Both the position numbers and the translations under genes were made by a program. From an uncultured Gammaproteobacteria bacterium (GTDB lineage: Bacteria > Patescibacteriota > Microgenomatia > Daviesbacterales > UBA10151), in contig CAZGFG010000001.1 of assembly GCA_964524895.1 (NCBI GenBank), positions 54,936 to 118,935 of the forward strand: a stretch of 64,000 bases of DNA. The letters run 5' to 3'. Shown piece by piece: positions 1 through 64,000 of this stretch (the stretch's first letter is position 1; each line of letters begins with the position of its first letter). Below the pieces are notes generated by a model that saw only the letters and a program-made list of their open reading frames with translations, did no database searches and was not told the origin of the DNA.

Positions 1-3000
1 GCTATATTCTCTGGGTTAAGATCTCTTTGTAAAAAAATTGGATCATTTAGAACACGTTTAACTTCTATGTTCCTGATAGTCAGCGAAGATTTTGCTCCTG
101 TAAGCTCATTCCTTGCAGGCAGTATAATCCTCAATTTGGCATTTTTTGTAACCGGATTAAGTGAAAGTGTTAAAAGATTCGGTATCCATTGATTAAATGC
201 GGTTGACTGAATATGAATACAACTATGCAAACTACAAAAGTCATCAGATGACTCATTCAATTCAGTATCTGAAGTAATTGCTACTGTAAATCCATTTACC
301 GAGTCGGATAGTACTTCAAACGAAATCTGATACGTACCACCTCCTCCAGCATGATCAATTGGCCAATCTATGTATGCTTCATTTCCTGAATCGATTAACT
401 TGATGACTCCGCGGTCTAGTATTTGGACATTTTTATTATCGGTAAAGCTTGCGACAGATAGTAAATTAGCTGATAGCAATTTGTTGTAACTTATTTCGTA
501 CTCACCTTTTTCTAACTCAAAATTATTTAATATCAGGACTTTGTCCTGAATTAAGATAGAGGAGGGAGAAACAGTTTTATTATTTAAACTCAAGTTCAAT
601 CCTTTTATCCAGTCCGGATAAATATTTTGGAAGCCCTGGTCAGCTATTAATACTTTATATTCCCCATCCAGTTTATTGGAAAAGACAGCAATATTTTTAC
701 TTAAAAGGGGGTCCTGTTCGGCTGGATAAAAGGCCGGTAGCAAATTGGCCTCTACCAGTTTAATCTTTAATTTTTCCGCAATTTTTATAGCCATTTCTTT
801 CTCTTTAATACTACCAGTTAAAGATTGATTATTAAGAAGTAACAAATGTATTTGAAACATCGTAATAAATTGATTTTTAAATTGCTCTATTGCATATAAA
901 TTTTTTACATCTTTTTTAAATAGATAACCTAAAAGACTTTCGTACTCTTTCAGTAAAACCAATCTTTGATTTTGTGTTTTAGGAGCAGGTTTATATATCT
1001 CTAATAATTTATCTGTTGTCTGTAAAAGCAAGGTAGTCGCTTGTTCGCTTTCAAAAATTCCAGTTTGGTACAAATAATTTTTTATATTGAGTAACTTGCC
1101 ATATATAGAGTCTGGAGGAAATTGATTTCTTAAGATATACCCTACTTGCGTTTCTAATTCGCTAGTAGAAATTTGTTTAAAATCCAATAATGCTCTTGGA
1201 AAAACTGTTATTTTTCTTATCTTCGAATGATCGATTTTGTCGATATCCTTTTCTAGCGGACTTAGGATGATGTCTTTATTACCAGTCAGATTCAACAAAT
1301 CTATACTGCTGGCAGCTCCGGGATAAATTATTTGGCCACTGTTTACCACCTCAATTTTCTGTCCCTGGTTTTCCGATAAACTATAGATCACCAATCTTCC
1401 AAAAGTAGCTTCTTTCTTTAAGAAGTCTAAATTATTCAATGTGTCTTCGATTAGTTGAGGGTTAACCAAGTTGGCATCAATCCCATAAGTGTCTTTATCT
1501 GTCCAAACTTCATCTTTATGCAAAACAATAAACCTTACATTTAAAATTTTTAGTAAATTCAATATCTGCTCACTTTCCAAGAAAGATGGATAAAAAATAT
1601 AAGCTAGATTCTTAAGAAATTTGTCTGCATCTTTTGATCCCAGATTTCTAGACAAAGAAGGTTGGTGTGTAAATAAGACATGATTCACATCAACACCATG
1701 GTAACCCCAATCCCATTGGTAAGTTACTACATCCCCACCGGAATAGGGTAAATGCAAAAGAGTGTCATCCTTACTTCCATGTTGTCCCAACCATTCATCA
1801 GCTTCTTTATAGTATTTAGGCACGGCCACTTGAAAGTTGTTTTCTTGGGTTCCAAACACCCTGCCAGTAAACATTGGCGAGTTATAGATAATAATAGCGA
1901 GTGACAACGCTCCCACCACCAACACCCAAGCTACGGCGGAACTTATATACCTGGAAGTTACTCTCACCAATGTTTGTAAACCAACCACAAACAAAATACT
2001 CCCAAAAAACGGCAAGATAATCCCTAATTTTTCGTAAGGATTTCTCACCACTCCCAGCAGGAAAAGGCTGGAGATACCCCAAATATAGGGAGCTGTGAAA
2101 GGACTGGCTGCCCCTTTGGCCAAAAGAACCGCTACCAGGTAATTAACGGCGCTGGGTAGCAGATTTTTACTCTTGAGAGAAATAATTAGTCCTGTAAGCA
2201 CCAGTGTCGACACAATGAGGGGAATCATCTGATAAGAAAAAGTCCGGTAAAGTTGTCCTAATTCTGCAGTAAATAAAAGATAATATGGGTTCACCCATTG
2301 AAGAGAATAAGGCAAGATAGTTTTACGACTGATATTTATTAAAGTTGTTAAATTTTCCTCGCTGCTATGTTGAGACGATAACAAAGCAGGGGCGGTGGTA
2401 AAAAGTGAATTAATCCACCAATAGTTTAATAATACCCAGAAGATTAATCCTATTACAAATCTCATTCCTACTTTAAATAAATAATTCTTACTCTGCCAAG
2501 GAAAAATAGCTTCGGAAACAGTAATCATCCCCAGCAGTAGCCACACGGTAATAATGGAGGCCAGGCTACCATACATATATAAGGCTGTAAAATTAAGCAG
2601 TAAAAACAAAATCAAAAGTTCGAGCTTTCCCAAAGAGATCCACTTCTTCCAAGATAAAGCCAAAAGCGGTAGAAAAGCCGCCAAAAAGATTCCGGTATAT
2701 AGAAATCGGTGCCAAACTTCCACCATCATATATGGATTAAACATATAGAAAAGGCCAGCTACTGTAGCAAGCCCCTTTTTATCCTTAAAAATTGTTAAAG
2801 AAAACATGTACATGCCAAACCCCATTAAAAAAAGCAGTAGAATAGAAATTAGGGCTTGGAGCAACATTGGAGATAAACCAAGGGTAGTTAGAAATGACAG
2901 AACTGCATATAAAGGATATGCAATAATAAAATGTGGCACGGGCATACCCGGTGCTACCGCATTCCACCAGATAAATTGTGAGATCTCTGCTAGTCGGTTC

Positions 3001-3146
3001 GTATTATATGTTATGAAGCCTACTTCTGCACCACCATATAGATTGCCAGTTCTGAACCAATTCATTACTAAATAAATGGATACAGCCAAAAATAAAAACA
3101 GTGGTATAAGGAAAGAAGATTTATAAAGAAATTGTAATCTAACCAT
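1..3146 (-). CDS. Large polytopic membrane protein, YfhO/GT-C-like putative glycosyltransferase; partial, 3' end runs off the window edge. Paralogue of 8039..11536 and 45281..47503.
   Basis: Hand translation of the reverse strand from the ATG at 3144..3146 gives MVRLQFLYKSSFLIPLFLFLAVSIYLVMNWFRTGNLYGGAEVGFITYN... and I checked about 400 nt without finding a stop. The ORF track reports no complete minus-strand ORF here, which fits an open frame that leaves the window. The N-terminus and an internal block (VPKYYKEADEWLGQHGSKDDTLLHLPYSGGDVVTYQWDWGYHGVDV) parallel the 1165 aa and 740 aa paralogues (VKVPNDYQQASRWL...GVTYNWEKGYAGVEL). Confidence 0.6.
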   Translation of the reverse strand, partial: MVRLQFLYKSSFLIPLFLFLAVSIYLVMNWFRTGNLYGGAEVGFITYNTNRLAEISQFIWWNAVAPGMPVPHFIIAYPLYAVLSFLTTLGLSPMLLQALISILLLFLMGFGMYMFSLTIFKDKKGLATVAGLFYMFNPYMMVEVWHRFLYTGIFLAAFLPLLALSWKKWISLGKLELLILFLLLNFTALYMYGSLASIITVWLLLGMITVSEAIFPWQSKNYLFKVGMRFVIGLIFWVLLNYWWINSLFTTAPALLSSQHSSEENLTTLINISRKTILPYSLQWVNPYYLLFTAELGQLYRTFSYQMIPLIVSTLVLTGLIISLKSKNLLPSAVNYLVAVLLAKGAASPFTAPYIWGISSLFLLGVVRNPYEKLGIILPFFGSILFVVGLQTLVRVTSRYISSAVAWVLVVGALSLAIIIYNSPMFTGRVFGTQENNFQVAVPKYYKEADEWLGQHGSKDDTLLHLPYSGGDVVTYQWDWGYHGVDVNHVLFTHQPSLSRNLGSKDADKFLKNLAYIFYPSFLESEQILNLLKILNVRFIVLHKDEVWTDKDTYGIDANLVNPQLIEDTLNNLDFLKKEATFGRLVIYSLSENQGQKIEVVNSGQIIYPGAASSIDLLNLTGNKDIILSPLEKDIDKIDHSKIRKITVFPRALLDFKQISTSELETQVGYILRNQFPPDSIYGKLLNIKNYLYQTGIFESEQATTLLLQTTDKLLEIYKPAPKTQNQRLVLLKEYESLLGYLFKKDVKNLYAIEQFKNQFITMFQIHLLLLNNQSLTGSIKEKEMAIKIAEKLKIKLVEANLLPAFYPAEQDPLLSKNIAVFSNKLDGEYKVLIADQGFQNIYPDWIKGLNLSLNNKTVSPSSILIQDKVLILNNFELEKGEYEISYNKLLSANLLSVASFTDNKNVQILDRGVIKLIDSGNEAYIDWPIDHAGGGGTYQISFEVLSDSVNGFTVAITSDTELNESSDDFCSLHSCIHIQSTAFNQWIPNLLTLSLNPVTKNAKLRIILPARNELTGAKSSLTIRNIEVKRVLNDPIFLQRDLNPENI

Positions 3147-3156
3147 TAAATTTATT

Positions 3157-5940
3157 TTACTTATGCCTTATTTTCAACCTGGGAAGAAATAATAAAATAA
3201 CAATTATGAGTAGACTGATTCCTGAAATGACTAACCCCCATTTAATCCATTTTTGAGGTGCAAATACCACTTCATATACACCATCTTTATCAATGTAAAA
3301 ACCGTTTAGCAAGCTGTATGTAGGTATCGAACTAATGCCGTTAATTTGCCAAAAGGGATGGTAAGCTTGAGAAAAAATTAGCATCACCGGGCTTGTAATC
3401 CCACGAACACTGGCCACATATTTAGTGGGATTTTCTTGGTAATAAGATACTGTCCCACCAGCATTTGCTACATTTCCCTCCTCATAGTTAATAATTCTAT
3501 TCGTTTCATACAGATGAGTTGCTTTGTTTAAATATGATCTCCAGGTATTTTTATCAATTGCTGCCACTGCGTTTATCACATTAATTTCTCCCTCGGTCTC
3601 TATAACTAAAGGCTGCAAAAAATCCATATTCCCAACCTCAAACCACTGGATGTTTGCTTTTTGATAATGGAATATCTGATCCGGTATTTGATTATTCCCT
3701 GTTAATTTAATATAGATAGTTTCAGGGTCAGCAATCTTGGTACTTATTTCCCCTATTTTTTGCCCATATTGGTAAAATTTTATACTACCACCTCTACTAC
3801 TTTGCATAGCTCGAACAAGTAAAACCCCCTTAGAGCCCTTTTGAATGTTAACAGTCAGTTTTTTGTTTCCTTCAGCTATTGCCCAACCTCCCCCAAGGTC
3901 AAAATCCTGGTTATCAATGCCGTATTTTGTTTGCAGAAAATCTCTCCACCACACTAAATCCGTAGTCTCTCTTTTCCACCAACCTGTTTCATTTGGGCTA
4001 TCTTGAAGAATTTTTGCCGGAAAGAAAATATCATTTTCATTAATAAAGCTTGCCGCAAGATCTTTCAAACTTTTGTTTCGAAGCAATATCTTAGCATTTG
4101 GAAATTCATCCAATTTCTTGCCTAAACCTATCTTTTCCTCCACGAAGACTAAAGCATTATCTGCTAGATTAAGTTCAATACTTCTAGTAAATTCATTGTA
4201 AACATCATCCGATCCTATTACCCACCATAAATTTGGAGCTATAAAAAATCTGTCTTGGTGTTTATTAACTTTAAACAGAGGAATTTGGGAATCATCAACT
4301 TTTGACAACCAGGGAAGTTGACTTAACTGACCCTGAAAATTGGCATAATACTCAATATTCTCCGACTTGAGGCTATCTCTTTTAATATCTAGAGGGGGAT
4401 AGCTGACATAGCCAATCCCTAAAACGTTAAATATCTCTCCCATAAATTTTGCTTCCCTAATAAAGTTTAATCTTTCATAAGTACCTACAGTACCCACAGC
4501 AAAAGGCCTTTTCTGCATTAGCCTTGTTCCCTCTAAAGCCGGATGTGTTGTATCCCAATAACCCAATGGGTTTTTAGTAGGAATCCAAAATACCCGCGAG
4601 AAGTTTTTATCCTGCGCCAATCTATTCTGAAGCCCATTATAAGCTTCACTACCTCTGGGGGTAGAGAAAGTTCCAGTCATAACCCCTAACCAAATCGGAC
4701 GAGCTAAAATAATAAAGTAGCTTGCAGTTAAAACTAATATATAGATTCTGAACCTGGATTTTTTTAGAGCGGATATAATCACCTCAACACTTACACCAAT
4801 TAATAAACTATAAGAAAGTACTGTGAGGAAATAAAATTTGGTGGAGTCCCGAAACAATGAAAAACCGGGAATGTTGTCAAATAGCCATGGATAAATCTTA
4901 GAAAAAGGATCCAGTGAGCCCTTGACCAAAAATAAAGAGAAGATTGCTACAATTAGCCAAAATCCCACCCACTTATTTTTCGACTTAAGTATAGGCGCCA
5001 AGAAGACCAGTATAGGTATACCTATAAACTCCCATTGCAAACCTGTAACACTCCCAAAAATATTCTTATACCAATGCGGAGACAGCAGCAATAATGCATG
5101 ACCAAGATTAGCAAAATTTTGTGACGAGTTTTTAGTCAAATATGAAAAAAGTTCATTCTCGACCGGAGCTTTCAACAATACAATTAGCCAATAAGAATTA
5201 AGCAGTAAAAAGAATGATGATATAACACTTCCTGCTTTTAACCACCTGAATAAGCTATTTTCCCTTAAAAAGACTACAGAATAGATAAAATAAGTTATTG
5301 TCAATAAAAACAATATATAAACAAATCTAATATCAAATACTCCCAAAACTGTTACACAGACTGCTGCAATTAACTGATCCACAAAACCTCTATTGATAGA
5401 CTTGACTATTAACAAAAAGCTAATTGGAAATATGGCAAATGCTAAGGCAATGGACAATTGTCCACCATCTATCAGTAGGAGTAGGTATGTATTGGTTAAG
5501 TAAAAAAGACTTGATATAAAGATTGCGGCATTAGAAAGCTTCAATTCATGACTTAATTTCCAAATGCCTGCCGTACTTAGGAAGAATACAGGTATTATCC
5601 ATAACACCCTCTCCAAAATTATAAATGGGAAACCTAAATTTGTCAGTAATCCCAAAATTAAATTAAAAGGCCAGGACCAAAGTGTAAAAACAGTATATTC
5701 ACCCATTCCCTCCACATCCCTTTCCATCCAAGTCTGCGGAATATTAAGTAAGGACTTTAGGAATGACTGCGGAACAAAAGGAAAGTCGCTAGCTACTTTG
5801 ATCTCGGGAATCCACCACTGCCAATAAACTAAAAGCCACAGTATTAATAAAATTAAAAAATACCTATTGCGCAGCATCAAGCTCCAGCTATAGTGCAGTA
5901 ACAACTTAAGTCTATCTTTCATGTCGATAGTATATTCCAA
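3157..5940 (-). CDS. 927 aa polytopic membrane protein with a large extracytoplasmic domain and a C-terminal TM anchor; YfhO-like GT-C putative glycosyltransferase.
   Basis: Long ORF with about 12 N-terminal hydrophobic segments, a block WSWPFNLILGLL resembling the YfhO 'PFNWLLVL' region, a ~450 aa hydrophilic domain, and a terminal hydrophobic helix (WGLVISGISLLIIVILLFL). The stop is 10 nt upstream of the next gene's start. Confidence 0.6.
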   Translation of the reverse strand: MEYTIDMKDRLKLLLHYSWSLMLRNRYFLILLILWLLVYWQWWIPEIKVASDFPFVPQSFLKSLLNIPQTWMERDVEGMGEYTVFTLWSWPFNLILGLLTNLGFPFIILERVLWIIPVFFLSTAGIWKLSHELKLSNAAIFISSLFYLTNTYLLLLIDGGQLSIALAFAIFPISFLLIVKSINRGFVDQLIAAVCVTVLGVFDIRFVYILFLLTITYFIYSVVFLRENSLFRWLKAGSVISSFFLLLNSYWLIVLLKAPVENELFSYLTKNSSQNFANLGHALLLLSPHWYKNIFGSVTGLQWEFIGIPILVFLAPILKSKNKWVGFWLIVAIFSLFLVKGSLDPFSKIYPWLFDNIPGFSLFRDSTKFYFLTVLSYSLLIGVSVEVIISALKKSRFRIYILVLTASYFIILARPIWLGVMTGTFSTPRGSEAYNGLQNRLAQDKNFSRVFWIPTKNPLGYWDTTHPALEGTRLMQKRPFAVGTVGTYERLNFIREAKFMGEIFNVLGIGYVSYPPLDIKRDSLKSENIEYYANFQGQLSQLPWLSKVDDSQIPLFKVNKHQDRFFIAPNLWWVIGSDDVYNEFTRSIELNLADNALVFVEEKIGLGKKLDEFPNAKILLRNKSLKDLAASFINENDIFFPAKILQDSPNETGWWKRETTDLVWWRDFLQTKYGIDNQDFDLGGGWAIAEGNKKLTVNIQKGSKGVLLVRAMQSSRGGSIKFYQYGQKIGEISTKIADPETIYIKLTGNNQIPDQIFHYQKANIQWFEVGNMDFLQPLVIETEGEINVINAVAAIDKNTWRSYLNKATHLYETNRIINYEEGNVANAGGTVSYYQENPTKYVASVRGITSPVMLIFSQAYHPFWQINGISSIPTYSLLNGFYIDKDGVYEVVFAPQKWIKWGLVISGISLLIIVILLFLPRLKIRHK

Positions 5941-6100
5941 TTAGATAAAATAATGTTCCTAGAACTGCTATCCCATAAGCTATTTTTAAAAAAAATAGGG
6001 CATAGCTTGGATGATTTAAAAAGAGACTTAGCCCGGACAAAGCTAGAATCAAAATGCTCAAAAAAAACAGTTTGTTGCAAGTAGAGATTAATCTTTTCAT
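5912..6100 (-). CDS. Small hydrophobic protein (62 aa, 2 predicted TM); uncertain.
   Basis: ORF with two hydrophobic helices. It overlaps the start of 3157..5940 by 29 nt. No homology recognised. Confidence 0.25.
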   Translation of the reverse strand: MKRLISTCNKLFFLSILILALSGLSLFLNHPSYALFFLKIAYGIAVLGTLFYLIGIYYRHER

Positions 6101-6119
6101 AGCATTACTTGAAATATTA

Positions 6120-6125
6120 TATAAT
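6120..6125 (+). promoter_or_regulatory. Candidate -10 hexamer TATAAT for the 6151 gene.
   Basis: Perfect TATAAT 25 nt upstream of the ATG, with a weak TTCATA 18 nt further upstream. The region is AT-rich, so a chance match is plausible. Confidence 0.2.
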
Positions 6126-6150
6126 TGAAACCATATAGTAAATCTTCAAA

Positions 6151-7656
6151 ATGAAGCATGTATCCCTTCTTTTCCTTTATGCTTATATTACGGTGTTGCT
6201 GTTTTATCAACCGGTGCTTTTTACATATTTTTCACAGGATGACTTTTTTCATTTCAAGGTTAGCCAAACAGATGGAAGCTTAACAGGCTTTCTAAACCTT
6301 TTCGGCGCTCATTCCTTTCAAGAAAGAGGTATCGCTTTTTACCGTCCCATTTCCAGAGAGTTCTTATACCACACTTTTTACAACCTCTTTGGTCTTAACC
6401 CTATTCCATTCCGCCTACTGCAACTTACACTCCTCGCTGTCAATATGACTCTAGTATATCTGTTAATGCAAAAAATCTTTAGTGCAAAAACTTTATCTAT
6501 ACTAACTGCTTTTTTCTTTGGTATTACAGCTAGCAATGTTGCTCCACTATTTTATCTAGCAGGAGGCGCACAGACTCTCATCGCCACTTCATTTATTCTG
6601 CTTTGTCTTATCTTGTACTTAGAATTTCTGAAATCTAAGATAAAAATATATTATTTTGCTTCATTTATCACATACATATTTGCCCTTGCTTCTCATGAAC
6701 TATCAGCAAGCCTACCAATTATTCTATTACTACTTAGTTTTTCCTTAGTTTCTAAGAAACAATATTTGCATGAAGCAGTCCGGTTATTACCCTTTTTCAT
6801 CATACTTTCCTTATATCTTTATATAGATATACACATCATCGGATTCTCAGATCAAGAAAAACAATACCAATTAAGCGTAGGGGTAAAGACATTTATGAAC
6901 TCACTTTCTTGGTACTTTGTCTGGGGACTTGGCATTCCAGAAATGTTAATAGATTTTGTTTTTCCGGGATTCAAATTAAACCCAGATTTAATGAAATACT
7001 GGGGGAACTATTTTAGGATTATCTTTTCTGCTTTTTTTATAGTACTAGCAACGATCGCTTTCTCACTTACTTATCTATTATGGACAAAGAAGGCATTACT
7101 GTTTGATAAAAAATTTCTATTTCTACTATTCTGGTTTCCAATCGCCATTTTTCCGGTAACCTTTCTACCATTGCACAAATCAAGCTACTATTTGGTTCCC
7201 GCTCTCCCCGCTCTGTGGGGAGGAGTTTGGTATCTAATTTTCAATACGTACCGATCAATTAAACTAAAACATCAAAGAGCGGCAAATCTCTTTTTTGTAA
7301 TCTCCTTTCTTAGTTTTCTAATATTGTCCTTTACATCTATTAAGCTAGGTGAAACAACTTATTGGGCAGCCACTAGAGGAAAACTAGCTGAAAAGTTAGT
7401 AAAGGAGGTTAAATTCGCTTATCCTATCCTTCCTAAAGGAGCTCTAATTTATTTTGTAAACGATCCCAGTTACCCTTATGTTGCCCAAGATTGGGGAGGG
7501 ACTTCAAAACAAGCAGCATTTGCTTTGAATGGTGAAGACGCATTAAAGCTCTTGTATAAAGATCCCACTTTAAAAGTTTACTATCAAGATTTAAATAACT
7601 TGCCTGATAATTCTCCGAAGGAAAAAGTATATACTTTAATAATCAGAATCTATTGA
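6151..7656 (+). CDS. GT-C superfamily membrane glycosyltransferase (ArnT/PMT-like, 501 aa).
   Basis: Polytopic N-terminal region with an acidic motif FSQDDFFHF right after the first TM, then a C-terminal soluble domain. This is the typical ArnT/PMT-type GT-C architecture. Confidence 0.6.
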   Translation: MKHVSLLFLYAYITVLLFYQPVLFTYFSQDDFFHFKVSQTDGSLTGFLNLFGAHSFQERGIAFYRPISREFLYHTFYNLFGLNPIPFRLLQLTLLAVNMTLVYLLMQKIFSAKTLSILTAFFFGITASNVAPLFYLAGGAQTLIATSFILLCLILYLEFLKSKIKIYYFASFITYIFALASHELSASLPIILLLLSFSLVSKKQYLHEAVRLLPFFIILSLYLYIDIHIIGFSDQEKQYQLSVGVKTFMNSLSWYFVWGLGIPEMLIDFVFPGFKLNPDLMKYWGNYFRIIFSAFFIVLATIAFSLTYLLWTKKALLFDKKFLFLLFWFPIAIFPVTFLPLHKSSYYLVPALPALWGGVWYLIFNTYRSIKLKHQRAANLFFVISFLSFLILSFTSIKLGETTYWAATRGKLAEKLVKEVKFAYPILPKGALIYFVNDPSYPYVAQDWGGTSKQAAFALNGEDALKLLYKDPTLKVYYQDLNNLPDNSPKEKVYTLIIRIY

Positions 7657-7734
7657 GCATTAAGATAAATAAAAACTGGTAGACTCGTGAGAAGCATGCA
7701 GAAAATTTATTATTAAACTTCGCCAATTATTACA

Positions 7735-8055
7735 TCAACTCGATAAATTTCTTTTAACTTGCTTGTATTCTATTAATACTTGCGCGTATCCAATGATTAA
7801 AAATAAAATTCCTACTCTCATGATAATTTCTGCAATAATATCAAAACTAAATACGGTCATAAAATATGCCAAAATAAAAGAGATAAAGGTTAAGAAAAAG
7901 GATGCTTTGCTTTGTAACTTAAGTTTCCAAACATAGAAACCCCAGCCTAATAAAATCCAACTGTATATGTATATATTGAGCATAGGAAGAAGAAAAAGCA
8001 GGGTGAGTATCAAAAGCCAAATAATGAGGGGTACAAATCTAGTTATCCTTAACAT
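7735..8055 (-). CDS. Small integral membrane protein (106 aa, 3–4 TM), immediately downstream of and overlapping the 1165 aa GT-C gene. A possible GtrA-like accessory.
   Basis: Hydrophobic ORF overlapping the stop of 8039..11536 by 17 nt, which suggests translational coupling. There is no motif-level identification. Confidence 0.4.
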   Translation of the reverse strand: MLRITRFVPLIIWLLILTLLFLLPMLNIYIYSWILLGWGFYVWKLKLQSKASFFLTFISFILAYFMTVFSFDIIAEIIMRVGILFLIIGYAQVLIEYKQVKRNLSS

Positions 8056-11000
8056 ATCTCCTCTTTAATCTCCAAATCACTATTAGTAAACCAGATGAAA
8101 ACGCAACTTGCGATATTATCTCAGTTGAAAATAGTAAATCTTGAGGGGCATATTTAATAATTATTTGATAATCGCCTAATTTATCAATTTTCCAGCCGTT
8201 AGCATATACATTTACTATAAAATGGTCTGCCTGTAGTTCATTCCCAGATGTTGTTAATATTTTCCACCCGGGATCAAAAAGCTCAGATAATACAAGTATA
8301 TAAGGTTCTTTAGCATCAGTTATGTTGATTATATATTGCATGTCGCCTATTTTCTTAAAATCCACTTTAGGGGTACTACTTATTTTTTCTAAATTAGATT
8401 TAACTAAAATGGGCTCATCTATTAGATCCCTAGTAACAGAAAGGTTTCTTATTATTACTTCAGTCGTTCTATCATAGGGCTCCCTAAAACTTTTATCTTT
8501 GCATCGATTTTTGTTCCTAGTATAAAATATTGTCTCACAATCATTCCAAGGATTGACTTTTAATATCAATCTTGCTGTATCCGCCGTATTATTTAACTTG
8601 AAAGAACTGATAAAGTGTTTCTCTCCATAATAGTAATTGTCCGATCCTAAATTAGCAGCAAATCCGTATTCTATTTTACCTAACTTTATTTTAGCGTTAT
8701 TCTCCTCCGCAAGTACTTCAACCCCCAACCCTTTTTTTATCCAGTAATCAAATGCAACCGTATATTCTGCATAAGGATCGTAATTATTTATCGGAAAAGC
8801 CCTACTCGCTTCCCCGTGTTGCACCGTAAGAGTAAACTCATCTTCTGCATTTACTAAATTTACTTCATCAGGCGTATTGAGGGAAATCTCGTGCATCCCA
8901 GAGTCAAAATACATTTTTCCTAATGTCTGACGGCCTAACCGCCCCGGCATCCTTTTAGCAGGAACAATCTTGCTGTCTACCTGTAAAATAATCCTGCCAT
9001 CATTATTCTTTTTATAGTATTTATCTAGATACTCATCACCCCAAAAAAGTTCATATTCTCCGGGGGTGATTATCTTAAACCTATAAGCTATCCTTTTTCT
9101 TACAGTAAATCCATCTTCTTCCCTAAATCCAAAGATAGGTTGAATATTCTCGGTACTTAGCTTAGAATCGAGTAATCGCTGTATATCTTTTAACTGTTCG
9201 ACAATAATCTCATTTTCCGGGAAATGGTTTATCAATTCACTCAATACAACTTCATGTTTTGCAAAGATACCATATAGTTTCTCCTGCTTTATTACTTGCT
9301 TATTATAGATCGTGTGCGAAAGCCTATATCCAGCAAAGATTGGAGTAATTCCATCTAACAAGCTTTTGTATCCTTGAATGGCTATCAGGACGCCTGACGC
9401 ATTATTCTGTCCAGACTCTAATTTTGCCTCAACTAACCTTTTACCTAACAACATGATGATAAAATCCAGTTTTTTTGATATATTAGTATTAGATTCCAAA
9501 TCCATCTTTTCTTTCAGGAGTATCAATCTGTAAAAGCTGCTTGATGGAGGAAATTTAACATGAGGGAAAATATCTTGCCCTCCCTCCGTACTCTGTGTCA
9601 GACTTTCTCCTAGAGAAAGCCTAGCTATAGGATGAATTACTTCTTGATTCACCTTTATATCATTTAGGGAAAGGTCTCCCCCAATCAACACGTCATTACC
9701 ACTTAGAAAAAACTGCGTGTCCGATATTTTAGGCTGAGGAGATACTGCAATGACATGATCGGACAAAGATATTCTCCTATCAACCCACTTTGTATTCTCC
9801 CAAAAAGCAAGTTCTCCAAATACTTCAATCATCTTAAATTGCCCACCTTTGTCTTTTAATCTGTTAAATATACTTTGCGGGTCACGTATCTCCCTGATAC
9901 GCCAATTAATATCATTCCTAAGCATTATATATTTAGCATTTAATATGTTCATTACTTCTGAAAAACTTTCCTTTTTTAAAAAATGTTCCTCTAAACCTCC
10001 TGAAATATCTTTATAAAAAGGGATGTTGGTCTGAAAAGAGACTGAGGTGATTGGGAGTAATTGATTCGAAAGCTCCACACCGGCATAACCTTTTTCCCAA
10101 TTATAAGTAACCCCTTCATCTCCTAAGGGAAATGCTAAAAGACGGAAATTACCTGTTTCGGAATTAAGCCACCTAGAAGCTTGTTGATAATCATTAGGCA
10201 CTTTGACTTGGTAACCTATACTGGGAATATTTGCAGGGTATTCCTCGGCCGTAAAGACTAAACCGGTCCAATAAGGTAACCCGAGTATGCCCAACCAAGC
10301 TATGATTACAAAATAAGCATACTTCCGCCATTTCTCAAAAATTTTCCCGTTTAAGATATACACCCCGTACGCAAACAACGGTGCCGCGGCGAGGGGAAGC
10401 AAAAAACCAAATTTCTCAAATGAATTTCGAAAAACCTGCAAAAATCCGAATTTTTCAAATGCCAAGTTGAATAGTTGTCCAAATGGGGGGTTATTCCCCA
10501 TTGAAAGCAAAGTTCCAAGGATAAACAAACCACTTAATAGCAAAACCGAGTTTTTCTTATTTCTAAAAAATAAAGGGATAAAAATTATTAGTGAAAACGC
10601 AAAAGATAAAAAAGCAACCGGCGGAAAAGTATACAACTTTACCCACTGCATACTATCAGGGCCAAAGAAAGAAGCATGCTGCAACTTCACAATATTTATC
10701 AAACTACCTAGTTTCTGACTAAGAATAGAAAATATTAGTTGGTTATTTTCAGGCGAAAAAGACGTTTGCCTCACCGTGGAAAAACTACTTGAATAAATAT
10801 AACTAAAGGTTTGACTAATCCACCAAAGATTTGTTAAAAACCAGAAAAATAACGACAACAATAGAAATTTAATAACAAACAGTCTAGACTTGAAGTCATT
10901 ATAAGCAAATATATAAAATACTGCCGTGTAAACTAAGACTAACCAAAGTAAAATAATAAAAGCTGCAGAAGAAAGTGCATAAGCAAAAACGGTTGACGAT

Positions 11001-11536
11001 AGGCCAATCATTAAAGCGTATAATAAACGTCTCGTTTGTAACCCTTTGATAAAAAACAGTAGGGAAAGCGGTAACAGCAGATAGAAAACAAAAAAATTAT
11101 TTAAAAACCTGTTCCAAACATTTACCATACTAAATGGGTTAAACCAGTAAAATAAAACTGCTAGGAAGATAAATTTATTACTTAATGAGGGAAAAAGATT
11201 TTTAGTTAAATAATAGATACTTAACCCAGAAACAACTAAAACAACCCAAAAAAAAGACGCCTGGAGAAGGAAACCAGGTATACCAAGGTTTTGTAACTGT
11301 GCCAAAAGCCAATACATAGGTTTAGCGGAAACACTTATGTTGGTGGGATACCCTAGAGCATAATGAGCCCATGCATTTTTATTAGATTCATAGGCAATTT
11401 GGAAATTATAAAAAGGGATTCCGGATTCTCCTATGGCAAGAATATTCCCATCTTTAAACCATACCAAGACCAAAAGTAGCGGAATTAGTAATATAAGTAC
11501 TAAAGGAATGTTGACCCTTTTCAAGAATGAATTCAT
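8039..11536 (-). CDS. 1165 aa polytopic membrane protein, YfhO/AftD-like GT-C putative glycosyltransferase with a large extracytoplasmic domain and C-terminal TM.
   Basis: N-terminal ~650 aa is multi-TM. It carries the conserved internal block PSIGYQVKVPNDYQQASRWL...GVTYNWEKGYAGVEL shared with 45281..47503 and 1..3146, then a long hydrophilic domain and a terminal TM (VAFSSGLLIVIW). Confidence 0.6.
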   Translation of the reverse strand: MNSFLKRVNIPLVLILLIPLLLVLVWFKDGNILAIGESGIPFYNFQIAYESNKNAWAHYALGYPTNISVSAKPMYWLLAQLQNLGIPGFLLQASFFWVVLVVSGLSIYYLTKNLFPSLSNKFIFLAVLFYWFNPFSMVNVWNRFLNNFFVFYLLLPLSLLFFIKGLQTRRLLYALMIGLSSTVFAYALSSAAFIILLWLVLVYTAVFYIFAYNDFKSRLFVIKFLLLSLFFWFLTNLWWISQTFSYIYSSSFSTVRQTSFSPENNQLIFSILSQKLGSLINIVKLQHASFFGPDSMQWVKLYTFPPVAFLSFAFSLIIFIPLFFRNKKNSVLLLSGLFILGTLLSMGNNPPFGQLFNLAFEKFGFLQVFRNSFEKFGFLLPLAAAPLFAYGVYILNGKIFEKWRKYAYFVIIAWLGILGLPYWTGLVFTAEEYPANIPSIGYQVKVPNDYQQASRWLNSETGNFRLLAFPLGDEGVTYNWEKGYAGVELSNQLLPITSVSFQTNIPFYKDISGGLEEHFLKKESFSEVMNILNAKYIMLRNDINWRIREIRDPQSIFNRLKDKGGQFKMIEVFGELAFWENTKWVDRRISLSDHVIAVSPQPKISDTQFFLSGNDVLIGGDLSLNDIKVNQEVIHPIARLSLGESLTQSTEGGQDIFPHVKFPPSSSFYRLILLKEKMDLESNTNISKKLDFIIMLLGKRLVEAKLESGQNNASGVLIAIQGYKSLLDGITPIFAGYRLSHTIYNKQVIKQEKLYGIFAKHEVVLSELINHFPENEIIVEQLKDIQRLLDSKLSTENIQPIFGFREEDGFTVRKRIAYRFKIITPGEYELFWGDEYLDKYYKKNNDGRIILQVDSKIVPAKRMPGRLGRQTLGKMYFDSGMHEISLNTPDEVNLVNAEDEFTLTVQHGEASRAFPINNYDPYAEYTVAFDYWIKKGLGVEVLAEENNAKIKLGKIEYGFAANLGSDNYYYGEKHFISSFKLNNTADTARLILKVNPWNDCETIFYTRNKNRCKDKSFREPYDRTTEVIIRNLSVTRDLIDEPILVKSNLEKISSTPKVDFKKIGDMQYIINITDAKEPYILVLSELFDPGWKILTTSGNELQADHFIVNVYANGWKIDKLGDYQIIIKYAPQDLLFSTEIISQVAFSSGLLIVIWRLKRRYVKDN

Positions 11537-11543
11537 ATATAAA

Positions 11544-12176
11544 TTAAATCTTTTTTACAGCAACTAGACAGGAACTCATGTTTGGTAAAAAATAAGTAAT
11601 AGGAGACATTAAATATGAAATAACTACAAAAAAATATTTTAAATTCCTGAACCTATATAATAATCCTCCGCTCCGATAGATGTACTTGCTACCCTGACCG
11701 TAAACCTCATAGCCTAACTCCTTCATTTCATTTATTTCCCACCCTGACTGATGTCTCTGAAGTTTATTGTCATCTCTTATCTCGAAAGGGTCATATTTTA
11801 CATAACCATTTGGAGTAGTGATAATTACTCTGGATCTTGCAATATTTTCCAGTTTCTTAATTAGTTTCAGAGCGTCTCTTTTACTTAAATGCTCGACCAC
11901 CTGCGAAGCTAAAACTACATCGAATGACTTATTATTGACCTTAAGATTCCTGAGATCAGAACCTAGCAACTTCTTATAAACACCTCTTTTAGCAGCTTTC
12001 TTTAGATAGGGCTGATATAAATCAATCCCTGTAACATTATATTTTTTATCTAAATTCATTTTTGCCATTAATGCCCCGTCACCACATCCAACATCTAGAA
12101 CAGTTTTTGCATTATGGAAATGCTGGCGAATAATCCAGGGTGATGTATATGGAATAAAGGCCAGGATATTTTTCAT
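11544..12176 (-). CDS. Class I SAM-dependent methyltransferase (210 aa, type 11/12-like).
   Basis: Motif I VLDVGCGDGALMA and motif post-II VVLASQVVEHL. It is a paralogue of 41845..42474 and 44652..45275, and its stop is 8 nt upstream of the giant GT-C gene. Confidence 0.8.
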   Translation of the reverse strand: MKNILAFIPYTSPWIIRQHFHNAKTVLDVGCGDGALMAKMNLDKKYNVTGIDLYQPYLKKAAKRGVYKKLLGSDLRNLKVNNKSFDVVLASQVVEHLSKRDALKLIKKLENIARSRVIITTPNGYVKYDPFEIRDDNKLQRHQSGWEINEMKELGYEVYGQGSKYIYRSGGLLYRFRNLKYFFVVISYLMSPITYFLPNMSSCLVAVKKI

Positions 12177-12186
12177 AAGATTAATT

Positions 12187-13890
12187 TTATCTACAGACTA
12201 CGACAAAATCACTTGACTCTTCTTCTTTATTTTTGAGTACCTGAAAATCTTCCGTGCTAAATAATAGCTTAGATTCTCCAGTAATTATTCTTTTTGGATA
12301 TTCCGGTAAGAAGTTCATTATTTTCCTGATAAATCTCTTTTTTGTAAGGAAGTTTGCCGTTTTCCATCTTAAACTTTTATGCACCAAAATTTCTTTTTGA
12401 GCTTTTTGCTTGTTCTTTAAAACTACACCATATAAATTTACCGTTTCGAAATATTTATCAAGTAGTTGCTCCAGTTCGTTCGGATAATACTCATACACAT
12501 GGTATGGATTAGATGGTCTACTCCCGTCAAAAGAACTATATGTCTTATTAGGAGTAGACAAAATCAGGAAGCCGCCTTTTTTAAGACTCTTTTTTGCAAT
12601 CGTAATTAGCTTTTCCGGTTGTTGCAAGTGCTCGATAACTTCAAAAGCCACAACAACATCATACTTTTCAGCCAACTCTAATTTTTCTACATCCGCTTCA
12701 AGAAAGTTGATATTACTGTGTGGATTATGTCTTCTCGCAAAGCTTATCGCAGAAGGATCAACATCACAGGCAGTAATAATTTTGACACCATTTTCCGCTA
12801 AGTAATTACTGCCATATCCAGTCCCACACCCGATCTCCAGTAATTTTTTCCCTCTACAAAAATCAAGGGCGAATTTATACTTTACCAAGTGTAAACCATC
12901 AATATCACTTAAGGATGGACGCTCTCCAGAAAAAATGGTCTTTTTTGAGAATAGGCATATTACTATTCCTGCAAAAACTCCTTGAACGAGCTTTAACCAA
13001 TCAGATAACCTACCATACCTTAAAGCGAGTCTTAGGTAATAGATAATAAATATCGGTAAGAACAAAAGAAAAATAAAAAAGTTTTTACTAAAATCTTTCA
13101 TAAACAGGATCCTATTTCTCCCTATCCAATAACCTCTTGATAAAAGTCTTAATGATTCTTTTTTTGGCTCATGTGGTATCTTATGGTAGGCAAAAGCTGT
13201 GGGAGTATAAAAAACCTTAAAACCCTCTGCCCTTGCACGAAAACAAAAATCAGTATCTTCATATGTTGCAAAGTATCTATCGTCAAACGCTTTAAGTCTA
13301 TTAATAACTGACCTTTTTACCAAGAGAACAGCGGGTGCTACCTGCACTTCTTCCGGAGTTTCATATTGTCCTACATCAGTACCCCCCCTAAATAAAACTT
13401 GCCCACTCCATAGGTTAATACCTGTACCAGCTGACCAAATTCTTCTCTTATCGCCAAAATAAAGAATCTTTGGAGTGATAATTCCTATCGATGGGTCTAT
13501 TTTTATCAATCTCACTAATTCTTTGAGCATATTTTTATCCGCAATCATATCATGATCAAAAAAAAGTAAACAGTCTGAGGTAGCTTTTGCTTGCCTTATT
13601 CCTTCATTCCTGCCGCCGGTTACACCAGTATTTGTTTCCATAGTAATCACTTTAGCTCGGGGGAAGAACTTTTTAACCCTATCTGTAGTTCCATCTGTTG
13701 AATGATTATCTATAATAATAATTTCACGAGGCTTTAAGGTCTGTTTCTGAATAGAATTAATGCAAATTCTTAAGGTCTGCCAACTATTATACGTCGGTAT
13801 GATTACTGAAACAGCTGTTGTATTAAATTTTTCCATTAGAGATTCTAAAACAATAAAAAGTATATTACTATCCAACTTCTTTATCTTCAA
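12187..13890 (-). CDS. Bifunctional GT2 glycosyltransferase (N-terminal) fused to a class I SAM methyltransferase (C-terminal), with a central TM segment.
   Basis: N-terminus has VSVIIPTYNSWQTL...IIIIDNHSTDGT and a DxD-like DHDM motif (GT-A fold). The middle has hydrophobic helices (FFIFLLFLPIFIIYYL). The C-terminus has LLEIGCGTGYGS and VVVAFEVIEHL. Confidence 0.8.
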   Translation of the reverse strand: MKIKKLDSNILFIVLESLMEKFNTTAVSVIIPTYNSWQTLRICINSIQKQTLKPREIIIIDNHSTDGTTDRVKKFFPRAKVITMETNTGVTGGRNEGIRQAKATSDCLLFFDHDMIADKNMLKELVRLIKIDPSIGIITPKILYFGDKRRIWSAGTGINLWSGQVLFRGGTDVGQYETPEEVQVAPAVLLVKRSVINRLKAFDDRYFATYEDTDFCFRARAEGFKVFYTPTAFAYHKIPHEPKKESLRLLSRGYWIGRNRILFMKDFSKNFFIFLLFLPIFIIYYLRLALRYGRLSDWLKLVQGVFAGIVICLFSKKTIFSGERPSLSDIDGLHLVKYKFALDFCRGKKLLEIGCGTGYGSNYLAENGVKIITACDVDPSAISFARRHNPHSNINFLEADVEKLELAEKYDVVVAFEVIEHLQQPEKLITIAKKSLKKGGFLILSTPNKTYSSFDGSRPSNPYHVYEYYPNELEQLLDKYFETVNLYGVVLKNKQKAQKEILVHKSLRWKTANFLTKKRFIRKIMNFLPEYPKRIITGESKLLFSTEDFQVLKNKEEESSDFVVVCR

Positions 13891-14834
13891 GAGCCAGGAG
13901 GTGAAAGTTTCTTAATCTTAATATTACTTTCATAGGAGTTTACTACTTCCTGCCAAGTTGCAAAAGAAATGCCCAACCTTTTTTGAGTAATATCTGTTCT
14001 AAGACCCCCAAATTGGGGATACCGTCTGGGATATTTATTAAGATAGGATTTAATACTTGTTGATGGAATGGCATGATGCACTCCGGAAAACCGTTCAATA
14101 AGATGTTCTGCCATCTTGTGAGGTGTGCAAATATCTGTTGTAGAGACATGATAAATACCGGGTAATTTGATTGTTAATAACTTAATTATAATCTTTACCA
14201 AAGTTGGTATATAACTTAATGTTAAATATTGATCATTAAACAAAGGATAGATTTTTTTGTCTAAATATAGTTGTAATATTTTTCCAATATAATCCAGTTT
14301 AGGTTCATTTCCTGGTCGGGTAATATTACAAATTCTTATTATGGATGTTTGTTTTATATTCTCTAAAACCGCTCTTTCAGCTTCTCTTTTAGTGAGACCA
14401 TACCAAGATAATAATCTATCACTATCCTTAAATTTAGCATTTTCCCCGTATGGACCTGGATTTTTTTTATGCCCGGAAAAAATGTAATCTGTAGAGATAT
14501 GAATTAAAAAGGATTTGTATTGCTTGCAGATTTTAGCCATATATTTTGTACCTTCAACATTAACCTTCCATACATTTCCGTTTTTGTTACATCTTTCTTT
14601 CTCCGCCAAAGATGCATCTCTAAAAGCTGCAAAGTGCACAACAACTTCCGGTCTATACTTCTCAAAACATCTTTTAATAGTGTCTACTCTAATGATATCC
14701 ATCTCACTTCGACAAGGATAAATAATGTCCTTATCTTTAAATCTTTCAGAATAGCACTTGAGAAAATAAGAGCCTATTAATCCGCTACCCCCGGTTATTA
14801 GAACCTTTTTTCTTGCTGTTGTCTTAAAGCTCAT
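13887..14834 (-). CDS. NAD(P)-dependent sugar epimerase/reductase, extended SDR, RmlD-like.
   Basis: N-terminal VLITGGSGLIGSYF Rossmann motif and a YGLTK (YxxxK) catalytic motif. 315 aa. ATGA overlap with the upstream gene. Confidence 0.7.
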   Translation of the reverse strand: MSFKTTARKKVLITGGSGLIGSYFLKCYSERFKDKDIIYPCRSEMDIIRVDTIKRCFEKYRPEVVVHFAAFRDASLAEKERCNKNGNVWKVNVEGTKYMAKICKQYKSFLIHISTDYIFSGHKKNPGPYGENAKFKDSDRLLSWYGLTKREAERAVLENIKQTSIIRICNITRPGNEPKLDYIGKILQLYLDKKIYPLFNDQYLTLSYIPTLVKIIIKLLTIKLPGIYHVSTTDICTPHKMAEHLIERFSGVHHAIPSTSIKSYLNKYPRRYPQFGGLRTDITQKRLGISFATWQEVVNSYESNIKIKKLSPPGS

Positions 14835-15574
14835 TATTTTTTAGGGGCGAATAACTCGCTTTTTATAAAACTTAGTTGATGTAGTTCATAAATCAAAAGC
14901 ATCTTAACAGTTTCCAATACAAATTTAATCCCTTTTTGTAAACTCATCGAGGAAGATTTTTCATTATATCTTGTAGAAATTGGTATCTCCCCTACCCTAA
15001 ATTTAAAGCTGACTGCTGATAAGGTCATTTGCTCATCAAATAAGAAATCATTGGAAAATTTTTCAAATGGTACTGTTTTCAACAATCTAGCCGAATATGC
15101 TCTAAATCCCGAGAAATGCTCCGTAAAGTTTACACCTAAGAGAATATTTTGTAGTAAACAAAAGAAGCGGTTAGTATAATATTTTAATTTAGGCATCCCC
15201 CCTTTCAAAGCCTCCTCTCTGGTCGAAATTCTGCTGCCAAACATAAAATCATACCTTTTTTCGATGATTGGCTTGATTAAATTTCCTAAATAATAAGCGC
15301 TGTACTGATAGTCAGGATGTAGCATAGCCACAACGTCCGGCTTTAACTTTAAAGCCTCTCTGTAACATGTTTTCTGGTTACCCCCATAACCTATATTTCT
15401 ACTATGCTTAACTACCTTAATATCCAGCTTAGAGGCGATTGCTAATGTTTTGTCAATACTCTTATCATCAACTAAGATAATATACTTCCTAAATCTTTTT
15501 GGAATGTCAGTATAAGTCTCCAACAATGTTTTCTCAGCGTTATATGCTGGCATTACAATAACAACTTTACTCAT
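14834..15574 (-). CDS. GT2 glycosyltransferase, DPM1/Ppm1-like polyprenol-phosphate sugar synthase (soluble, 246 aa).
   Basis: VVIVMPAYNAEKTL...ILVDDKSIDKT. Small GT-A protein without C-terminal TMs. It overlaps the downstream GT-C gene by 8 nt, the classic Ppm1–Pmt arrangement. Confidence 0.7.
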   Translation of the reverse strand: MSKVVIVMPAYNAEKTLLETYTDIPKRFRKYIILVDDKSIDKTLAIASKLDIKVVKHSRNIGYGGNQKTCYREALKLKPDVVAMLHPDYQYSAYYLGNLIKPIIEKRYDFMFGSRISTREEALKGGMPKLKYYTNRFFCLLQNILLGVNFTEHFSGFRAYSARLLKTVPFEKFSNDFLFDEQMTLSAVSFKFRVGEIPISTRYNEKSSSMSLQKGIKFVLETVKMLLIYELHQLSFIKSELFAPKK

Positions 15575-17498
15575 CTAGATTAAGCTGTTTAAGTACTTCT
15601 TTTCTTATATCTATAAGGTCTCTATCTACAAACCTCATTACATAAAAGTTACTTAGTTTATAAAAGTGTGGCTTCTTCTGACCACCAATAATATTTTGAT
15701 AAATTATACCCTTAACACCATCTTTTTCAGTTAACCCGTTCTTCAGAATTTGTAAGCAGCTTTGATGGGTATGTTCTGGACACTGTATGTTTGTTCTTAT
15801 CATATTTAAGTACGGCCGATTTATATTAATCTCGTTGTTTTTATTGAATTTAGTCCAAAACTCAAAACCCGCCAATATGGTGCTTTCGTCGAAATAACCA
15901 TGCTCTTTATCTGCTGATTCATCGAAATAAAATAGCGATTCTTCTGTATCGCTTAAATTTGGAACTATACTCCAGAATTTATTTCTCATTCTGGTTTGAT
16001 CTTCTGAACCTAATCCAGCATAACTTAATTCGTAATCAAAAAAGTCATAGGCAACCTTCCTATCGATAATAAAAAGAGGGAGTAAGAGAAGAAAAACTAA
16101 CCAAGCCACGTTTTTTGTAATATTAATTTTCTTTAAAAAGGCTGTTAGTAGAATTAGGAATCCTGCCATAAACATACTCATTCCTATTGAGGGAATGCTT
16201 AAATATCGATGCGGACCTACAAAAACTAACTGTAGATCAGAAGCCATCCAGGTAAAAAAGATAAACAGAGCAGAAAAAACTGGACCTATTATTAAAGGCA
16301 GAAGTAGATTATTTTTAGTCTTGAGCCATATTAAAAACAGATTCACACTTAAAGAAATCACATAAAAACCTATCATTGTTGGAACCACCATTAATATTGG
16401 ATCGAAATGGACTCGAATAGCAGTATCTATAAACTGCCAATTCTTTGTAACCAGAAATGTTATTAAACCAAATATAAAAACAGGAATAGTAGTGGTTAAT
16501 ATTAATTTAAACGGTTTACTGGGTATCAAGAATGCTAACAAGGTTGTTAAAAGTGTAAAAATAAAAATAGGGCCCATTAGCAGGAAAGAGAGGTAATTAC
16601 TAAAACTTTCAGTATTAATTTTTCCAAAATATTCCAAATTATCACCATATAGAAAAATACTCCCTAAAGATGTAAAGGGATATAATAATAGCTGCCAATT
16701 CCCTGATAAAATACTATCTATCCTTTTTGATAACTCCAGGAAAAACTGGGGTACAAAGTATCCAGAGTTAACATCCTCTTTAAACCAAACAGAATAAACC
16801 AGGATAAAAAATATCAATGGAAAGAACAAGGCAAAAACCCTGTTAACGGATATTTTGATAGACTCCTTCTTAAACTTGTAAACAAATACGTAGAGGATCT
16901 CTGTTACTGTTATAAGGGGAAGCAAGGGGTACATTCTCTCAGTACTTAAAAACAGAGTTACCAGCATGAGAACGCTGCCAGTAACTAACAGTTTCATACT
17001 ATTTTTTGTTGTTAAGAGTATGTAGTAGATAATTAAGAATAGGTTCATAAAAATAGTTGCCAGAAAATATCCACCAGTTGCCAGCATAAACATCGGACCT
17101 ATATGAGTATAGGAGGCTGTGTATATTACACTTGTTAGGATAGCCAGTAATCTATTTTTGAAAACATTTGCAATAAGTAAATAAAGGCTTACAGCAGCCA
17201 GCAACTTAAAAAAATGGGTTGCTATATGAAGTTTTGTAAAGTCTAGGCCAAAAATAGACGATAAAAATCCTACATAATATAGCTGATAAGTGTAAGCACC
17301 CATCAATTGAAAGGACTCAATGAAGTGATCGAGAGATAGTTCTCCAAGAGATTTAAATCTATATAGCATCATCCAATCTATATCTCGAAAACCATATCTT
17401 ATTTGTTCTCCAAAAATAATCCTGTCGACGATAAAAAGCACTGGAAACAAAAATAAGATAATTATTGAATCTGTCCTTGTAAAGGAAAGCTTGTTCAT
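15567..17498 (-). CDS. GT-C-like polytopic membrane glycosyltransferase, 643 aa. Member of a five-gene paralogous family in this window.
   Basis: Multi-TM protein sharing KNRLLAIL, NIPSIG and a C-terminal FY..R.. amphipathic tail with 31671..33590, 33617..35494, 35561..37438 and 40236..41876. Confidence 0.6.
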   Translation of the reverse strand: MNKLSFTRTDSIIILFLFPVLFIVDRIIFGEQIRYGFRDIDWMMLYRFKSLGELSLDHFIESFQLMGAYTYQLYYVGFLSSIFGLDFTKLHIATHFFKLLAAVSLYLLIANVFKNRLLAILTSVIYTASYTHIGPMFMLATGGYFLATIFMNLFLIIYYILLTTKNSMKLLVTGSVLMLVTLFLSTERMYPLLPLITVTEILYVFVYKFKKESIKISVNRVFALFFPLIFFILVYSVWFKEDVNSGYFVPQFFLELSKRIDSILSGNWQLLLYPFTSLGSIFLYGDNLEYFGKINTESFSNYLSFLLMGPIFIFTLLTTLLAFLIPSKPFKLILTTTIPVFIFGLITFLVTKNWQFIDTAIRVHFDPILMVVPTMIGFYVISLSVNLFLIWLKTKNNLLLPLIIGPVFSALFIFFTWMASDLQLVFVGPHRYLSIPSIGMSMFMAGFLILLTAFLKKINITKNVAWLVFLLLLPLFIIDRKVAYDFFDYELSYAGLGSEDQTRMRNKFWSIVPNLSDTEESLFYFDESADKEHGYFDESTILAGFEFWTKFNKNNEININRPYLNMIRTNIQCPEHTHQSCLQILKNGLTEKDGVKGIIYQNIIGGQKKPHFYKLSNFYVMRFVDRDLIDIRKEVLKQLNLDE

Positions 17499-17594
17499 AG
17501 CTTGTGTTCCATCTTATTAAACTAATATACCATAGCCTATCTTTTTAGTACTTATTCCGCACCCAAAGACTATATTGATTTCAAGTAGTAATTT

Positions 17595-18773
17595 TTATCT
17601 GATTGCATTTAGTAATGAATCAACCCGCTTGTCCCAGCTCCAATTTGAAAAGATCATTTCCTGTGCCTCTTTTCCTATTTTTCCTCTTCTATTATTATCT
17701 GATAACAGCTCCACGACTGTTTGAGCAAATTTTGATAAGTCACCTATTTTTACCTTCACCATTCCTCTCGGGTAGTACGATTTGAAAGATACCAGCTCAA
17801 ATCCTACAGCAGGAATACCAAAAGCCATTGCTTCAGCCGATGCCATACCGCCCGAATCATAGAAGGAGGGATGGACTACTAATTTACTTTGTCCAAAGAT
17901 TCTATATTTTTCTGTCCCATCAAATACATACCCGAACAAACGAATATTTCTCTCTAATCCTTGCTCCTTAATTTTTTTCCTAACTTCATCCATAAGAGGA
18001 CCATCCCCTATCATCGCAAGTTTTGCATTGGGCATTTGTTTTGTAACCATTTGCCAAATTCTAATTAGCTCAACTACACCTTTTTGTGGATGAAACCTTC
18101 CTTGAAACACCGCATCGTATATTTTAGGTAGTTTATTCATTTTCTTTATGTATCTGTTAACCTCGTCTAAGTTAACTGCCCCCAGGAGTACAAATATCCT
18201 ATTTTTTTTGTCTAAATGGAGAAATCGTTTTTTCTCTTCTTCGTTATTTATTAACACTAAATCAGCATATCTGGAAATCAAAGGCTTTATCGGAAGTTGC
18301 ATTAACCAATAATATAAAGCGGATAATCTATAAGTTTTTTCTCTCGAACCTTCGGCAAAACCAATGAAAGGATTCGGAGCTGTTTGAAACCAAGCTGCAA
18401 TCCATTTAATTTTAGGATATCGTATTTTTAAAACAATGGCTGGAAGCGAATCCATCCAAAACTCTGATGCAGAGTAAATAATAGAGTCTTTATCTAATTT
18501 AACAAAAAGTGAATACCATACAGCTTTGATAATCCTTGCAAGATAACAAATAAAGAAACCTAGCTTACACCATGACGCTACATTAAGAATTTTGAACTCA
18601 ACTCCCTCAGTTAGACTCTGACTTTTACATATCTCATAACCTTCTTTCCATACATAAATAGTTACTGGATTAGTTTGCCTTAATCTTTTGGCAAGTTCAA
18701 TAAATATTCGGTCTCCACCAGATAACCCTTTTCCTAATGCTGCATTTGCAAATATGTGGTAATTTGGTTTCAT
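17595..18773 (-). CDS. GT4 family glycosyltransferase (GT-B fold, retaining).
   Basis: C-terminal signature LVVHPSFYDSGGMASAEAMAFGIPAV (E-x7-E region). Confidence 0.8.
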   Translation of the reverse strand: MKPNYHIFANAALGKGLSGGDRIFIELAKRLRQTNPVTIYVWKEGYEICKSQSLTEGVEFKILNVASWCKLGFFICYLARIIKAVWYSLFVKLDKDSIIYSASEFWMDSLPAIVLKIRYPKIKWIAAWFQTAPNPFIGFAEGSREKTYRLSALYYWLMQLPIKPLISRYADLVLINNEEEKKRFLHLDKKNRIFVLLGAVNLDEVNRYIKKMNKLPKIYDAVFQGRFHPQKGVVELIRIWQMVTKQMPNAKLAMIGDGPLMDEVRKKIKEQGLERNIRLFGYVFDGTEKYRIFGQSKLVVHPSFYDSGGMASAEAMAFGIPAVGFELVSFKSYYPRGMVKVKIGDLSKFAQTVVELLSDNNRRGKIGKEAQEMIFSNWSWDKRVDSLLNAIR

Positions 18774-19664
18774 TTAAGTATTCCTTTTTCCTAATTTCTC
18801 TAAATGGCTTAAAAAGCATCGGAGTTCTGAAACTAGGCCTAATTCTTGAATTCTTCTCTTATTCATAAAAAATTGTTTGTCTCCTCTTTCTTCATTTTGT
18901 CTTTGAAGAATAGGATACTCAAAAGGGACCTCAATACTTAATACCTTGTATCCTTTTCTCAAGGCCTGAACAATAGGAAAGAAGTTGGCATTCGAAGAGT
19001 CTTCCGCATCAAACAGTTGATGGTGTTTTGATTTATCATTAAGAGTAAAATGATAACGTTTTACAAACAAAGAAAATATTTCCTCATTATTAACAAATAC
19101 ACTTGGTCCAAAAAACATGTCTAGAGAGTTATCATCCAGGGCGATTAATTTGTGCGCGATTAGCTCTTCATTATAGGTTCTGTTACCTTCAGTCTCGGAT
19201 GCATATTGAAAAGATGGGTATGTCTTTTTAAATAACTCCTCGTTTCGCTTGGGGATAACAATATCTGCCCTACCCTCAAGAATAGGCTCAATAATAAAAG
19301 ACATGCAGTTTTCAATAATCGAAGTTTTTTCTGGTTCGGTTAAAGCTATAACTTTAATGCCAGAAATCATGCGTACTCTTTTGAGAACTTGCCTTTTCCC
19401 AGGTGAAGCTTTTGAGAAACGTCTTTTTATTAAGATAGTACCGGGGATTTTTCTTACTTCTATGTGAAATGATTGCGGCGTTTGCCAATCCCCCACAACC
19501 ACTGTATATCCTTTTTCTCTTGCCTTTGAAATTGATTTAAGGGCTAAATCTCCTCTAATCTTATCAGTATCTTTAATGCTTCTTAATTTTCCTTCATACC
19601 AATTTGGGTAAGATGTAATCAGAACAATTGCTATTTCGGATAAGCCAAAATCAAGCTTTATCAT
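18774..19664 (-). CDS. Hypothetical protein (296 aa), first gene of the long minus-strand operon.
   Basis: Clean ORF. Its stop abuts the GT4 start. No motif recognised; no TM. Confidence 0.5.
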   Translation of the reverse strand: MIKLDFGLSEIAIVLITSYPNWYEGKLRSIKDTDKIRGDLALKSISKAREKGYTVVVGDWQTPQSFHIEVRKIPGTILIKRRFSKASPGKRQVLKRVRMISGIKVIALTEPEKTSIIENCMSFIIEPILEGRADIVIPKRNEELFKKTYPSFQYASETEGNRTYNEELIAHKLIALDDNSLDMFFGPSVFVNNEEIFSLFVKRYHFTLNDKSKHHQLFDAEDSSNANFFPIVQALRKGYKVLSIEVPFEYPILQRQNEERGDKQFFMNKRRIQELGLVSELRCFLSHLEKLGKRNT

Positions 19665-19799
19665 TTGTTGTAATTTTAACAGAAATGCTACTAGTCTTTC
19701 TTAATATTCTCTAAAATATAGCAGTGTTGGACTTTCTGGATTAACAGACTGGTGTAATAGTAGAGAATAATTGGGAATTTTTAACAACTCCATAAACTC

Positions 19800-19828
19800 T
19801 TGACTATTCTTAAATCTCAGTTTAGTAT
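19800..19828 (+). promoter_or_regulatory. Candidate sigma70-type promoter for rfbF (TTGACT-17 nt-TAGTAT).
   Basis: TTGACT at 19800..19805, a 17 nt spacer and TAGTAT at 19823..19828, 16 nt upstream of the ATG at 19845. It lies in the 180 bp divergent intergenic region. Confidence 0.3.
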
Positions 19829-19844
19829 CGAGAATTAATAAGAT

Positions 19845-20624
19845 ATGAAAACCATTATTCTTTGTGGTGGAATCGGATATAGACTTAAAGAAGAAACTGA
19901 ATTTAAACCTAAGCCAATGGTCCTAATAGGAAATAAGCCCATCCTTTGGCATATAATGAAAATCTATTCTCACTACGGTTACAACGAATTCATCATAGCT
20001 TTAGGTTATAAGGGTGAATATATAAAAGATTATTTTTTAAATCAAAAATATTTCTTGGATAATTTCACGCTTTACACTAAGAGTGGATATACAAAACTGC
20101 ATAAGAATAAGCGGGATAATACCAGAGATGATTTTAAGATTACTTTTGTAGATACAGGACAAGATACCTTACCTGGAGAAAGAATATTGAGAGTGAGGAA
20201 CTTTATACCCGAAAATGATGAGAACTTCATGGTTACTTATGGGGATGGAGTATCTGACATTAATATAAATGAATTGGTTAAATATCACAAAAAACACGGT
20301 AACATCGGAACTATAGCTGGAGTTCATCCTAGAAGCAAATATGGACTTTTAAAAATTGATAGGGCATGTATTGTACAAAAGTTTGTTGAAAAACCAGTAT
20401 TAACCGAGTGGACAAGCGGAGGATTTATGGTCTTTAAAAGAGAGTTTTTTTCTTATCTCCGCAAAGGTGAATTTGAACATTTAGCCTTAAAAAGATTGAT
20501 CAGGAAAAAACAACTTTCTGTATATGTTCATAACGGTTTTTGGCACTCAATGGATACATATCCCGATGTTGACAACTTAAATAGGCTCTGGTTGGAGAAT
20601 CCTAGGTGGAAAGTTTGGAAATAA
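19845..20624 (+). CDS. rfbF: Glucose-1-phosphate cytidylyltransferase (CDP-glucose pyrophosphorylase).
   Basis: MKTIILCGGIGYRLKEETEFKPKPMV.IGNKPILWHIMKIYSHYGYNEFIIALGYKG closely matches the RfbF/DdhA N-terminal consensus (GGxGTRL...KPKPMV.IGG.PILWHIMK.Y). 259 aa. Confidence 0.85.
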   Translation: MKTIILCGGIGYRLKEETEFKPKPMVLIGNKPILWHIMKIYSHYGYNEFIIALGYKGEYIKDYFLNQKYFLDNFTLYTKSGYTKLHKNKRDNTRDDFKITFVDTGQDTLPGERILRVRNFIPENDENFMVTYGDGVSDININELVKYHKKHGNIGTIAGVHPRSKYGLLKIDRACIVQKFVEKPVLTEWTSGGFMVFKREFFSYLRKGEFEHLALKRLIRKKQLSVYVHNGFWHSMDTYPDVDNLNRLWLENPRWKVWK

Positions 20625-21587
20625 ATGAACTTAAACGGGGTTAATGTACTTGTAACTGGTGGTTGTGGTTTCATCGGCGGTCACCTTGTAGAAGAGTTAA
20701 TTGAAAAAGGCGCCAAGGTAACGGTCGTTGATATTAACTTAAATCCACAGTCTACTTTTGCCCTAAACAAGTTAGAAAATAAATCTGAATTAAAGTTTCT
20801 TGATATCCGTGATAGGATTAATGTCTTGCGTCTTTTCAAGCAAGTTCAACCTTCTTATGTCTTCCATTTAGCAGCACAACCTTTAGTAGAGGAAGCTTAT
20901 CTTAGCCCTTTTGTAAATTTTGAAACCAATATTATGGGAACCGTTAATGTTTTGGATGGAGTAAGTTTTGCCAGGAGTGTTAAGGGAATAATTGTTGCTT
21001 CATCAGATAAAGCATACGGTAAGAGTAAAAAAGCATACCAAGAAGATTTTCCTTTAAAGGGAGATCATCCCTATGATGTATCCAAATCTTCACAAGATTT
21101 GATTGCTCAAAGCTATTTTAGAACCTACGATTTACCAGTAGTAATTACCAGGTTTGGAAATGTTTATGGACAAGGAGATTTTCATTTCAGCCGAATAATT
21201 CCCGGAATCTGTGAAGCAATTATTAAGAATAAGCCCCTTTTGGTAAGAAGTAATGGGAGATATATCAGAGATTACATTTATGTTAAAGATGTTGTTAACG
21301 GATATATATTCTTACTGAAGAATATTGATAGATTAAAGGGCAACGCTTTTAATTTTTCTTCTAAAGACGGCTTGTCAGTTATTAATCTTATCAAGCTAGT
21401 TGAAAAGATATTAAGAGTAAAAATACCTTATAAGATCCTAAATACTGCTCAAAACGAGATTCCTTATCAACATTTAGACGATAGAAAAATAAGAAGAATT
21501 CGTTGGAAACCAAATTATACAATCGAAAACACATTCCCTAAAGTACTTGCTTGGTATAACGAAAACGGTATTTTCCGATTAACCTAA
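20625..21587 (+). CDS. NAD-dependent sugar-nucleotide 4,6-dehydratase, probably CDP-glucose 4,6-dehydratase (RfbG/DdhB-like).
   Basis: VLVTGGCGFIGGHL Rossmann motif and catalytic SSDKAYGKS (S/T-D-K-x-Y). It is directly downstream of rfbF with a 0 nt gap. Confidence 0.6.
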   Translation: MNLNGVNVLVTGGCGFIGGHLVEELIEKGAKVTVVDINLNPQSTFALNKLENKSELKFLDIRDRINVLRLFKQVQPSYVFHLAAQPLVEEAYLSPFVNFETNIMGTVNVLDGVSFARSVKGIIVASSDKAYGKSKKAYQEDFPLKGDHPYDVSKSSQDLIAQSYFRTYDLPVVITRFGNVYGQGDFHFSRIIPGICEAIIKNKPLLVRSNGRYIRDYIYVKDVVNGYIFLLKNIDRLKGNAFNFSSKDGLSVINLIKLVEKILRVKIPYKILNTAQNEIPYQHLDDRKIRRIRWKPNYTIENTFPKVLAWYNENGIFRLT

Positions 21588-21589
21588 TA

Positions 21590-22819
21590 TTAATTTATAG
21601 AGAGTACGGGCATTTTATCTTTTACCTTCTTGTGGAGTTTCCTTTTTAGTCTTTTACTAATACTTTTATTTATTTCATTCCCTACCAATGCATCACTCAC
21701 TGATTCCGTAGAATTTACAGAAGGAATATCTTCTGTAGCAGCTAATCCTCTCTCATAGATATGCTTCTTTAAATTTTCATCGTAAGCATAAGGATTTTCT
21801 ATCATATCAATTAAAATTGGCTGATCTTTTTTGCAAGGTTTTATTAAAATTTCCCCCTCCATAAATTCTCGGCAGGATACATGTCCTTTTTGTAAAGGAA
21901 TCGCTAAATAGATATCATCAACGGTCAAATGGTGTCCTTTTTGTAGATTTCTTTTTGCATATACCCCACGCACTAAAGAATCCAAATATTGAGCTTCTCT
22001 AACTGTGATTACTCTCTTTGTATCTCCACCGCCCCCGCACATCTCTTTTGCCTTGTGAAAAGCCTTTAGCCAAGTATCTATCTGGCTAGGTAACGAGCAG
22101 TATTTAGATACAGGAACTCCGTCTTTATCAATATCAATGTGTCTCTCAAATGTTCTTGCCCCTTTTGCATAGGCAATTAACATAGAATACTCCCAGTTAT
22201 TATATTCATGGGTTGAAAAACCAATAGTATGACCTGGGTATCTATTTTTAAGAAAATCTATTTGATTAAGCTCCAGTTCACGGTCTTCAGAAGGATATAG
22301 AGATACACAATGATTAAGTGCTAAAGGGATATTCCTTTGCTCAAAAAATGTTACTAAATCATCAATATCTTTTAAAGAAGATCCTCCCGTTGAAGCAATG
22401 ATAGGTTTTCTGGCTTTTGCAATTGCTTCAATGAGAGGCCAATCGTTTACGTCCGAACTGGCAATCTTAATAATTGGTAGATTTAATTGGGCGCACAACT
22501 TTACCGATTCTTCGTCAAATGGTGTAGCCATTGGAATGCATGAACTTTTCCTGATTGCATCTACAAGAACCGCAAAGTCATTTTCTGACATTCTTGTGGC
22601 CAGTGTTTTTCCTATATATCTTATATCTGTTCTATGTCGGAAATCTTTGTGTATAAACCTATCCACATCTCTGAATTGGAGTTTTATGGCAGCTCGTACG
22701 TTATTAAATCGAACTATTTTGGCGTAATCACTGACTATCTGAAGACCTCTTTTTATATTCCCCCAGTGATTGTTTGCGAGTTCTAAAACAACCAGTTCTT
22801 CAAAAATATCTCTGTTCAT
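21590..22819 (-). CDS. NeuB-family synthase (sialic/pseudaminic/legionaminic acid synthase-like) with a lysine-rich C-terminal extension.
   Basis: Aligns block-wise with NeuB: [11 protein letters not shown] (ICEIGINHEG), AIKLQ (VVKHQ), MATPFD (ISTPFS), [40 protein letters not shown] and GFSTHE. 409 aa with a tail [14 protein letters not shown]. Confidence 0.7.
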
Positions 22820-22893
22820 ACTCCTAGAAATAAATCTTACATAATTCTAATCCCTACTCCTTAGCCTGTCAATATTATATACTATCGCAGCTT

Positions 22894-23979
22894 ATGAGTA
22901 TCAACAAAATTAATATTAATTCCAGTAGAAAAATCTACCGTGTCGAATTTAAAAATGACATCTATAGTACTCTTAATAGACTGACAAAAAAGTATGTTAC
23001 CCATTTTTTAATAGACAAAAACGTATATAATACACATCGGTCAATCCTGGATCATTCTACAACATCTGCCCATTCTACTTACATTTTTGAACCCTTGGAG
23101 AAGAAAAAAAACCTCAATGAAGTTTATAAATTTATTGATTTTCTACTTACAAACAAAATTCAAAAAGATCATAAGATAATTGTTGTAGGTGGCGCATTAG
23201 TCCAAGATATTGGCTCCTTTACATCGCACATTATACTTAGAGGCATAGATTGGATTTTTATTCCAACAACTCTATTAGCAATGGCTGATAGCTGTATAGG
23301 TTCAAAATCAGGAATTAATGTAAAGAGGCTTAAAAATCAAGTTGGATCTTTTCATCACCCCATTGATATATACATCTGCTTACCTTTTCTCAAAACTTTA
23401 CCTCAAAGTGAATTAGCTAATGGAATTGGGGAAATAATAAAGCATTTTTTTATCAAAGGAGAACCATTTTTTTCTGATATAGGAGATGAGCTGGATAAAA
23501 TGGGTAAAGATATACAAGTCACCCGAGAAATTATTTACAAAAGTCTACTGATAAAAAAAGATATTATAGAAAAAGACGAATATGAAGAAAAAGGAATTAG
23601 AAAGCTATTGAATTACGGACATACCTTTGGGCATGCCCTTGAAGGATATTCGAAAAATAGAATCTCTCACGGAGTAGCTGTCTTGAATGGAATGGATATG
23701 GCAAATTTTATCTCTTTCAAAAGAGGTCTCTTGCCGAGAAATGAATTTTTAAGATTTCATAAATTCGTAAAAAAATATATTCCTTACAAACAAATTCCGA
23801 TTAAAGATGTTAATCTGTATCTTGAATTTTTATCAAAAGATAAAAAAGCAGTTGGATCTAGTATATATGCGATATTGTGTAAAGGACTTGGAAATATCAT
23901 GATTGCTAAAATAGATCTGGATAAAAAGATTGTCAGAGATATAACAGAATACCGCGAATTCTACAGTCAAGGGAAATAA
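22894..23979 (+). CDS. 3-dehydroquinate synthase-like sugar-phosphate cyclase (DHQS superfamily).
   Basis: GGALVQDIGSF...IPTTLLAMADSCIGSKSGIN...GSFHHP, LKTLPQSELANGIGEIIKH, LLNYGHTFGHALE and HGVAVLNGM match the DHQS metal- and NAD-site blocks. 361 aa. Confidence 0.75.
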   Translation: MSINKININSSRKIYRVEFKNDIYSTLNRLTKKYVTHFLIDKNVYNTHRSILDHSTTSAHSTYIFEPLEKKKNLNEVYKFIDFLLTNKIQKDHKIIVVGGALVQDIGSFTSHIILRGIDWIFIPTTLLAMADSCIGSKSGINVKRLKNQVGSFHHPIDIYICLPFLKTLPQSELANGIGEIIKHFFIKGEPFFSDIGDELDKMGKDIQVTREIIYKSLLIKKDIIEKDEYEEKGIRKLLNYGHTFGHALEGYSKNRISHGVAVLNGMDMANFISFKRGLLPRNEFLRFHKFVKKYIPYKQIPIKDVNLYLEFLSKDKKAVGSSIYAILCKGLGNIMIAKIDLDKKIVRDITEYREFYSQGK

Positions 23980-23988
23980 GCAAAATAA

Positions 23989-25419
23989 ATGAGTTGTTTT
24001 ATCGGGATAGATTTAGGGGCAAGTTTTATCAAAGGCGCCCTCTTTGATATTGATAAATTAGAGATTTCCAATATTATTAAATTCTCTTCTCCTCAACCAA
24101 AGATTTACTCAAAAGAACCACCATTTTTAAGATTTGAAACTAACCCAAGTTCTTACGAAAAAATAGTTAAGCTTCTGATTAATAGATATTTGAAACAGGC
24201 TGATGATATTAGGGGGATTGTTTTCTCAACCCAAATGCACGGAATGGTGCTTATAGATTCAAAGTTAGCCCCAATAACTACATTCATTGGATGGCAAGAT
24301 GAAAGATTGCTGGAAAAATCTCCTATTAAGTCTAAAACCTGGGCCGACTTATTAAATTCTCGGATCAAAGGTATTGATTCTTCATCAACTGGAATAAAAT
24401 TAAAATCAGGACTTATGGGAAGTACGCTCTTTTGGCTAAAAGAAAACCAGGCATTAAAAAAATACAAGAATGTCAAAGCTTTGTTTTTAGGCGATTATAT
24501 AGCTGCGAGATTATCAAAAGGGGAAGCTTTTGTTGATGCCACTAATGCATGTGGCTCTGGCATCTTCGATGTTGAAAACGGCAAATGGCATATGGGTCTT
24601 CTTAAAAAAATAGGTATTGATACCTCGTATTTACCCACCATTGTCCCTACTGGTAGCATAATAGGGTACATGAAAATACTCAACAGAAAGATTCCAGTTT
24701 ATGCGTCAGTTGGTGATTTACAATCAGCTGTTTTAGGGAGCTTTGCGGGAATTACTAACAAAGAAGATATTTGCATTAATATTGGAACTGGGTCTCAGGT
24801 TTCATATGTATCTAAAAAATTTGATAATGGAAACTATGATATCAGATCCTATTTTGATAATACATACCTTTATACAATCACCAACATCCCAGCCGGCAGA
24901 GCACTTAATGTACTCGTAAAATTTATAGAAGAAATTGGGCATGAAATATTTGGTACCAAAAAACAGGTAGATCTTTGGGCGAAAATAGGTCAATTATTAG
25001 AAAATAAAAATAGACATAGCCAGTTAAAAGCTGATCTTGCATTTTTCAAGAATAACTTCACTGGACTAACAACTGGTAGTTTTACAAATATAACAGAAGA
25101 TAATTGGACTCTGGTAAATATGTTTGTATCAGCTTTTGAGTGTATGGCTGCAAACTATAAAATTGCCTATGATCGACTGCGAAAAAATAATCTTAAGGGC
25201 AGAATAATTTTTTCTGGCGGTCTTGCGAGGAAGTTCCCACTGTTAAGAATTATAACAAAAGAAAAGCTCAAAAAAGGATCGCGTCTGGCACCTTATGATG
25301 AAGAAGCACTTACGGGTCTTTTTATTATTTCTCTTTTTATCGCCAAAAAAACTAGGAACATCAAGGAAGCTACTTTACATTGTAAAAATCACAATATCAC
25401 ATATAAGAAGCCTGCATGA
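23989..25419 (+). CDS. FGGY-family carbohydrate kinase (ASKHA fold).
   Basis: N-terminal IGIDLGASFIKGALFD phosphate-1 motif and IGWQDER (W.D.R FGGY signature). 476 aa. Confidence 0.7.
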   Translation: MSCFIGIDLGASFIKGALFDIDKLEISNIIKFSSPQPKIYSKEPPFLRFETNPSSYEKIVKLLINRYLKQADDIRGIVFSTQMHGMVLIDSKLAPITTFIGWQDERLLEKSPIKSKTWADLLNSRIKGIDSSSTGIKLKSGLMGSTLFWLKENQALKKYKNVKALFLGDYIAARLSKGEAFVDATNACGSGIFDVENGKWHMGLLKKIGIDTSYLPTIVPTGSIIGYMKILNRKIPVYASVGDLQSAVLGSFAGITNKEDICINIGTGSQVSYVSKKFDNGNYDIRSYFDNTYLYTITNIPAGRALNVLVKFIEEIGHEIFGTKKQVDLWAKIGQLLENKNRHSQLKADLAFFKNNFTGLTTGSFTNITEDNWTLVNMFVSAFECMAANYKIAYDRLRKNNLKGRIIFSGGLARKFPLLRIITKEKLKKGSRLAPYDEEALTGLFIISLFIAKKTRNIKEATLHCKNHNITYKKPA

Positions 25420-26075
25420 ACCGAAGAAAAAACCTAAACAATATTAATACTGTACTTTTTGATGTCGATGGAACCCTCTTAAATACAACTGAATTTATCT
25501 TTCAGTCATATGAAAATACCTTCAGGAAGTTCAATCTGCCTCGCATAAGCAGAGGAGAAATAGCCAATCTGATGGGGAAACCCCTTGAAGAGTGCTACAA
25601 ATACCTGGCACCATCTTTCCCGCTAAAGATCCTTTGCAAAACACACCTGACTTTTCAACTGGAAAATCTACAGTTAATAGCACCTTATGTGAATACTAAA
25701 TCTACTCTGCAAAATCTCAAAAAAAACCATATTAGAATCGGAGCTGTTACTACAAGATCAAACCTAACTTCAATAAAATCATTACAAATTACTGGAATTC
25801 ATAGTTTTTTTGATGTTGTAATCTCCGGAGATGATGTTAAGTACCATAAACCTCATTCTGAACCACTTCTCAAGGCTTTAGGAATCCTCAAGGCGGAAAA
25901 GGGAAAAGCTGTAATGGTAGGAGATACGGAGAGTGATATTTTGGCAGGGAAAAACGCAGGAGTACTCACAATAGGGGTAACATATGGCTTCCATAAAGAG
26001 AAAATAGTTGACGCAAATCCAGATTTTACCCTAAATGATGTTTCAGAGATTTTACAGTTGCTTAGCAGAACCTAG
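25416..26075 (+). CDS. HAD-superfamily phosphatase.
   Basis: Motif I LFDVDGTLL, motif III K..., motif IV MVGDTESD. 219 aa. ATGA overlap with the kinase. Confidence 0.8.
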   Translation: MNRRKNLNNINTVLFDVDGTLLNTTEFIFQSYENTFRKFNLPRISRGEIANLMGKPLEECYKYLAPSFPLKILCKTHLTFQLENLQLIAPYVNTKSTLQNLKKNHIRIGAVTTRSNLTSIKSLQITGIHSFFDVVISGDDVKYHKPHSEPLLKALGILKAEKGKAVMVGDTESDILAGKNAGVLTIGVTYGFHKEKIVDANPDFTLNDVSEILQLLSRT

Positions 26076-26130
26076 GGATCTAAACAATTAGTTGACATCG
26101 TAATAAACTTGTCTATTATATGCTGGTAGT

Positions 26131-27960
26131 ATGGCGAATATGGTAAAAATTGGCGATTACTTAATGGATTTTCTATACCATCAAGGTTTAAGCGACCTTT
26201 TTGTTATCTCTGGAGGAGGTAACATTCATTTAATTGATTCCCTTGGAAGAAGTAAATTAAACTATATCTGTAATCACCACGAACAAGCTTGTGCTACAGC
26301 AGCTGAAGGATATTCTAGGGTTACGGGAAATTTTGGTGCTTGTCTCGTGACAACTGGCCCTGGCGGAACTAATGCCGTCACAGGAGTCTTGGGAGCTTGG
26401 CTTGACTCCATCCCTATGCTTGTTATTTCAGGACAAGTCAGGCGAAACCTCATCGAAACTGGAGCAAAATCTGGCGTCAGACAGATGGGAGTCCAGGAAA
26501 TAAATATCATAGATATCGTAAAAAATATAACAAAATACGCCGTTACTGTTATGGATCCACTAACAATTAGATATCACCTAGAAAAAGCTTTATATCTAGC
26601 AAAGCTGGGAAGACCAGGCCCTGTATGGTTAGATATTCCCTTGGATGTCCAGGGATCTTTGATTAAGGTAGGGAAACTTAGATCATTTAAGCCGTCAGAA
26701 ATCGTTCCACCTTTCGAAACAGAGGAAACGAAACTCAGAAAGCTAGTTTCTCAAGCTATCAACAAAATAGAACAATCAAGGCGTCCGGTACTCTATGTAG
26801 GTAACGGAATAAGACTTGCTCATGCAGAACAAGAATTATCAGAACTGGCAGATATTTTAAAAATCCCAATCTTCACCAGCTATGTAGGTTACGACCTTAT
26901 ACCGTCTTCTCATCCTTATTTTTTTGGCAGATCTCATTACTTAGGTCAAAGAGCGGCAAATTTTATTGTACAAAATAGTGATCTTTTTCTCTCGATTGGT
27001 GCACGACTTGATCTTCTTACGACTGGGTACACATATAAGGCTTTTGCCAGGCAGGCTTATAAAATAATGGTTGATATAGATAAAAACGAGATAGAAAAAC
27101 CAATTTTGGGTATTGATCTTCCTATAAACTACGATGCAAAAACATTTATTGAAGAGATGAAAAAACAGCTGAAGCAGGGTTTTAAAAGACCGGATATTTA
27201 TGAATGGTTAAGCTACGGGAAAAAGCTTATTAAGAAATACCCAAATATCTCTCCGAAATTTTGGCAAGAGAAAAAATATGTAAATCCATATTGTTTTATT
27301 GAAACGATAGGAAAGATGCTCCGACCAAATGAGATAATAGTTGTATCCGACGGAATGGGACCATTAAATTGCATGTATCAGGCATTTTATGTAAAAAAAG
27401 GGCAACGAATTATTTTAAATCTGGGCAGTGCACAAATGGGGTATGGATTACCTGCTGCAGTTGGGGCGTCTTTTGCCACGAGGAAGAAAAAAAGGATAAT
27501 CTGTTTTGAAGGTGATGGGAGCATCCAACTTAATATTCAAGAACTCCAAACAATAAAGCATCACAATTTACCAATTAAAATCTTTGTTTATAGTAACGAC
27601 GGCTATCAGTCAATTAGAAATACCCAGGATGGTCTTTTTGAAGGCAGATACTTTGCTTCCAATGCTGCAAGCGGAGTGAGTTGCCCCGATTTTCTAAAAG
27701 TAGGAAAAGCATATGGTATTAAAACCGTTAGAATTAACAATCATCAAGAAATGGAAGAAAAGATAAAATATGTACTTTCCTATGAAGGTCCCATGTTGTG
27801 TGACATAAATACTGTACGCAACCTACATTTAACCCCAAGGGTTCAAACGAAAAAAAGACCAGACGGAAGTTTATATTCCCCACCATTAGAAGAAATGTGG
27901 CCGCCTCTTTCTGATGAAGAACAAAAGGAAAATATGCTCATTCCTGATTGGGAGGAATAA
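26131..27960 (+). CDS. Thiamine-diphosphate enzyme of the acetolactate-synthase-like family, possibly a YerE-like sugar C-branching enzyme.
   Basis: N-terminal Pyr domain VTTGPGGTNAVTGVLGAWLDSIPMLVISGQV, a middle FAD-like domain, and C-terminal ThDP motif GDGS...SNDGY. 609 aa. Confidence 0.8.
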   Translation: MANMVKIGDYLMDFLYHQGLSDLFVISGGGNIHLIDSLGRSKLNYICNHHEQACATAAEGYSRVTGNFGACLVTTGPGGTNAVTGVLGAWLDSIPMLVISGQVRRNLIETGAKSGVRQMGVQEINIIDIVKNITKYAVTVMDPLTIRYHLEKALYLAKLGRPGPVWLDIPLDVQGSLIKVGKLRSFKPSEIVPPFETEETKLRKLVSQAINKIEQSRRPVLYVGNGIRLAHAEQELSELADILKIPIFTSYVGYDLIPSSHPYFFGRSHYLGQRAANFIVQNSDLFLSIGARLDLLTTGYTYKAFARQAYKIMVDIDKNEIEKPILGIDLPINYDAKTFIEEMKKQLKQGFKRPDIYEWLSYGKKLIKKYPNISPKFWQEKKYVNPYCFIETIGKMLRPNEIIVVSDGMGPLNCMYQAFYVKKGQRIILNLGSAQMGYGLPAAVGASFATRKKKRIICFEGDGSIQLNIQELQTIKHHNLPIKIFVYSNDGYQSIRNTQDGLFEGRYFASNAASGVSCPDFLKVGKAYGIKTVRINNHQEMEEKIKYVLSYEGPMLCDINTVRNLHLTPRVQTKKRPDGSLYSPPLEEMWPPLSDEEQKENMLIPDWEE

Positions 27961-28826
27961 TGAAGATACTTTTAACAGGATCCACCGGATATATAGGCAG
28001 AAACCTTACCGAAAATTTAAGCAATAAATACACCATCTTTTCACTTTCTCATAAACAGCTTGATTTGTTAAATTCTGAAGAAGTTGATAAATTTTTTAGA
28101 AAACAATGGTTCGATGTCGTAATTCATTGTGCAGTTACTGGAGGCAGTAGAATCGAAGAAGGTTTTGAAAATTCACTTTACCAAAATCTAAAAATTTTCT
28201 TTAATATCCTTAGAAATATCAACCATTTTGGGAGGATGATCAATTGTGGTTCGGGAGCAGAATACGATAAGAGTCGTTCTTTAAAAAAAGTTAAAGAAAA
28301 ACATTTTGACAAGAGGATACCGGAGGACGAGTATGGTTTTTTTAAGTATATATGCTCAAAATATATTGAGCGATCAAATAATATTACCAACCTGCGTGTC
28401 TTTGGTCTTTTTGGAAAATATGAGGATTACAGATACCGATTTATTTCTAATGCTATTTGTAGAAATATTTTTAATCTTCCGATTATCCTAAATAAAAATG
28501 TATATTTTGACTATCTATACATTGACGATTTTATTAATATAGTAGATTATTTTATTAACCATAAAGGCAAGTACACATCTTATAACGTGGGTCGTGGTAA
28601 ATCAATTAGTATTTTAAGTATTGCAAGGCAAATAAACCAAATAGCAAAAAGGAAATCTAAAATTATTATAAGAAATAAAGGACTAAATCATGAATATACG
28701 TGCAATAATTTAAGACTAATAAAAGAGTTGAGAAGATTTGAATTTACTAATTTTGACATAGCACTTCACAAGCTTTACACTTGGTACCAAGAAAATAAGG
28801 AGTTAATAAATATAAAATATCTATGA
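27948..28826 (+). CDS. NAD-dependent epimerase/reductase (short extended SDR, 292 aa), RfbS/RfbJ-size.
   Basis: ILLTGSTGYIGRNL Rossmann motif and a size typical of CDP-paratose/abequose synthases. It overlaps the upstream gene. Confidence 0.65.
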   Translation: MGGIMKILLTGSTGYIGRNLTENLSNKYTIFSLSHKQLDLLNSEEVDKFFRKQWFDVVIHCAVTGGSRIEEGFENSLYQNLKIFFNILRNINHFGRMINCGSGAEYDKSRSLKKVKEKHFDKRIPEDEYGFFKYICSKYIERSNNITNLRVFGLFGKYEDYRYRFISNAICRNIFNLPIILNKNVYFDYLYIDDFINIVDYFINHKGKYTSYNVGRGKSISILSIARQINQIAKRKSKIIIRNKGLNHEYTCNNLRLIKELRRFEFTNFDIALHKLYTWYQENKELINIKYL

Positions 28827-29485
28827 AAAAAACAGTTCTCCTTACCGGAGCTTCTCGAGGAATAGGCCAAGCTATAGCAGACCAATTAAAAAATAGATTT
28901 AAGCTTCTCTCTCCTGCCAGGGAAGAGCTTGATTTAAGTAATGATGCTTCAATAGAAAACTTTATAGAAAAAAATAAGGATTTAAAAGTAGATGTTATTA
29001 TAAATAATGCAGGGGTAAACTTTCCTCAATGGGTAGAAGAAATAACGGACAAAAATATCCGCGAAACATTCCAAGTAAATTTAATTGCACCTATAAAGCT
29101 CATCCAAGGTTTTGTTCATAATATGAAGCGAAATAAATGGGGAAGAATTGTCAATATTAGCTCTGCTTTTGGGGTAGTTGCAAGAGGTAAACAAGTGTTA
29201 TATGTTTCGACAAAACATGGAATTAACGGTGCGACAAAAGCTTTAGCTTTGGAGCTTGCTCCTTATAATATCCTTGTAAATTCTGTATGCCCTGGATTTA
29301 CCAGAACGGATTTAGTATTAAGAAACCCTTCAGAAAAAATTAAAGTTATTGAGCAAGATATTCCACTTGGCAGACTCGCTTATCCAAGCGAAATAGCCAA
29401 TCTTGTAGAATTTTTGATTTCCGATAAAAATACTTATATTACCGGTTCCTACATTGTTATAGATGGAGGGTTTACTTGTAAGTAA
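28823..29485 (+). CDS. Classical short-chain dehydrogenase/reductase (SDR).
   Basis: TGASRGIG cofactor motif, NNAG, and catalytic S...YVSTK (YxxxK). Confidence 0.8.
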   Translation: MKKTVLLTGASRGIGQAIADQLKNRFKLLSPAREELDLSNDASIENFIEKNKDLKVDVIINNAGVNFPQWVEEITDKNIRETFQVNLIAPIKLIQGFVHNMKRNKWGRIVNISSAFGVVARGKQVLYVSTKHGINGATKALALELAPYNILVNSVCPGFTRTDLVLRNPSEKIKVIEQDIPLGRLAYPSEIANLVEFLISDKNTYITGSYIVIDGGFTCK

Positions 29486-30452
29486 ACCTGCCGAATTAGG
29501 AATGATCATGAAAAGAAAAAAAGTATCAATCGGTGTTATTTGTTTTAACGAAGAGGATAATGTTATTCCTGCTCATAACGAGCTTGCGAGAGTTACCAAT
29601 AAAAATCAAAGATATACCTATGAATTTATTTTTGTTGATAATGGTAGTACAGATAATACTAGAAAACAGATTAAAAAAATCTCTGAAAAAGATCATAGAG
29701 TTGTCGGTGTTTTTTTATCACGTAACTTCGGTCCTGAATCTTCGGGACAAGCAGCCATAGATTTTGCCTCCGGAGATGCATTTGTTATGTACGAAGGAGA
29801 TTTGCAGGACCCTCCAGACGTTATCTTGGATTTCATCAAGCAGTGGGAGAAAGGCTTTGAAGCGGTAGTTGGTATTCGAGAAAAAATAGATGATATTCTT
29901 CCAATGACAATAACCAGAAAGCTATACTATAAGGTATTTAAGACAATTTCTAATATCGATATCCCTGTAAATGCCGGAAGTTTTTGTTTATTAGACAAAA
30001 AGGTAGTAGAGGCAATGAAAGAACTACCCGAGAAATACAGATTCTTCAGGGGTTTAAGAGCTTGGGTAGGATTTAAAACTTCCTATATCACTTACGAACG
30101 TAGAAGAAGACAAAAGGGAAAAAGCTCTTATAATTTTTTTAGATATTTACATCTTGCTGAACGAAGTTTCTTTGGCTTCTCTTATTTACCATTAGATATT
30201 ATTGTCTATTTTAGTCTTCTTTTAGTGTCTCTCTCAATCATCTGGTTAGCATTATTATTGTCCTCATTCCTTCTATTCGGGCAAACTATAAAGGAATCTA
30301 CGTTGATTTTGTTTTCAGTTATCCTCTTTGGTGGAATTCAACTGCTTGCTTCAAGCATAATCGGAAAATATATACAAGTTATAACGGAGGAAACAAAAGC
30401 ACGTCCTGTATACATAGTAGAAAGGGTCTTAAGGAATGAAAAAAATAGATGA
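29463..30452 (+). CDS. ArnC/GtrB-like GT2 polyprenyl-phosphate sugar transferase with two C-terminal TM helices. The true start is probably the internal ATG at 29502 or 29508 (MIMKRKK).
   Basis: VSIGVICFNEED...FVDNGSTDNT, YEGDLQDPPDVI (ArnC: DADLQNPPEEI), and the C-terminus GKYIQVITEETKARPVYIVERV (ArnC: [22 protein letters not shown]). Confidence 0.75.
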   Translation: MEGLLVSKPAELGMIMKRKKVSIGVICFNEEDNVIPAHNELARVTNKNQRYTYEFIFVDNGSTDNTRKQIKKISEKDHRVVGVFLSRNFGPESSGQAAIDFASGDAFVMYEGDLQDPPDVILDFIKQWEKGFEAVVGIREKIDDILPMTITRKLYYKVFKTISNIDIPVNAGSFCLLDKKVVEAMKELPEKYRFFRGLRAWVGFKTSYITYERRRRQKGKSSYNFFRYLHLAERSFFGFSYLPLDIIVYFSLLLVSLSIIWLALLLSSFLLFGQTIKESTLILFSVILFGGIQLLASSIIGKYIQVITEETKARPVYIVERVLRNEKNR

Positions 30453-31656
30453 TCTCCGGGTAACATACGCTCAAGCTGTTCACGATGAAGTAGAGGAAAA
30501 AAGAGTTTTAAGGGTTTTACGTGAACATAGAACAATCATGGGGAAAGAGGTTTCTGAATTTGAAAGAAGAGTAGCAAAGAAATTCGGCAAAAAATATGGG
30601 GTTATGGTAAATTCCGGTTCTTCTGCCCTTACTATTGCCATCGAGTTAATGAACTTACCAGCAGGTAGTGAAGTAATTACACCTCTTCTTACTTTCTCTA
30701 CTACAGTGGCTTCCCTTCTCAGAGACGGACTAGTCCCTGTTTTCACCGATGTTGATCTTAGAAAATACACAATCGATATTTCTCAAGTTGAAAACCTTAT
30801 TACTAAAGAAACCAAGGCTTTGATGATTCCACTTCTTTTAGGAAATGTTCCTGATATAGTAAAACTTTCTCTGATTGCAAAAAAATATAATTTATTCCTT
30901 ATAGAAGATTCTTGCGATACCCTGGGAGCAACTATAAATAGAAAACCAACCGGTCGATTTTCTGATATTAGTGTAACAAGTTTTTACGGATCACATATTA
31001 TTACTGCAGGAGGCGGAGGAGGAATGTTGATGACAGATAGAGCTGCCTTCTATGATAAAGCAAGGGTGCTTCGGGGTTGGGGAAGAAGCTCGTCCCGCCT
31101 GAATGAATCCGAAGATTTTAATAAGCGTTTTAGCCAAAAACTTGATGGTATCCTCTATGATGCCAAATTTATATTTGACACAATTGGCTATAATTTTATG
31201 CCTTTGGAAATAGGGGCAGCATTTGGAAATGCCCAACTTGATAAATTAAATATATTTAAGAAAATTAGAACACGCAATTTTGAACATCTATATAATTTTT
31301 TCAAAAATTACGAAAATTTTTTCATACTTCCTCTGCAAGAAACAAACATTAAAACTCAATGGCTAGCTTTTCCCTTGGTTATTAAAACCCAGGCTCCTTT
31401 TTCCAGATTTCACCTGGTTAAATATTTAGAGGAGAGAAATATTCAGACTCGTCCTATTTTTACAGGTAATATTCTAAAACACCCTGGTTTTCATTCTATA
31501 CCTCACAAGAGATCAAAAGAAGGCTACCATGTTACGGACGAAATCATGAAGCAAGGATTTGTCATAGGTTGCCATCACGGCCTAACTCTAAAGCACTTAC
31601 AAAAAATTAAAGATGTCTTCAATAACTTCTTAAACAAGTATAATAGCTGGCGGTAA
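30436..31656 (+). CDS. DegT/DnrJ/EryC1-family PLP/PMP enzyme with the catalytic lysine replaced by histidine; predicted sugar-nucleotide 3-dehydrase (E1/ColD type) rather than an aminotransferase.
   Basis: Family blocks are present (VMVNSGSSAL, IEDSCDTLGA). At the Schiff-base position the sequence is TSFYGSHIITAGGGGG, i.e. H where aminotransferases have K (SFH..K....GEGG). This matches the SFY..HHIT.GEGG pattern I recall for E1/ColD. Confidence 0.7.
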   Translation: MKKIDDLRVTYAQAVHDEVEEKRVLRVLREHRTIMGKEVSEFERRVAKKFGKKYGVMVNSGSSALTIAIELMNLPAGSEVITPLLTFSTTVASLLRDGLVPVFTDVDLRKYTIDISQVENLITKETKALMIPLLLGNVPDIVKLSLIAKKYNLFLIEDSCDTLGATINRKPTGRFSDISVTSFYGSHIITAGGGGGMLMTDRAAFYDKARVLRGWGRSSSRLNESEDFNKRFSQKLDGILYDAKFIFDTIGYNFMPLEIGAAFGNAQLDKLNIFKKIRTRNFEHLYNFFKNYENFFILPLQETNIKTQWLAFPLVIKTQAPFSRFHLVKYLEERNIQTRPIFTGNILKHPGFHSIPHKRSKEGYHVTDEIMKQGFVIGCHHGLTLKHLQKIKDVFNNFLNKYNSWR

Positions 31657-31670
31657 ACTATCTCTATGGA

Positions 31671-33590
31671 TTAGTTACTAAATACTAATCTTTTTTTGAC
31701 TTCATCTGTGATATTTATTACTTTAGGTCCTTCAACTGCAAATGCATATAAATTCTCTAAACTAATAAATTTTCCATCTAAAGAATAGCCTTCACCATTA
31801 CGGATGCACCTCATTTCTTTATTCCCCTCATTCCTATATAGAAACTCCTTTGATCCATTCTGGACAGTAGCCATCTTTTGTAGTTCTAAAAAATCCCATG
31901 TTAAGGCAATACATGCATTAGTAGTATTGTTTGTTATATAACTCATTTCTATAGGCAACCAATATGTTAAGTTTCTCCAATCAAAAATATCCTCCCACTG
32001 ATTGGGAGCTTCTACTTCTTCTGTTTTAAACTTTATATAAATCAATAAATTACCATTCATTTTATCTTTTGAAATATAACTTAATGTTTGAGCCTTCATG
32101 GATTCTTGAATTTGTAACTCCCTACCGGAACTCTTTTTTCCATAAAAAAGCTGAGCGATTTCCGCTTGACTGATACTAAAAATCTGAAATATAACCACTA
32201 GTATTAGAAGTAATGCTAACAGTCTATTTATTCGCTTATTTCTTTGGTAAAGTAAAGTCAATATACTTGCTATAAAAAGATAGGAACCTATGGTTGAAAT
32301 AACAAAATACCTGTGTATACCTTCTTGATACATATAGTAATCCCTTGTAAAAAACCACTGCCCCAGGATAAACAGTAACGCGAAAAAGGGAGACAGAAGT
32401 GCAAAAAGTAGGAGAGTATTTTTCTTACCAGTTAAATACCATTCAATTCCGCAACTTATTGAAATAGAGATAATAAAGGCTGCTAAAATCCCAGAGTATA
32501 ATCCAGCATTAAAGGATGGCCCTGCATACCCAATGACAAGATGTTCAGGTATTCCAAAATGATGAGTATATAAAACAAAAATAATAACATCAAATATTAA
32601 ATTTATTAACATTGATATAGAAAAAAATCTGAATGGTTTATTAGATATAATAAAAGATAAAATAAGAGAAACTGCCCCAAAGATAATAAATGGTTTATAA
32701 ATTAAAGAGGAGATATAAGCAGACAGATTGGATATATTGATTGGTACAAGGATATTAAGAGATGCAGCCGGTAAAAATGTATAGCCTAGTCCCCATAATG
32801 GATTTAAAAGGAAGTACCAATTTCCGTTGGTAATTTTTTTAATAAAATCAGGCCAGCCTGCAGGACTATATGCATCTCCTCCAACATTTCCTAAACTATT
32901 CAAAGTAATAGTAATAATTGGCAAAAAGATCGCACTTAATCTTAAAACTGAAACAATAAAATTACACTTCTTATCTTTGATCAGAATAAATAACTCAACA
33001 AATAAAATAATTATAAATATAGGAAAGATGCGAATAGGAGATGCTAAATACCCAAACGTAACAATTAAAGATAGAAGCGATACGGTAATGATGGTTGGTT
33101 TTTTTACACAATAGTAATATACAATTAGAAACAGGAGCATTAATGCTACTCCCAAATATTCATTACCTACTACATAAAGGTATAGCGCTCCAGTAGATGG
33201 ATAGCTGAGGCCATATAGAAAAGTTCCCAAAAAGGAAAATAGCCTATTCTTAGTTAGAAGCAGAATGAGAGGATAGAGCAGCAAAGTGGCAACTATTTTA
33301 AAGAAAATGTTTGTATAAAGATACATTGTATAGTTTTTCCCATACAAACTATCTAAAAAACCTAAATAGAAGTCGTGTGTTGCGTTATGAATACCTACCT
33401 TTTTCCATGTACCTATGGGATCTGAGAACATTTGGTCTTTGCTAAATCTGATCTGATAAAAACCACCATAATCCTCATTGGTTAATCCTTGACCTACAAT
33501 TGGTTTCAATAAAATAAATTGGAAAAAAATAATTATTAGAACTAAAGCAGGAAATATAATAGGTCCTGAAAATATCTTAGTTAGCTGCAT
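31671..33590 (-). CDS. GT-C-like polytopic membrane glycosyltransferase paralogue (639 aa).
   Basis: Multi-TM protein with the family-conserved C-terminal tail (LYAFAVEGPKVINITDEVKKRL). It is first of three tandem paralogues. Confidence 0.6.
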   Translation of the reverse strand: MQLTKIFSGPIIFPALVLIIIFFQFILLKPIVGQGLTNEDYGGFYQIRFSKDQMFSDPIGTWKKVGIHNATHDFYLGFLDSLYGKNYTMYLYTNIFFKIVATLLLYPLILLLTKNRLFSFLGTFLYGLSYPSTGALYLYVVGNEYLGVALMLLFLIVYYYCVKKPTIITVSLLSLIVTFGYLASPIRIFPIFIIILFVELFILIKDKKCNFIVSVLRLSAIFLPIITITLNSLGNVGGDAYSPAGWPDFIKKITNGNWYFLLNPLWGLGYTFLPAASLNILVPINISNLSAYISSLIYKPFIIFGAVSLILSFIISNKPFRFFSISMLINLIFDVIIFVLYTHHFGIPEHLVIGYAGPSFNAGLYSGILAAFIISISISCGIEWYLTGKKNTLLLFALLSPFFALLFILGQWFFTRDYYMYQEGIHRYFVISTIGSYLFIASILTLLYQRNKRINRLLALLLILVVIFQIFSISQAEIAQLFYGKKSSGRELQIQESMKAQTLSYISKDKMNGNLLIYIKFKTEEVEAPNQWEDIFDWRNLTYWLPIEMSYITNNTTNACIALTWDFLELQKMATVQNGSKEFLYRNEGNKEMRCIRNGEGYSLDGKFISLENLYAFAVEGPKVINITDEVKKRLVFSN

Positions 33591-33616
33591 AGTTTTGTAA
33601 TAGTATATCCTATTTT

Positions 33617-35494
33617 TTACTGATTCAAAAGGTTAGCTTGATTAGAATATAGTTCTTGTAATATCTCTTTGGTATTTGGGACTAAGTTTCGACCCTTAAA
33701 TCTAAAGGCGTGAAAGTTTTCTTTCTTAAAAACATTTTCTCCACATTTAGTACTGACTATGGTTTCTCCATCTCCTAAGATAGCAACAAACCTTTCTAAT
33801 TCTTCTTTGCCTAAAATTTCAATATTACACAGCTGAAATCGTTTTTCTTTGGGGATATTCTCCTTTAAGTCAAACCAACTGGCTAACCTCCATATAATTA
33901 CTTGCTCATAATAAGCACCATTTTCGTTCTCCTCTGCCTGCCCAAAATAGATAAGTGGTAGGTTCTCTTTATTGTAATTTCTTGAAGTATTTATCTCTCT
34001 CCAGAATTGATTCCATACTCTTTGTTGATCTGTAGCTCTTAATCCGTGAAACAGCCAGTATGAAAAATATTCATCGATAGTACTGGAACTGATTTTAAAA
34101 TAAAATCCTATGAAAATAGCTACTAAAAGAAGGGGGATGGTTAAATTTACATCTATGTCTAATTTGATTCTTTCGAAAATAAGCACCAAAAGTATAGCGA
34201 TAACTATACTGGTTCCTATTGAGGGGATATTTAAATATGCATGCACACCCATAAAAATAGAGTTGAAGTCTGCAAAAACCCAGGTTAAAAAAATAAATAT
34301 AAACGATGAAGTTATGGCGATAAACGCTAGCGGCAAAAGATTGTTCTTTACGTTAGATTCTTTCCATTCCCAAAGGAATACTAGATTTAGAGAAACCATC
34401 ATAAGTCCAATTAATGCAGGGGTCATAAAAACTCCCGGGTCTACAGGAGCTCTGGTCATTTTGTCTAGATAAAGCCAGTTGTGAGCCAATAAATACGCAG
34501 CAAGACCTAGAATTATATTTAGTCCAAAACAGCGTATAAAAAACTTGAATGGTTTTTTGGAGATTAGTGCAGCTAAAAAACCATCGAATAAACTATATAA
34601 AAATAGTGGTCCTAAGAGAAAGTAAGAAAAAAAGGAGTAGAAGTCTTCGTAATTTGGTACTCCAAAAATTATCCAGAACTCCCTTGGTATATAGGTGCTT
34701 CCTAAGGACGCAAAAGGAGATAAGAAAAGTTGATAGTTTCCCTTACTCAGTATATCAAGTAAGGCAATTGGATATAGTAAAGACACAATTATCGATCTAG
34801 GTGAAAAAAGAAATAACAACAATAAAGGAGAATACAATATTAGTAACCTGGTGGTCGAAATTTTAAATTGATTTTTAAATTCGTTTCGAAACAAATTAAC
34901 CAGTTCAATTAAGGGAAGAATAATCATTAACGGAAAAAGCCGGGTAGGATCTATAACAATCGTTACCAACATCCATATCGAAAGGATAAGTATGGTTGTT
35001 AATCTGGATATATTCTTTTTAACTACATATATATATGTAGTTAAAAACAAATTCATTGATGCAATAGCTATAAAGTCTTCTCCTCTGGAAGCGTTATCTA
35101 GACTTCCAAAGGGAGAATAGTGGATAGAGAAAAACAATGTTGATAGAAATGCCAATAATCTACTCTTGGAAATGGTAAGGACTAAGGGATATAGGCTAAT
35201 AGATGCAATAATTTTTAAAAATTGATTAGTTACGGAATATAAAGAATAATTTAAGCCGAAAAAGTTATATAAGACCCCTATATAATAGGAATGAGGAAAC
35301 CAATGCGGCCCTAATTCTTTCCATGCAGAAAAAAAATCAAGAATAGGATTTTGAATATATGCTCGATATGCTGAGAGAAATAACCAATCATCAGTAAAAA
35401 AACCAAACTCTAAATGCTTTAATCCGAGGAGAAATTGTGTTATTGATGCAATAAAAGCAAGAATGCAAATAACCCTGAAGTCTTTTTTATTCAT
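33617..35494 (-). CDS. GT-C-like polytopic membrane glycosyltransferase paralogue (625 aa).
   Basis: FFTDDWLF motif after TM1, KSRLLAFL, NIPSIG and a C-terminal FHAFRFKGRNL tail. Confidence 0.6.
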   Translation of the reverse strand: MNKKDFRVICILAFIASITQFLLGLKHLEFGFFTDDWLFLSAYRAYIQNPILDFFSAWKELGPHWFPHSYYIGVLYNFFGLNYSLYSVTNQFLKIIASISLYPLVLTISKSRLLAFLSTLFFSIHYSPFGSLDNASRGEDFIAIASMNLFLTTYIYVVKKNISRLTTILILSIWMLVTIVIDPTRLFPLMIILPLIELVNLFRNEFKNQFKISTTRLLILYSPLLLLFLFSPRSIIVSLLYPIALLDILSKGNYQLFLSPFASLGSTYIPREFWIIFGVPNYEDFYSFFSYFLLGPLFLYSLFDGFLAALISKKPFKFFIRCFGLNIILGLAAYLLAHNWLYLDKMTRAPVDPGVFMTPALIGLMMVSLNLVFLWEWKESNVKNNLLPLAFIAITSSFIFIFLTWVFADFNSIFMGVHAYLNIPSIGTSIVIAILLVLIFERIKLDIDVNLTIPLLLVAIFIGFYFKISSSTIDEYFSYWLFHGLRATDQQRVWNQFWREINTSRNYNKENLPLIYFGQAEENENGAYYEQVIIWRLASWFDLKENIPKEKRFQLCNIEILGKEELERFVAILGDGETIVSTKCGENVFKKENFHAFRFKGRNLVPNTKEILQELYSNQANLLNQ

Positions 35495-35560
35495 TTCTCT
35501 TAATACTGGTTTTTAAGGAAAGGTAAAAACCAAGATTTGTAAGGTTTTATCATATAAGTA

Positions 35561-37438
35561 TTACTCATCTGCTTCAAGCTCTCTCAAAATTCGATCTTTA
35601 ATGTCTATTGGCTCTTTGTTTTTTAATCTAAAAGCATAAAAATCCTTTAAAGAATAGAAATGTGGCTTATAACAATAATCATAGAGGTAAAATCCTTTCT
35701 CCCCCTTTTTTGTCATGAATATCTCTTTTAACTGTTCCGGACGATTAATTATAAAAACAGGAAGACTACAGCTTCCTGGCTTATAGCTACCTTTAAAAAA
35801 CATCCAGTCAGAAAATCTGCCAAGGGTACTCATTTCATAGAACCTTCCGTTGAGATAGTCATCACTTGTATCAAAATAAAATAAGGTGGGGGTTGAGTTA
35901 TCAAAGCCTCCTAGTTTACTCCACACTCTGTCTCTCATCATCTCATGCTCCTTAGCGTCCATGCTATAACTGGTGATATCCCAGTTAGATTGAATTATTC
36001 TCTTATCCATATTGTAAATAGGTATCAGTAAAAGAAAGGTTAACAAAGCAATATTCTTACCTAAAACCCCAAAAACACTGATCTTTTTATACAGCAGTAC
36101 TAGAGTTCCTGCTATAAAGATGCTGCTTCCAATTGAGGGGATATTTAGATACGTATGAACTCCTTTAAACAAGACAGACCAATCCTTGAACATCCATGTA
36201 AAAAATATGAAATTACTAGAAAATAAACATCCTACCCATAAGGCTTGGTATAAATGATTATTTTTTCCAGAATCGTTCCATTCTCGCCAGATAAAGAAAG
36301 ATAACGACAGAATATAAATTGCTATGAAAACCGGGTAAAGTTCTATGTAGTCATAATGAACTTGAAGAGTTGATTGAAGTGTTTCTTGATGTTTAACTAA
36401 AACAAAAGCTATTAATTGGAAAAATATATTCGTTGACAAAATTCCGAAAAAGAAATTATATAGTCTTTTTTTAGGAACTGATAGAATAAAAACATAGAAA
36501 AGGGTTACTATTCCAAATATTGGTAAAGTATTGGTAAGCAGGTAACCGATATAATCAAAAATATTTTTAAGTTGAGGTGTGCCAAAAAATTTCCCATAGT
36601 CAGTTAAGAGAAAGATACTGCCCAATGACCCTAAAGGATAAAGTAATAATTGCCAGTTTCCTCTTAATATTTTATCGATGATCGCTGGAGCATTCAAGGT
36701 AAAACTAATTACTGATGAGGGAGAGACAAGAGTCAACACTAGATAAGGGAAAAAAAGAATCGTTAGTTTTTTAGATGTTTCCCAGGACACCTCTTTTGAT
36801 CTCCTTATAATAACTAAGTAGATCTCAATAAATAAAATGAAGGCTAGGAGGGGATATATTCTAATAGGGGAGAAGAGCATACTCATTAACAAAAGGATCA
36901 TTTGAAAAAAAAGCCACTTTCCCCCCCTTATTACTCCAATATGAAACAAGTAATAGGTAATTAAAAAGATACACATAAAAATTACAGCAATAAAATCACT
37001 CCCCCTTACAACCAACTCCAATGTCCCCACAGGAGAATAAGCCATTGCATATAAAACAACGGTAATAAAGGCTAGCAGCCGATTTTTAAAAACAATTAGC
37101 ACTAAAGGATAAACCATTAAAGCAGCCAGTCCCTTGAGGATCTGATTTATAACTTGGTACATTTGAAAATTAAAACCTAAGAACTGATGCAAAAAACTTA
37201 TGTATAGCGTCTGATAGGTGGTATATATACCCTGCTCCTTCCAAACTAATAAAAGCCCCATAAGTTTAAAGTGAGCAAGCGGCCACCAATCATCAGGAGT
37301 AAAACCATAGTTAAGTTGGGGTCTTAAAAGAACATATTGTAAGCCTGTTACTATAATTGTTAATAGGAAAAAAACCAATAAGTTCTTCTTATTCTTGATA
37401 AGAAAGTTTTTCAATGACTTAGTGGGAATATTGGTCAT
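35561..37438 (-). CDS. GT-C-like polytopic membrane glycosyltransferase paralogue (625 aa).
   Basis: FTPDDWWPL motif, KNRLLAFI, NIPSIG and a C-terminal FYAFRLKNKEPIDIKDRILRELE tail. Confidence 0.6.
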   Translation of the reverse strand: MTNIPTKSLKNFLIKNKKNLLVFFLLTIIVTGLQYVLLRPQLNYGFTPDDWWPLAHFKLMGLLLVWKEQGIYTTYQTLYISFLHQFLGFNFQMYQVINQILKGLAALMVYPLVLIVFKNRLLAFITVVLYAMAYSPVGTLELVVRGSDFIAVIFMCIFLITYYLFHIGVIRGGKWLFFQMILLLMSMLFSPIRIYPLLAFILFIEIYLVIIRRSKEVSWETSKKLTILFFPYLVLTLVSPSSVISFTLNAPAIIDKILRGNWQLLLYPLGSLGSIFLLTDYGKFFGTPQLKNIFDYIGYLLTNTLPIFGIVTLFYVFILSVPKKRLYNFFFGILSTNIFFQLIAFVLVKHQETLQSTLQVHYDYIELYPVFIAIYILSLSFFIWREWNDSGKNNHLYQALWVGCLFSSNFIFFTWMFKDWSVLFKGVHTYLNIPSIGSSIFIAGTLVLLYKKISVFGVLGKNIALLTFLLLIPIYNMDKRIIQSNWDITSYSMDAKEHEMMRDRVWSKLGGFDNSTPTLFYFDTSDDYLNGRFYEMSTLGRFSDWMFFKGSYKPGSCSLPVFIINRPEQLKEIFMTKKGEKGFYLYDYCYKPHFYSLKDFYAFRLKNKEPIDIKDRILRELEADE

Positions 37439-37444
37439 AACAAT

Positions 37445-38836
37445 CTAACAGCTATTGATATTATTAAAACGGCTATCTCTATCATAGTTACATTTAACAC
37501 GAGTAAACTCCCATACCCTATTATCAATTGCTTCCCGAATTACAAGATCTGGCTTGTATTGCTCAACTAATGATTGATCCAACTTAAACGATAGGTCATT
37601 ACGAATTATATTATCAAAACTAAGTCTGAAGAAATAATCCAGACCAATAGGTTCTGGATGTATACTTTGAATCATAAGATAGCTAATAATCCTGTCTTGA
37701 GTAACTTTATTGGGAATTTTTTCCCTGATAATTGATACTATATCTTCAAAATAATATTTAGGCAGCCAATATCCAGGATTTGGATCGATAAGTTTATCTG
37801 ATCCAGGCTCTGCAAACAATTGATAGGCCAAAGGGGCCATTTCAGGAAATGTATTAATAAGACATTTTACGCACACTCTTCTATCTATGTTTAAATATGA
37901 GTCTCCATATTCTAATATAGCCCCTAATTTAGGATGTTTATTAACAGAGTTATCTCTTATCTTAAATTTGACTCCGATTTCAGGCCGGCCAGGATTTTCG
38001 GGATAATTTAACCCGCCATCTCCCAACCACATCTCGTATTTTTCCAATGAGATATTAAAATCTTCTTCCGTGTATGTTTTTATTTTTTTAACCTTTGCTA
38101 ATCTAGTCATAATTTCTTTATAGGCCAGAAATGCACCATAGTTGGTCCAATGAGAGTCGGTTTTAAAGAATAAGGGGTATGATTTTTCGCTTTGGAGGAA
38201 GGCATCTGTTACATCAATAATCTCTAAAGATGTTTTTTCCTTCATATAATTAACAAACTGGTTGTGTCTTGCTATTGAAATCCGATCATCGAATTTTAGA
38301 GTATGGTTATAAACCACTCTCCTATCGGGAACGATCACAAGAAAATAAGGGATATTTTGTCTATCAAGGGATGCTTTTTCTCTCTCAAAAATTTCTTTAA
38401 AGCTATTTAGTTCATCTTGAGTATAAAAAATTCTTTGATAGATCCTTTTATAATCTTGTCCAGGCGCAAGTGCACCAAATATCATCCCTTGGTCATTAAA
38501 ATGAGTTTTAAAAACCTTGTTGGTCTTTAATAAATCTAGCTTTAAAACAAGATACTTCTTCAGAAAGATGTTTCTCAATCCAAAATTATCCAAGAAATAA
38601 GCATTTAACTCATTAATTACTGTATGCTCATAAAGATTAATCAAATGCGCGTTAAGACTGGTTTTAACCTCAGAAAGATTTTTAGGGTAATTAGAATTAA
38701 TCACGGGCAATTTTGCAGTTTCTCTCCTTTCTACCAGATCGTCAGCTGAAGTAACCCCTAGAAATTGACCAACGTAAATTGTTGTTATAACTAAAAAATA
38801 GCTAATCAAAAGAAAATAATTAAAAATGCTTTTCAT
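37445..38836 (-). CDS. AlgJ/AlgX/DltD-like periplasmic O-acyltransferase partner protein (DHHW/SGNH-like), N-terminally anchored.
   Basis: N-terminal TM or signal, then FFKTDSHWTNYGAF (the D-x-H-W motif of the AlgJ/AlgX family). It sits 3 nt downstream of the MBOAT gene. Confidence 0.6.
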   Translation of the reverse strand: MKSIFNYFLLISYFLVITTIYVGQFLGVTSADDLVERRETAKLPVINSNYPKNLSEVKTSLNAHLINLYEHTVINELNAYFLDNFGLRNIFLKKYLVLKLDLLKTNKVFKTHFNDQGMIFGALAPGQDYKRIYQRIFYTQDELNSFKEIFEREKASLDRQNIPYFLVIVPDRRVVYNHTLKFDDRISIARHNQFVNYMKEKTSLEIIDVTDAFLQSEKSYPLFFKTDSHWTNYGAFLAYKEIMTRLAKVKKIKTYTEEDFNISLEKYEMWLGDGGLNYPENPGRPEIGVKFKIRDNSVNKHPKLGAILEYGDSYLNIDRRVCVKCLINTFPEMAPLAYQLFAEPGSDKLIDPNPGYWLPKYYFEDIVSIIREKIPNKVTQDRIISYLMIQSIHPEPIGLDYFFRLSFDNIIRNDLSFKLDQSLVEQYKPDLVIREAIDNRVWEFTRVKCNYDRDSRFNNINSC

Positions 38837-38839
38837 GCT

Positions 38840-40249
38840 TTAGAAACGGAAATAGATGAATGATTGATATGTTTCTGCTGATATAAAGATAAGCGAAAGC
38901 AGAAATAAGAAAGTAAAGGCCAACAAGCGAAATACTTCACTTGGTATCACTGATATTTTTGTTCTCTTGATATATGTTAAAAACATGGAGAAAATTGGAG
39001 TTGCAAAGAAGAGTCCTAAAATTAGAGCTAAAATTATATCATTTCTGACAAAATAATCGGTCGAATAGTAAATCAAATCTTGGTTAAGATTATTAAACAT
39101 CAATTTAATAAAACCCGCTGACTCTGTTAGACTCTCACTTCTAAAAAATACCCAGCTTATTAATAACACCAAAAGGGTATAAACATGCTTGACTAATTTA
39201 GGCATCCAGTTAATGAAAAATCCTCCTTTTAGTCTTTCTAAAACAAGAAATATTCCATGGAATAAACCCCAAGCTATAAAGGTCCAGTTTGCACCATGCC
39301 ATAGTCCTGTTAAAGCAAATACTAAGATAATATTTCTAAAGGTTACAATCTCGCCTTTTCTATTACCCCCCAATGGTATATAGACATAATCTTTAAACCA
39401 ATTATACAATGTCATATGCCATCTTCTCCAAAAGTCTATAATACTTGTTGCTGTATATGGATAGTTGAAGTTTTCCGGGAACTTAAAGCCGAAGATCATC
39501 CCTAGGCCAATTGCCATGTCAGTATAACCCGAGAAGTCATAATATATTTGTAGTGCAAAACAAATTACTGCAATCCAAATTTGCTCTATGGATACATGTG
39601 CAGGACCGATACTGAAAACTTCATCTGCTACCGGGGCTAGAGTGTTTGCAATAATTACCTTTTTAGATAATCCGATCATAAATCTATATAATCCTTGTGA
39701 GACCATCTGCCAGTCAATTGCTCTTTTTATAAGCTTTTTTGCCACTTGGTGGTATCTGATAATAGGACCAGCAATTAGATGTGGAAAGAGAGTAAAATAA
39801 AGGACCAATCTTGCCAAATTTTTTTCCGGCTTATTAACCCCTTTAAATACGTCTATATTGTATGAAATTGCATGGAAAGTAAAAAAAGATATTGCTAAAG
39901 GTAAATAGATATTAAAAGTTTTGTTATCTATCCCTACAATATTTAAATTGCCAAATATAAAATTGGTATATTTAAAGTAAGCTAAAACTCCTAAATTTAA
40001 GATTATTGCTAAGATCAAAGATGCCCGTTTCGAATCTTTCTTCTCCTGCATCGAAATTGCAAGAGAAGTAAAAAAATTTAGTATAATCCAAAGATATATT
40101 AACAGAACATATAACCCCTCGCCCCAAAAATAAAACAAACCACTAGCTATAATTAATAAAATATTCCTCTTATCTTCCCGTAGAAAAAAATACAGAACAA
40201 GTACCAGTGGGAAAAAGTATAACAAAAAAACCGGACTAGTAAAATTCAT
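38840..40249 (-). CDS. MBOAT-family membrane-bound O-acyltransferase (AlgI/DltB-like).
   Basis: Polytopic protein with IDFWRRWHMTLYNWFKDYVYIPLGGNRKG (the MBOAT WRRWH / catalytic His region) and a downstream conserved H (GLWHGANW). Confidence 0.85.
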   Translation of the reverse strand: MNFTSPVFLLYFFPLVLVLYFFLREDKRNILLIIASGLFYFWGEGLYVLLIYLWIILNFFTSLAISMQEKKDSKRASLILAIILNLGVLAYFKYTNFIFGNLNIVGIDNKTFNIYLPLAISFFTFHAISYNIDVFKGVNKPEKNLARLVLYFTLFPHLIAGPIIRYHQVAKKLIKRAIDWQMVSQGLYRFMIGLSKKVIIANTLAPVADEVFSIGPAHVSIEQIWIAVICFALQIYYDFSGYTDMAIGLGMIFGFKFPENFNYPYTATSIIDFWRRWHMTLYNWFKDYVYIPLGGNRKGEIVTFRNIILVFALTGLWHGANWTFIAWGLFHGIFLVLERLKGGFFINWMPKLVKHVYTLLVLLISWVFFRSESLTESAGFIKLMFNNLNQDLIYYSTDYFVRNDIILALILGLFFATPIFSMFLTYIKRTKISVIPSEVFRLLAFTFLFLLSLIFISAETYQSFIYFRF

Positions 40250-41876
40250 TTTTAACTCTATTTATCTTAATCTTGGCCAGCTCCTCTCGTACCATCTCTG
40301 TTATTTCAACCAGCCGATTTTTTCCTTCTAGCTTGAAGGCATACACATTTTCAATTGGAATTGGTGCTTGAGGGAAATCAAATGGCGCCAATGAACTGCC
40401 ATCTGTTACGGCCGATACGACTTGTTCCCAACCATCCAGAGGAACTGGCATCTTAGAAAAATCATCTAAATTATAAGCTAACGCCATATGTACAGGAAAA
40501 CCGAATGTCAGTGCTCCATAAAGAATTTGTCTATTCTCCCCTGTGAAATAAAAGACCTGCGCTTCTCCACTCTTCCCAATTTCCGAGATTAAAGGAAGTT
40601 GTTCCCAAACTTTTTCTGTAATTTCAACACCATGCAAATTGTCTACTTGATACTGTAAGTAGTTTCTTGAAGAATAAATGTTTAATATAAGAAACAGCGA
40701 AACGAAAAGAACACCTAATATCGTAAATTTTCTTTTTATTCTACTTATAAGAATCGCTATAAAAATGGTTAGTCCGGATGCTGAGACTATTAGATAACGA
40801 TGAAAAAAGGGTAGTAAAGTTAATGGATCTTTAAGCCAAGCGAAAATAAATGCACATATTAACCAGCAAAAAGCTAAAAAGAATCCAGTCGAAATTAGAT
40901 AGTTGCTACGATTTTTATAGATCAGCCTTAAGGCAAAAAGGATAAAGAATATCCCTACCCAAAGCATTATTCTTTGATCAACCATCTGATAGTCAAGAGG
41001 TATTAACATATTACCGATAATAATAAGCGGGTACAGAATAAAATCTGTACTTCCTTTATTCAGCAAGGCTCCAGACGAAGCTAATCCCCCTTTCCATACT
41101 CCGGTTAGCTGATCTATCGGACCAAAAAGGGAATATCCCGAACGCCCACCAAATTCGGAGACTATCTGACCAAATATGACTAGAATAATAAATAAACTTA
41201 TAAAACCACTCAACCGGATTATTAACAACTTTAGATTTTTTAACTGAAAAAATCTAAAGAAAAAGAATAATTCCATTAATAGGACAAGGGGTACTGCACC
41301 AGTCATTCTGACTGAGGCAGTAAACATCGCCAGAACCAAAAACAATAGGCTAATCACATAAAAACGCGGGTTGTAGTCTTTTTCATGAGCCTTCACAAAA
41401 TAAAGGAGGAAAAAATTGAATAAAGCTATGGCAATATAAACTGGCATATTAAAAACCCAATTAGTAGCATCAAGACCTACGGCAGTTACAGAAAAAAATA
41501 AAACAGCCAATACAGCAGAAACTTTATTCTTAGTTAAATAATAAACAAGCGGATAAAAAGATAGAGCTGCAATCAACCTTAGAATATAAGCTGTAATATA
41601 GTAGTAAAGAGATTTAAAACCCACTATCTCTGCTATCAAACCCATTATTAACTCAAACGAGCCGTACCTGGTTAAAAAATACGTTAAGTAGTTTAAAGCT
41701 CCATGGGAAACAGGACCAATGGTATAGAAATATCTCCATAACGCTAGCCAATCATCTCCATAAAGTCCTAATTGAAAGCTTGGATAAAGTGCAAATAAAC
41801 TGAAGGGCACCAGAATTAGAAAAATGAAAATTAGATTCTTTCCTTTAGTCATTATTTTTAAAATCTTTAACAGCAA
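40236..41876 (-). CDS. GT-C-like polytopic membrane glycosyltransferase paralogue (546 aa).
   Basis: LYGDDWLALW motif after TM1, the family NIP... region and a C-terminal VYAFKLEGKNRLVEITEMVREEL tail. It overlaps the upstream methyltransferase by 32 nt. Confidence 0.6.
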   Translation of the reverse strand: MLLKILKIMTKGKNLIFIFLILVPFSLFALYPSFQLGLYGDDWLALWRYFYTIGPVSHGALNYLTYFLTRYGSFELIMGLIAEIVGFKSLYYYITAYILRLIAALSFYPLVYYLTKNKVSAVLAVLFFSVTAVGLDATNWVFNMPVYIAIALFNFFLLYFVKAHEKDYNPRFYVISLLFLVLAMFTASVRMTGAVPLVLLMELFFFFRFFQLKNLKLLIIRLSGFISLFIILVIFGQIVSEFGGRSGYSLFGPIDQLTGVWKGGLASSGALLNKGSTDFILYPLIIIGNMLIPLDYQMVDQRIMLWVGIFFILFALRLIYKNRSNYLISTGFFLAFCWLICAFIFAWLKDPLTLLPFFHRYLIVSASGLTIFIAILISRIKRKFTILGVLFVSLFLILNIYSSRNYLQYQVDNLHGVEITEKVWEQLPLISEIGKSGEAQVFYFTGENRQILYGALTFGFPVHMALAYNLDDFSKMPVPLDGWEQVVSAVTDGSSLAPFDFPQAPIPIENVYAFKLEGKNRLVEITEMVREELAKIKINRVKNEFY

Positions 41877-42474
41877 TCAATCCACCGCTTATTTCAGGGA
41901 AAAAATAACTAAAAGGGGTAAAAAGGTAATAAAGCGCCTGTTTTAATTTAATAAAACGGTCCCCCCAAAGCAATGGGATTTTTACTCCGATTCCATAAAC
42001 CCTATACCCACGTGACCTGAAATCTTTAATAGTCCAGAGTGACTTATGTTCATCCTCTTCTTCACCTTCTATGGTTTTGAAAAACATATTCGGGGTGGAG
42101 ATAATAGCCCTTCCGCGGCAAACTCTATCTATCCCTTTTAACAACTTCAATCCATCACTTCTGTTTAGATGTTCAATAACCTCTATACATAAAATAAGAT
42201 CGACGCTTTTATTTTTTAAGGGAATAGTCGGTAATCTGTGTTTAATAATACGGTCATAGGTATTATGCTCCATACAAGATTTTATATATTTTTCGTTTAT
42301 CTCTATTCCTAATAATTTAGTGTCCTTTAAGTCTCTACTTCCATGTAGAAGACAACCGTTTAATCCTCTACCACAACCAACATCTAAAACTGTTTTATTA
42401 GCTATAATAGGGGTAAAATATGATATAAACGGGTGATAAAAAAATGGGTGTGTCCCAGACGGTATGTTATTCAT
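41845..42474 (-). CDS. Class I SAM-dependent methyltransferase (209 aa), paralogue of 11544..12176.
   Basis: VLDVGCGRGLNG, VDLILCIEVIEHLNRSDGLKLL, ISTPN. Confidence 0.8.
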   Translation of the reverse strand: MNNIPSGTHPFFYHPFISYFTPIIANKTVLDVGCGRGLNGCLLHGSRDLKDTKLLGIEINEKYIKSCMEHNTYDRIIKHRLPTIPLKNKSVDLILCIEVIEHLNRSDGLKLLKGIDRVCRGRAIISTPNMFFKTIEGEEEDEHKSLWTIKDFRSRGYRVYGIGVKIPLLWGDRFIKLKQALYYLFTPFSYFFPEISGGLIAVKDFKNND

Positions 42475-42492
42475 AAGTTATAGTTTTAGAAA

Positions 42493-43500
42493 TTAATTTA
42501 GTTTTTTTCTCCAATTCTCTGGTAAAAGTTGGCTATCAATTTCAATTTCAGTATAAATAGGATTTTGTACCCCTTGTGATTTTACATATTCCCATGTTTT
42601 TTTTAAACCCTCATTAATAGAGGTTCTATCTTTATATCCTAAATATTTTTTTGCTAAACTATGGCTTGAAATAGCAATCTTTACCTCTTGGGGTCTATTT
42701 TTAATGTATTTTGGCTTTATTTTGAGACCAGAAATATTTTGTACTATGTCAGAAAGTTCATTAATAGAATGATCTTTATCTGATCCGATATTAAATATCA
42801 TGCCATTGGCGTTTAAAAATCCACATTTTATAATTGCATCGACTACATCACTAATGTAGGAAAAGCATCTTCGCTGTCTCCCATCCCCATAAATAAAATA
42901 AGGTTCGCCCTTAAGAAGAGCACTCATAAAAATAGTAACTACATTTCGATAGGGGTCTGACATATTTTGACCAGGTCCATACACATTATGAGGTCTAGTA
43001 ATTACATATTCAAAATTATGGACACTGCTTAATATCTTAAGCGATTGCTCTACAGCAAGTTTCCCCACTCCATATATATCTTCTGGTTCAGGTCTATCTG
43101 ACTCTTTAAAAGGTGCCCGAATAGATCCATAAACAGCAATGCTAGATGTAAATACGAATCTCTTCATACCATTATTTAAAGCAGGAACAAGAGTATTTAT
43201 GAAGGTATTATATGTTCTAGTAGAAATATCTATTGGTGAGAATTGGGCCTTATTCTCAGCAGCATTTGCTGCTAAATGGTAAATAATCTCCGGCTTTATA
43301 ACCTTGATTATTTCTTCTGCTTTTTTTCTATCTCTCAAATCACAAAGATAAAATTTAGAGTTAGGGTTTAGATTTTTTTTACTACCACCTGATAAATCGT
43401 CTATATTAAAGACATTATGACCTTCACTTATTAATTTATTTATTAAATGACTTCCAATGAATCCCGCTCCCCCAGTCACTAGAATGTTTCTTTTTTTCAT
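42493..43500 (-). CDS. NAD-dependent epimerase/dehydratase (UDP-sugar 4-epimerase/decarboxylase-like extended SDR).
   Basis: ILVTGGAGFIGSHL and YGVGKLAVE (YxxxK). 335 aa. First gene of the ~12 kb minus operon. Confidence 0.8.
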   Translation of the reverse strand: MKKRNILVTGGAGFIGSHLINKLISEGHNVFNIDDLSGGSKKNLNPNSKFYLCDLRDRKKAEEIIKVIKPEIIYHLAANAAENKAQFSPIDISTRTYNTFINTLVPALNNGMKRFVFTSSIAVYGSIRAPFKESDRPEPEDIYGVGKLAVEQSLKILSSVHNFEYVITRPHNVYGPGQNMSDPYRNVVTIFMSALLKGEPYFIYGDGRQRRCFSYISDVVDAIIKCGFLNANGMIFNIGSDKDHSINELSDIVQNISGLKIKPKYIKNRPQEVKIAISSHSLAKKYLGYKDRTSINEGLKKTWEYVKSQGVQNPIYTEIEIDSQLLPENWRKKLN

Positions 43501-43628
43501 ATTTATGTATTAATTAACCACAGCTATCTTATTCAGAAACTAACCTTTTTTCAATATTTAAAATCTCCACTATATTTTCATCTATATATGATATTACTAT
43601 TATATATGTTAAACTTTTTTAAACTTTT

Positions 43629-44651
43629 ATGAGGTGGCCTTTAGTCTCAGTGGTAATGTCGAATTACAACGGAGTAACGTTGAATCTATTAAATGATTCT
43701 CTCCCTCCAATTCTAAAAAACTCTTATCCAAACTTAGAGGTAATTTTAGTAGATAATGCCTCAACTGACAACAGCGTAGATTATATAAAAAATAAATTTG
43801 GTAAGAATCCCCGTCTAAAGATTATTCAAAATCATATTAATATGTACAGTATAGGACTGAATTTAGGAGTAAAGAACTCCTCCGGCAAATATGTAGCTTT
43901 TTTCAACAATGATGTTGTCGTAGAGGATGATTATTTTCAAAAAATAATTACTTTTTTAGAAAAAAATTCTGATATTGCATTAGCTCAAGGGAAATTAGTG
44001 TCATATTATAATAAAAAAATAATTGATAGCGCAGGGGAAACAATGGATTACTTCGGGAATCCTATAACTATAGGGTCAGGTCAGAATGCAAAGGAGAGTT
44101 ACAACCAAATTATGGAAATATTATCTGTTAGTGGCTCGTGCTCAATTTTACGAAAGTCTGTAATTTCCAAGGTTGGATATTTTGACGATGACTATGGTAT
44201 TGGATATGAAGATATGGATCTGTCCTTAAGAGCATGGCTTAGGGGGTATCGGGTAGTTTATTCCCCTGATGCTATAGCTTTTCATAAAAGGGCTGCTACA
44301 GACCTCTCCCCAATGGTTAGAGCAATCGTTAGGTGGCATTTCAACAAAAATAGGCTAGCTACAATGATTAAAAATTATCCCCTTACCGATCTTATTACCT
44401 GTCTACCTGTTACAATAATTATTTATATTTTTGCAGGATTATGGGAAATATTATTGAAAAAGAATTATCAAGTAGGAATAACTCGATTCTCTGCAATTAT
44501 ATGGGCCATTGATCACCTACCTAATATAATTAGAAAAAGGGGCTTAGCCAGAAACGGAATTAACAATAGCAATTTTGAAATAATTCGTAAACTTTTGTTT
44601 AAAAAGATATTATTCCAAAGCTTTTTGTCTTTTCTTAAAATCAAAAATTAA
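43629..44651 (+). CDS. GT2 glycosyltransferase with a C-terminal membrane segment.
   Basis: VSVVMSNYNG...EVILVDNASTDNS and YEDMDL. Hydrophobic C-terminal region (LPVTIIIYIFAGLW). Confidence 0.75.
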   Translation: MRWPLVSVVMSNYNGVTLNLLNDSLPPILKNSYPNLEVILVDNASTDNSVDYIKNKFGKNPRLKIIQNHINMYSIGLNLGVKNSSGKYVAFFNNDVVVEDDYFQKIITFLEKNSDIALAQGKLVSYYNKKIIDSAGETMDYFGNPITIGSGQNAKESYNQIMEILSVSGSCSILRKSVISKVGYFDDDYGIGYEDMDLSLRAWLRGYRVVYSPDAIAFHKRAATDLSPMVRAIVRWHFNKNRLATMIKNYPLTDLITCLPVTIIIYIFAGLWEILLKKNYQVGITRFSAIIWAIDHLPNIIRKRGLARNGINNSNFEIIRKLLFKKILFQSFLSFLKIKN

Positions 44652-45275
44652 ATGAATTTCCTACCATTTTCCTATAATTGGGTGGTGCAAAGAAACCTTA
44701 ATAAAGCAAACGTTAAAACTGTCTTAGACCTTGGCTGCGGAACAGGCACAACTGGTATTAGATTTAATCAAAATAACCAGTACCTTTTGACGGGTGTAGA
44801 CATATTTGCACCATATCTTGAAGAATGCTTAAGGACTGGAAAATACGCTAAAGTGAAAAGTGGAGATTTTAAAAAAAAATTAAAGTTTAAAAGTAAAGGG
44901 TTTGATGCAGTGGTATGCTTGGAAACGATTGAGCATTTATCTAAAAAAGATGGACTAAAGCTAATCGGAGAGGCTGAAAGGACTGCAAAAAAGGTGGTGA
45001 TCTTTACCTGCCCAATGGGGAAAGCTATCCAAGAAAGTTATGATGAAAACAAGTATCAGAAACACTTATCATCCTGGTTTCCTGGAGAATTTACAAAAAG
45101 AGGATATAAGGTCAATGGGATCGGTTTAAAATCCGTTTACGGAAAACACACCCACGTTAACCATACTATAAAACCTTACACAGCTCCATTATATTTTCTG
45201 TCTTTTTTAGCTAATCCTATAACAAACATTTTCCCAAATATATCTTGTCAGATGGTAGCCATTAAGTTACTCTAA
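44652..45275 (+). CDS. Class I SAM-dependent methyltransferase (207 aa), paralogue of 11544..12176.
   Basis: VLDLGCGTGTTG, FDAVVCLETIEHLSKKDGLKLI. It starts 1 nt after the GT2 stop and ends 5 nt before the giant GT-C gene. Confidence 0.8.
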   Translation: MNFLPFSYNWVVQRNLNKANVKTVLDLGCGTGTTGIRFNQNNQYLLTGVDIFAPYLEECLRTGKYAKVKSGDFKKKLKFKSKGFDAVVCLETIEHLSKKDGLKLIGEAERTAKKVVIFTCPMGKAIQESYDENKYQKHLSSWFPGEFTKRGYKVNGIGLKSVYGKHTHVNHTIKPYTAPLYFLSFLANPITNIFPNISCQMVAIKLL

Positions 45276-45280
45276 ACTTA

Positions 45281-47503
45281 ATGAGAACCCTTCTTGTCAC
45301 CTCTATCCTTGCTTTAATTCTAGTTTGTAGCTGGTTTAAGGATGGTGATTTGATGGGATACGCAGAAGGGGCTCTTCCCTTCTATAAAATTTCCCGTTAT
45401 TTAGATCAAACTTCATATGCATGGACTGCGCATCCGGGCCTGGGAAATATAAGCTTAATTACTACTGCCTCTAAGCCCACATATCAATTACTGACCCTAA
45501 TTCAGGATTCAGGTATAGCTGGGTACCAGATTCAAGCAGCGGTTTTTTGGTTTCTTTTAGTAAGTGCTGGGGTAGGAATTTATCTATTTACTAAAGAATT
45601 TTTTCCTGAATTACCTGAAAAATATTTATTTCTGGCAATATTATTTTATTGGTTTAATCCGATCTCTTTGGTCAATATTTGGAATAGATTCTTGCTTAAC
45701 TATATTTTCTTTTTTGGAGCACTCCCCTTGCTATGCTTTCTATTTATCAAGGGTTTACGAGCAAAAAGTTATTTTTGGGGCTTACTGCTGATAACTACTA
45801 TTGGAATTTATTCTTATATCTTTTCTTATCTGGCTTTTAGCTTGCTTATCTGGATTGCTTTTGGAATTTTTACTCTTTTCTTCATTCTGCTTGAGAAGGA
45901 ATCAAGGGTATGGCTTTTTTATCTAAAATATGTAATTTTGGTATTTGTTCTTTTTGTTTTATCTAATTCTTGGTGGATTAGCCAGCTATTAACATTCCAA
46001 TCCTCATTTGGATTTGATAAATCCTTTCAGGAACTATTTAACACTGCAAGTAATTTAGGGGTCTTGGATGCTATAAGTCAAAAGTTGGGGAATTTAACTC
46101 ATATATTTAGAATGTCTCATGCCTACTTTTTTACCCAACCCTCTATGGAGTGGGTCAAACTCTTCAATTATCCACTTTTGGTTGCTGTAGAATATTTTAT
46201 CTTTGGGATTATTTTTTATTCTTTTATTAAAAATTACCAGGAAAAATCTTTTTTCTTATTAGGAAGCATCTTGTTCTTGGTTATTTTTCTAGTAAAAGGA
46301 AGTAATCCTCCTTTTGGAGAAGTTTATAGTTTATTATTCCAGAATCTTTCCTTTTTACAGGTCTTTCGAAATCCTTTTGAGAAATTTGGGTATCTCCAAT
46401 CCATGTTAGAAGCATCATTATTTGCAATAAGTCTTTATTATTTGCAGAAAAAAAAGTTTCCCCTAAGAAGACAGTATTTGTATTTATTCTTCTTTTTTTT
46501 TATAACATTTATCTGGGGATTCCCCTTTTTTACAAACCTGGTATTTACCAATACAGAGGCTCCCTCGAACATTTACTCTATCGGTTATAAAGTCAAAGTC
46601 CCTCCGTATTATTCAGAAGCAAGTGATTGGTTGCAACATCAGGGTAGTAATTTTCGCTTAATTGGCTTCCCTATTACTGAGGAAGGGGTTACATATAATT
46701 GGGAGAAGGGCTACTCTGGAGTAGAATTATCCAGTACTCTTTTCTCAACCCCAGGAGTCTTTTTTAACACTGCTGTACCTATGCATCATGATCTAGTCCC
46801 TAAATTACAACCTCTTTTATTTGAAGAAGAGAGTTTCTATAGAATAGCAAATATTATTAATGCCCGATATTACTTAGTGAGAGACGACGTAAATTATCAA
46901 ATACGGGCTCTTAAAAACCCTGAAGGAATAAAAAGAAGGTTTGCATATTTAGAAGAACAAGGAGAAGTAAAGAAGGTAGCAAGCTTTGGAAAGTTAACTA
47001 TCTGGGAAAACTTAAACTGGTTTGATACTACTTTTTATCCTGTTTTAGAGGTGGTGGCAGTCTCATCAAAATTTGATAAGAATATTCTGTCTAAAGTCGA
47101 TCCTTCAAAAGGGAGGGTCTTATTGAACAAAGAGATGAATCTGTCAAAAGAAAATACCTCTAATATCAAACTACAATACAAAAAAATTAATCCTGCTAAA
47201 TACGCTCTCCATATCTCAACTGATAAACCGTTTATTTTAATCTTCTCTGAGCTTTTTAATGGAAACTGGCAAGCAATTTATCCTGATAAAAAAATAGTCG
47301 ATAATCATCTGATTGCTAACTATTTTGCCAATGCATGGATGATTGATAGGGTAGGAGAATACGATATCGAAATTCTCTTCAAACCTCAGGTTCTTTTTGA
47401 AACTGGTCAAAAATTATCACTTATAACACATAGTATAGTTATTTTATTATTAGGGTATCTCTACTTAAGAACGAGAGGTTATGTAAAAAACCAAAATGAT
47501 TAA
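45281..47503 (+). CDS. 740 aa polytopic membrane protein, YfhO/AftD-like GT-C putative glycosyltransferase; paralogue of 8039..11536.
   Basis: Its N-terminus (CSWFKDGDLMGYAEGALPFY) parallels VWFKDGNILAIGESGIPFY, and the YSIGYKVKVPPYYSEASDWL...GVTYNWEKGYSGVEL block is shared. It has a C-terminal TM (ITHSIVILLLGYLYL). Confidence 0.6.
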   Translation: MRTLLVTSILALILVCSWFKDGDLMGYAEGALPFYKISRYLDQTSYAWTAHPGLGNISLITTASKPTYQLLTLIQDSGIAGYQIQAAVFWFLLVSAGVGIYLFTKEFFPELPEKYLFLAILFYWFNPISLVNIWNRFLLNYIFFFGALPLLCFLFIKGLRAKSYFWGLLLITTIGIYSYIFSYLAFSLLIWIAFGIFTLFFILLEKESRVWLFYLKYVILVFVLFVLSNSWWISQLLTFQSSFGFDKSFQELFNTASNLGVLDAISQKLGNLTHIFRMSHAYFFTQPSMEWVKLFNYPLLVAVEYFIFGIIFYSFIKNYQEKSFFLLGSILFLVIFLVKGSNPPFGEVYSLLFQNLSFLQVFRNPFEKFGYLQSMLEASLFAISLYYLQKKKFPLRRQYLYLFFFFFITFIWGFPFFTNLVFTNTEAPSNIYSIGYKVKVPPYYSEASDWLQHQGSNFRLIGFPITEEGVTYNWEKGYSGVELSSTLFSTPGVFFNTAVPMHHDLVPKLQPLLFEEESFYRIANIINARYYLVRDDVNYQIRALKNPEGIKRRFAYLEEQGEVKKVASFGKLTIWENLNWFDTTFYPVLEVVAVSSKFDKNILSKVDPSKGRVLLNKEMNLSKENTSNIKLQYKKINPAKYALHISTDKPFILIFSELFNGNWQAIYPDKKIVDNHLIANYFANAWMIDRVGEYDIEILFKPQVLFETGQKLSLITHSIVILLLGYLYLRTRGYVKNQND

Positions 47504-47732
47504 TTATTGGCTTATTTTTATAATTTGGGTATTATTCTTGATATTCAAAAAAAGAGAGTTTGCCTATTATTTAAATATTTCTTTTTATCTATTTTGTATT
47601 GGCGCCGTTTTAAAAGTGTTAACAATTGACACTCCTTCAGAAATATTCATGAGATTGAGCTTACTCTCGATACTGACAAGTTTAGGATTTATCATTTGGA
47701 AAAATATCAAATTGAGCTTTCTTAGAAACTAA
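47496..47732 (+). CDS. Small integral membrane protein (78 aa, 2 TM); uncertain.
   Basis: Hydrophobic ORF overlapping the upstream giant GT-C stop by 8 nt, in the same relative position as 7735..8055. However, its 3' end overlaps the convergent carbamoyltransferase gene by 51 nt. Confidence 0.3.
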   Translation: MINYWLIFIIWVLFLIFKKREFAYYLNISFYLFCIGAVLKVLTIDTPSEIFMRLSLLSILTSLGFIIWKNIKLSFLRN

Positions 47733-49487
47733 ATAAGGTCCCAGTGCAAGATATTTAAGCCCAGAGTTTTTAAAAACAAAGAGGGCGTCATCAGGAGTAT
47801 ACACAATTGGGAAACCGTGTAAATTAAATGAAGTATTTAGAACAGCTCCTATCCCAGTAAGAGATTTAAACTCCTTTATAATTTTATAGTAACTAGGATT
47901 CCAATCCTGGTAAACAATTTGCGGTCGAAGCGTATGATCATATTGATGGGTTGCAGCTTTTAATTTATCTTTTCCTAGTTCTGTTGCATCAAAAGTAACA
48001 ATCATATATGGCGCCTCTATCTTTTTTTCGTTTACAACATACTTATCTTTATCTTCTTCCAAAATGGAAGGAGCGAAGGGCATCCAAAAATCGCGACTTT
48101 TTATCTGTTCATTAATCTGGGAAATAACTTCTAGTTGAGAAGGATGAGCAAGTATCGATCTATTCCCTAGTGCCCTTGCTCCAAACTCCATCCGGCCATT
48201 AAACCGTGCCACAACCTGACCTTCGGCCAAAAGTTGGACTATATTTTTTTCTATATCTTTTGGTTTTGAACATATATAGGAATTATATTCCGATTTTTTT
48301 AAAGCCTTTTCAATTTCTTTATTGGTAAACTCTCCGCCTAAATATAAATCTTTTATATTATCCACTGTGTTTTTATTTGATTTAGTCAAATATCCCCAGT
48401 AAGCTGCGCCAATAGCACTGGATTCATCAGACGCAGAAGGAGTTACGTAAAATTCCTTAACCTCCGGAAGTTCTAGAATTTTCTGATTTGCTTTCACATT
48501 CATAAAAACACCACCGGCGCAAACGACATTGGTAATACCCGTTTTTTTAATCCCCATTTTTATCCACCTACATAAAACATCTTCTGTAAGAAATTGAAGG
48601 GCACCGGCAATGTTATCAAATCTTTCATAGGCGTATACTGTAGGCAGAAGTCGATAGAACATATGAGAATGAATAATCGTTCCAAAAGAGAGGTCATCAT
48701 TAATCCAGATGGTATCTTTTATTTTTTTGAATACAGACCGATAGTTCTTAGGGCTTGCATAAGGTGCAAGCCCCATTACTTTATATTCATGTTCACCTAG
48801 TTTCATCCCTAAATAGGCAGTTGTTTGGGTATAAAGATCACCAATTGAAGTACCGGATGGTGATTGGGAAATTCTTTTAATTTTTCCGTTTTTTGCAACA
48901 CTTACTGTTGCACATACATTATCTCCCATTGAATCTAGTGTAAAAATAAGAGTGGGTAAGGACTTGTTAATATTTGCTCCGTAAAAAGCCGAATAAATGT
49001 GTGCATCATGATGCTCAGCCTTTAAAATTTTCTCCTTAGGAAATCCTAAATTCTTTTTTATATCTTCCTGTAGATTTTTCTCCAAAATAGGATCAACAGT
49101 AAACTTATAAAACATACTCAGTAATTGGTCTAACAAATATTTTGAATAAGGAAATAAAGTAAGGATCTGTTCTTTTATAAACCACAAAACAGAAATCGCT
49201 TTTTGTTTTATATCAAGGTCTTGATTCTTAACAATTTTCCCCTTCTCTCCTTGAAAAGTAGTGTATCCGGTGTGAATCTTGGGATCTTGATAATTTAACA
49301 CTAAATAATCAACATCTCCCAATTTCAAATTCGATATTCGTAGGCATTCTTTTATAGCAAGATAAGGAATTCCCGCTTGGTTCTTAACCCTTGTTAAGCG
49401 CTCTTCAGAAATACAAGCAAGAACCTTTCCATCTTTCAAAAGACATGCTGTAGCAGTATGGGAAGTATTTACTCCTATGACAATCAT
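47682..49487 (-). CDS. NodU/CmcH-family carbamoyltransferase (O-carbamoyltransferase).
   Basis: N-terminal Kae1/YgjD-like start MIVIGVNTSHTATACLLKDGKVLACISEERLTRVKNQAGIP (family consensus ...DSAAALV.DG......EERFTR.KH..GFP). 601 aa. Paralogue of 53312..55051. Confidence 0.8.
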   Translation of the reverse strand: MIVIGVNTSHTATACLLKDGKVLACISEERLTRVKNQAGIPYLAIKECLRISNLKLGDVDYLVLNYQDPKIHTGYTTFQGEKGKIVKNQDLDIKQKAISVLWFIKEQILTLFPYSKYLLDQLLSMFYKFTVDPILEKNLQEDIKKNLGFPKEKILKAEHHDAHIYSAFYGANINKSLPTLIFTLDSMGDNVCATVSVAKNGKIKRISQSPSGTSIGDLYTQTTAYLGMKLGEHEYKVMGLAPYASPKNYRSVFKKIKDTIWINDDLSFGTIIHSHMFYRLLPTVYAYERFDNIAGALQFLTEDVLCRWIKMGIKKTGITNVVCAGGVFMNVKANQKILELPEVKEFYVTPSASDESSAIGAAYWGYLTKSNKNTVDNIKDLYLGGEFTNKEIEKALKKSEYNSYICSKPKDIEKNIVQLLAEGQVVARFNGRMEFGARALGNRSILAHPSQLEVISQINEQIKSRDFWMPFAPSILEEDKDKYVVNEKKIEAPYMIVTFDATELGKDKLKAATHQYDHTLRPQIVYQDWNPSYYKIIKEFKSLTGIGAVLNTSFNLHGFPIVYTPDDALFVFKNSGLKYLALGPYLVSKKAQFDIFPNDKS

Positions 49488-49589
49488 GTTTGCAAAAAGG
49501 CAGATATACTTTAGATGAAGGTTAATAATAAATCAAGTTTTGTATAAAAAAACATTTATCTTCTTAAGATAAGTGTTAAAATACCCTTC

Positions 49590-50216
49590 ATGTCAAGTCT
49601 ATTCAACACACTCAAGCGCTCTCCCATTTATGATCTACTTCTACCTATATTTCAGATATTAGAGGTCAAGAAATGGCAAGACAGAAAGATGAACCCTCCA
49701 ACACCACAACTTATAAAACATTCCGTAGTAAGAGAGTATCTATGTAAGTATAGGGTACAGACACTGATTGAGACAGGGACGTATTTGGGAGTTATGATTG
49801 ATGCTCTTAAAAGAAATTGTAATGAGATCTATACTATAGAATTAGATAAGAGGTTATATGAACGAGCCAAAAAAAAGTTTAAGAAATATTCCCATATCAC
49901 AGTACTTCAAGGAGATAGCACCAAAGTTCTACCTCGGATATTAAAAAAGATTAACAACCGCACTCTTTTTTGGTTAGATGCCCATTTTTCTAAAGGAATT
50001 ACGGCGAGAGGGGAAAAGGAAACACCTGTTATGGAGGAACTTAAAGCTGTTCTCAATCACCGAATTAAAAATCATGTCATTTTAATTGATGATGCAGATG
50101 TATTTAATGGTAAAAATGATTATCCAACTATTAATACCGTCAGAAGACTTATTAATGCAAAAAATACTAAGTTAAAGTTAAGAATTAAAAACAACATTAT
50201 CAGAATTACGCCTTGA
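49590..50216 (+). CDS. Putative class I methyltransferase-fold protein (TylF/CmcI-like O-methyltransferase fold), 208 aa.
   Basis: LIETGTYLGVMIDAL (glycine-rich SAM loop-like) and FWLDAHF. The assignment is tentative. Confidence 0.4.
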   Translation: MSSLFNTLKRSPIYDLLLPIFQILEVKKWQDRKMNPPTPQLIKHSVVREYLCKYRVQTLIETGTYLGVMIDALKRNCNEIYTIELDKRLYERAKKKFKKYSHITVLQGDSTKVLPRILKKINNRTLFWLDAHFSKGITARGEKETPVMEELKAVLNHRIKNHVILIDDADVFNGKNDYPTINTVRRLINAKNTKLKLRIKNNIIRITP

Positions 50217-51606
50217 TATAATTAGAAGTTCTATGATTTTTTAATTTAACATTAACCTTTTTGTTTATATTTTCAGCGCCATTTGTCTCTCTTATATGTA
50301 TCCCCAAAGGAAGATATTTAATATTTACAGGTAAATCATCAGCTTTAAATATTCGCCAAGGATCGATAACAGTTATTTTCTCATTCTCCGAAAATTTCAC
50401 GTTTTTAAATTCTGGCCAATTCATCGCAAAAAGTAATAAATTGGAGTTTTTGATGCACTGATTAATGTCTTTCGCATAGATAATTTTATCTCCAAAAACT
50501 TGTTTGATATTTTTTAGTGAAATTGGATCATATACTATAATTTTTATCTGTTCTTTAATTAATTTTTCCAGAACCTTTATACCCGGCGATTCCTCTATTA
50601 CATCAGTATTGGGCTTATAAGATAAACCTAGTACACCTACAGTCTCTCCTTTTGATATATTCTGAAACACAAATTGAGCTAATCTCTGGTTTTGTTTTAC
50701 ATTTATCTTGTGAGTTGTTAGTGCTAGTTTCGCAACCACCTTGTTCTTATTAGCAATATAAGTTAAGGCATTATTATCTCTGGGAAAACAGGGACCCCCA
50801 TAACTCGGACCCCCCTTTAGATATCTCTCCCCTACTCTTGAATCTAAACCTATTGCTGATGTTACAACATCTACATTTCCTCCAGGTAATTTCTCACATA
50901 TCTCTGCTAACATATTGGCATAGGAAATTTTGGTTGTTATAAAGGTATTTAATGAGATTTTAGTAAGTTCGGCATTAACAAAGTTCATTCTGATAACTGG
51001 AGCTTGATTATCTAAATATTTTTTATAAAACTCCTCTAATATATCTCCTGATCTTGCGTCAGATTCTCCTATTAGAACAAAGTTAGGGTTAAGAAGATCC
51101 TTAATCACGCTTCCCAGAGCAATGAACTCAGGATTATAGCATAACCCAAACTCATGCCCACAATTAAATTCATTCCCACATACCTTTTTAGATAATTTCT
51201 CAATTAATTGCTTAAGTTTGTCTGTTGAACCTGGTAAAACAGTACTTACTATTACTATTAAATGGTAAGCGTTTTTATATTTTAACCCTTCGCAGATTCT
51301 TTTTAAAGCTAACTTAATATATTTCAGTGAGAAATTGCCATTCTTTAGACTCGGAGTAGCAGTGACAATAAAAGTAATATCTGTTTTTAATACCGCCTCA
51401 TAAACATCTGTCGTTGCAGATATTCTCTCTTTATTTTTTTTCAAAAACTCCTCCAGATCAGGCTCATAAATATATACCTCACCTTTATTTACCTTTTCCA
51501 CATTCCGACTGTTGATATCGACGCCTATAACCTCAAATCCCTTAGAAGCGATACTTACCGCAAGAGGGAGACCTAGTTTTCCTAAACCGACAACTGAAAC
51601 CTTCAT
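50206..51606 (-). CDS. Nucleotide-sugar 6-dehydrogenase (UDP-glucose / UDP-N-acetyl-hexosamine dehydrogenase family).
   Basis: N-terminal VSVVGLGKLGLPLA NAD-binding motif and catalytic Cys region GGPCFPRDN. 466 aa. Confidence 0.8.
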   Translation of the reverse strand: MKVSVVGLGKLGLPLAVSIASKGFEVIGVDINSRNVEKVNKGEVYIYEPDLEEFLKKNKERISATTDVYEAVLKTDITFIVTATPSLKNGNFSLKYIKLALKRICEGLKYKNAYHLIVIVSTVLPGSTDKLKQLIEKLSKKVCGNEFNCGHEFGLCYNPEFIALGSVIKDLLNPNFVLIGESDARSGDILEEFYKKYLDNQAPVIRMNFVNAELTKISLNTFITTKISYANMLAEICEKLPGGNVDVVTSAIGLDSRVGERYLKGGPSYGGPCFPRDNNALTYIANKNKVVAKLALTTHKINVKQNQRLAQFVFQNISKGETVGVLGLSYKPNTDVIEESPGIKVLEKLIKEQIKIIVYDPISLKNIKQVFGDKIIYAKDINQCIKNSNLLLFAMNWPEFKNVKFSENEKITVIDPWRIFKADDLPVNIKYLPLGIHIRETNGAENINKKVNVKLKNHRTSNYIKA

Positions 51607-51648
51607 ATCTTTGCTATATTAAAAGTACGAAATTATTTTCAATATTAG

Positions 51649-53304
51649 TTAAGCGCTAAATTTATGGGCAATGGGAATTCTTCTGCCTATTCCGAATGCT
51701 TTCTTAGTAACTTTAACACCAGGAGCTGCTTGTCTTCTTTTGTATTCATTCCGATTAATCAAATCTAGGATACGCCTAACCACTCCTTCAGGGTATTTAT
51801 TTATCAACTCTCTTTTTGTTTTCATCTCTTCCACAATTTCATCAACCAAAGGTGATATTATACTGTAAGATGCTCCCAATGATTGCTCGTCGGATTGATT
51901 ATCCCTTAACTCTGCGCTAGGAATTTTTTTAATTATATTTTCAGGAATTATTTTTTTCCCAAGACTATTAATAAATTCTGCAAGTCTGTATACTCTCAAT
52001 TTAGAAATATCAGATAGAGGGGCAATTGCTCCACACATATCACCATAAAGAGTTGAGTATCCTAACGCAGTCTCTGTTTTATTGGCGGTACTTATTACTA
52101 AACCATTAAATTTATTTGCATGGGCCATGAGTATCATTCCTCTTATTCTAGCCTGGATATTCTCTTCAGTACTGTTAAATGGTAGATCACTGAACTGTTT
52201 CTTGAGAGAGTTTAAGAAAGTATCATAAATGTCATTAATTGGAATTATTTCTAGTTTAATTCCTAGATTTTTTGTCAATGCTTTTGAATCTTCTAGGCTA
52301 CTTGAGCTCGAAAAAGAAGATGGCATAAATATGCCTGTAACGTTTTTCACCCCTAACGCTTTGACAACGATAGTTGCAACGACAGCTGAATCTATGCCCC
52401 CTGAGATACCAATAAATGCTTTTACGAACCCTGCTTTTTCAAAATAGCTTTTTATAGAAAAAATTAAAGCCTTATAGATTCCAACTATCTTATTATCAGA
52501 TGTTAATTTTATTTCTGCGTTATCTTTATGAAACAGTTTATTGGAATTTACATAAATTAAATCCTCTTCAAATTGTTTACCTAAAGCTATTAATTTTCCA
52601 AAGTTATCAAAAACCATACTTTGACCATCAAATACTAACTGCCCATCGTATCCATCTTGGACACCAACGGTATTAGCGTAGATAAAAGGAACTTTGTGAT
52701 TTAAACTAGTTCTTCTTACTAACTTTTCTCTATCAAATATCTTGTCGACATAGAAAGGTGAACCGGATATATTAATTAATATTTTGGCTCCACGATCAAT
52801 CAAATCCTCAGAAACTTTTAAGGGGTAATTATCATCCCAAAGATCTTCACAAATTTGCACCCCTAATCTAATTCCTTGAAAATCGATCACCTTTCTACCC
52901 CTTCCCTGGGAGAAATATCTGTTCTCAAAAAATACATCATAGTCTGGTAATAATGTCTTATCTTGAATTGCCAATAACTTTTGATTATATATAATAGCTG
53001 CAGAGTTATATCTTATTGGAGTGTTGTCTGGCCCTATCTTATTTTTGTCACAATCAATGAACCCAACTATAACAAATATGTTTTTTGTAAATTTGATAAT
53101 CTCTCGTAAGGCTTTTAAATTATCGTCAATATATTTGGAATGTATCATTAAATCGAGCGACATATAACCCGGAATGGAAAGCTCTGGGAAAACGACTATT
53201 GTTGTTTTATTCTTTTTAGCAATATTTATGTATTTGATAATTTTTTTCGTATTTCCCTCTATGTCTCCAGGTTCAGTAGCAATTTGAGCTATAGCTAATT
53301 TCAT
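51649..53304 (-). CDS. nadE: Glutamine-dependent NAD+ synthetase family protein (N-terminal CN-hydrolase/glutaminase domain plus C-terminal PP-loop ATP pyrophosphatase).
   Basis: FPELSIPGY (Glu), QICEDLW (Cys) and a conserved Lys region form the nitrilase triad. The C-terminal GISGGIDSAVVATI is the PP-loop SGGxDS. 551 aa. Confidence 0.7.
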   Translation of the reverse strand: MKLAIAQIATEPGDIEGNTKKIIKYINIAKKNKTTIVVFPELSIPGYMSLDLMIHSKYIDDNLKALREIIKFTKNIFVIVGFIDCDKNKIGPDNTPIRYNSAAIIYNQKLLAIQDKTLLPDYDVFFENRYFSQGRGRKVIDFQGIRLGVQICEDLWDDNYPLKVSEDLIDRGAKILINISGSPFYVDKIFDREKLVRRTSLNHKVPFIYANTVGVQDGYDGQLVFDGQSMVFDNFGKLIALGKQFEEDLIYVNSNKLFHKDNAEIKLTSDNKIVGIYKALIFSIKSYFEKAGFVKAFIGISGGIDSAVVATIVVKALGVKNVTGIFMPSSFSSSSSLEDSKALTKNLGIKLEIIPINDIYDTFLNSLKKQFSDLPFNSTEENIQARIRGMILMAHANKFNGLVISTANKTETALGYSTLYGDMCGAIAPLSDISKLRVYRLAEFINSLGKKIIPENIIKKIPSAELRDNQSDEQSLGASYSIISPLVDEIVEEMKTKRELINKYPEGVVRRILDLINRNEYKRRQAAPGVKVTKKAFGIGRRIPIAHKFSA

Positions 53305-53311
53305 ATTTAGT

Positions 53312-55051
53312 TTATACCATTAAGTCTAAACTTGAATCTTCTGGGTTACCTATCAAGTAGTTACCAATTGCTAAATAATCCAAATTTCCTACCAAAAAAG
53401 CTCTTAACGCGTCGTCGGGCGTACACACAATCGGCTCTTCATGAATGTTAAAACTCGTGTTTATAAGGGTAGGTAATTTAGTAATTTTATAATATTCTTT
53501 TAAGATTTTATAATAGCTGGAATTATCCTCTTTTGCCACCAATTGAGGCCTTGCTGTGTTATCCACATGAACAACTGCAGGTGATTTTAATTTCATCTCC
53601 TTAGAGCAGTTGAAGGTGATGGTCATAAATTTGGCAGCATATTTAGCACCTTTTAAATTTAAAAAATATCTATGAGAAAATTCATATAAAGTTACTGGTG
53701 CAAAAGGCATAAATTCAGTTCGTTTTAATTTAGCATTTAAAGTTTGATTAATTTTTGGGTCAGTTGCCTGACTAAGAATGCTCCTGTTTCCCAAAGCCCT
53801 AGGACCATACTCCATTCTTCCGTTAAACCTTGCTACAATTTTTCCCTCTGTGAGTAGTTTTGCAATCGCTTTTTCGATAGCCTTATAAAATTTATACTTT
53901 ACCCCGTATTTTTTAAGCGTTGTTAGTATTTGCTTATTTGAATATGAGGGGCCAAAATAAATATTCTCTAATCTTTTAAACTTCATTTTGTTCTGAACTC
54001 CTATATGCAAACCACCCCCTATTGCTAATCCATCGTCCCCCATCGCTGGATGAATGAAAATTTGTTTAATTTGCGGTAGCTCATAGATTTTTTGGTTCAA
54101 TTTAACATTGGCCATTACCCCTCCAGCTAAGGCAATTCTCTCTATTTTGTGTTCTGCCAACACTTGTTTAATTATCTTCAGAACACAATCTTCTAATCTT
54201 TGCTGAAAAGCAGCTGCGATATCTTCCTGTTTATATTTTTCATATTCCTTAGGTCTCTTTTTGTAATATAAGCAATAAGATGTTATTTTAATTATTTTTT
54301 CATAATCCACCCGGAGCTCTAATCCATCGACCCAAAGAAGTGATTCAACTAGCTTATATACTTTTTGGGGATCACCATAAGCAGACAATCCCGTGATTTT
54401 ACCTTCGTGACGTAAGGGTTTAAACCCGAGTATGTAAGTCGATATGGAATAAAATATCCCAGCGGAATTAGGTAAGCTACATTCAGTTATTTTTTGCCAG
54501 TTGTTATCTCTAACTACATAAAGAGACATTGCTTTTAATCTTCCTCCACCTTCAAAACATCCTACTAAACAGCTATCCCATCCAGAGGTGTAGTATGCAG
54601 AATAAAGATGTGCATTATGATGAGAAACAAAAACATATTCTCCTCTAAACCCTTTAAGAAATAACTTGAGTCTTACCAGCGGAAGAATATCCTTATACAA
54701 GTAGGCTGGAATAAAGAAAAGCGATATAAATATTGATTTTAAAACAAAAAGAGGATTTTTTAAGACAAATAAATTTCTCCCTTTAGTAAGAAAAAACTCC
54801 ATAGTAAAAAGCTTAATGATCTCAACAAAGGAGTCGGGGAATGGTTTCTCTCCGATAACCACTACTTTGTCGATTTTTTTAGGAGAAATTTTTGTAAACT
54901 CTAGGCAATTTTCTAATGCTTTATCTGGAAAACCTTTATCCATTTTTTTTCGAGAAAAACGCTCGTTTGATGAAGCGTATAGAATTTTCCCATCTTGTAT
55001 TAATGCAACTGAGGCGTCATGACTATGAAATTGAATTGATAGTATCGTCAT
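53312..55051 (-). CDS. NodU/CmcH-family carbamoyltransferase, second copy.
   Basis: MTILSIQFHSHDASVALIQDGKILYASSNERFSRKKMDKGFP. 579 aa. Shares blocks with 47682..49487 (ARFNGRMEFGARALGNRSIL / ARFNGRMEYGPRALGNRSIL). Confidence 0.8.
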   Translation of the reverse strand: MTILSIQFHSHDASVALIQDGKILYASSNERFSRKKMDKGFPDKALENCLEFTKISPKKIDKVVVIGEKPFPDSFVEIIKLFTMEFFLTKGRNLFVLKNPLFVLKSIFISLFFIPAYLYKDILPLVRLKLFLKGFRGEYVFVSHHNAHLYSAYYTSGWDSCLVGCFEGGGRLKAMSLYVVRDNNWQKITECSLPNSAGIFYSISTYILGFKPLRHEGKITGLSAYGDPQKVYKLVESLLWVDGLELRVDYEKIIKITSYCLYYKKRPKEYEKYKQEDIAAAFQQRLEDCVLKIIKQVLAEHKIERIALAGGVMANVKLNQKIYELPQIKQIFIHPAMGDDGLAIGGGLHIGVQNKMKFKRLENIYFGPSYSNKQILTTLKKYGVKYKFYKAIEKAIAKLLTEGKIVARFNGRMEYGPRALGNRSILSQATDPKINQTLNAKLKRTEFMPFAPVTLYEFSHRYFLNLKGAKYAAKFMTITFNCSKEMKLKSPAVVHVDNTARPQLVAKEDNSSYYKILKEYYKITKLPTLINTSFNIHEEPIVCTPDDALRAFLVGNLDYLAIGNYLIGNPEDSSLDLMV

Positions 55052-55172
55052 ATTTTTAAGTGATTTTGGTTTTTATTCAATTGAATGATAATCAGTACTT
55101 ATATAAATATCAACTGATATTTCGCTTTTCTCTTTATAATTACATTGCATCGCACTAATTAACTTAATACGC

Positions 55173-55178
55173 TATAAT
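55173..55178 (+). promoter_or_regulatory. Candidate -10 hexamer TATAAT upstream of 55193.
   Basis: Perfect TATAAT 14 nt upstream of the ATG in a 141 bp divergent intergenic region. No convincing -35. Confidence 0.2.
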
Positions 55179-55192
55179 CTTACAAATAAATT

Positions 55193-56365
55193 ATGAAGCT
55201 TTATAAGGATAAAACAAAAATATTAATGTTAACTCATTATGCATTTCGAGCGGAAGATGGTGAGGATACTGATCAACGTATCCTTCGATACCTAAAAGAG
55301 CGGGTTAGAAAAGTAGTTTTAATTACCCACCCATTTCCAGATTTTAATTATCGAACTTCCTATTGTACTATTTACGAAAATGGGAATCAGGTAAAGCAAA
55401 TAAAGGTGGCCATTGTGAAAGGACTTTCTGCTCTACAATACCTTCACCACGTCTTACTAATTTACTATTACCTCGTAAGGGTAGGTCTCTCGTATGACCT
55501 TTGTATCGCCCTAGAAAATATGTCATTTATGGTAATTTTACCTTTTCGTCTATTGGGTACTGTCAAAAGATTGGTTTACTACTCAATTGATTTTATGCCT
55601 CAAAGGTTTCCTAACCCTTTTATAAACTGGCTATATCACTTTATAGATAAACTGGCATGTAGACTTTCAGATATTAATTGGGTAATGGTTAAGGAGCAAA
55701 TAAACGAACGCAGAAAATATGGGGCGATCACAATTAAAAGTTCTGCATTTACAATTGTTCCAATCGGATATGAGACAAAAAATATTGATATAAAACCTTT
55801 AAATAAGATTGACTTTCATAATATTGTATACGCAGGTGGTTTCAGGGAATCAATGGGCCCACAACTAGTTATCAAAGCTATGCCTCACTTGATAACAAAA
55901 ATCCCAGATATTCGGTTAACTATTATCGGGTTAGGAAAAGATTTAAAAAAATTAAAATCATTAATAAAAGAATTAAAAGTTAGTCAACAGGTTGATTTTA
56001 AAGGGTTTATACCTGGTTTCAGGGATTTAACTCATGAGATATCTTTAAAAAGCATAGCTCTTGCTCCTTATGCACCTATACCGGGAAGTTATAGTTATTA
56101 TTCTGATCCAAGCAAGATAAAACTTTATATCTGCTGCGGGGTTCCAGTCATTACAACGAAAGTAACTACTATTTCAAATTTAATCTCAAAAACTCACTCT
56201 GGTATTATAATTGATTATTCAGAAAAGGCTCTGTATAAAGCAGTATTATTTTTACTTGCTTCTAAAAAAAGATTCCTTAATTATAAAAATGCCGCTATAG
56301 ATCTTTCCCACAAATTTGATATTAACCACATTATGGACAATGCTATTCAAAAAATCCCATTTTAA
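55193..56365 (+). CDS. Putative GT-B-fold glycosyltransferase (GT4-like), 390 aa.
   Basis: C-terminal pattern KIKLYICCGVPVITTKVTTISNLISKTHSGIIID resembles the GT4 donor-binding region. The N-terminal half is less diagnostic. Confidence 0.5.
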   Translation: MKLYKDKTKILMLTHYAFRAEDGEDTDQRILRYLKERVRKVVLITHPFPDFNYRTSYCTIYENGNQVKQIKVAIVKGLSALQYLHHVLLIYYYLVRVGLSYDLCIALENMSFMVILPFRLLGTVKRLVYYSIDFMPQRFPNPFINWLYHFIDKLACRLSDINWVMVKEQINERRKYGAITIKSSAFTIVPIGYETKNIDIKPLNKIDFHNIVYAGGFRESMGPQLVIKAMPHLITKIPDIRLTIIGLGKDLKKLKSLIKELKVSQQVDFKGFIPGFRDLTHEISLKSIALAPYAPIPGSYSYYSDPSKIKLYICCGVPVITTKVTTISNLISKTHSGIIIDYSEKALYKAVLFLLASKKRFLNYKNAAIDLSHKFDINHIMDNAIQKIPF

Positions 56366-56460
56366 GCCGACATCTTATAGCTCTTGACTACTATTACTAC
56401 TGCATCTAGAATCGAATAACTAAAACCAAGCTTATAGGTGTATTAAAAAGAATCTTAAAA

Positions 56461-57417
56461 ATGAGTAGAGGGAAAATGGAAGATAAATATTTAGTAACAG
56501 GGGCAACAGGTTTTGTGGGTTCATATATAGTCAGAAAGCTCGTAATGCAAGGGAAAAATGTTCATATATTAACAAAAGAAAAAAAACTAAACTGGCGATT
56601 ATCCGACCTTTCCTCAAAAATCCATGTACATGAAGCAGATCTTCTGGATAAAAAATTACTAGTTTTAGTAAAAAAAATTAAGCCTATTTATATATTTCAT
56701 TTTGCTGCCTCTGGATCTTTACCCAATGAAGAAGATATGGGTAACCTTATAGATGTAAACTTAAAGGGGACAATTAATCTCATAAGCGCTGTTAAACAAA
56801 ATAAATTTAAGCTGTTTATAAATACAGGAAGCTCCTCAGAATATGGAGTTAAAAAGGGATCGATGAAAGAAACAGATCTTCCTTTTCCGATTAACGACTA
56901 TGGTATAACGAAAACTGCTTCTACTCTTTATACTCATAAGGAGGCTATACGGAATAATTTACCCCTTATTACTTTTAGACTCTTCTCTGTTTATGGGCCT
57001 TATGAGCAGAAGACTCGCTTGATTCCAACTGTGATTCTATCAGCTCTAGCAAATAATCCTATTAATGTTTCTAGTCCTACTCATGTTAGAGACTTTGTAT
57101 ATATTGACGATGTTGCTGATGCTTACTTGTCAGCATGCAATGCAAGAATTATTCCGGGTGAAATTTTCAATATTGGGACAGGAAAACAACATAGTGTAGG
57201 AGAAGTTGTAAAAAGCATTCTTCAATTTTCCCAAAGTAAGTCAAGGGTAGCATGGGGTACGGTGAGAAAACAAAGCAGACAGATAGAGTCTGCAGACTGG
57301 CGGGCCGATACAAGAAAATCAGAAAAAATACTTGAATGGCAAGCTAAATATTCATTACATCAAGGTTTAAAGGAATCTTTGGTCTGGTTTAAAGAAAACG
57401 GTTTTCTATATGAATAA
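56461..57417 (+). CDS. NAD-dependent epimerase/dehydratase (extended SDR).
   Basis: YLVTGATGFVGSYI Rossmann motif and YGITKTASTL (YxxxK). 318 aa. Confidence 0.8.
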   Translation: MSRGKMEDKYLVTGATGFVGSYIVRKLVMQGKNVHILTKEKKLNWRLSDLSSKIHVHEADLLDKKLLVLVKKIKPIYIFHFAASGSLPNEEDMGNLIDVNLKGTINLISAVKQNKFKLFINTGSSSEYGVKKGSMKETDLPFPINDYGITKTASTLYTHKEAIRNNLPLITFRLFSVYGPYEQKTRLIPTVILSALANNPINVSSPTHVRDFVYIDDVADAYLSACNARIIPGEIFNIGTGKQHSVGEVVKSILQFSQSKSRVAWGTVRKQSRQIESADWRADTRKSEKILEWQAKYSLHQGLKESLVWFKENGFLYE

Positions 57418-58219
57418 AAACCTTTTACAACAACACGCTAAAAATATAAGACGGAATATAATAAAAATGGCATACAATGCACAGAGTGCTCATACTGGAG
57501 GATCCTTATCTTGCGTTGATCTTTTAACAGTTTTATATTTTTCTATTCTGAGGGTTACACCGCGTGCACCTCTAAATCCAAAGCAGGATAGATTTATATT
57601 CAGCAAAGCACACGATTGCAAGGCCTTATATGCAGTACTTGCTGAGAGAGGTTACTTTGATAAAAAGAAGCTTTTAACCTGTGAGTTAGACAGAGGTCTG
57701 CCTGGTCATTCAACAAGAAATGTAGTGCCTGGAGTAGAAAGCTCTGCCGGTTCGCTTGGACATGGCTTATCCCTTGCAGTTGGTATAGCCTATGCGAAAA
57801 AAATCGACCAAAATCCATATCGGGTATTTGCAATGCTTTCAGACGGAGAATGTGATGAAGGATCGACTTGGGAAGCGATACTCTTTGCTGGACACCACAA
57901 ATTGGATAATTTAATTGCTATCGTAGACTACAATAAATTACAAGCTTTTGGAAGAATTAGTGAAATTCTTACACTAGAACCTTTTATTGATAAATGGAAA
58001 GCATTTGGTTGGGAAGTAAAAGAGGTCAATGGACACAACCTTCAGAAGATCGAACAGGTCTTCAGAAAAATTCCCTTTAAAACAAATAGACCCTCTGTTC
58101 TAGTTGCACATACAATTAAAGGATACTTCGGGATAAAAAAGCATATCGATCAGGTTTCGTCTCAATATAAGCCACCAACGGAAGAAGAGTACAAACAAGC
58201 ACTGAACGATCTATCATGA
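57410..58219 (+). CDS. Transketolase, N-terminal (ThDP-binding) subunit of a split transketolase.
   Basis: GGSLSCVDLLTVLY, SKAHDCKALYAVLAERG, GSLGHGLSLAVGIAYA and GDGECDEGSTWEA are the transketolase N-terminal domain blocks. 269 aa. It overlaps the epimerase by 8 nt. Confidence 0.85.
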   Translation: MNKNLLQQHAKNIRRNIIKMAYNAQSAHTGGSLSCVDLLTVLYFSILRVTPRAPLNPKQDRFIFSKAHDCKALYAVLAERGYFDKKKLLTCELDRGLPGHSTRNVVPGVESSAGSLGHGLSLAVGIAYAKKIDQNPYRVFAMLSDGECDEGSTWEAILFAGHHKLDNLIAIVDYNKLQAFGRISEILTLEPFIDKWKAFGWEVKEVNGHNLQKIEQVFRKIPFKTNRPSVLVAHTIKGYFGIKKHIDQVSSQYKPPTEEEYKQALNDLS

Positions 58220-59130
58220 GAATTGCTTTCGTAAACACTCTATATAAGATAGCCAGTAAAAATCAGAAAATAATACTGATAACCGGAGATTTGGGTTTTT
58301 CTGTTTTTGAAGATTATACTTATAAACTTCCAAAACAGTATCTAAACGCAGGGGTTGCAGAACAGAATATGACTGGAATCGCCGCCGGGATGGCTATGGA
58401 AGGGAAAACTCCCTTTATATACTCTATCGTTCCTTTTGTAACAATGAGGAATTTTGAACAGATAAGAAATGATGTTTGTTTCCAAGGGTTAAATGTAAAA
58501 ATCGTAGGGGTAGGAAGTGGTTATTCATATGGGATCAATAGCTATACACACTACGGATTGGAGGATGTGGGCATCCTAAGAACCTTACCGGGGATTACAA
58601 TACTTTCTCCAGGTGATCCTATTGAAACCGAGCTCGCTACAATTGCTGCCAGTAAGATGAAGGGACCTGTATATTTGCGTTTAGGAAAAGCTGGTGAACC
58701 AAAAGTTCATAAAAAATATCCCAAGTTTGAGATCGGTAAAGGAATCGTTTTAAGAGACGGAAAAAATATAGCTCTGATTACTTCAGGTACCATGCTTCCT
58801 ATAGCTGCTCAAGTTGCGGATATGTTAAAAGACAAATTATCAGTTAAGCTTATAAGCATGCATACTATTAAACCTTTAGACATAGCCTTGATTAAGAAAA
58901 TATCAAATCAAGTAAAAGCAATCTTTACTCTTGAGGAACACACGATTGTTGGAGGGTTAGGATCTGCCATAGCTGAAGTTCTCTCAGAACAAGGCAAAGG
59001 GATAATTTTCAAGAGATTTGCCTCTCCTGACCGCTTTAATAAAATTGTTGGCAACCAGCAGTTTATGCGTGCACAAACCGGCCTCTCAACAGACCATATT
59101 GTAAAAGAGATTAAAGAAATAATGAAGTAA
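58216..59130 (+). CDS. Transketolase, C-terminal (pyrimidine-binding plus C-terminal domain) subunit.
   Basis: GDLGFSVFEDY...GVAEQNMTGIAAGMAMEGKTPF..., 304 aa, ATGA-overlapped with the N-terminal subunit. Confidence 0.85.
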   Translation: MRIAFVNTLYKIASKNQKIILITGDLGFSVFEDYTYKLPKQYLNAGVAEQNMTGIAAGMAMEGKTPFIYSIVPFVTMRNFEQIRNDVCFQGLNVKIVGVGSGYSYGINSYTHYGLEDVGILRTLPGITILSPGDPIETELATIAASKMKGPVYLRLGKAGEPKVHKKYPKFEIGKGIVLRDGKNIALITSGTMLPIAAQVADMLKDKLSVKLISMHTIKPLDIALIKKISNQVKAIFTLEEHTIVGGLGSAIAEVLSEQGKGIIFKRFASPDRFNKIVGNQQFMRAQTGLSTDHIVKEIKEIMK

Positions 59131-59131
59131 C

Positions 59132-59938
59132 TTACCTCTTATTTCTTAACTTAGAAAGTTTTTTTCTTCCTATAAACATAACAGCTGGACTAAAAAAGTA
59201 TGTTTCAAATCCTCTCTCCCCAAATAAAATTCTCAGTGTTGGATTGATTATATACTCCAAATAACAAACTATCTTTAATACAAAATACCTTATATTTTTT
59301 TTCTCCATGGGAAATCTAAACTTAAACGTTCCGTAATTTTTACAAAAAAGCGTTTGAATTTTGGATACATTACATACTTTTTCTAAAGCATCTTCATTCA
59401 TCAAATCCAGATTATGAAGTGGTATGAGATCAGGTCTTAAAATTTTTGCTTTTAATAAATTAAACCCTCTAAAGCGCGGAATTTGAATAATCATATAACC
59501 ACCAGGTTTTAATATGTCATAATGAATCTTAACAGCCTTCTCAGGAGGAATTATATGCTCAGCAAATCCATAGGAAAATACGACATCAAAGCAGTCTTTA
59601 TATTTTTTAAGAAACTGTTTATCGAAGGCGTCTTTGATTATCGTTTTAACCCCATTTTTGGAAGCTTCTTTTGCTGCCTCTTTGGAATACTCTACTCCGT
59701 AAGGTCGACAACCTAACATCTTGGCAAATTTTTTAAGTAGTTTTCCGTCACCGCTACCAATTTCACAGATTCTTGCTTTTTTATTTGAAAACCTGGGTAT
59801 GTATTTTTGTATTAAAACGTCACATAAAAAGATATCGTAAGAGCTAAAAATACCGACTTTTGGCCTTATATGAATTTTACGTTCTCCTGAATAATAGTCC
59901 TCCCAGACAGATTGTTTATATTTATTAGAAACCTTCAT
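59132..59938 (-). CDS. Class I SAM-dependent methyltransferase (268 aa).
   Basis: Motif I ICEIGSGDGKLL, motif II DVVFSYGFAEHI, and LKPGGYMII. Confidence 0.75.
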   Translation of the reverse strand: MKVSNKYKQSVWEDYYSGERKIHIRPKVGIFSSYDIFLCDVLIQKYIPRFSNKKARICEIGSGDGKLLKKFAKMLGCRPYGVEYSKEAAKEASKNGVKTIIKDAFDKQFLKKYKDCFDVVFSYGFAEHIIPPEKAVKIHYDILKPGGYMIIQIPRFRGFNLLKAKILRPDLIPLHNLDLMNEDALEKVCNVSKIQTLFCKNYGTFKFRFPMEKKNIRYFVLKIVCYLEYIINPTLRILFGERGFETYFFSPAVMFIGRKKLSKLRNKR

Positions 59939-59950
59939 ATTAGAATTTAG

Positions 59951-60985
59951 CTAAACTCCTAATTTATCAAGCTCTTGGAAATAATTGTATTTTTTAACAG
60001 TCATTAATGTTTTCTCTCTTGTGCGAGAGATAATTATATCTCTCGCCTTTTTTATTACAAATCTAGGAAGGAATCCAGATAAACCAAAGATCAAAAAAAA
60101 TGGGTTACTAAGTAGAGAGGTATCTATCTTGACCATCCTTTTTAAAACTTCAGCATAATTTTTGTTATTTGAGAAAAATTTTATATTCGGTAAGAGAATT
60201 ATTATCCTTCGAACTAACTCCTTCTTGTATATATCATATTCCCGATCCGTAAAGATATTTCTAACTATGTCTATTTGTTCTTCCAAAAAAAAGGTACCAT
60301 AGTTTTTGATACTAAAGTAGGTCGGTATGTCACGAAGGCTCAAGTGTGCAACTATAAATAGATTAGGTATATAAACTATACCATGTTTTTTGATAACATC
60401 AAAGACGAGGGGAATATAGGAATGTCCCATGTGATTCACGATCCTACTTGTATCTATAAGGGAATTTTTAAGAACAAGACCTGTAGGAAATCCTAATCCA
60501 AAATTAAAGATCTTAAGCAATATGTCCTTTACTTTTTCTGGTTTTAAAATTACTTGTCTGTTACTTAAAGACGTTATTCGATAAGGAAATCTAGGTGAGG
60601 TATCATAAGCTATAGATCCGATTCTCCCAATCCCTACTTTTTTCTCCTTCATTACCTTTAATATTTCTAAAAGTGTGCGATCTCCTAAAATAAAGTCGTC
60701 ATCAGCTAAAATAAAAATATACTTCCCTGATGAATACTCTAAACATTTTTTAAGATTTAGTGCATAACCTAAATTCTGCTTATTCTTATAATATTTTATT
60801 CTCTTATCTTTGAAACATTTAACAACCTCTTCCGTATCATCTGTTGAACCATTATCGCTTATAATCACCTCTAATAAAATATTTTTCTGTCTTAAGGCAG
60901 AGTGCAGGGACAGTTTGAGGTAATTACTTCTATTAAAGGTTGGGATAACAATCGAAAAATCTATTTTTTTGGAAGATAGGATCAT
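59951..60985 (-). CDS. GT2 glycosyltransferase (GT-A fold).
   Basis: FSIVIPTFNRSNYL...EVIISDNGSTDDT and DDD. Confidence 0.8.
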   Translation of the reverse strand: MILSSKKIDFSIVIPTFNRSNYLKLSLHSALRQKNILLEVIISDNGSTDDTEEVVKCFKDKRIKYYKNKQNLGYALNLKKCLEYSSGKYIFILADDDFILGDRTLLEILKVMKEKKVGIGRIGSIAYDTSPRFPYRITSLSNRQVILKPEKVKDILLKIFNFGLGFPTGLVLKNSLIDTSRIVNHMGHSYIPLVFDVIKKHGIVYIPNLFIVAHLSLRDIPTYFSIKNYGTFFLEEQIDIVRNIFTDREYDIYKKELVRRIIILLPNIKFFSNNKNYAEVLKRMVKIDTSLLSNPFFLIFGLSGFLPRFVIKKARDIIISRTREKTLMTVKKYNYFQELDKLGV

Positions 60986-61063
60986 ATGGGATAATTAATT
61001 CGGAATTATATCATATAGTAATAACCTTCTATGATAGAATGTACAAATTAATTTAATACAACT

Positions 61064-62164
61064 ATGCAAAAGAAAATATATTTCTTTATTGGTACTACAG
61101 CCGAGCTTATAAAAGTTGCTCCCGTTATAAAAGAACTTAAGGAAAGAAGGGTCGATTTTAAGGTAATCTCCTCTAATCAAAATGTTTTGTATTTTGAAGA
61201 ACTCAAACCCTTATTGGGAAAACAAACAGCTTACTACAAGAGCGTTCTCAAACCATTCAGTTTGCCTTCTAATAACGAATATTTCAGGTTTATATTCTGG
61301 GCCATTAAGACTTTAGGAAACTTTATTTTATATTTCAAAAAAGAACTTAAAGAAATCAGTAAAAATAATGTTTACTTAATAGTTCACGGAGATACGGTCT
61401 CTTCTTTAATTGGAGCTATTATCGCCAGATTACAGGGGATTAAACTTGTTCACATTGAAGCTGGATTAAGATCTTTTAATTTTTTTGAACCTTTCCCAGA
61501 AGAAATAAATAGATTTATAATCTCTCATCTGGCAGATGTTCATTTTTGCCCAAATACCTGGTCTGTGAAAAATTTAAACAAGGTCAAAGGTGTAAAGATC
61601 GATACTAAAAACAATACTTCAATAGAATCACTACAAGAAAGCTTGAGATACTCAAAGAAAATAAGATATGTCAACAAAAAATACTTCCTGCTAATACTAC
61701 ATCGACAGGAGCATGTTATGTACAAAAAACAAGAAGCGATCAAATATCTGAATTTCCTACTTGAGTGTGCTAGAGATGATTTAGTTTGTATTTTGGTTCT
61801 TCATAAACTAACCGAAAAGTTACTAAAAGTAGGGCATCTTAAAAATAGAGTAAGTAGAAATAAGAATGTTATTATAGTTCCAAGATTACCTTATATTAAA
61901 TTTACAAATCTGATGAGAGAAGCAGAATTTGTAGCTACAGATGGTGGTAGCAACCAAGAAGAATGCCATTATCTAGGAAAACCATGCTTAATACTCAGGA
62001 ATACATCTGAAAGAATAGAGGGAATAGGTGAAAATGCTGTGTTGTGTAAAGGAAATGAGAATATTTTAAAGGATTTTGTAGAAAACTATAGAAAGTATAA
62101 TAGAAAACCGGTAAGATTTGTGACAAGACCTTCTAAAATAATTGTTGATCACTTAATTAAATAG
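61064..62164 (+). CDS. UDP-N-acetylglucosamine 2-epimerase (WecB/NeuC family).
   Basis: IVHGDTVSSL, HIEAGLRSFN (H.EAGLR[ST]) and PEEINR motifs. 366 aa. Confidence 0.8.
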   Translation: MQKKIYFFIGTTAELIKVAPVIKELKERRVDFKVISSNQNVLYFEELKPLLGKQTAYYKSVLKPFSLPSNNEYFRFIFWAIKTLGNFILYFKKELKEISKNNVYLIVHGDTVSSLIGAIIARLQGIKLVHIEAGLRSFNFFEPFPEEINRFIISHLADVHFCPNTWSVKNLNKVKGVKIDTKNNTSIESLQESLRYSKKIRYVNKKYFLLILHRQEHVMYKKQEAIKYLNFLLECARDDLVCILVLHKLTEKLLKVGHLKNRVSRNKNVIIVPRLPYIKFTNLMREAEFVATDGGSNQEECHYLGKPCLILRNTSERIEGIGENAVLCKGNENILKDFVENYRKYNRKPVRFVTRPSKIIVDHLIK

Positions 62165-62165
62165 C

Positions 62166-62993
62166 GTGAGATATTTATGCTTCAGATTTGATGTAGACAC
62201 TCATAAGTGCCTTAGGGATGGCGTACCAAATCTATTGAAACTATCAAACCGTCACCAAGTTAAATTCACTTTCTTTATCAATGTAGGTAAGACAGTAGAT
62301 AGACTACATTTCTTTCAGATTGAAGGTCGGCCACTAAAAGATAACATTAAGTTACTGTCCCCTCTTAAAAAATTAGGAGTTAAGGATTATATGTTAATAT
62401 CCTTTTTAAATCCTCTCATTGGTAAGAGTTATCCAGAAAAGATACGAATGATATATAGATATGGACATGAGATAGGATTACACGGAGGGAGGAATCATCA
62501 GGCCTGGTCTAATGAGGCAAAAACTTGGTCCTCTAAAAAGATAAGAGGAGAGTTAATATGGGGGATGAAAGTTTTAAAGGGAATTGATGATATTGATATA
62601 AAGGGATTTGCATCACCGGGTTGGAGTGGATCGGCAAAGATAAATCGTATTCTGCAAAAACTTGGTTTTTTATATGTTTCAGACAGTCATACGGATAAAG
62701 CATTAGAAAAAATCATACAAAAGGGTGGGCTCAGAGATATCCCTACCAACATTGCAGGTGAGCCAGGTGGAGTAGGTTATATTGAATACTGTAGGGCCTC
62801 CAATATGAATGACTCAAAAATTCTTGCTGATCTTAAGGAAAAAATAAATCAGCGAAAAAAATTATCAGTCGTTTACGATCATCCTTTTTATGCTGGGACC
62901 AAGGAGTTGGATTTAATAAATAAGATGATTAAACTTGCAAAAAGTATGAATGTGAGAATTTTGATGCTTAAGGATGTTTTAAATAAAATATGA
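62166..62993 (+). CDS. ArnD-like polysaccharide deacetylase-fold enzyme (CE4-like; 4-deoxy-4-formamido-sugar-phosphopolyprenol deformylase homologue).
   Basis: [35 protein letters not shown] parallels E. coli ArnD [49 protein letters not shown] parallels HEVGLHAWDHHAW, and GFASPGW parallels AAAGW. Confidence 0.7.
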   Translation: [275 protein letters not shown]

Positions 62994-63733
62994 GAACTTT
63001 ATGCATCTTCCGAAATTCATATGAGGCAAGGTATATTTCAAATATGTTAGACAAGACAAGTTTAGTTAATACTATCGTTATAGAAAAAGGGGTTAAAGCA
63101 AAAGGGGAAAAGCTAAAAAGGTTCTTTGAAAAGACCAATATTTTCCGTATTCCTCTTTTATTAATAGATATATTAGCCATCTATATTTATTCAAAGGTAA
63201 CAACGCTAGAGATGAGAAAAAAGTTGGGAGAATATGAATATCCTCTAGATAAAATAAAACTTACTGTTGATGATGCTAATGACAAAGTTTGTTTTGATTT
63301 CATTAAGAGACAGAAGCCACAAATAATCTTCATTTATGGTACCTCTATTCTAAAAAAAGAGTTCCTGGATAGGATTAAAGCGCCTATCCTAAATATCCAT
63401 AGCGGGATTCTCCCAAAATATCGGAATGTTCATTCCGATTTCTGGGCATTCCTAAATAAAGACTTTGATAACATCGGAGTTTCTATAATTTATCTAGATT
63501 CGGGTATTGATAGCGGTGATTTAGCTGTACAAAGAAGAATAAAATATTCAAAAAGTGATGGGTTAATTGATATAAAGATTAAAATCTTAACCTTGATACC
63601 AACTCTAGTTAAATTTACGCTAGGAAAAATAAGCGAGGGAAAACTACCTAGAAAAAAGCAAAATGAATTAAAAAAGGGAGTCTTTTATACCCCTCAATTA
63701 ACTGACCTTATTAAACTATATGTTCATGATTAA
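62990..63733 (+). CDS. Formyltransferase-family protein (sugar N-formyltransferase, ArnA-N/Fmt-like).
   Basis: LNIHSGILPKYRNVHSDFWAFLN parallels the ArnA formyltransferase region [23 protein letters not shown] and the Fmt 'HxSLLPxxRG' motif. It is ATGA-overlapped with the ArnD-like gene. Confidence 0.65.
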   Translation: MRTLCIFRNSYEARYISNMLDKTSLVNTIVIEKGVKAKGEKLKRFFEKTNIFRIPLLLIDILAIYIYSKVTTLEMRKKLGEYEYPLDKIKLTVDDANDKVCFDFIKRQKPQIIFIYGTSILKKEFLDRIKAPILNIHSGILPKYRNVHSDFWAFLNKDFDNIGVSIIYLDSGIDSGDLAVQRRIKYSKSDGLIDIKIKILTLIPTLVKFTLGKISEGKLPRKKQNELKKGVFYTPQLTDLIKLYVHD

Positions 63734-63783
63734 GTCTTTTATTTTTGTTGTTGGTAACCTTCGAATAGGATATACTTTAGCCT

Positions 63784-64000
63784 ATGGGTTCCTACAATTT
63801 TAAAATTACTAAAAAGAACGACTTTTATGAAATAGCAGACGCCGGCAGGAACATTTTAATTCTTGCTAAAAATTATTTATTTGGAGAAAACATAGAATGG
63901 GAGAAAGAAATAAAAATTTGCAACTATAATTCTGAGCCGATTAATAATTTAATTATTGGAGATAATGTTTTTATGGGACACAATACAACTATTATGGTCC
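63784..64000 (+). CDS. Partial (5' end only) putative hexapeptide-repeat acetyltransferase.
   Basis: ORF open to the window edge. The C-terminal visible residues IIGDNVFMGHNTTIMV look like the start of a left-handed beta-helix (IGxNVxIG). Confidence 0.35.
   Translation, partial: MGSYNFKITKKNDFYEIADAGRNILILAKNYLFGENIEWEKEIKICNYNSEPINNLIIGDNVFMGHNTTIMV

Follow-up and report, generated by a model that had tools for sequence, protein, structure and literature searches.

Among the closest known counterparts of the region analysed here is the yersiniose A pathway of Yersinia pseudotuberculosis, catalysed by DdhA-D, YerE and YerF, together with the pathways of its long-branched relatives erwiniose, caryophyllose and gastriose (PMC9306805). 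Long-branched sugars are formed from CDP-4-keto-3,6-dideoxyglucose and an α-keto acid made by an aldolase, which are joined by a YerE-like enzyme (Steitz et al. 2022, PMC9306805). Concerning the removal of the 3-hydroxyl group, E1 and SpnQ need a four-cysteine [2Fe-2S] motif and a reductase; ColD has no [2Fe-2S] cluster and uses glutamate (PMC8987622).

The cluster found in the 64 kb window (the whole stretch of DNA analysed) would share with these pathways a CDP-4-keto-3,6-dideoxyhexose acceptor, the ThDP-dependent ligation of a decarboxylated α-keto acid at C4 with an NAD(P)H reductase coupled to it, and an enzyme, encoded in the cluster itself, that forms C-C bonds in the donor. However, the yersiniose-type pathway uses an Fe-S 3-dehydratase with its E3 partner (DdhD), whereas the cluster has neither the Fe-S cluster nor E3; a PEP-dependent NeuB-like enzyme appears in place of the pyruvate aldolase of the known long-branched pathways; the ThDP enzyme is of the JanthE branch; AroB-like, short SDR, FGGY kinase and HAD phosphatase genes are added; the product would be passed to a polyprenyl-phosphate GT2; and the host, an uncultivated bacterium, is probably a member of the Microgenomates (candidate phyla radiation). 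Judging from sequence and comparative genomics, we consider it rather probable that the region directs the making of a 3,6-dideoxyhexose of the yersiniose/erwiniose/caryophyllose class, activated with CDP and carrying an acyl branch at C4, which would then be transferred to a lipid carrier.

All the ORFs named in the original prediction were found at their coordinates, and the genes listed there are real, although it passed over the NeuB-like, AroB-like, FGGY kinase and HAD genes, as well as a GT2 gene lying inside the same interval. The NeuB-like, AroB-like and FGGY genes can be regarded as conserved cluster members belonging to the same pathway, HAD being sporadic. All the genes described below lie on the plus strand, with the exception of the NeuB-like gene and those encoding three membrane proteins. 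A nine-gene operon begins with the AroB-like gene and ends with that of the E1-like 3-dehydratase, with overlaps of 1-23 bp from the ThDP gene through the E1-like gene. Every equivalog-level NCBIfam score falls under its curated cutoff, and therefore specificities may differ from the enzyme names used here.

Entry into the pathway would be provided by two genes which abut with a gap of 0 bp. The first (19845..20624) encodes a glucose-1-phosphate cytidylyltransferase-like protein of 259 aa (RfbF/DdhA-like), whose best NCBIfam match is TIGR02623 (264 bits, cutoff 300; next family, 80 bits), and whose gene accompanies that of the E1-like protein in roughly half of 80 genome loci. The second (20625..21587) encodes a CDP-hexose 4,6-dehydratase-like extended SDR from a short lineage (320 aa, compared with about 357 aa in the canonical enzyme), with TIGR02622 as its best NCBIfam match (189 bits, cutoff 278; PseB, 49 bits). 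Its SSDK...YDVSK sequence fits the pattern [ST]DK-Yx3K of the CDP-type Asp-Lys couple, a pattern also present in inverting UDP-GlcNAc dehydratases and not diagnostic alone; SSDK is aligned with TSDK of Y. pseudotuberculosis 1RKX, the corresponding residues being STNK in CDP-tyvelose 2-epimerases. The prediction of a CDP-glucose synthase beside a CDP-type 4,6-dehydratase is thus borne out by the Asp-Lys couple, the adjoining cytidylyltransferase and the family scores, and sequence, motifs and gene linkage suggest that both enzymes would generate CDP-4-keto-6-deoxyglucose.

The DegT-family protein (30436..31656, 406 aa) is a His-type, Fe-S-free sugar 3-dehydratase resembling E1. It scores 318 bits against RfbH NF011936 (cutoff 423), and among structures its best match is E1 (234 bits), followed by ColD (177 bits); it shares 36% of its residues with E1 and 34% with ColD, compared with 62-69% identity inside its own family. 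The Lys-to-His change claimed for it is a true replacement, since the alignment places His187, and not a Lys shifted nearby, at the Schiff-base position, in register with E1 His220 and ColD His188; the surrounding sequence, SFYGSHIITAGG, contains no Lys. This histidine is invariant, replacing the Schiff-base Lys in 121/121 family members examined. With E1 (RfbH/DdhC/AscC, CDP-6-deoxy-L-threo-D-glycero-4-hexulose 3-dehydrase, 3BCX) the protein has in common the fold, the His and a CDP-sugar gene context, but the cysteines of the [2Fe-2S] loop present in E1 are all missing: the E1 loop WGRDCYCAPGCDNTCKKRF becomes WGRSSSRLNESEDFNKRF in the cluster enzyme, and the count of loop cysteines is 0 both here and in the best 120 homologues.

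An E3 partner is likewise absent from the window, as had been noted. No E3/AscD-like ORF exists in the window, where neither C-x4-C-x2-C nor RxYS occurs in ORFs of at least 60 aa and no ferredoxin or FNR domain was detected among the 46 ORFs reaching 150 aa; the E3 motif was also not found in 1.45 Mb of DNA from 86 related loci, nor across L084-L166. In sister clusters with the same architecture (L084 from Roizmanbacteria, L089 and 12 further clusters), the DegT protein is a canonical E1 with the motif WGRDCWCxxGxDNTC; therefore, the Cys-free enzyme fills the E1 slot. Having no [2Fe-2S] ligands, the protein could not receive electrons from an E3 partner, which would require a ColD-type way of working, and the E3-independent option of the original prediction is favoured by His187 and the missing cysteines. 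ColD (GDP-4-keto-6-deoxymannose 3-dehydratase, 2GMS/3B8X) is also His-type, Fe-S-free and reductase-independent, and its mechanism is the one proposed here, although the ColD substrate derives from GDP-mannose while this cluster encodes a cytidylyltransferase, and ColD lacks the E1-type loop, which the cluster enzyme keeps without its cysteines. In this second step, the His187 enzyme would strip the 3-hydroxyl group, the resulting 3,4-ene intermediate would be hydrolysed, and glutamate or another amino donor would restore PMP.

The next enzyme acting on the CDP-sugar would be a ThDP-dependent carboligase of 609 aa and three domains (26131..27960). Its best PDB match is 8RPH (JanthE; 420 bits, E 1.4e-124), well above AHAS (248 bits), and its BLAST identity is 37% to JanthE (residues 3-595) and 32-33% to IlvB/ALS3; the TIGR00118 score is 399, under the cutoff of 538. 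A neighbour-joining tree groups it with JanthE and 41 ThDP enzymes from sugar clusters, separate from IlvB/ALS3. The expected kinship with YerE, and not with IlvB/ALS, holds in so far as tree and PDB scores place the protein with JanthE, a YerE-like, ketone-accepting enzyme from Janthinobacterium sp. HH01; 5AHK, which we take to be PpYerE, scores 239 bits, no better than AHAS. JanthE is itself a comparison enzyme without known physiological substrates, the likeness rests on 37% identity, and its CDG motif differs from the canonical GDG ThDP motif of the cluster enzyme. Distant lineages carry the ThDP gene in linkage with the cytidylyltransferase, 4,6-dehydratase and E1-like genes, and a compact cluster (L054) contains these four genes together with an SDR and a GT2. 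The reaction proposed for the enzyme is decarboxylation of a donor and its addition at C4 of the CDP-4-keto-3,6-dideoxyhexose.

The start of the following gene, an extended SDR of 288-292 aa (27948/27960..28826), overlaps the ThDP stop codon, so that both are translationally coupled; in public assemblies its start is the ATG at 27960. The gene also follows the ThDP gene in L084, L007, L006 and L018. Its description as an RfbS/RfbJ-sized reductase of about 290 aa is correct as to size, but there is no likeness beyond it: Pfam Epimerase gives 88 bits, and the best matches, to GDP-fucose synthase and RmlD, are weak. In a YerF-like manner, it would reduce the branch carbonyl. Of the two products originally envisaged, a 3,6-dideoxyhexose or a C-branched derivative, the branched one is better supported, because of this coupling and the recurrence of the ThDP gene with CDP-4-keto-3,6-dideoxy genes in many lineages.

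The donor would be built by the products of several of the remaining genes. The NeuB-family PEP-dependent ulosonate synthase-like protein (21590..22819, minus strand, 409 aa) gives 134.6 bits with Pfam NeuB and equivalog scores far under the NeuB and PseI cutoffs; its closest PDB entry is 3G8R (221 bits; NeuB, 100), and it is 56-72% identical across 17 AroB-like loci. Exactly one among NeuB-like (14), HpcH/HpaI (9) and HMGL-like aldolase (6) genes is present in 29 of 31 loci containing both ThDP and AroB-like genes, the two remaining loci being shorter than 6 kb. The three types can be read as alternatives for one step, and this mutual exclusion in ThDP loci is the reason for proposing that the NeuB-like enzyme probably makes the α-keto-acid donor, by analogy with the aldolase of known long-branched pathways. 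The FGGY-family sugar kinase (23989..25419, 476 aa; FGGY_N 104 bits), weakly similar to xylulokinase or gluconate kinase, occurs in 16 of the 31 loci (with NeuB in 9/14, HMGL in 6/6 and HpcH in 0/9). The HAD-IA phosphatase (25416..26075, 219 aa; HAD_2 153 bits, PpaX-like 184 bits, cutoff 218) is rare (5/31) and therefore accessory, and the classical, FabG-like SDR (28823..29485, 220 aa; adh_short_C2 150 bits) is found in 65 of 83 AroB-like loci and in 30 of the 31 that also contain ThDP.

The AroB-like protein (22894..23979, 361 aa) scores 351.6 bits against TIGR04425 (cutoff 400) and 273.9 against aroB (cutoff 305). Compared with AroB (DHQS) and other sugar-phosphate cyclases, it has DHQS structures as its best matches (167 bits; DOIS, EEVS and DDGS, 78-86) and keeps the DHQS active site, the metal, phosphate and carboxylate ligands being invariant among 22 homologues; we take Arg264 and Lys250 of AnDHQS to be the carboxylate-binding residues, after Carpenter et al. 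1998. AroB serves the shikimate pathway as a maker of aromatic precursors, whereas the cluster enzyme is located in glycan clusters with the short SDR alongside, in a window where no shikimate genes were found, and ulosonate tailoring is proposed as its role. AroB-like and short SDR genes also lie beside CMP-type cytidylyltransferases, which activate ulosonic acids, sharing the locus with ThDP in 0/47 cases; this association fits a 2-keto sugar acid as product.

Donor synthesis is the least certain of the proposed steps. The NeuB-like enzyme would join PEP and a small aldose into a 3-deoxy-2-ulosonate, a terminal phosphate being placed on the aldose or the ulosonate by the FGGY kinase; the AroB-like protein would perform DHQS chemistry (oxidation by NAD+, β-elimination of phosphate and re-reduction), and the 220 aa SDR would then reduce the ketone formed. 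Taken together, these reactions would yield an ω-deoxy 3-deoxy-2-ulosonic acid, e.g., 3,7-dideoxy-heptulosonate, a donor of the type expected for a caryophyllose-like branch: the branch of caryophyllose is a 2,6-dideoxy-tetrahydroxyhexyl chain, the pattern that such a donor would be expected to give. Against this step, C6 sugars are the normal substrates of NeuB enzymes and no free tetrose source is evident, and a true cyclisation giving a dehydroquinate-like carbocycle would be equally compatible with the conserved DHQS site. Moreover, none of the proposed steps makes use of the HAD phosphatase. The AroB-like gene is missing in 11 of 13 genome loci with ThDP and Cys-free E1-like genes, and therefore the branch-building module is optional for this pairing.

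If the AroB-like protein were a true cyclase, the product would be a carbocycle-bearing sugar resembling bradyrhizose or caryose, the latter being a natural carbocyclic C4-branched 3-deoxy sugar, and either a dehydroquinate-like ketone would act as the ThDP acceptor or a phosphorylated acyl branch would be cyclised after ligation. The invariant catalytic residues, the closest NCBIfam, named as a cyclising phospholyase, and the acceptance of cyclic ketones by YerE-like enzymes speak for this reading. Nevertheless, we judge it unlikely: a dehydroquinate-like carbocycle is not an α-keto acid and is unusable as a ThDP donor, as an acceptor it would leave the tight linkage to CDP-4-keto-3,6-dideoxy genes unexplained, and where ThDP is absent the AroB-like and SDR pair is found in linkage with CMP-type cytidylyltransferase and 2-hydroxyacid dehydrogenase genes, pointing to an open-chain 2-keto acid.

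It also seems improbable that the region makes two unrelated products, with the cytidylyltransferase, 4,6-dehydratase, E1-like protein and SDR of about 290 aa forming a CDP-3,6-dideoxyhexose of the conventional abequose, paratose or ascarylose type, and the NeuB-like, AroB-like, FGGY, HAD, ThDP and short SDR proteins a separate ulosonic acid or cyclitol. Such a division would agree with the RfbS/RfbJ-like size of the extended SDR and its resemblance to NDP-4-keto-sugar reductases, with the presence of AroB-like and short SDR genes in contexts free of ThDP and CDP genes, and with four ThDP and AroB loci (L109, L114, L132 and L164) in whose examined DNA CDP genes were not seen. However, ThDP accompanies the cytidylyltransferase, 4,6-dehydratase and E1-type genes in 11 genome loci without AroB and in at least 12 AroB loci, the window holds no second nucleotidyltransferase beside these genes, and the ThDP stop overlaps the SDR start within one overlapping operon which ends in the 3-dehydratase. 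A housekeeping set (acetolactate synthase, shikimate dehydroquinate synthase and an amino-sugar DegT aminotransferase) is very improbable, for, although the leading NCBIfam matches bear the names acetolactate synthase large subunit and AroB-related, and JGI annotates homologues as 3-dehydroquinate synthase, ilvN, ilvC, ilvD and aro genes are all absent from the window, scores stay under the equivalog cutoffs, the tree splits the ThDP enzyme from IlvB, the Schiff-base Lys is replaced by His in every one of the 121 family members compared, and the cluster is kept as a unit inside glycan loci.

For the branched CDP-sugar, the last step would be its loading onto polyprenyl phosphate by the GT2 polyprenyl-phosphate glycosyltransferase (29463..30452, 329 aa), a PgfS/ArnC-like protein (219 bits to PgfS, 116 to ArnC) with 2 predicted C-terminal TM segments, present in 14/31 ThDP and AroB loci and in 0/16 CMP-transferase loci. 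We know of no precedent for an ArnC-type GT2 using a CDP-sugar. Flanking the operon, three paralogous polytopic membrane proteins (31671..37438, minus strand; 639, 625 and 625 aa; 29-34% mutual identity), with 9-12 predicted TM segments and no match in Pfam/NCBIfam searches, are candidate GT-C-type transferases using the polyprenyl-phosphate sugar, and would transfer the sugar residue outside the membrane; L084, a sister cluster, is bordered by PMT_2 proteins. In sum, the product of the cluster is most likely a rare carbon-branched 3,6-dideoxy sugar destined for the cell surface, whose branch seems to be made by an undescribed set of enzymes.

Eleven genes lie within positions 19845-31656. A glucose-1-phosphate cytidylyltransferase-like gene (19845-20624) and an extended SDR gene for a dehydratase (20625-21587) are placed head-to-tail on the forward strand. 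They are followed on the reverse strand by a NeuB-like gene (21590-22819), which a divergent spacer of 74 bp separates from a tight forward-strand operon of about nine genes (22894-31656). The order in this operon is an AroB-like, i.e., dehydroquinate synthase (DHQS)-like, gene (22894-23979), an FGGY kinase, a HAD phosphatase, a ThDP enzyme (26131-27960), an extended SDR (27948-28826), a classical short SDR of 220 aa (28823-29485), a GT2 glycosyltransferase (29463-30452), and a DegT-family gene (30436-31656), with overlaps of 1-23 bp among the last five. Both the DegT protein and the AroB-like protein have their nearest homologues in Levy-, Davies-, Roizman-, and Gottesmanbacteria; together with a G+C content of about 33%, this makes a Microgenomates member of the candidate phyla radiation (CPR) the probable source. 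The original prediction had read this interval as the synthesis of a CDP-activated 3,6-dideoxyhexose or a C-branched derivative of it. The genes that it named were correctly recognised, while its gene list was incomplete: the NeuB-like, AroB-like, FGGY, and HAD genes were passed over, and sequence comparison places them as probable members of the pathway, the HAD phosphatase only sporadically.

The proposed CDP-glucose synthase (rfbF) scores 264 bits against the glucose-1-phosphate cytidylyltransferase family, by far its best match, and at most 80 bits against other families. Likewise, the motif claimed for the 4,6-dehydratase is present, as SSDK...YDVSK conforms to [ST]DK...Yx3K with the Asp-Lys acid/base couple, and its SSDK is aligned onto the TSDK of the Yersinia enzyme 1RKX. 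CDP-tyvelose 2-epimerases score slightly higher, but carry STNK at the SSDK position. TIGR02622 is still the top family of this protein, with 189.3 bits (under its cutoff of 278), and the dTDP-glucose dehydratase family gives 168.8 bits.

Among solved structures, the DegT-family protein is closest to the 3-dehydratase E1 (234 bits), followed by ColD (177 bits). Its His187 is aligned exactly with His220 of E1 and His188 of ColD, and histidine is invariant at the Schiff-base position in the query, in E1, in ColD, and in all of the 120 best homologues. The suggested Lys-to-His change is thus borne out; a Schiff-base lysine merely displaced by one or two residues is ruled out, since there is no lysine within the motif. 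The [2Fe-2S] motif required by the Y. pseudotuberculosis E1 consists of C193, C251, C253, and C261 (PMC8987622). The corresponding loop (Cys251, 253, 257, and 261 of E1) contains no cysteine in the query or in any of the best 120 of at least 8000 homologues found at E <= 1e-30, the set in which the Cys-free character of the family was established. The single retained cysteine, equivalent to C193, is shared with ColD and so has no diagnostic value. The protein reaches 318.3 bits against NCBIfam NF011936 (RfbH), under the cutoff of 423. Members of its own family share 62-69% identity with it, canonical E1 about 36%, and ColD about 34%. It represents a separate, Cys-free lineage on the E1 side. 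Its homologues come from Patescibacteria, DPANN archaea, Bacteroidota (Chitinophagaceae), rhizobia (Ensifer/Sinorhizobium), and Legionellales-related or Coxiellaceae-like MAGs, and in about half of 80 genome loci the gene adjoins homologues of the cytidylyltransferase and the dehydratase. To our knowledge, the only characterised sugar 3-dehydratases are E1, ColD, and SpnQ.

As had been noticed, no E3 partner (AscD/DdhD) is encoded in the window. No ORF with C-x4-C-x2-C or RxYS was found there or in 1.45 Mb of related loci, no plant-type ferredoxin or FNR signature appeared in any window ORF, and a Pfam scan of all 46 window ORFs of at least 150 aa revealed no ferredoxin/FNR domain. E1 and SpnQ require a four-Cys cluster and a reductase, while ColD works by hydrolysis of the 3,4-ene intermediate, glutamate serving to restore PMP (PMC8987622). 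The ColD route would be the sole course open to a Cys-free enzyme, so that of the two options originally offered, a ColD-like dehydratase or a reductase encoded elsewhere, the first is favoured: reductase independence is predicted because the Fe-S ligands are missing. The enzyme resembles ColD in being His-type, devoid of an Fe-S cluster, and putatively reductase-independent. However, ColD acts on GDP-4-keto-6-deoxymannose, whereas the neighbours here are a glucose-1-phosphate cytidylyltransferase-like gene and a dehydratase of Asp-Lys type, and the cluster contains no GMD or ManC. With E1 it shares the fold and the histidine, but not the loop cysteines, the E3, or an NF011936-level score.

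A canonical E1 (WGRDCWCxxGxDNTC, with the C-x-C-x7-C loop) occupies the same slot in about 12-14 sister clusters of matching architecture (L084, L089, L090, L100, L101, L126, L129, L138, L140, L144, L151, and L165 among our comparison loci), and the two dehydratase types are therefore interchangeable. This substitution provides independent support for the 3-dehydratase role of the Cys-free enzyme. No E3-like gene lies beside the E1-bearing loci, up to 10 kb on either side, and their organisms may rely on a general ferredoxin system, as SpnQ does.

The ThDP enzyme, a three-domain member of the decarboxylase superfamily, matches 8RPH best among solved structures (420 bits, E 1.4e-124), ahead of plant, bacterial, and yeast AHAS (228-248 bits). 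8RPH is the structure of the YerE-like JanthE, an enzyme by which α-keto acids are joined to non-activated ketones and which is said to be the subject of Lanza et al. 2024. By BLAST, the window enzyme shares 37% identity with JanthE and 32-33% with B. subtilis IlvB and Rhizobium ALS3. In a neighbour-joining tree of the window enzyme, JanthE, 41 ThDP enzymes of sugar loci, and two ALS controls, JanthE and all the sugar-linked enzymes form one clade, separated by a long branch from ALS. The two ALS outgroups came from a tblastn search of plasmids, which returned only ordinary ALS (31-33% identity). The score against TIGR00118 (biosynthetic ALS) is 398.8 bits, under the cutoff of 538, and no gene for an ilvN-like regulatory subunit exists in the window, the B. 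subtilis control locus having ilvB-ilvN. The assignment to the YerE kind, as opposed to ALS/IlvB, thus stands. The structure 5AHK, which we take to be Pseudomonas protegens YerE (PpYerE), gives only 239 bits, and 'YerE-like' therefore spans more than one lineage, of which the window enzyme belongs to that of JanthE. Its gene shares one operon with the E1-like gene and is coupled to an SDR, and genes for CDP-4-keto-3,6-dideoxyhexose accompany it in this way in more than 25 loci. Krug et al. 2024 reportedly surveyed in silico more than 200 clusters of the YerE-like type.

In the AroB-like protein, all the Zn, phosphate, and carboxylate ligands of DHQS are invariant across the alignment; mapped by motif, we take these to be R130, D146, K152, N162, E194, K197, K250, R264, N268, H271, H275, H287, and K356 in the numbering of the A. 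nidulans enzyme (AnDHQS). The protein scores 273.9 bits against TIGR01357 (aroB), under the cutoff of 305, and is much nearer to DHQS than to DOIS, EEVS, or DDGS; no aro genes accompany it in the window. Since it keeps all these ligands and is closest to DHQS, its substrate is probably a DAHP-like 3-deoxy-2-ulosonate phosphate.

The order cytidylyltransferase, dehydratase, NeuB-like gene (opposite strand), AroB-like gene, FGGY kinase (not in every case), ThDP enzyme, SDR, SDR, and DegT is kept in four other Microgenomates (L084, which is Roizmanbacteria CP065004.1, L085, L087, and L089), and partial versions exist in Levyibacteriota (L007) and in a Coxiellaceae MAG (L049). Scanning metagenomes with the AroB-like alignment as seed added 80 loci to L084-L086, for a total of 83. 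The short SDR is present in 65 of these 83, the ThDP enzyme in 31, the FGGY kinase in 26, the NeuB-like gene in 17, and a CMP-type cytidylyltransferase (CTP_transf_3) in 16. No locus contains both the ThDP enzyme and the CMP-type transferase, and the AroB-like and SDR pair therefore has two contexts. In the first, the pair occurs with the ThDP enzyme, CDP-sugar genes, and a polyprenyl-phosphate GT2; in the second (L086 and 15 others of L087-L166), with the CMP-transferase, SIS, GFO/IDH/MocA, 2-hydroxyacid dehydrogenase, HpcH aldolase, and MptE-like genes. This ThDP-free context suggests an undescribed CMP-activated ulosonic acid.

Exactly one of three genes, NeuB-like (14), HpcH/HpaI aldolase (9), or HMGL-like aldolase (6), is found in 29 of the 31 ThDP loci, the other two being fragments shorter than 6 kb. 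The FGGY kinase, whose matches in the PDB are weak and uninformative, occurs alongside the NeuB-like or the HMGL-like gene and never with HpcH. The NeuB-like protein has a Pfam NeuB domain (134.6 bits), yet its equivalog scores are 124 and 117 against cutoffs of 400 and 340. Its nearest solved structure is 3G8R (221 bits), a structural-genomics 'probable spore coat polysaccharide biosynthesis protein E', with genuine NeuB at 100 bits, and these values would mark a distinct NeuB subfamily. The searchable literature offered no description of the association of AroB and NeuB, which Krug et al. 2024 may already contain, and nothing usable on TIGR04425, on DHQS-like genes in branched-sugar clusters, or on the biosynthesis of caryose or bradyrhizose.

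Erwiniose, caryophyllose, and gastriose share one scheme, in which a hydroxylated α-keto acid is supplied by a pyruvate aldolase encoded in the cluster (BphI type in Pectobacterium, aldolase/citrate-lyase family in M. marinum). This acid is decarboxylated and joined to CDP-4-keto-3,6-dideoxyglucose by a YerE-like enzyme, after which a reductase completes the branch (Steitz et al., PMC9306805). The mutual exclusivity of the three genes suggests that the NeuB-like enzyme would take the aldolase role here, PEP replacing pyruvate, and the FGGY kinase would install a phosphate that is later eliminated. DHQS chemistry comprises oxidation of the substrate, elimination of phosphate, and re-reduction. 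Halting before cyclisation, the AroB-like enzyme would release a 3,7-dideoxy-2,6-diulosonate, and reduction of its 6-keto group by the short SDR would lead to 3,7-dideoxy-heptulosonate. Taking into account that the branch of caryophyllose is a 1,3,4,5-tetrahydroxyhexyl chain deoxygenated at positions 2 and 6, this compound would be the donor needed; it would also suit CMP activation in the ThDP-free context.

This donor-building sequence (NeuB-like, FGGY, AroB-like, short SDR) is the weakest link of the proposal, and the main alternative is that the AroB-like enzyme truly cyclises its substrate to a carbocycle. An aminoshikimate/AHBA-like pathway, suggested by the combination of AroB-like, DegT, HAD, and kinase genes, and an acarbose/validamycin-like C7-cyclitol pathway were both rejected. 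The AroB-like protein retains the carboxylate and phosphate ligands of DHQS and lies far from EEVS, DOIS, and DDGS, and the DegT protein is a dehydratase of His type instead of an aminotransferase or AHBA synthase.

The most far-reaching reading of these patterns is tentative as a whole, and we hold it to be possible rather than probable. It posits a widespread and undescribed phosphorylate-then-eliminate route, in which a NeuB-like, HpcH, or HMGL enzyme, a DHQS-like phospholyase, and a short SDR would generate ω-deoxy 3-deoxy-2-ulosonic acids. These would then be CMP-activated as a new ulosonic acid, or grafted decarboxylatively by the ThDP enzyme onto CDP-4-keto-3,6-dideoxyhexose, the latter fate leading, in this CPR bacterium, to surface sugars of 12 carbons that resemble caryophyllose (or bear a carbocycle). 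The route would employ a third lineage of His-type 3-dehydratase that would unite the E1 scaffold with the Fe-S-free chemistry of ColD.

Lipid-linked delivery of the sugar is suggested by the GT2, which is PgfS/ArnC-like with two C-terminal helices, and by three to five flanking polytopic paralogues. The GT2 would load the sugar on polyprenyl phosphate, and the polytopic proteins would add it outside the membrane. Five polytopic proteins of the window (15567-17498, 31671-33590, 33617-35494, 35561-37438, and 40236-41876) are paralogous or similar, with 546-643 aa, 9-12 predicted TM segments, and no Pfam or NCBIfam match; another, of 740 aa (45281-47503), has only a faint match to GT-C_AftD. Each is probably a GT-C-like transferase of an unknown family.

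Outside this interval, the window is occupied by a glycan island of the cell envelope, containing GT2 and GT4 transferases, methyltransferases, and several polytopic proteins lacking family matches. The genes for an AlgX-like SGNH protein (37445-38836) and an MBOAT acyltransferase (38840-40249) form a pair, an arrangement for O-acetylating exported polysaccharides. A UDP-glucose dehydrogenase (50206-51606) and a glutamine-dependent NAD synthase (51649-53304) are encoded between two carbamoyltransferases (47682-49487 and 53312-55051). The large ORFs 3157-5940, 6151-7656, and 8039-11536 (927, 501, and 1165 aa) matched nothing in Pfam at E <= 0.01. At the window end, a UDP-GlcNAc 2-epimerase, a polysaccharide deacetylase-like protein, and a formyltransferase-domain protein are encoded in a row (61064-63733) and may be part of a further sugar-modification module. 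A second ThDP system (56461-59130), adjoined by a GT4 (55193-56365), consists of an extended SDR (56461-57417) and a transketolase split into N-terminal (57410-58219) and C-terminal (58216-59130) halves. Since split transketolases are one of the three known classes of sugar-branching enzymes (review PMC12247030), a second C-branched sugar may be encoded in the same island.

The pathway logic is the same as that of yersiniose and the long-branched sugars, and in this sense its kind is already known. It differs from those systems in a 3-dehydratase lineage that stands on the E1 side but is Cys-free and putatively independent of an E3, in its proposed PEP-dependent NeuB-like donor synthase, in the conserved tailoring module formed by the DHQS-like enzyme, the short SDR, and the kinase, and in its presence in CPR bacteria with putative lipid-linked delivery. 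If this large lineage, linked to CDP-sugar genes, is indeed Fe-S-free, C3 deoxygenation of CDP-sugars would be possible without the E1/E3 electron-transfer pair. C-branched long-chain sugars are chemically hard to detect, and the mutually exclusive NeuB-like, HpcH, and HMGL genes, together with the constant AroB-like and SDR pair, provide a genomic predictor of them; these patterns also hint at the physiological donors of biocatalytically useful enzymes, such as JanthE. The genomes of CPR bacteria are tiny, and the organisms rely on contact with host cells; a heavy outlay on an elaborate surface sugar bears on their attachment to hosts.

Follow-up and report, generated by a model that had tools for sequence, protein, structure and literature searches.

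The window analysed here, one strand of 64,000 nt from an uncultured Gammaproteobacteria bacterium (GCA_964524895.1 CAZGFG010000001.1:54936-118935), contains a gene for a dehydroquinate synthase (DHQS)-like protein, followed by genes for a FGGY-family kinase and a HAD phosphatase. The setting of this trio is a 64-kb glycosylation island. An earlier interpretation, made without database searches (the sequence-only reading), had described the three genes, all on the plus strand at the positions listed in Table 1, as the head of an operon, and the reading frames, their domain assignments in Pfam and the operon were all borne out. Eight closely packed genes span 22894-31656. The first and second are 10 bp apart and the third and fourth 55 bp; at the other junctions the genes overlap, by 4 bp between the second and third and, further on, by 13, 4, 23 and 17 bp. 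This spacing is consistent with a single operon. The same gene arrangement was found again on independent metagenome contigs (L001-L003). Our comparison set consisted of 72 related loci; the 28 non-redundant loci with a ThDP-dependent enzyme are referred to as Type A.

Table 1. Genes and other features of the window discussed in the text.
Feature	Coordinates	Strand	Length (aa)	Domain matches and remarks
RfbF-like sugar-1-phosphate cytidylyltransferase	19845..20624	+		Pfam NTP_transferase
NDP-hexose 4,6-dehydratase-like, RfbG-like	20625..21587	+		Pfam Epimerase, GDP_Man_Dehyd
NeuB-family PEP-condensing enzyme	21590..22819	-		PF03102 NeuB 5.3e-39; divergent from operon
DHQS-like, TIGR04425-related	22894..23979	+	361	DHQ_synthase 1.6e-31, DHQS_C 1.6e-32
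Divergent FGGY-family kinase	23989..25419	+	476	FGGY_N 1e-29
HAD-IA phosphatase, accessory	25416..26075	+	219	HAD_2 1.1e-44
YerE-like ThDP-dependent carboligase	26131..27960	+		Three TPP_enzyme domains (Pfam)
Extended-SDR epimerase/reductase	27948..28826	+		Pfam Epimerase, RmlD_sub_bind
Classical short-chain dehydrogenase (SDR)	28823..29485	+		adh_short_C2 1.3e-43
GT2 glycosyltransferase, GtrB/ArnC-like	29463..30452	+		Glycos_transf_2; hydrophobic C-terminus, transmembrane helices
RfbH/ColD-type NDP-4-keto-6-deoxyhexose 3-dehydrase	30436..31656	+		DegT_DnrJ_EryC1 2.1e-75
Three tandem paralogous polytopic membrane proteins	31671..37438	-	639, 625, 625	Without Pfam match
Split transketolase	57410-59130			Transketolase_N; Transket_pyr + Transketolase_C

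Proteins encoded around the trio

All three gene families for an NDP-4-keto-3,6-dideoxyhexose are present in the window, each below its equivalog cutoff: the RfbF-like cytidylyltransferase (TIGR02623 G1P_cyt_trans, 264 bits, cutoff 300), which co-occurs in 13 of the 28 Type A loci, the RfbG-like dehydratase (TIGR02622 CDP_4_6_dhtase, 189 bits, cutoff 278) and the 3-dehydrase, whose top NCBIfam match is RfbH (318 bits, cutoff 423). The 3-dehydrase carries the motif SFYGSH, the histidine of which occupies the position of the PLP lysine in aminotransferases. It has two cysteines in total and therefore no Fe-S cluster, and an E3 reductase for it is not present in the window.

The NeuB-like protein scores far under the NCBIfam cutoffs for NeuB and PseI, and its top PDB match is 3G8R (221 bits, compared with about 100 for NeuB); 11 of the 28 Type A loci contain orthologues, with scores of 425-604 bits. 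The ThDP protein falls below all acetolactate-synthase cutoffs in NCBIfam and matches best to 8RPH (JanthE, YerE-like) with 420 bits, as compared with 248 for the best acetolactate synthase. In most Type A loci the neighbour of the ThDP gene is an NAD-dependent epimerase/reductase, and the extended SDR is a candidate for a YerF-like ketoreductase acting on the branch or on the 4-keto group of the sugar. The classical SDR, which shares the operon with the DHQS-like gene, is 37% identical to the partner SDR of the Type B cassette described below. The GT2 protein, whose homologous family is present in 14/28 Type A loci, probably loads the sugar onto polyprenyl phosphate. The three tandem membrane proteins (pairwise identity 28-31%) have a conserved N-terminal DDW/EDY motif and are candidates for GT-C-type transferases using a lipid-linked sugar; PMT_2 GT-C genes flank the cassette in locus L004.

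Within the trio, the kinase is divergent insofar that no FGGY_C domain was matched in Pfam at E ≤0.001, and its best named matches are weak (XylB, 106 bits; PDB entries, at most 43 bits). The phosphatase is PpaX-like but below cutoff (184 bits, cutoff 218), and a HAD or Cof-type hydrolase is found in only nine of the 28 Type A loci; it is an accessory member of the operon. The roles given to both proteins are derived from gene order and co-occurrence, and from nothing else.

Family placement of the DHQS-like enzyme

In NCBIfam the DHQS-like protein matched only TIGR04425 and aroB-type models. The top model was TIGR04425 (351.6 bits, cutoff 400), a hypothetical equivalog named ‘AroB-related putative sugar phosphate phospholyase (cyclizing)’; each of 15 additional homologues that were scanned gave the same top model. 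With the members of TIGR04425 the query shares an SDR partner and a glycan-locus setting. The query clade, at 342-376 bits, stays below the cutoff, whereas the relatives P0075, P0090, P0107 and a Type A member from L081 pass it, and most passing members belong to the Type B cassette.

The sequence-only reading had offered an orphan AroB as its alternative. That the enzyme is an orphan or housekeeping AroB, making 3-dehydroquinate for aromatics, we now regard as highly improbable, even though its catalytic residues are identical and its close homologues are labelled ‘3-dehydroquinate synthase’ in public sources. It shares the fold, NAD site, metal ligands and DAHP-binding residues of AroB (TIGR01357; PDB 1DQS, 3CLH, 5HVN) at approximately 30% sequence identity, but reaches only 273.9 bits on TIGR01357, under the equivalog cutoff of 305 and less than on TIGR04425; the canonical AroB proteins of L020 and L089 score 385.6 and 344.9 bits. 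In a neighbour-joining tree all glycan-linked members, the query included, make up a single clade set apart from true AroB. Of the 90 loci inspected, only two lack a glycan-locus setting, and both of these are ordinary AroB: L089 scores above the aroB cutoff, and L090 clusters with it in the tree. In L020 a family member and a canonical AroB lie about 3 kb apart. Finally, none of the 46 window ORFs of at least 150 aa matched a shikimate family in Pfam (11 of the 46 had no Pfam match at all), in agreement with the earlier observation that shikimate genes are not nearby. The evidence also supports a role in making glycans and not aromatic amino acids.

The description of a 361-aa protein with full metal- and NAD-site blocks also held, and can be extended to the substrate residues. 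All 13 DHQS substrate and metal positions match H. pylori DHQS and do not vary within the query clade, including the arginine that binds the DAHP carboxylate; the wider homologue set keeps them too, except for K197, which is His in 20 of 50 more distant homologues. Consistent differences from true DHQS are confined to Q104, W120, C134, I135, G179 and L218. Arg236 is invariant in 115/115 homologues. We take this residue, the carboxylate-binding arginine, to correspond to R264 of A. nidulans DHQS, one of the fingerprint positions that Kean et al. reportedly defined in 2014 and that is said to be replaced in sedoheptulose-7-phosphate cyclases and DOIS; a replacement of this kind was not found among the 115 homologues.

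These residues bear on the principal proposal of the sequence-only reading, namely that the protein is an EEVS/DDGS/EVS-type sedoheptulose-7-phosphate cyclase which, aided by a ValC-like kinase and a ValO-like phosphatase, turns the product of the split transketolase into a C7 carbasugar. In C7-cyclitol pathways ValA/EEVS is accompanied by ValC as the kinase and by a HAD phosphatase; the AHBA pathway combines the aminoDHQS RifG, the kinase RifN, the HAD phosphatase RifM and a split transketolase. A DHQS-superfamily enzyme beside a kinase and a HAD phosphatase, with a split transketolase in the same window, fits such a scheme at first sight, but we consider it extremely improbable. The carboxylate-binding Arg and Lys are kept, and the query is closer to true DHQS (105-167 bits in a PDB phmmer search) than to DOIS, DDGS and ValA (78-86 bits). 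By predicted fold it overlays bacterial AroB with a TM score of 0.85-0.88 (Foldseek), while DOIS ranks 11th, ValA 31st and DDGS 37th, the last two at 19-20% identity. FGGY and ValC belong to different kinase families, and the window lacks a cyclitol-tailoring or AHBA synthase gene set and is a surface-glycan locus, not a secondary-metabolite cluster. The resemblance to ValC and ValO is superficial, since what regularly accompanies this enzyme is the SDR, an aldolase-type enzyme and a ThDP lyase of the YerE kind. The split transketolase itself is real, but its proposed link to the trio did not hold up, as it lies about 30 kb away and a transketolase occurs in 0/72 related loci. Taken together, the DHQS-like protein is very probably neither an AroB nor a sedoheptulose-7-phosphate cyclase, and belongs instead to a TIGR04425-related glycan family with a DAHP-like substrate.

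Two cassettes in related loci

The DHQS-like family occurs in two cassette types, A (that of the window) and B. Butyrivibrio sp. MB2005 and Lachnospiraceae AB2028/NC2004 are among the cultured carriers. Type A comprises the YerE-like ThDP lyase, an SDR (26/28 loci), the DHQS-like gene, often FGGY and one aldol-type enzyme, and usually also genes for an NDP-4-keto-3,6-dideoxyhexose (homologues of RfbF, RfbG or RfbH in 13-17 of the 28). There is one condensing enzyme per locus, NeuB-like in 11, HpcH-like in nine and HMGL-like in six, and the three are mutually exclusive across these 26 loci; the remaining two are short contigs. The order ThDP, SDR, DHQS-like, (FGGY), aldolase is strictly kept across phyla. 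Thirteen Type A loci contain an FGGY gene, always as the next gene downstream of the DHQS-like one: six of 11 NeuB loci, six of six HMGL loci, none of nine HpcH loci, and L014, a short locus without a condensing enzyme.

Type B consists of GFO, SIS_2, SDR, DHQS-like and 2-Hacid_dh genes, with or without an aminotransferase, and CTP_transf_3; the latter is found in 34 of 45 Type B loci, with MptE-like and YhcH genes, and the product of the cassette appears to be a CMP-activated acid sugar. An orthologous SDR gene is located immediately upstream of the DHQS-like gene in 62 loci (20 Type A and 42 Type B).

A proposed branched-sugar pathway

In the published scheme an alpha-keto acid made by an aldolase, a ThDP enzyme and a reductase act on CDP-4-keto-3,6-dideoxyglucose (Steitz et al. 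2022, PMC9306805), and pathways of this YerE type lead to yersiniose A (YerE/YerF), erwiniose (ErwE/F/I/J), caryophyllose (MMAR_2331/2332), gastriose and ropiose (PMC9306805, PMC12247030). The window shares with them the YerE-like ThDP carboligase and the genes for an NDP-4-keto-3,6-dideoxyhexose. It also has a candidate NAD(P)H reductase, the extended SDR, and a single aldol-type enzyme that would supply a functionalised 2-oxo acid, and its product is probably destined for cell-surface glycans. In our view the operon is likely to encode a modified YerE-type route to acyl-branched deoxysugars. It differs in that the aldolase slot is filled by a NeuB-family, PEP-using condensing enzyme instead of a pyruvate aldolase, in the 3-dehydrase without Fe-S cysteines or an E3 reductase, and in the insertion of DHQS-like, classical SDR, FGGY and HAD genes, none of which is described in the published clusters; a DHQS-like gene is not reported in those for caryophyllose, erwiniose and ropiose (PMC9306805).

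Because of the enzyme families present and the published scheme, we infer that the RfbF-like protein, the 4,6-dehydratase and the ColD/RfbH-like 3-dehydrase would yield the NDP-4-keto-3,6-dideoxyhexose. The NeuB-like enzyme, proposed to be the maker of a 2-keto-3-deoxy acid and thus the equivalent of the aldolase in the published scheme, would condense PEP with a small aldose to a 3-deoxy-2-heptulosonic acid. The FGGY kinase would then phosphorylate the terminal primary hydroxyl of this acid to give a DAHP-like compound, and we propose that the phosphate so installed is the one eliminated by the DHQS-like enzyme.

The novel step of the proposed pathway follows. The DHQS-like enzyme would perform the first half of DHQS chemistry, a transient oxidation by NAD+ and then beta-elimination of the phosphate, and the adjacent SDR would reduce the keto group left behind. 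The expected product is an omega-deoxy 2-keto-3-deoxy acid of the 3,7-dideoxyheptulosonate type with its 2-oxo-acid function intact. As a mechanistic analogy only, RmlB with RmlD similarly combines transient NAD+ oxidation, beta-elimination at the terminal carbon and reduction by a partner to leave a terminal methyl group; the fold is different, the leaving group would here be phosphate and not water, and the enzyme would act on the phosphate of a free ulosonic acid and not on a nucleotide sugar.

By analogy to ErwE and MMAR_2332, the YerE-like enzyme would decarboxylate the acid and join the resulting acyl anion to the keto sugar at C4, and reduction of the new ketone by the extended SDR would give a caryophyllose-like 4-C-(polyhydroxy-deoxyalkyl)-3,6-dideoxyhexose. 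The side chain of caryophyllose is 1,3,4,5-tetrahydroxyhexyl (PMC5706390), which is what decarboxylative addition of 3,7-dideoxyheptulosonate would yield. The GT2 protein would place the sugar on polyprenyl phosphate, and the GT-C-like proteins would transfer it to a surface polymer.

The DHQS-like/SDR pair might instead form a side branch that does not supply the ThDP donor, providing the aldolase-type enzyme with a deoxy-aldehyde or serving some other modification; the ThDP enzyme would then build a yersiniose-type branch from pyruvate or another simple keto acid. Known YerE does use pyruvate (PMC9306805, PMC12247030), the clusters published for long branches do not need a DHQS-like gene (PMC9306805), and the presence of HAD and FGGY genes is variable. 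Nevertheless we find such a side branch quite unlikely, in view of the strict gene order, the mutual exclusivity of the three condensing enzymes, and the conserved DAHP pocket and carboxylate binder, which favour a seven-carbon keto-acid phosphate over a small aldehyde phosphate.

Discussion

Two lines of evidence lead us to propose, tentatively, that the DHQS-like enzyme works without cyclising. First, an intact 2-oxo acid is required downstream in both cassettes, by the ThDP lyase (Type A) or by CTP_transf_3 (Type B). Secondly, known FGGY kinases all act on primary hydroxyls, and a kinase of this family adjoins the DHQS-like gene in every Type A locus that has one; a quinate-like carbocycle offers no primary hydroxyl.

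The proposal should be interpreted with some caution. Cyclisation is the default, largely spontaneous result of DHQS chemistry; the work of Bartlett and Knowles is said to show that the enol-pyranose intermediate cyclises spontaneously once phosphate has been eliminated, and we know of no DHQS-family enzyme that halts before this point. Since the active site appears, from its residues, almost indistinguishable from that of true DHQS, a non-cyclising outcome would need a change that is not visible in the sequence. A true cyclase, in which the DAHP-like compound from the NeuB-like enzyme (with or without FGGY) becomes a dehydroquinate-like carbocycle that the SDR reduces to a quinate-like acid, would agree with the complete catalytic set and with the overlay on bacterial AroB. 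The carbocycle would then either serve the YerE-like enzyme as its ketone acceptor or be attached to the glycan as a substituent in its own right; YerE-like enzymes accept cyclic ketones (PMC12247030), and carbocyclic sugars are known in O-antigens (PMC4743980). On balance we judge a true cyclase to be rather unlikely, insofar that ring closure would destroy the 2-oxo acid needed by the ThDP lyase as donor and by the CMP-transferase, and would leave FGGY without a substrate hydroxyl. Moreover, the 28 Type A loci have no enzyme in common that could activate a cyclitol acid, and the usual YerE acceptor is already provided by the RfbF/G/H products.

Contrary to the sequence-only reading, surface glycans with carbocyclic sugars have a precedent: bradyrhizose, an inositol-fused bicyclic monosaccharide, makes up the O-antigen of photosynthetic Bradyrhizobium (PMC4743980). 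Caryose of Burkholderia caryophylli is a further example. It is unlikely, in our estimation, that the enzyme cyclises a DAHP analogue made by a NeuB- or aldolase-type enzyme and that a quinate- or dehydroquinate-like carbocyclic acid enters the surface glycan. If this were true, carrier bacteria of many phyla would build a ‘carba-ulosonic acid’ unit, possibly C-branched by the YerE-like enzyme, and such a unit would be a new class of glycan building block.

In conclusion, the DHQS-like enzyme represents a widespread, uncharacterised, AroB-derived family. We propose that it is a glycan-dedicated AroB paralog that tailors a side-chain precursor, and not an enzyme that makes an aromatic precursor or a C7 cyclitol.

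Results

The operon and its setting. Translation and Pfam searches bore out the three open reading frames, with their domain assignments, that a sequence-only reading had reported as a DHQS-like, FGGY kinase and HAD phosphatase trio. The trio comes first in a compact eight-gene operon on the forward strand (22894-31656), with gaps and overlaps of at most 55 bp. According to Pfam, the remaining window is made up of glycan genes: GT1, GT2, epimerases, methyltransferases and large membrane proteins, as well as two carbamoyltransferases, a UDP-glucose dehydrogenase, an MBOAT/AlgX-like pair, a NeuC-like epimerase, a deacetylase and a formyltransferase. No shikimate genes were seen by Pfam in the 64-kb window, 11 ORFs of which had no Pfam match. 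Together with the glycan loci described below, this supports the general idea of a glycan-related role outside the shikimate pathway. Scans for promoters and terminators stayed at chance level (48 found, 50 expected).

The G+C content is ∼33% throughout, and the same gene arrangement is present on independent metagenome contigs. Because the closest named homologues belong to Candidatus Roizmanbacteria and Gottesmanbacteria, the source of the window is probably a CPR bacterium. Two further loci, L011 and L012 (CAZJRC010000004.1 and CAZOTW010000002.1), are labelled "uncultured Gammaproteobacteria" and display a CPR-type gene order; L012 and the Gottesmanbacteria contig L007 score the same on five of seven genes, the ThDP enzyme and the SDR being the ones that differ. 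The taxonomic labels of these two bins are probably wrong.

Features of the window, in order of position
Feature	Position	Strand	Remarks
ORF, 927 aa	3157-5940		no Pfam match
ORF, 1165 aa	8039-11536		no Pfam match
RfbF-like cytidylyltransferase	19845-20624		upstream of operon
4,6-dehydratase-like gene	20625-21587		upstream of operon
NeuB-family gene	21590-22819	-	divergent from operon
DHQS-like, 361 aa	22894-23979	+	Pfam DHQ_synthase and DHQS_C
FGGY kinase, 476 aa	23989-25419	+	Pfam FGGY_N
HAD phosphatase, 219 aa	25416-26075	+	Pfam HAD_2
Acetolactate-synthase-like ThDP enzyme	26131-27960	+	
Extended-SDR epimerase/reductase	27948-28826	+	
Classical SDR	28823-29485	+	
GT2	29463-30452	+	membrane helices at C-terminus
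RfbH-like DegT-family enzyme	30436-31656	+	
Three tandem polytopic paralogs, 639, 625 and 625 aa	31671-37438	-	N-terminal DDW/EDY motif
AlgX-like SGNH domain protein	37445-38836	-	adjoins MBOAT gene
MBOAT acyltransferase	38840-40249	-	
ORF, 740 aa	45281-47503		no Pfam match
Carbamoyltransferase (NodU/CmcH type)	47682-49487	-	
UDP-glucose dehydrogenase	50206-51606		between carbamoyltransferases
Glutamine-dependent NAD synthase	51649-53304		between carbamoyltransferases
Carbamoyltransferase (NodU/CmcH type)	53312-55051	-	
NAD-dependent epimerase/dehydratase	56461-57417		directly before split transketolase
Split transketolase, N-terminal part	57410-58219		
Split transketolase, pyrimidine-binding and C-terminal parts	58216-59130		
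Deacetylase (Polysacc_deac_1/DUF2334) and formyltransferase	61064-63733		preceded by NeuC-like UDP-GlcNAc 2-epimerase

Identity of the DHQS-like protein. The protein is very probably neither an AroB nor a sedoheptulose 7-phosphate (SH7P) cyclase, and belongs instead to a glycan-linked family related to TIGR04425 ([quoted passage not shown]) with a DAHP-like substrate. The earlier proposal of an EEVS-type SH7P cyclase is disfavoured by comparison with solved structures (105-167 bits to bona fide DHQS versus 86 to DOIS, 80 to DDGS and 78 to ValA/EEVS) and by the active site. When 115 homologues are aligned, the equivalents of R130, D146, K152, N162, E194, K197, K250, R264, N268, H271, H275, H287 and K356 are invariant in the query clade. 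The numbers are those of A. nidulans DHQS, in which R264 is the ligand of the DAHP carboxylate, a group absent from SH7P. From this pocket, we infer that the substrate is a seven-carbon 2-keto-3-deoxy acid phosphate. The AlphaFold model is confident (pLDDT 92.6) and fits bacterial AroB with TM 0.85-0.88; a fold search with it confirmed the DHQS fold while scarcely separating the subfamilies (TM 0.79-0.88), ValA ranking 31 and DDGS 37 at 19-20% identity.

An orphan AroB, the fallback of the sequence-only reading, is likewise not supported. The protein scores 273.9 bits on the aroB model TIGR01357 (cutoff 305) and 351.6 on TIGR04425, below the cutoff of 400 and above its own aroB score. TIGR04425 was the top model for all 15 further homologues scanned, several of which exceed the cutoff. 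In a neighbour-joining tree with AroB references from E. coli, A. baumannii, H. pylori and Sulfurimonas, all glycan-linked homologues form one clade separate from AroB, with consistent differences at six positions only (Q104, W120, C134, I135, G179 and L218). Moreover, the gammaproteobacterial chromosome OZ257143.1 (locus L020) carries a gene of this family ∼3 kb from a canonical aroB (10001-11095 and 14160-15260), the latter scoring 385.6 bits on TIGR01357. A plasmid search matched ordinary aroB genes only, at 31% identity.

Three other assignments were rejected. Glycerol-1-phosphate dehydrogenase (AraM-like), prompted by an AraB/AraL/AraM analogy, is countered by matches to the two DHQS Pfam models only and by retention of all DHQS residues; an AHBA-type aminoDHQS, by the lack of AHBA synthase or dehydratase and an unlinked transketolase; and action on erythrose 4-phosphate ahead of the aldolase, by the conserved carboxylate pocket.

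Two cassette types. Patterns built from the single protein matched no genome, and alignment-based patterns, which can match ordinary AroB too, retrieved at least 596 relatives from species-representative genomes, spread over many bacterial and some archaeal phyla. Neighbouring genes, classified by phmmer, were examined at the best 80 of these relatives and at 10 metagenome loci; one related locus, L004, comes from the complete Roizmanbacteria genome CP065004.1. The neighbourhoods revealed two types of cassette. At 62 loci, the gene directly upstream of DHQS-like encodes an SDR.

Type A, the ThDP-enzyme cassette of the window, comprises 28 non-redundant loci from hosts that include Verrucomicrobiota, Planctomycetota, Lachnospiraceae/Butyrivibrio, Cyanobacteria, Polyangiaceae, Halobacteriales and CPR. 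Cultured carriers are Butyrivibrio sp. MB2005 (L043) and Lachnospiraceae AB2028/NC2004 (L034, L036). Genes typically run from ThDP enzyme through SDR to DHQS-like, with a ∼360-aa NAD-dependent epimerase/reductase usually 5' of the ThDP gene. Homologues of RfbF, RfbG and RfbH are found in 13-17 of the 28 loci and a polyprenyl-phosphate-type GT2 in 14; one Type A locus, L081, also holds an E3-like flavin reductase. Each locus has exactly one aldol-type condensing enzyme (NeuB-like in 11, HpcH-like in 9, HMGL-like in 6), apart from two short contigs with none. The FGGY kinase gene stands directly 3' of the DHQS-like gene in 13 loci: 6/11 of the NeuB type, 6/6 of the HMGL type, 0/9 of the HpcH type, and L014, a short contig devoid of a condensing enzyme. 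HAD-type phosphatases occur in only 9/28.

Type B, the CMP-transferase cassette, comprises 45 loci (L009, L010, L018, L022, L038 and some 40 more), which hold most of the members scoring above the TIGR04425 cutoff; a cultured carrier is Joostella sp. CR20 (L055). Its core consists of GFO_IDH_MocA, SIS_2 (GmhA-like), SDR, DHQS-like and 2-Hacid_dh genes, to which a class I/II aminotransferase and a second GFO enzyme are frequently added. A CTP_transf_3 cytidylyltransferase is present in 34/45 and an MptE-like (Maf-type) protein in 18, with HpcH aldolases in 15 and YhcH/DUF386 in 10; "Cyclase" genes are also frequent. Type B appears to be a so far undescribed pathway that converts a heptose phosphate into a CMP-activated acid sugar.

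Other modules of the window. The split transketolase that had been invoked as a source of SH7P is indeed encoded at 57410-59130; its supposed link to the DHQS-like gene is not borne out, as none of 72 related loci contains a transketolase. Split-gene transketolases have been proposed to place two-carbon branches onto keto sugars (PMC12247030), and by analogy this one, flanked by GT1, GT2 and methyltransferase genes, may form another branched-sugar module, independent of the operon, and have no pentose-phosphate role. As a housekeeping gene, the NAD synthase is out of place in a glycan island. The MBOAT and AlgX-like pair is typical of polysaccharide O-acetylation systems. The deacetylase and formyltransferase genes recur at the edge of an intermediate-type locus (L008, 17809-21101), after a DegT gene and an epimerase fragment, which suggests another shared sugar-modification module.

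Discussion

We consider it likely that the operon encodes a branched-sugar pathway of the YerE type. The top solved relative of the ThDP protein is 8RPH (420 bits, versus 248 for the best acetolactate synthase), which is JanthE, a YerE-like carboligase. Such enzymes transfer the acyl anion of a 2-oxo acid to C4 of CDP-4-keto-3,6-dideoxyglucose (PMC9306805). In the unifying scheme proposed by Steitz et al. in 2022, for which in vitro proof is partial, an aldolase delivers a functionalised alpha-keto acid (PMC9306805; reviewed in PMC12247030), a YerE-like enzyme (ErwE, MMAR_2332 or MyGE) joins this acid to the keto sugar, and the branch is completed by a YerF-like reductase, yielding erwiniose, caryophyllose and gastriose (PMC9306805). 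Their acceptor surrogate was dihydro-2H-pyran-3(4H)-one. The window appears to hold each element of this scheme, with the NeuB-like enzyme as the candidate for the aldolase slot, an assignment supported by the mutual exclusion of NeuB-like, HpcH-like and HMGL-like enzymes.

The translated RfbH-like protein has only two cysteines and an SFYGSH motif, which we read as histidine in place of the PLP lysine of aminotransferases; it looks like a ColD/E1-type 3-dehydrase lacking an Fe-S cluster. This would account for the absence of an E3 reductase. The three tandem membrane paralogs (28-31% mutual identity, no Pfam match) carry a motif like that of GT-C glycosyltransferases, and together with the GT2 they suggest that the sugar reaches a surface polymer in polyprenyl-phosphate-linked form. 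What sets the window apart among YerE-type pathways is the NeuB-family donor synthase, the ColD-like dehydrase, the CPR host and the DHQS-like/SDR/FGGY tailoring module. In the literature covered, no paper ties the TIGR04425 family, for which an HMM exists, to a function or to sugar branching.

For the tailoring module we tentatively propose a four-step mechanism without cyclisation, to which, as a whole, we give somewhat less than an even chance. The NeuB-like enzyme would condense PEP with a tetrose to a 3-deoxyheptulosonate, the FGGY kinase would phosphorylate the terminal primary hydroxyl, the DHQS-like enzyme would transiently oxidise the substrate and eliminate the phosphate, and the SDR would reduce the leftover ketone. 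The HAD phosphatase might free an aldose for the NeuB-like enzyme. The product, a 3,7-dideoxyheptulosonate-type acid, would serve as ThDP donor, and decarboxylative addition with ketoreduction would then give a 1,3,4,5-tetrahydroxyhexyl branch, which is the side chain of caryophyllose (PMC5706390).

Central to this proposal is survival of the 2-oxo acid, which both the ThDP lyase of Type A and the CMP-transferase of Type B need; the same requirement speaks against true cyclisation to a carbocycle, which we regard as unlikely and whose product would be an isomer of the proposed acid. Survival is further argued for by the lack of any cyclitol-acid-activating enzyme among the genes conserved in Type A loci, and by a kinase whose presence follows the type of condensing enzyme. 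To our knowledge, FGGY kinases target primary hydroxyls, and a quinate-like ring has none. In favor of cyclisation, and against our mechanism, the active site hardly differs from that of DHQS, the enol-pyranose intermediate cyclises spontaneously, and we know of no DHQS homologue that does not cyclise. Nor would a carbocycle in a surface glycan be unprecedented, as had been claimed, given bradyrhizose (PMC4743980).

The public name 3-dehydroquinate synthase is misleading insofar as it implies that reduced CPR genomes retain part of the pathway to aromatic amino acids. The family is AroB-derived, widespread and SDR-paired, and serves surface-glycan synthesis in two cassette types. If the elimination role is true, this would be the first case of terminal keto-acid deoxygenation by a member of the DHQS family, methyl-terminated side chains of the caryophyllose type could be derived from central metabolites, and NeuB-family enzymes would count among those that provide donors for ThDP-dependent sugar branching, with relevance to biocatalysis. 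If the DHQS-like enzyme cyclises its substrate, a new carbocyclic glycan unit would be implied. In either case, this is a misannotated and widespread enzyme family whose chemistry is testable and possibly new.

Follow-up and report, generated by a model that had tools for sequence, protein, structure and literature searches.

The window analyzed here, that is, the whole 64,000-nucleotide stretch of DNA, holds a large glycan-biosynthesis island, and no tRNA genes were found in it. Besides the genes listed below, each with the evidence for its assignment in brackets, the island includes several more genes for SDR, 4,6-dehydratase-like and RmlD-like proteins.

19845..20624, + strand: RfbF-like glucose-1-phosphate cytidylyltransferase, which would make CDP-glucose (TIGR02623; PDB 1tzf)
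20625..21587, + strand: CDP-sugar SDR with SSDKAY and YDVSK motifs, probably a CDP-glucose 4,6-dehydratase (TIGR02622; PDB)
26131..27960, + strand: YerE/JanthE-like ThDP-dependent enzyme, predicted consumer of a 4-keto-3,6-dideoxy product (C-4 acyl branching) (PDB 8rph)
27948..28826, + strand: 292-aa extended SDR, Epimerase/RmlD-like, a candidate YerF-like or 4-keto reductase (Pfam; adjoins the ThDP enzyme in the related loci L001, L083, and L085)
28823..29485, + strand: 220-aa classical SDR (Pfam adh_short_C2; conserved in L001 and L083)
29463..30452, + strand: GT2 glycosyltransferase of the PgfS/ArnC type, polyprenyl-phosphate sugar transferase-like (NF047588)
30436..31656, + strand: target gene, encoding a DegT-family protein, predicted PMP-dependent NDP-4-keto-6-deoxyhexose 3-dehydratase of a Cys-free clade, "HG0" (ORF, Pfam PF01041, PDB matches, AlphaFold2 model)
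31671..33590, - strand: first of three tandem paralogous polytopic membrane proteins (convergent with the target gene; conserved in L001 and L002)

The target gene is an open reading frame of 406 aa with an ATG start and a stop-free translation, and its beginning overlaps the GT2 gene by 17 nt. Pfam PF01041 (DegT_DnrJ_EryC1) covers residues 17-393 (2.1e-75, 254.7 bits against a cut-off of 19.8). The solved structure that matches best by sequence (phmmer) is E1 (2.7e-68), followed by ColD (6e-51), and the order is the same by fold (TM 0.89-0.90 for E1 and 0.85-0.87 for ColD), as judged from an AlphaFold2 model with a pLDDT of 95.2 and a pTM of 0.92. E1 (AscC, DdhC, or RfbH; PDB 3bcx) is the CDP-6-deoxy-L-threo-D-glycero-4-hexulose 3-dehydrase of Yersinia and Salmonella and, at 234 bits and 33% identity, the nearest solved relative. 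ColD (PDB 2gms, 3b8x), a GDP-4-keto-6-deoxy-D-mannose 3-dehydratase, is grouped here with the C3-dehydratases of Campylobacter jejuni HS:5/HS:11; these enzymes are more distant (177 bits, ∼30% identity). The top NCBIfam model is the RfbH equivalog NF011936, yet its 318.3 bits lie below the curated cut-off of 423. The fold and Pfam family are also those of the Lys-type aminotransferases ArnB, PseC, perosamine synthase, and WecE (TM 0.80-0.85), which have the same cofactor Asp and Ser as the target but carry a Schiff-base Lys, within an SF(H/Y)xxK motif, where the target has His187. Within the target gene, four stretches bear on what the enzyme might do.

30907..30909, + strand: codon for Asp158 in IEDSCD, aligned with E1 Asp191 and ColD Asp159 (MAFFT alignment; invariant)
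30976..31023, + strand: motif TSFYGSHIITAGGGGG, residues 181-196, with Ser182, the Ser186-His187 pair, and a Gly run with a one-residue insertion in place of GEGG (translation, alignment)
30994..30996, + strand: codon CAT for His187, the predicted catalytic acid/base that replaces the Schiff-base Lys (alignments; invariance)
31078..31131, + strand: loop WGRSSSRLNESEDFNKRF, residues 215-232, in place of the E1 iron-sulfur loop WGRDCYCAPGCDNTCKKRF (phmmer, MAFFT)

The sequence-only reading of this DNA had proposed that a His stands where sugar aminotransferases have their catalytic Lys, and the proposal has held up. Bases 30976-31023 translate to exactly the motif given above, and His187 falls in the column of E1 His220 and ColD His188 in three independent alignments: phmmer against E1 and its H220K mutant, MAFFT with E1 and ColD, and hmmalign together with some 80 DegT proteins of the Lys type from the loci examined. 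In the last of these, the same column holds Lys in the Lys-type proteins, for example, in FSFYPNKQITTGEGG. In the pairwise phmmer alignment of the target with ColD, a preference for an SFY match moves this segment by one residue, a shift that the three-way MAFFT alignment resolves; ColD, like the target, has a Ser directly before the His (Ser187-His188 and Ser186-His187, respectively). A gapped alignment with Lys at the catalytic position is impossible: there is no Lys between K170 and K208, and therefore no re-gapping can bring one there. Conservation among orthologues, the check that had been suggested, is complete, with His187 kept in 121 of 121 sequences (the target and 120 relatives at 62-91% identity), and alignment A1, with 39 diverse clade members at identities down to 32%, shows no variation at His187 or at 16 further positions. 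The His is thus not a chance or error state. Asp158, Asp161, and Ser182, which we take to be cofactor-binding residues (Asp158 presumably as the ligand of the pyridine nitrogen), align with Asp159, Glu162, and Ser183 of ColD and are all invariant in the relatives. It is barely credible, given these observations, that the protein is an inactive relic, a pseudo-enzyme left after loss of the catalytic Lys. The missing Lys is all that speaks for such a relic, and against it stand the retained cofactor ligands, the 17 invariant residues, an intact reading frame that overlaps its operon partner, and homologues that number in the thousands.

The Gly run, which had been described as unusual in place of GEGG, is real. 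All 121 sequences have G193, G195, and G196, and at position 194, the best equivalent of the Glu, 69 have G, 51 have N, and one has S. It is, however, not special in itself and not peculiar to the His enzymes: K..TTGGGGM and K..TTGAGGM occur in Lys-type relatives, so that some Lys-type DegT/DnrJ/EryC1 aminotransferases have Gly or Ala for the Glu as the target does. Within the clade the equivalent position can be G, N, S, T, A, or L, and the GGGGG run was rejected as a mechanistic signature. A more informative feature, which the sequence-only reading had missed, is the absence of the iron-sulfur cysteines of E1.

C-3 deoxygenation of CDP-sugars is the textbook reaction of a PMP-dependent [2Fe-2S] radical enzyme, E1, that works with a dedicated reductase, E3. 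The cluster of E1 is reportedly held by a C-X57-C-X1-C-X7-C motif (Cys193, 251, 253, and 261), which agrees with the numbering of 3bcx. Three of these four ligand positions are replaced in the target (Cys251 by Ser219, Cys253 by Arg221, and Cys261 by Phe228), and the sole motif Cys that it retains, Cys160 (the equivalent of Cys193), is Ala in many clade members. The target has just one further Cys, Cys379. Its relatives have 2-5 Cys per protein, and in 120 of 120 of them the loop is Cys-free, with the conserved pattern WGRSSS..ESE..KRF. Because Cys251, Cys253, and Cys261 are missing, the electron-transfer route used by E1 and E3 is, on sequence grounds, closed to the target.

The target could still be a canonical E1-type enzyme if an iron-sulfur or other redox center were held through non-canonical ligands or at the dimer interface and fed by a cellular ferredoxin/flavodoxin reductase. 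SpnQ, the TDP-4-keto-2,6-dideoxyglucose 3-dehydratase of the forosamine pathway of spinosyn, offers a model for such an arrangement: like the target, it is a PMP-dependent 3-dehydratase (in the target's case, a predicted one). SpnQ has no E3 partner gene of its own and draws on general reductases for ferredoxin or flavodoxin; unlike the target, it carries all four Cys of the [2Fe-2S] motif, and its substrates are dTDP-2,6-dideoxy sugars of secondary metabolism in actinomycetes. The partners of that pathway are a 2,3-dehydratase and a 3-ketoreductase, and no Nudix-type 2,3-dehydratase is among the Pfam matches of the window. The greater closeness of the target to E1 than to ColD, in both sequence and fold, fits an E1-type enzyme, as do a loop of E1 length rather than the short ColD form and the conservation of Cys379-His380 and Cys160 among close relatives. 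These points are set against Ser, Arg, and Phe at three of the four ligand positions, a supply of only two Cys per chain, the frequent Ala at position 160, and the uniformly Cys-free loop, and we consider an E1-type enzyme very improbable. The reductase itself does not help to decide the matter. No E3 (AscD/DdhD, with Fer2 and FNR-like domains) was found among window ORFs of at least 120 aa or in L083-L085, and a regular-expression search found no plant-type ferredoxin motifs in any sequence scanned. The absence of E3 from the window is uninformative because the loci of E1-type enzymes used as controls (L004-L009) also lack an adjacent E3; the neighbors of the gene there are just SDRs, a methyltransferase, and a GT2. 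The absence from the window was therefore dropped as evidence against E1-type chemistry, and the absence from the control loci makes reliance on a general reductase realistic.

The Cys-free state is shared by a large group of proteins. Among the 150 nearest of about 1000 50%-identity cluster representatives with E ≤ 1e-30, 63 resemble the target in having the His, no Glu in GEGG, and no Cys loop; there are also an E1-type (45) and a ColD-type (23) group. In a neighbor-joining tree, the sequences that share the three features with the target form one clade, apart from the E1 and ColD clades, and ColD groups with "HE0" sequences, away from the clade of the target. Like the target, E1 has His in place of the Lys, a loop of the same length, and a setting in the CDP-glucose pathway; it differs in its three additional motif Cys, in the Glu of GEGG, where the target has a one-residue insertion, and in its separate clade. 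ColD shares the lack of iron-sulfur ligands but keeps the Glu (MEGG), has a shortened loop, and acts on GDP-linked sugars in a Gmd/ColC context, whereas the nucleotidyltransferase in the window is of the cytidylyl type. The target is thus predicted to be a variant of a known enzyme type that belongs to a large sister group of E1 without an iron-sulfur cluster. Some clade members are fused to 4,6-dehydratase-like SDR, RmlC-like, or RmlD-like domains, all of them deoxysugar pathway partners.

Candidates for the supply of a CDP-linked substrate are present in the window and beside orthologues, in the form of an RfbF-like cytidylyltransferase and a CDP-type SDR. The cytidylyltransferase matches TIGR02623 over its full length (264 bits, below the cut-off of 300; next family 80 bits) and PDB 1tzf (188 bits; next match 63 bits). 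The best model for the SDR is TIGR02622 (189 bits, below the cut-off of 278); in the PDB, the SDR matches CDP-tyvelose 2-epimerase at 136 bits and CDP-glucose 4,6-dehydratase at 127 bits. The ThDP enzyme scores 420 bits against PDB 8rph (JanthE, described as YerE-like), compared with ∼248 bits for acetolactate synthases. The acceptor of YerE is CDP-4-keto-3,6-dideoxy-D-glucose, which is the product of E1. The cytidylyltransferase, SDR, ThDP enzyme, and reductases together point to CDP-4-keto-3,6-dideoxyglucose for an acyl-branched, yersiniose-like sugar. Beside orthologues of the target, a module made up of genes for the cytidylyltransferase, dehydratase, ThDP enzyme, and SDR recurs in L083 and L085 and, in part, in L001 and L084. 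Two Rickettsiales loci, L004 and L009, share this module, and there an E1-type enzyme with the Cys fills the role of the target, which suggests that the two enzyme types are functionally equivalent.

The same 3-dehydratase chemistry might instead be directed at another nucleotide sugar, a dTDP-, GDP-, or UDP-4-keto-6-deoxyhexose, with the link to the CDP genes and the YerE-like enzyme a coincidence. The CDP-glucose genes lie ∼9 kb from the target with other genes between, the additional SDR, 4,6-dehydratase-like, and RmlD-like genes of the island could serve such a pathway, fusions of clade members to RmlC- and RmlD-like domains are typical of dTDP pathways, and L084 has no ThDP enzyme. This assignment is nevertheless distinctly unlikely: a cytidylyltransferase-like gene stands beside the orthologue in L083, L084, L085, and L003, YerE-type enzymes take the CDP-linked 4-keto-3,6-dideoxy sugar, and, by the Pfam matches of the window, none of the genes adjoining the target is a partner of the Gmd/ColC or RmlA type.

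That loss of the Lys turns this fold into a PMP-dependent dehydratase had been argued from two known cases, E1 and ColD. These are not the only cases, since SpnQ and the C. jejuni HS:5/HS:11 C3-dehydratases have also been characterized. The predicted assignment of the target to an E1/ColD-type, PMP-dependent dehydratase is supported by its nearest relatives (E1, then ColD), by RfbH as the best NCBIfam model, by the retained cofactor Asp and Ser, and by the gene context, and removal of the C-3 hydroxyl from an activated sugar is most likely its function. A His-containing aminotransferase or other PLP/PMP enzyme, yielding a 4-amino or isomerized sugar, would be the alternative, and SpnQ does transaminate when given PLP and glutamate and no reductase. 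We judge it improbable, since every characterized Lys-to-His member of the family is a 3-dehydratase and the YerE-like enzyme requires a 4-keto acceptor. Further, a separate Lys-type DegT aminotransferase adjoins the orthologue in L085, which suggests a division of labor.

The explanation that we favor, with a probability of roughly 60%, is that the target is a PMP-dependent nucleotide-sugar 3-dehydratase, most likely acting on CDP-4-keto-6-deoxy-D-glucose, with ColD-like turnover that needs no reductase and a product that passes to the YerE-like enzyme. ColD and the C. jejuni enzymes have no cluster and turn over with PLP and L-glutamate alone. As the target lacks [2Fe-2S] ligands, a ColD-like resolution of the adduct is the most likely one, and we infer that PLP would be turned back into PMP at the expense of an amino donor. 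The cytidylyltransferase and 4,6-dehydratase, 9-10 kb upstream, would make the CDP-4-keto-6-deoxy-D-glucose substrate, and PMP would form a ketimine with C-4 of the sugar. His187 would then take the C-4' proton and help the 3-OH to leave, giving a delta-3,4-glucoseen-PMP adduct that would be hydrolyzed, as in ColD, to PLP and an enamine; the enamine would tautomerize and shed ammonia to yield CDP-4-keto-3,6-dideoxyglucose, and transamination from an amino acid such as L-glutamate would restore PMP. The YerE-like ThDP enzyme and the SDR reductases could convert this product to a C-4 acyl-branched 3,6-dideoxyhexose of the yersiniose type, which the GT2 and the membrane transferases would carry into a surface glycan. 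The GT2 matches the PgfS model NF047588 at 219 bits and ArnC at 116 bits, and the three membrane-protein paralogues, which span 31671-37438 and are 27-31% identical to each other, may be GT-C-like transferases for a lipid-linked sugar; the first of them has no Pfam match. Several observations count against this explanation: the cytidylyltransferase, 4,6-dehydratase, RfbH, and PgfS matches (and that to ArnC) all fall below their curated NCBIfam cut-offs, the SDR at 20625..21587 fits a CDP-tyvelose 2-epimerase no less well than a dehydratase, and the CDP-glucose genes are not adjacent to the target.

A further point against it is that the target is closer in sequence to E1 than to ColD, so that ColD-like chemistry in its clade would be convergent or ancestral, and not inherited from ColD. 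A bolder proposal, which is unlikely, is that the clade with the His, the Gly run, and no Cys loop forms a third mechanistic class, derived from or ancestral to E1, that deoxygenates CDP-4-keto-6-deoxyglucose with neither cluster nor reductase and possibly has its own way of resolving the glucoseen or regenerating PMP. The invariant, clade-specific Ser219 (at the position of Cys251) and Cys379-His380 could be involved in such chemistry.

If a large cluster-free clade of E1-like enzymes does exist, the same CDP-linked product would be attainable without redox chemistry, and the clade would bear on whether the evolution of dehydratases from aminotransferases involved a gain or a loss of the cluster. 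The matter has practical weight too. E1 and E3 are hard to reconstitute in vitro, and one group, which reported that it could not obtain their combined activity, abandoned the enzymatic synthesis of CDP-3,6-dideoxy sugars (PMC7851689). For making CDP-4-keto-3,6-dideoxyglucose, which YerE-type carboligases use as their acceptor, a biocatalyst that has no cluster and is insensitive to oxygen would be useful. For the organisms, the favored explanation probably means yersiniose-like branched deoxysugars on the surface of candidate-phyla-radiation bacteria, and a third class, if true, would allow organisms with minimal redox metabolism (Patescibacteria, Pelagibacter) to make 3,6-dideoxy and acyl-branched sugars. 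Within the library searched, nothing relevant was found that links Patescibacteria with yersiniose, 3-dehydratases, or rfbH. A scan for related loci with the target protein alone, which relied on poorly conserved peptides and served as an alignment control rather than as a measure of taxonomic breadth, returned mostly Lys-type aminotransferases and one new clade member, that of L003 from Ca. Pelagibacter HIMB1695, at 51% identity.

The open reading frame at 30436..31656 (+) starts with ATG, shares 17 nt with the end of the preceding GT2 gene and translates without internal stops into a 406-aa protein of the DegT family (Pfam DegT_DnrJ_EryC1, 2.1e-75, residues 17-393). Its top NCBIfam model is RfbH (318 bits, below the curated cut-off of 423), and the PDB entries ranked by phmmer are headed by the CDP-4-keto-6-deoxyglucose 3-dehydrase E1 (3bcx, 2.7e-68), followed by the GDP-sugar 3-dehydratase ColD (6e-51) and then by aminotransferases. 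An AlphaFold2 model built from a 39-sequence alignment is confident (pLDDT 95.2, pTM 0.92), and Foldseek matched it in the PDB to E1 first (TM 0.89-0.90, 33% identity) and to ColD second (0.85-0.87).

The sequence-only reading had taken this protein for a PMP-dependent dehydratase with His in place of the catalytic Lys, and three independent alignments agree that His187 (codon CAT, 30994-30996; within TSFYGSHIITAGGGGG, the translation of bases 30976-31023) occupies the Lys position. phmmer places SFYGSHIIT of the query over SFYPAHHIT of E1 and SFYPAKHIT of the E1 H220K mutant, so His187 corresponds to E1 His220; MAFFT alignment of query, E1 and ColD holds His187, E1 His220 and ColD His188 in one column; and in an hmmalign alignment of about 100 DegT ORFs taken from the retrieved loci, ordinary aminotransferases (FSFYPNKQITTGEGG, FSFFGNKIITTGEGG and similar) have their Lys in the His187 column. 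Pairwise phmmer against ColD is off by one residue because the SFY match is favored, a shift settled by the three-way MAFFT alignment, whose register is that of the Lys-type enzymes aligned without gaps. Re-gapping cannot bring a Lys to the catalytic position, since the query has none between K170 and K208. The His is kept in 121/121 sequences (62-100% identity) and is among 17 invariant columns across 39 clade members with identity down to 32%. The cofactor ligands are retained, and Asp158, Asp161 and Ser182, invariant in relatives, align with ColD Asp159, Glu162 and Ser183.

The nearest relatives by sequence and fold, together with these invariant residues, support the 3-dehydratase reading, to which we give a probability of about 0.85. 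Precedents are more numerous than the two cases, E1 and ColD, cited originally: a 2022 review lists E1, ColD and SpnQ as characterised 3-dehydratases, to which the C. jejuni HS:5/HS:11 enzymes add a fourth case. Replacement of the Lys by His is the textbook hallmark of an established enzyme type and some relatives are already so annotated (JGI label “CDP-6-deoxy-D-xylo-4-hexulose-3-dehydrase”; the NCBI label is generic aminotransferase), so the finding as first worded is ordinary. What goes beyond it is that the protein falls in a large sister clade of E1 without cluster ligands, and sits in a conserved, predicted yersiniose-like pathway of candidate-phyla-radiation bacteria.

E1 and SpnQ carry a [2Fe-2S] cluster on four cysteines, and ColD has none. 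In E1 (3bcx numbering) the relevant residues are Cys193 and the loop WGRD-C251-Y-C253-APG-C257-DNT-C261-KKRF. This pattern fits the published C-X57-C-X1-C-X7-C motif. The query, which has two Cys in total, retains of that motif only Cys160, the Cys193 equivalent; in its loop, WGRSSSRLNESEDFNKRF (bases 31078-31131), Ser219, Arg221, Ser225 and Phe228 align with the four Cys of the E1 loop. The ligand set that defines E1 is therefore lacking, an absence that the sequence-only reading did not mention. The loop is likewise Cys-free in all 120 close relatives, where it takes the form WGR(S/N/T)S(S/A)..(E/D)(S/T)E...(K/E)RF in proteins with 2-5 Cys, and we consider it very probable that the enzyme, like ColD, has no iron-sulfur cluster. 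Two further features are clade-specific: Ser219, aligned with E1 Cys251 (121/121 sequences), and a GCH motif in place of the IYP of E1 (Cys379 in 120/121, His380 in 121/121).

With respect to mechanism, we lean modestly toward turnover of a CDP-sugar in the manner of ColD. The sugar C-4 would be joined to PMP as a ketimine, and elimination of the 3-OH would be catalysed by His187; with no cluster to draw on, the enzyme would hydrolyse the resulting glucoseen adduct and recover PMP with the help of an amino donor. ColD and the C. jejuni C3-dehydratases, which serve as the model, are known to follow this cluster-free route.

When 1.84 billion cluster representatives were searched exhaustively with HMMER, 1,077 proteins reached E <= 1e-30, and the best 150 of these were classified by three features: the residue in the His column, the residue at the Glu of GEGG and the loop Cys count. 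Query-like sequences (His, Gly, no Cys) made up 63, E1-like ones (His, Glu, three or more Cys) 45, ColD-like ones (His, Glu, no Cys) 23 and other categories 19. In a quick BLOSUM-distance neighbor-joining tree the query-like sequences group in what is essentially a single clade adjoining the E1 type, with ColD and its relatives elsewhere; the tree has no support values, so branching order is provisional. The protein thus belongs to a large sister clade of E1 that is predicted to be cluster-free, the cluster having been lost or never present. Sources of close relatives include Patescibacteria such as Ca. Levybacteria, and Ca. Pelagibacter sp. HIMB1695 carries a 51% identical member. Clade members occur fused to 4,6-dehydratase-like SDR, RmlC-like epimerase and RmlD-like reductase domains (P0150, for example, is RmlC-like + RmlD-like + DegT), the partner set required to convert an NDP-4-keto-6-deoxyhexose to a 3,6-dideoxyhexose. 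No description of the clade was found in the literature searched, a collection with few subscription journals, which makes this weak evidence of novelty.

The GGGGG that had been flagged as unusual in place of GEGG is present. The most economical alignment, T-M-G-(gap)-E-G-G-A of E1 with T-A-G-G-G-G-G-M of the query, implies a one-residue insertion and replacement of the Glu. Close relatives all keep Gly193, Gly195 and Gly196, and at position 194 they have G (69), N (51) or S (1); across the clade this position is G, N, S, T, A or L, variable and never acidic, so an acidic residue is dispensable there. However, the run is not peculiar to the His enzyme, as Lys-type relatives with K..TTGGGGM or K..TTGAGGM exist (L021, L044, L052, L025 and others). 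It is a clade marker accompanying loss of the Cys loop; taken alone it does not amount to a signature of mechanism.

Two side observations concern the wider family. In P0125, a 669-aa Cys-free clade member from outside the window, an intein (Hint_2 / Intein_splicing domains) follows residue ~163, where the conserved cofactor-binding strand IEDSCD lies. An additional His-type subgroup (AHIISTVEGG motif; loci L010-L013, L032, L078) from Omnitrophota, Ratteibacteria, Pirellulales and Nitrospirae has a longer, different, Cys-rich loop, ACKC....C..NT..GYCKKRF; it often adjoins a CxxxCxxC-containing protein of ~490 aa, and may be another iron-sulfur variant of the family.

The window as a whole is a glycan-biosynthesis island with a GC content near 33%.

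Genes around the DegT-family gene
19845-20624, glucose-1-phosphate cytidylyltransferase-like, full-length (TIGR02623 264 bits, cut-off 300, next family 80)
20625-21587, CDP-type SDR (top NCBIfam model CDP-glucose 4,6-dehydratase)
26131-27960, ThDP enzyme (closest solved relative 8rph, 420 bits vs about 248 for acetolactate synthases)
27948-28826 and 28823-29485, two SDRs, in the stretch directly upstream
29463-30452, PgfS/ArnC-like GT2, in the same upstream stretch
31671-37438 (-), three tandem paralogous polytopic membrane proteins, 625-639 aa, 3' of the gene

The first protein matches 1tzf in the PDB (188 bits, next match 63), and the second, with motifs SSDKAY and YDVSK, matches CDP-tyvelose 2-epimerase and CDP-glucose 4,6-dehydratase. 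8rph is JanthE, described as YerE-like; YerE joins pyruvate to CDP-4-keto-3,6-dideoxy-D-glucose, and reduction of the branch by YerF then yields yersiniose A, a scheme shared by the longer-branched erwiniose and caryophyllose. By gene content, the context supplies CDP-4-keto-6-deoxyhexose and consumes 4-keto-3,6-dideoxyhexose. The membrane proteins (27-31% identical pairwise, no Pfam match) also stand next to the orthologue in loci L001 and L002; PMT_2 genes lie near it in other orthologous loci, so the membrane proteins may be divergent GT-C glycosyltransferases.

Orthologous loci retain the pathway module. L083 (Ca. Levybacteria) and L085 encode the cytidylyltransferase, dehydratase, a 608-609-aa ThDP enzyme and a 285-292-aa SDR at 56-71% identity to those of the window, and L084 encodes a cytidylyltransferase, dehydratase-like SDR, RmlC-like protein and reductase, with no ThDP enzyme. 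Yersiniose-like clusters in Rickettsiales (L004:114-7123, L009:6072-12180) combine cytidylyltransferase, 4,6-dehydratase and ThDP enzyme (591-598 aa, 30-33% identical to that of the window) with a Cys-containing E1-type dehydratase; both enzyme types therefore seem to fill one pathway step. Proteins like E3, the partner reductase of E1 (Fer2, FAD_binding_6, NAD_binding_1), are encoded neither in the window nor in L083-L085, and E3 is also absent beside the E1-type enzymes of control loci L004-L009, so its absence is uninformative and was dropped as evidence on the chemistry.

The interval 21590-26075, which separates the CDP-glucose genes from the YerE-like enzyme, holds four genes. They encode a NeuB-like synthase (on the minus strand), a cyclase related to AroB and similar to TIGR04425 (352 bits against a cut-off of 400), an FGGY sugar kinase and a HAD phosphatase. 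The orthologous stretches (L083:1006-4413, L085:2584-7464) instead hold HpcH/HpaI aldolase, TAL_FSA aldolase and PEPcase_2. By analogy with ErwI/ErwJ, which supply the donor for erwiniose, these genes could provide the ThDP enzyme with an unusual 2-oxo-acid donor, in which case the acyl branch would be longer than in yersiniose. Elsewhere in the island, an AlgX-like SGNH domain protein and MBOAT acyltransferase pair (37445-40249, -) suggests O-acylation of a surface polysaccharide, and two NodU/CmcH-type carbamoyltransferases and a split transketolase, its N-terminal gene separate from the pyrimidine/C-terminal gene (47682-49487 (-), 53312-55051 (-), 57410-59130 (+)), may indicate carbamoylated sugars and an additional step of C2 transfer.
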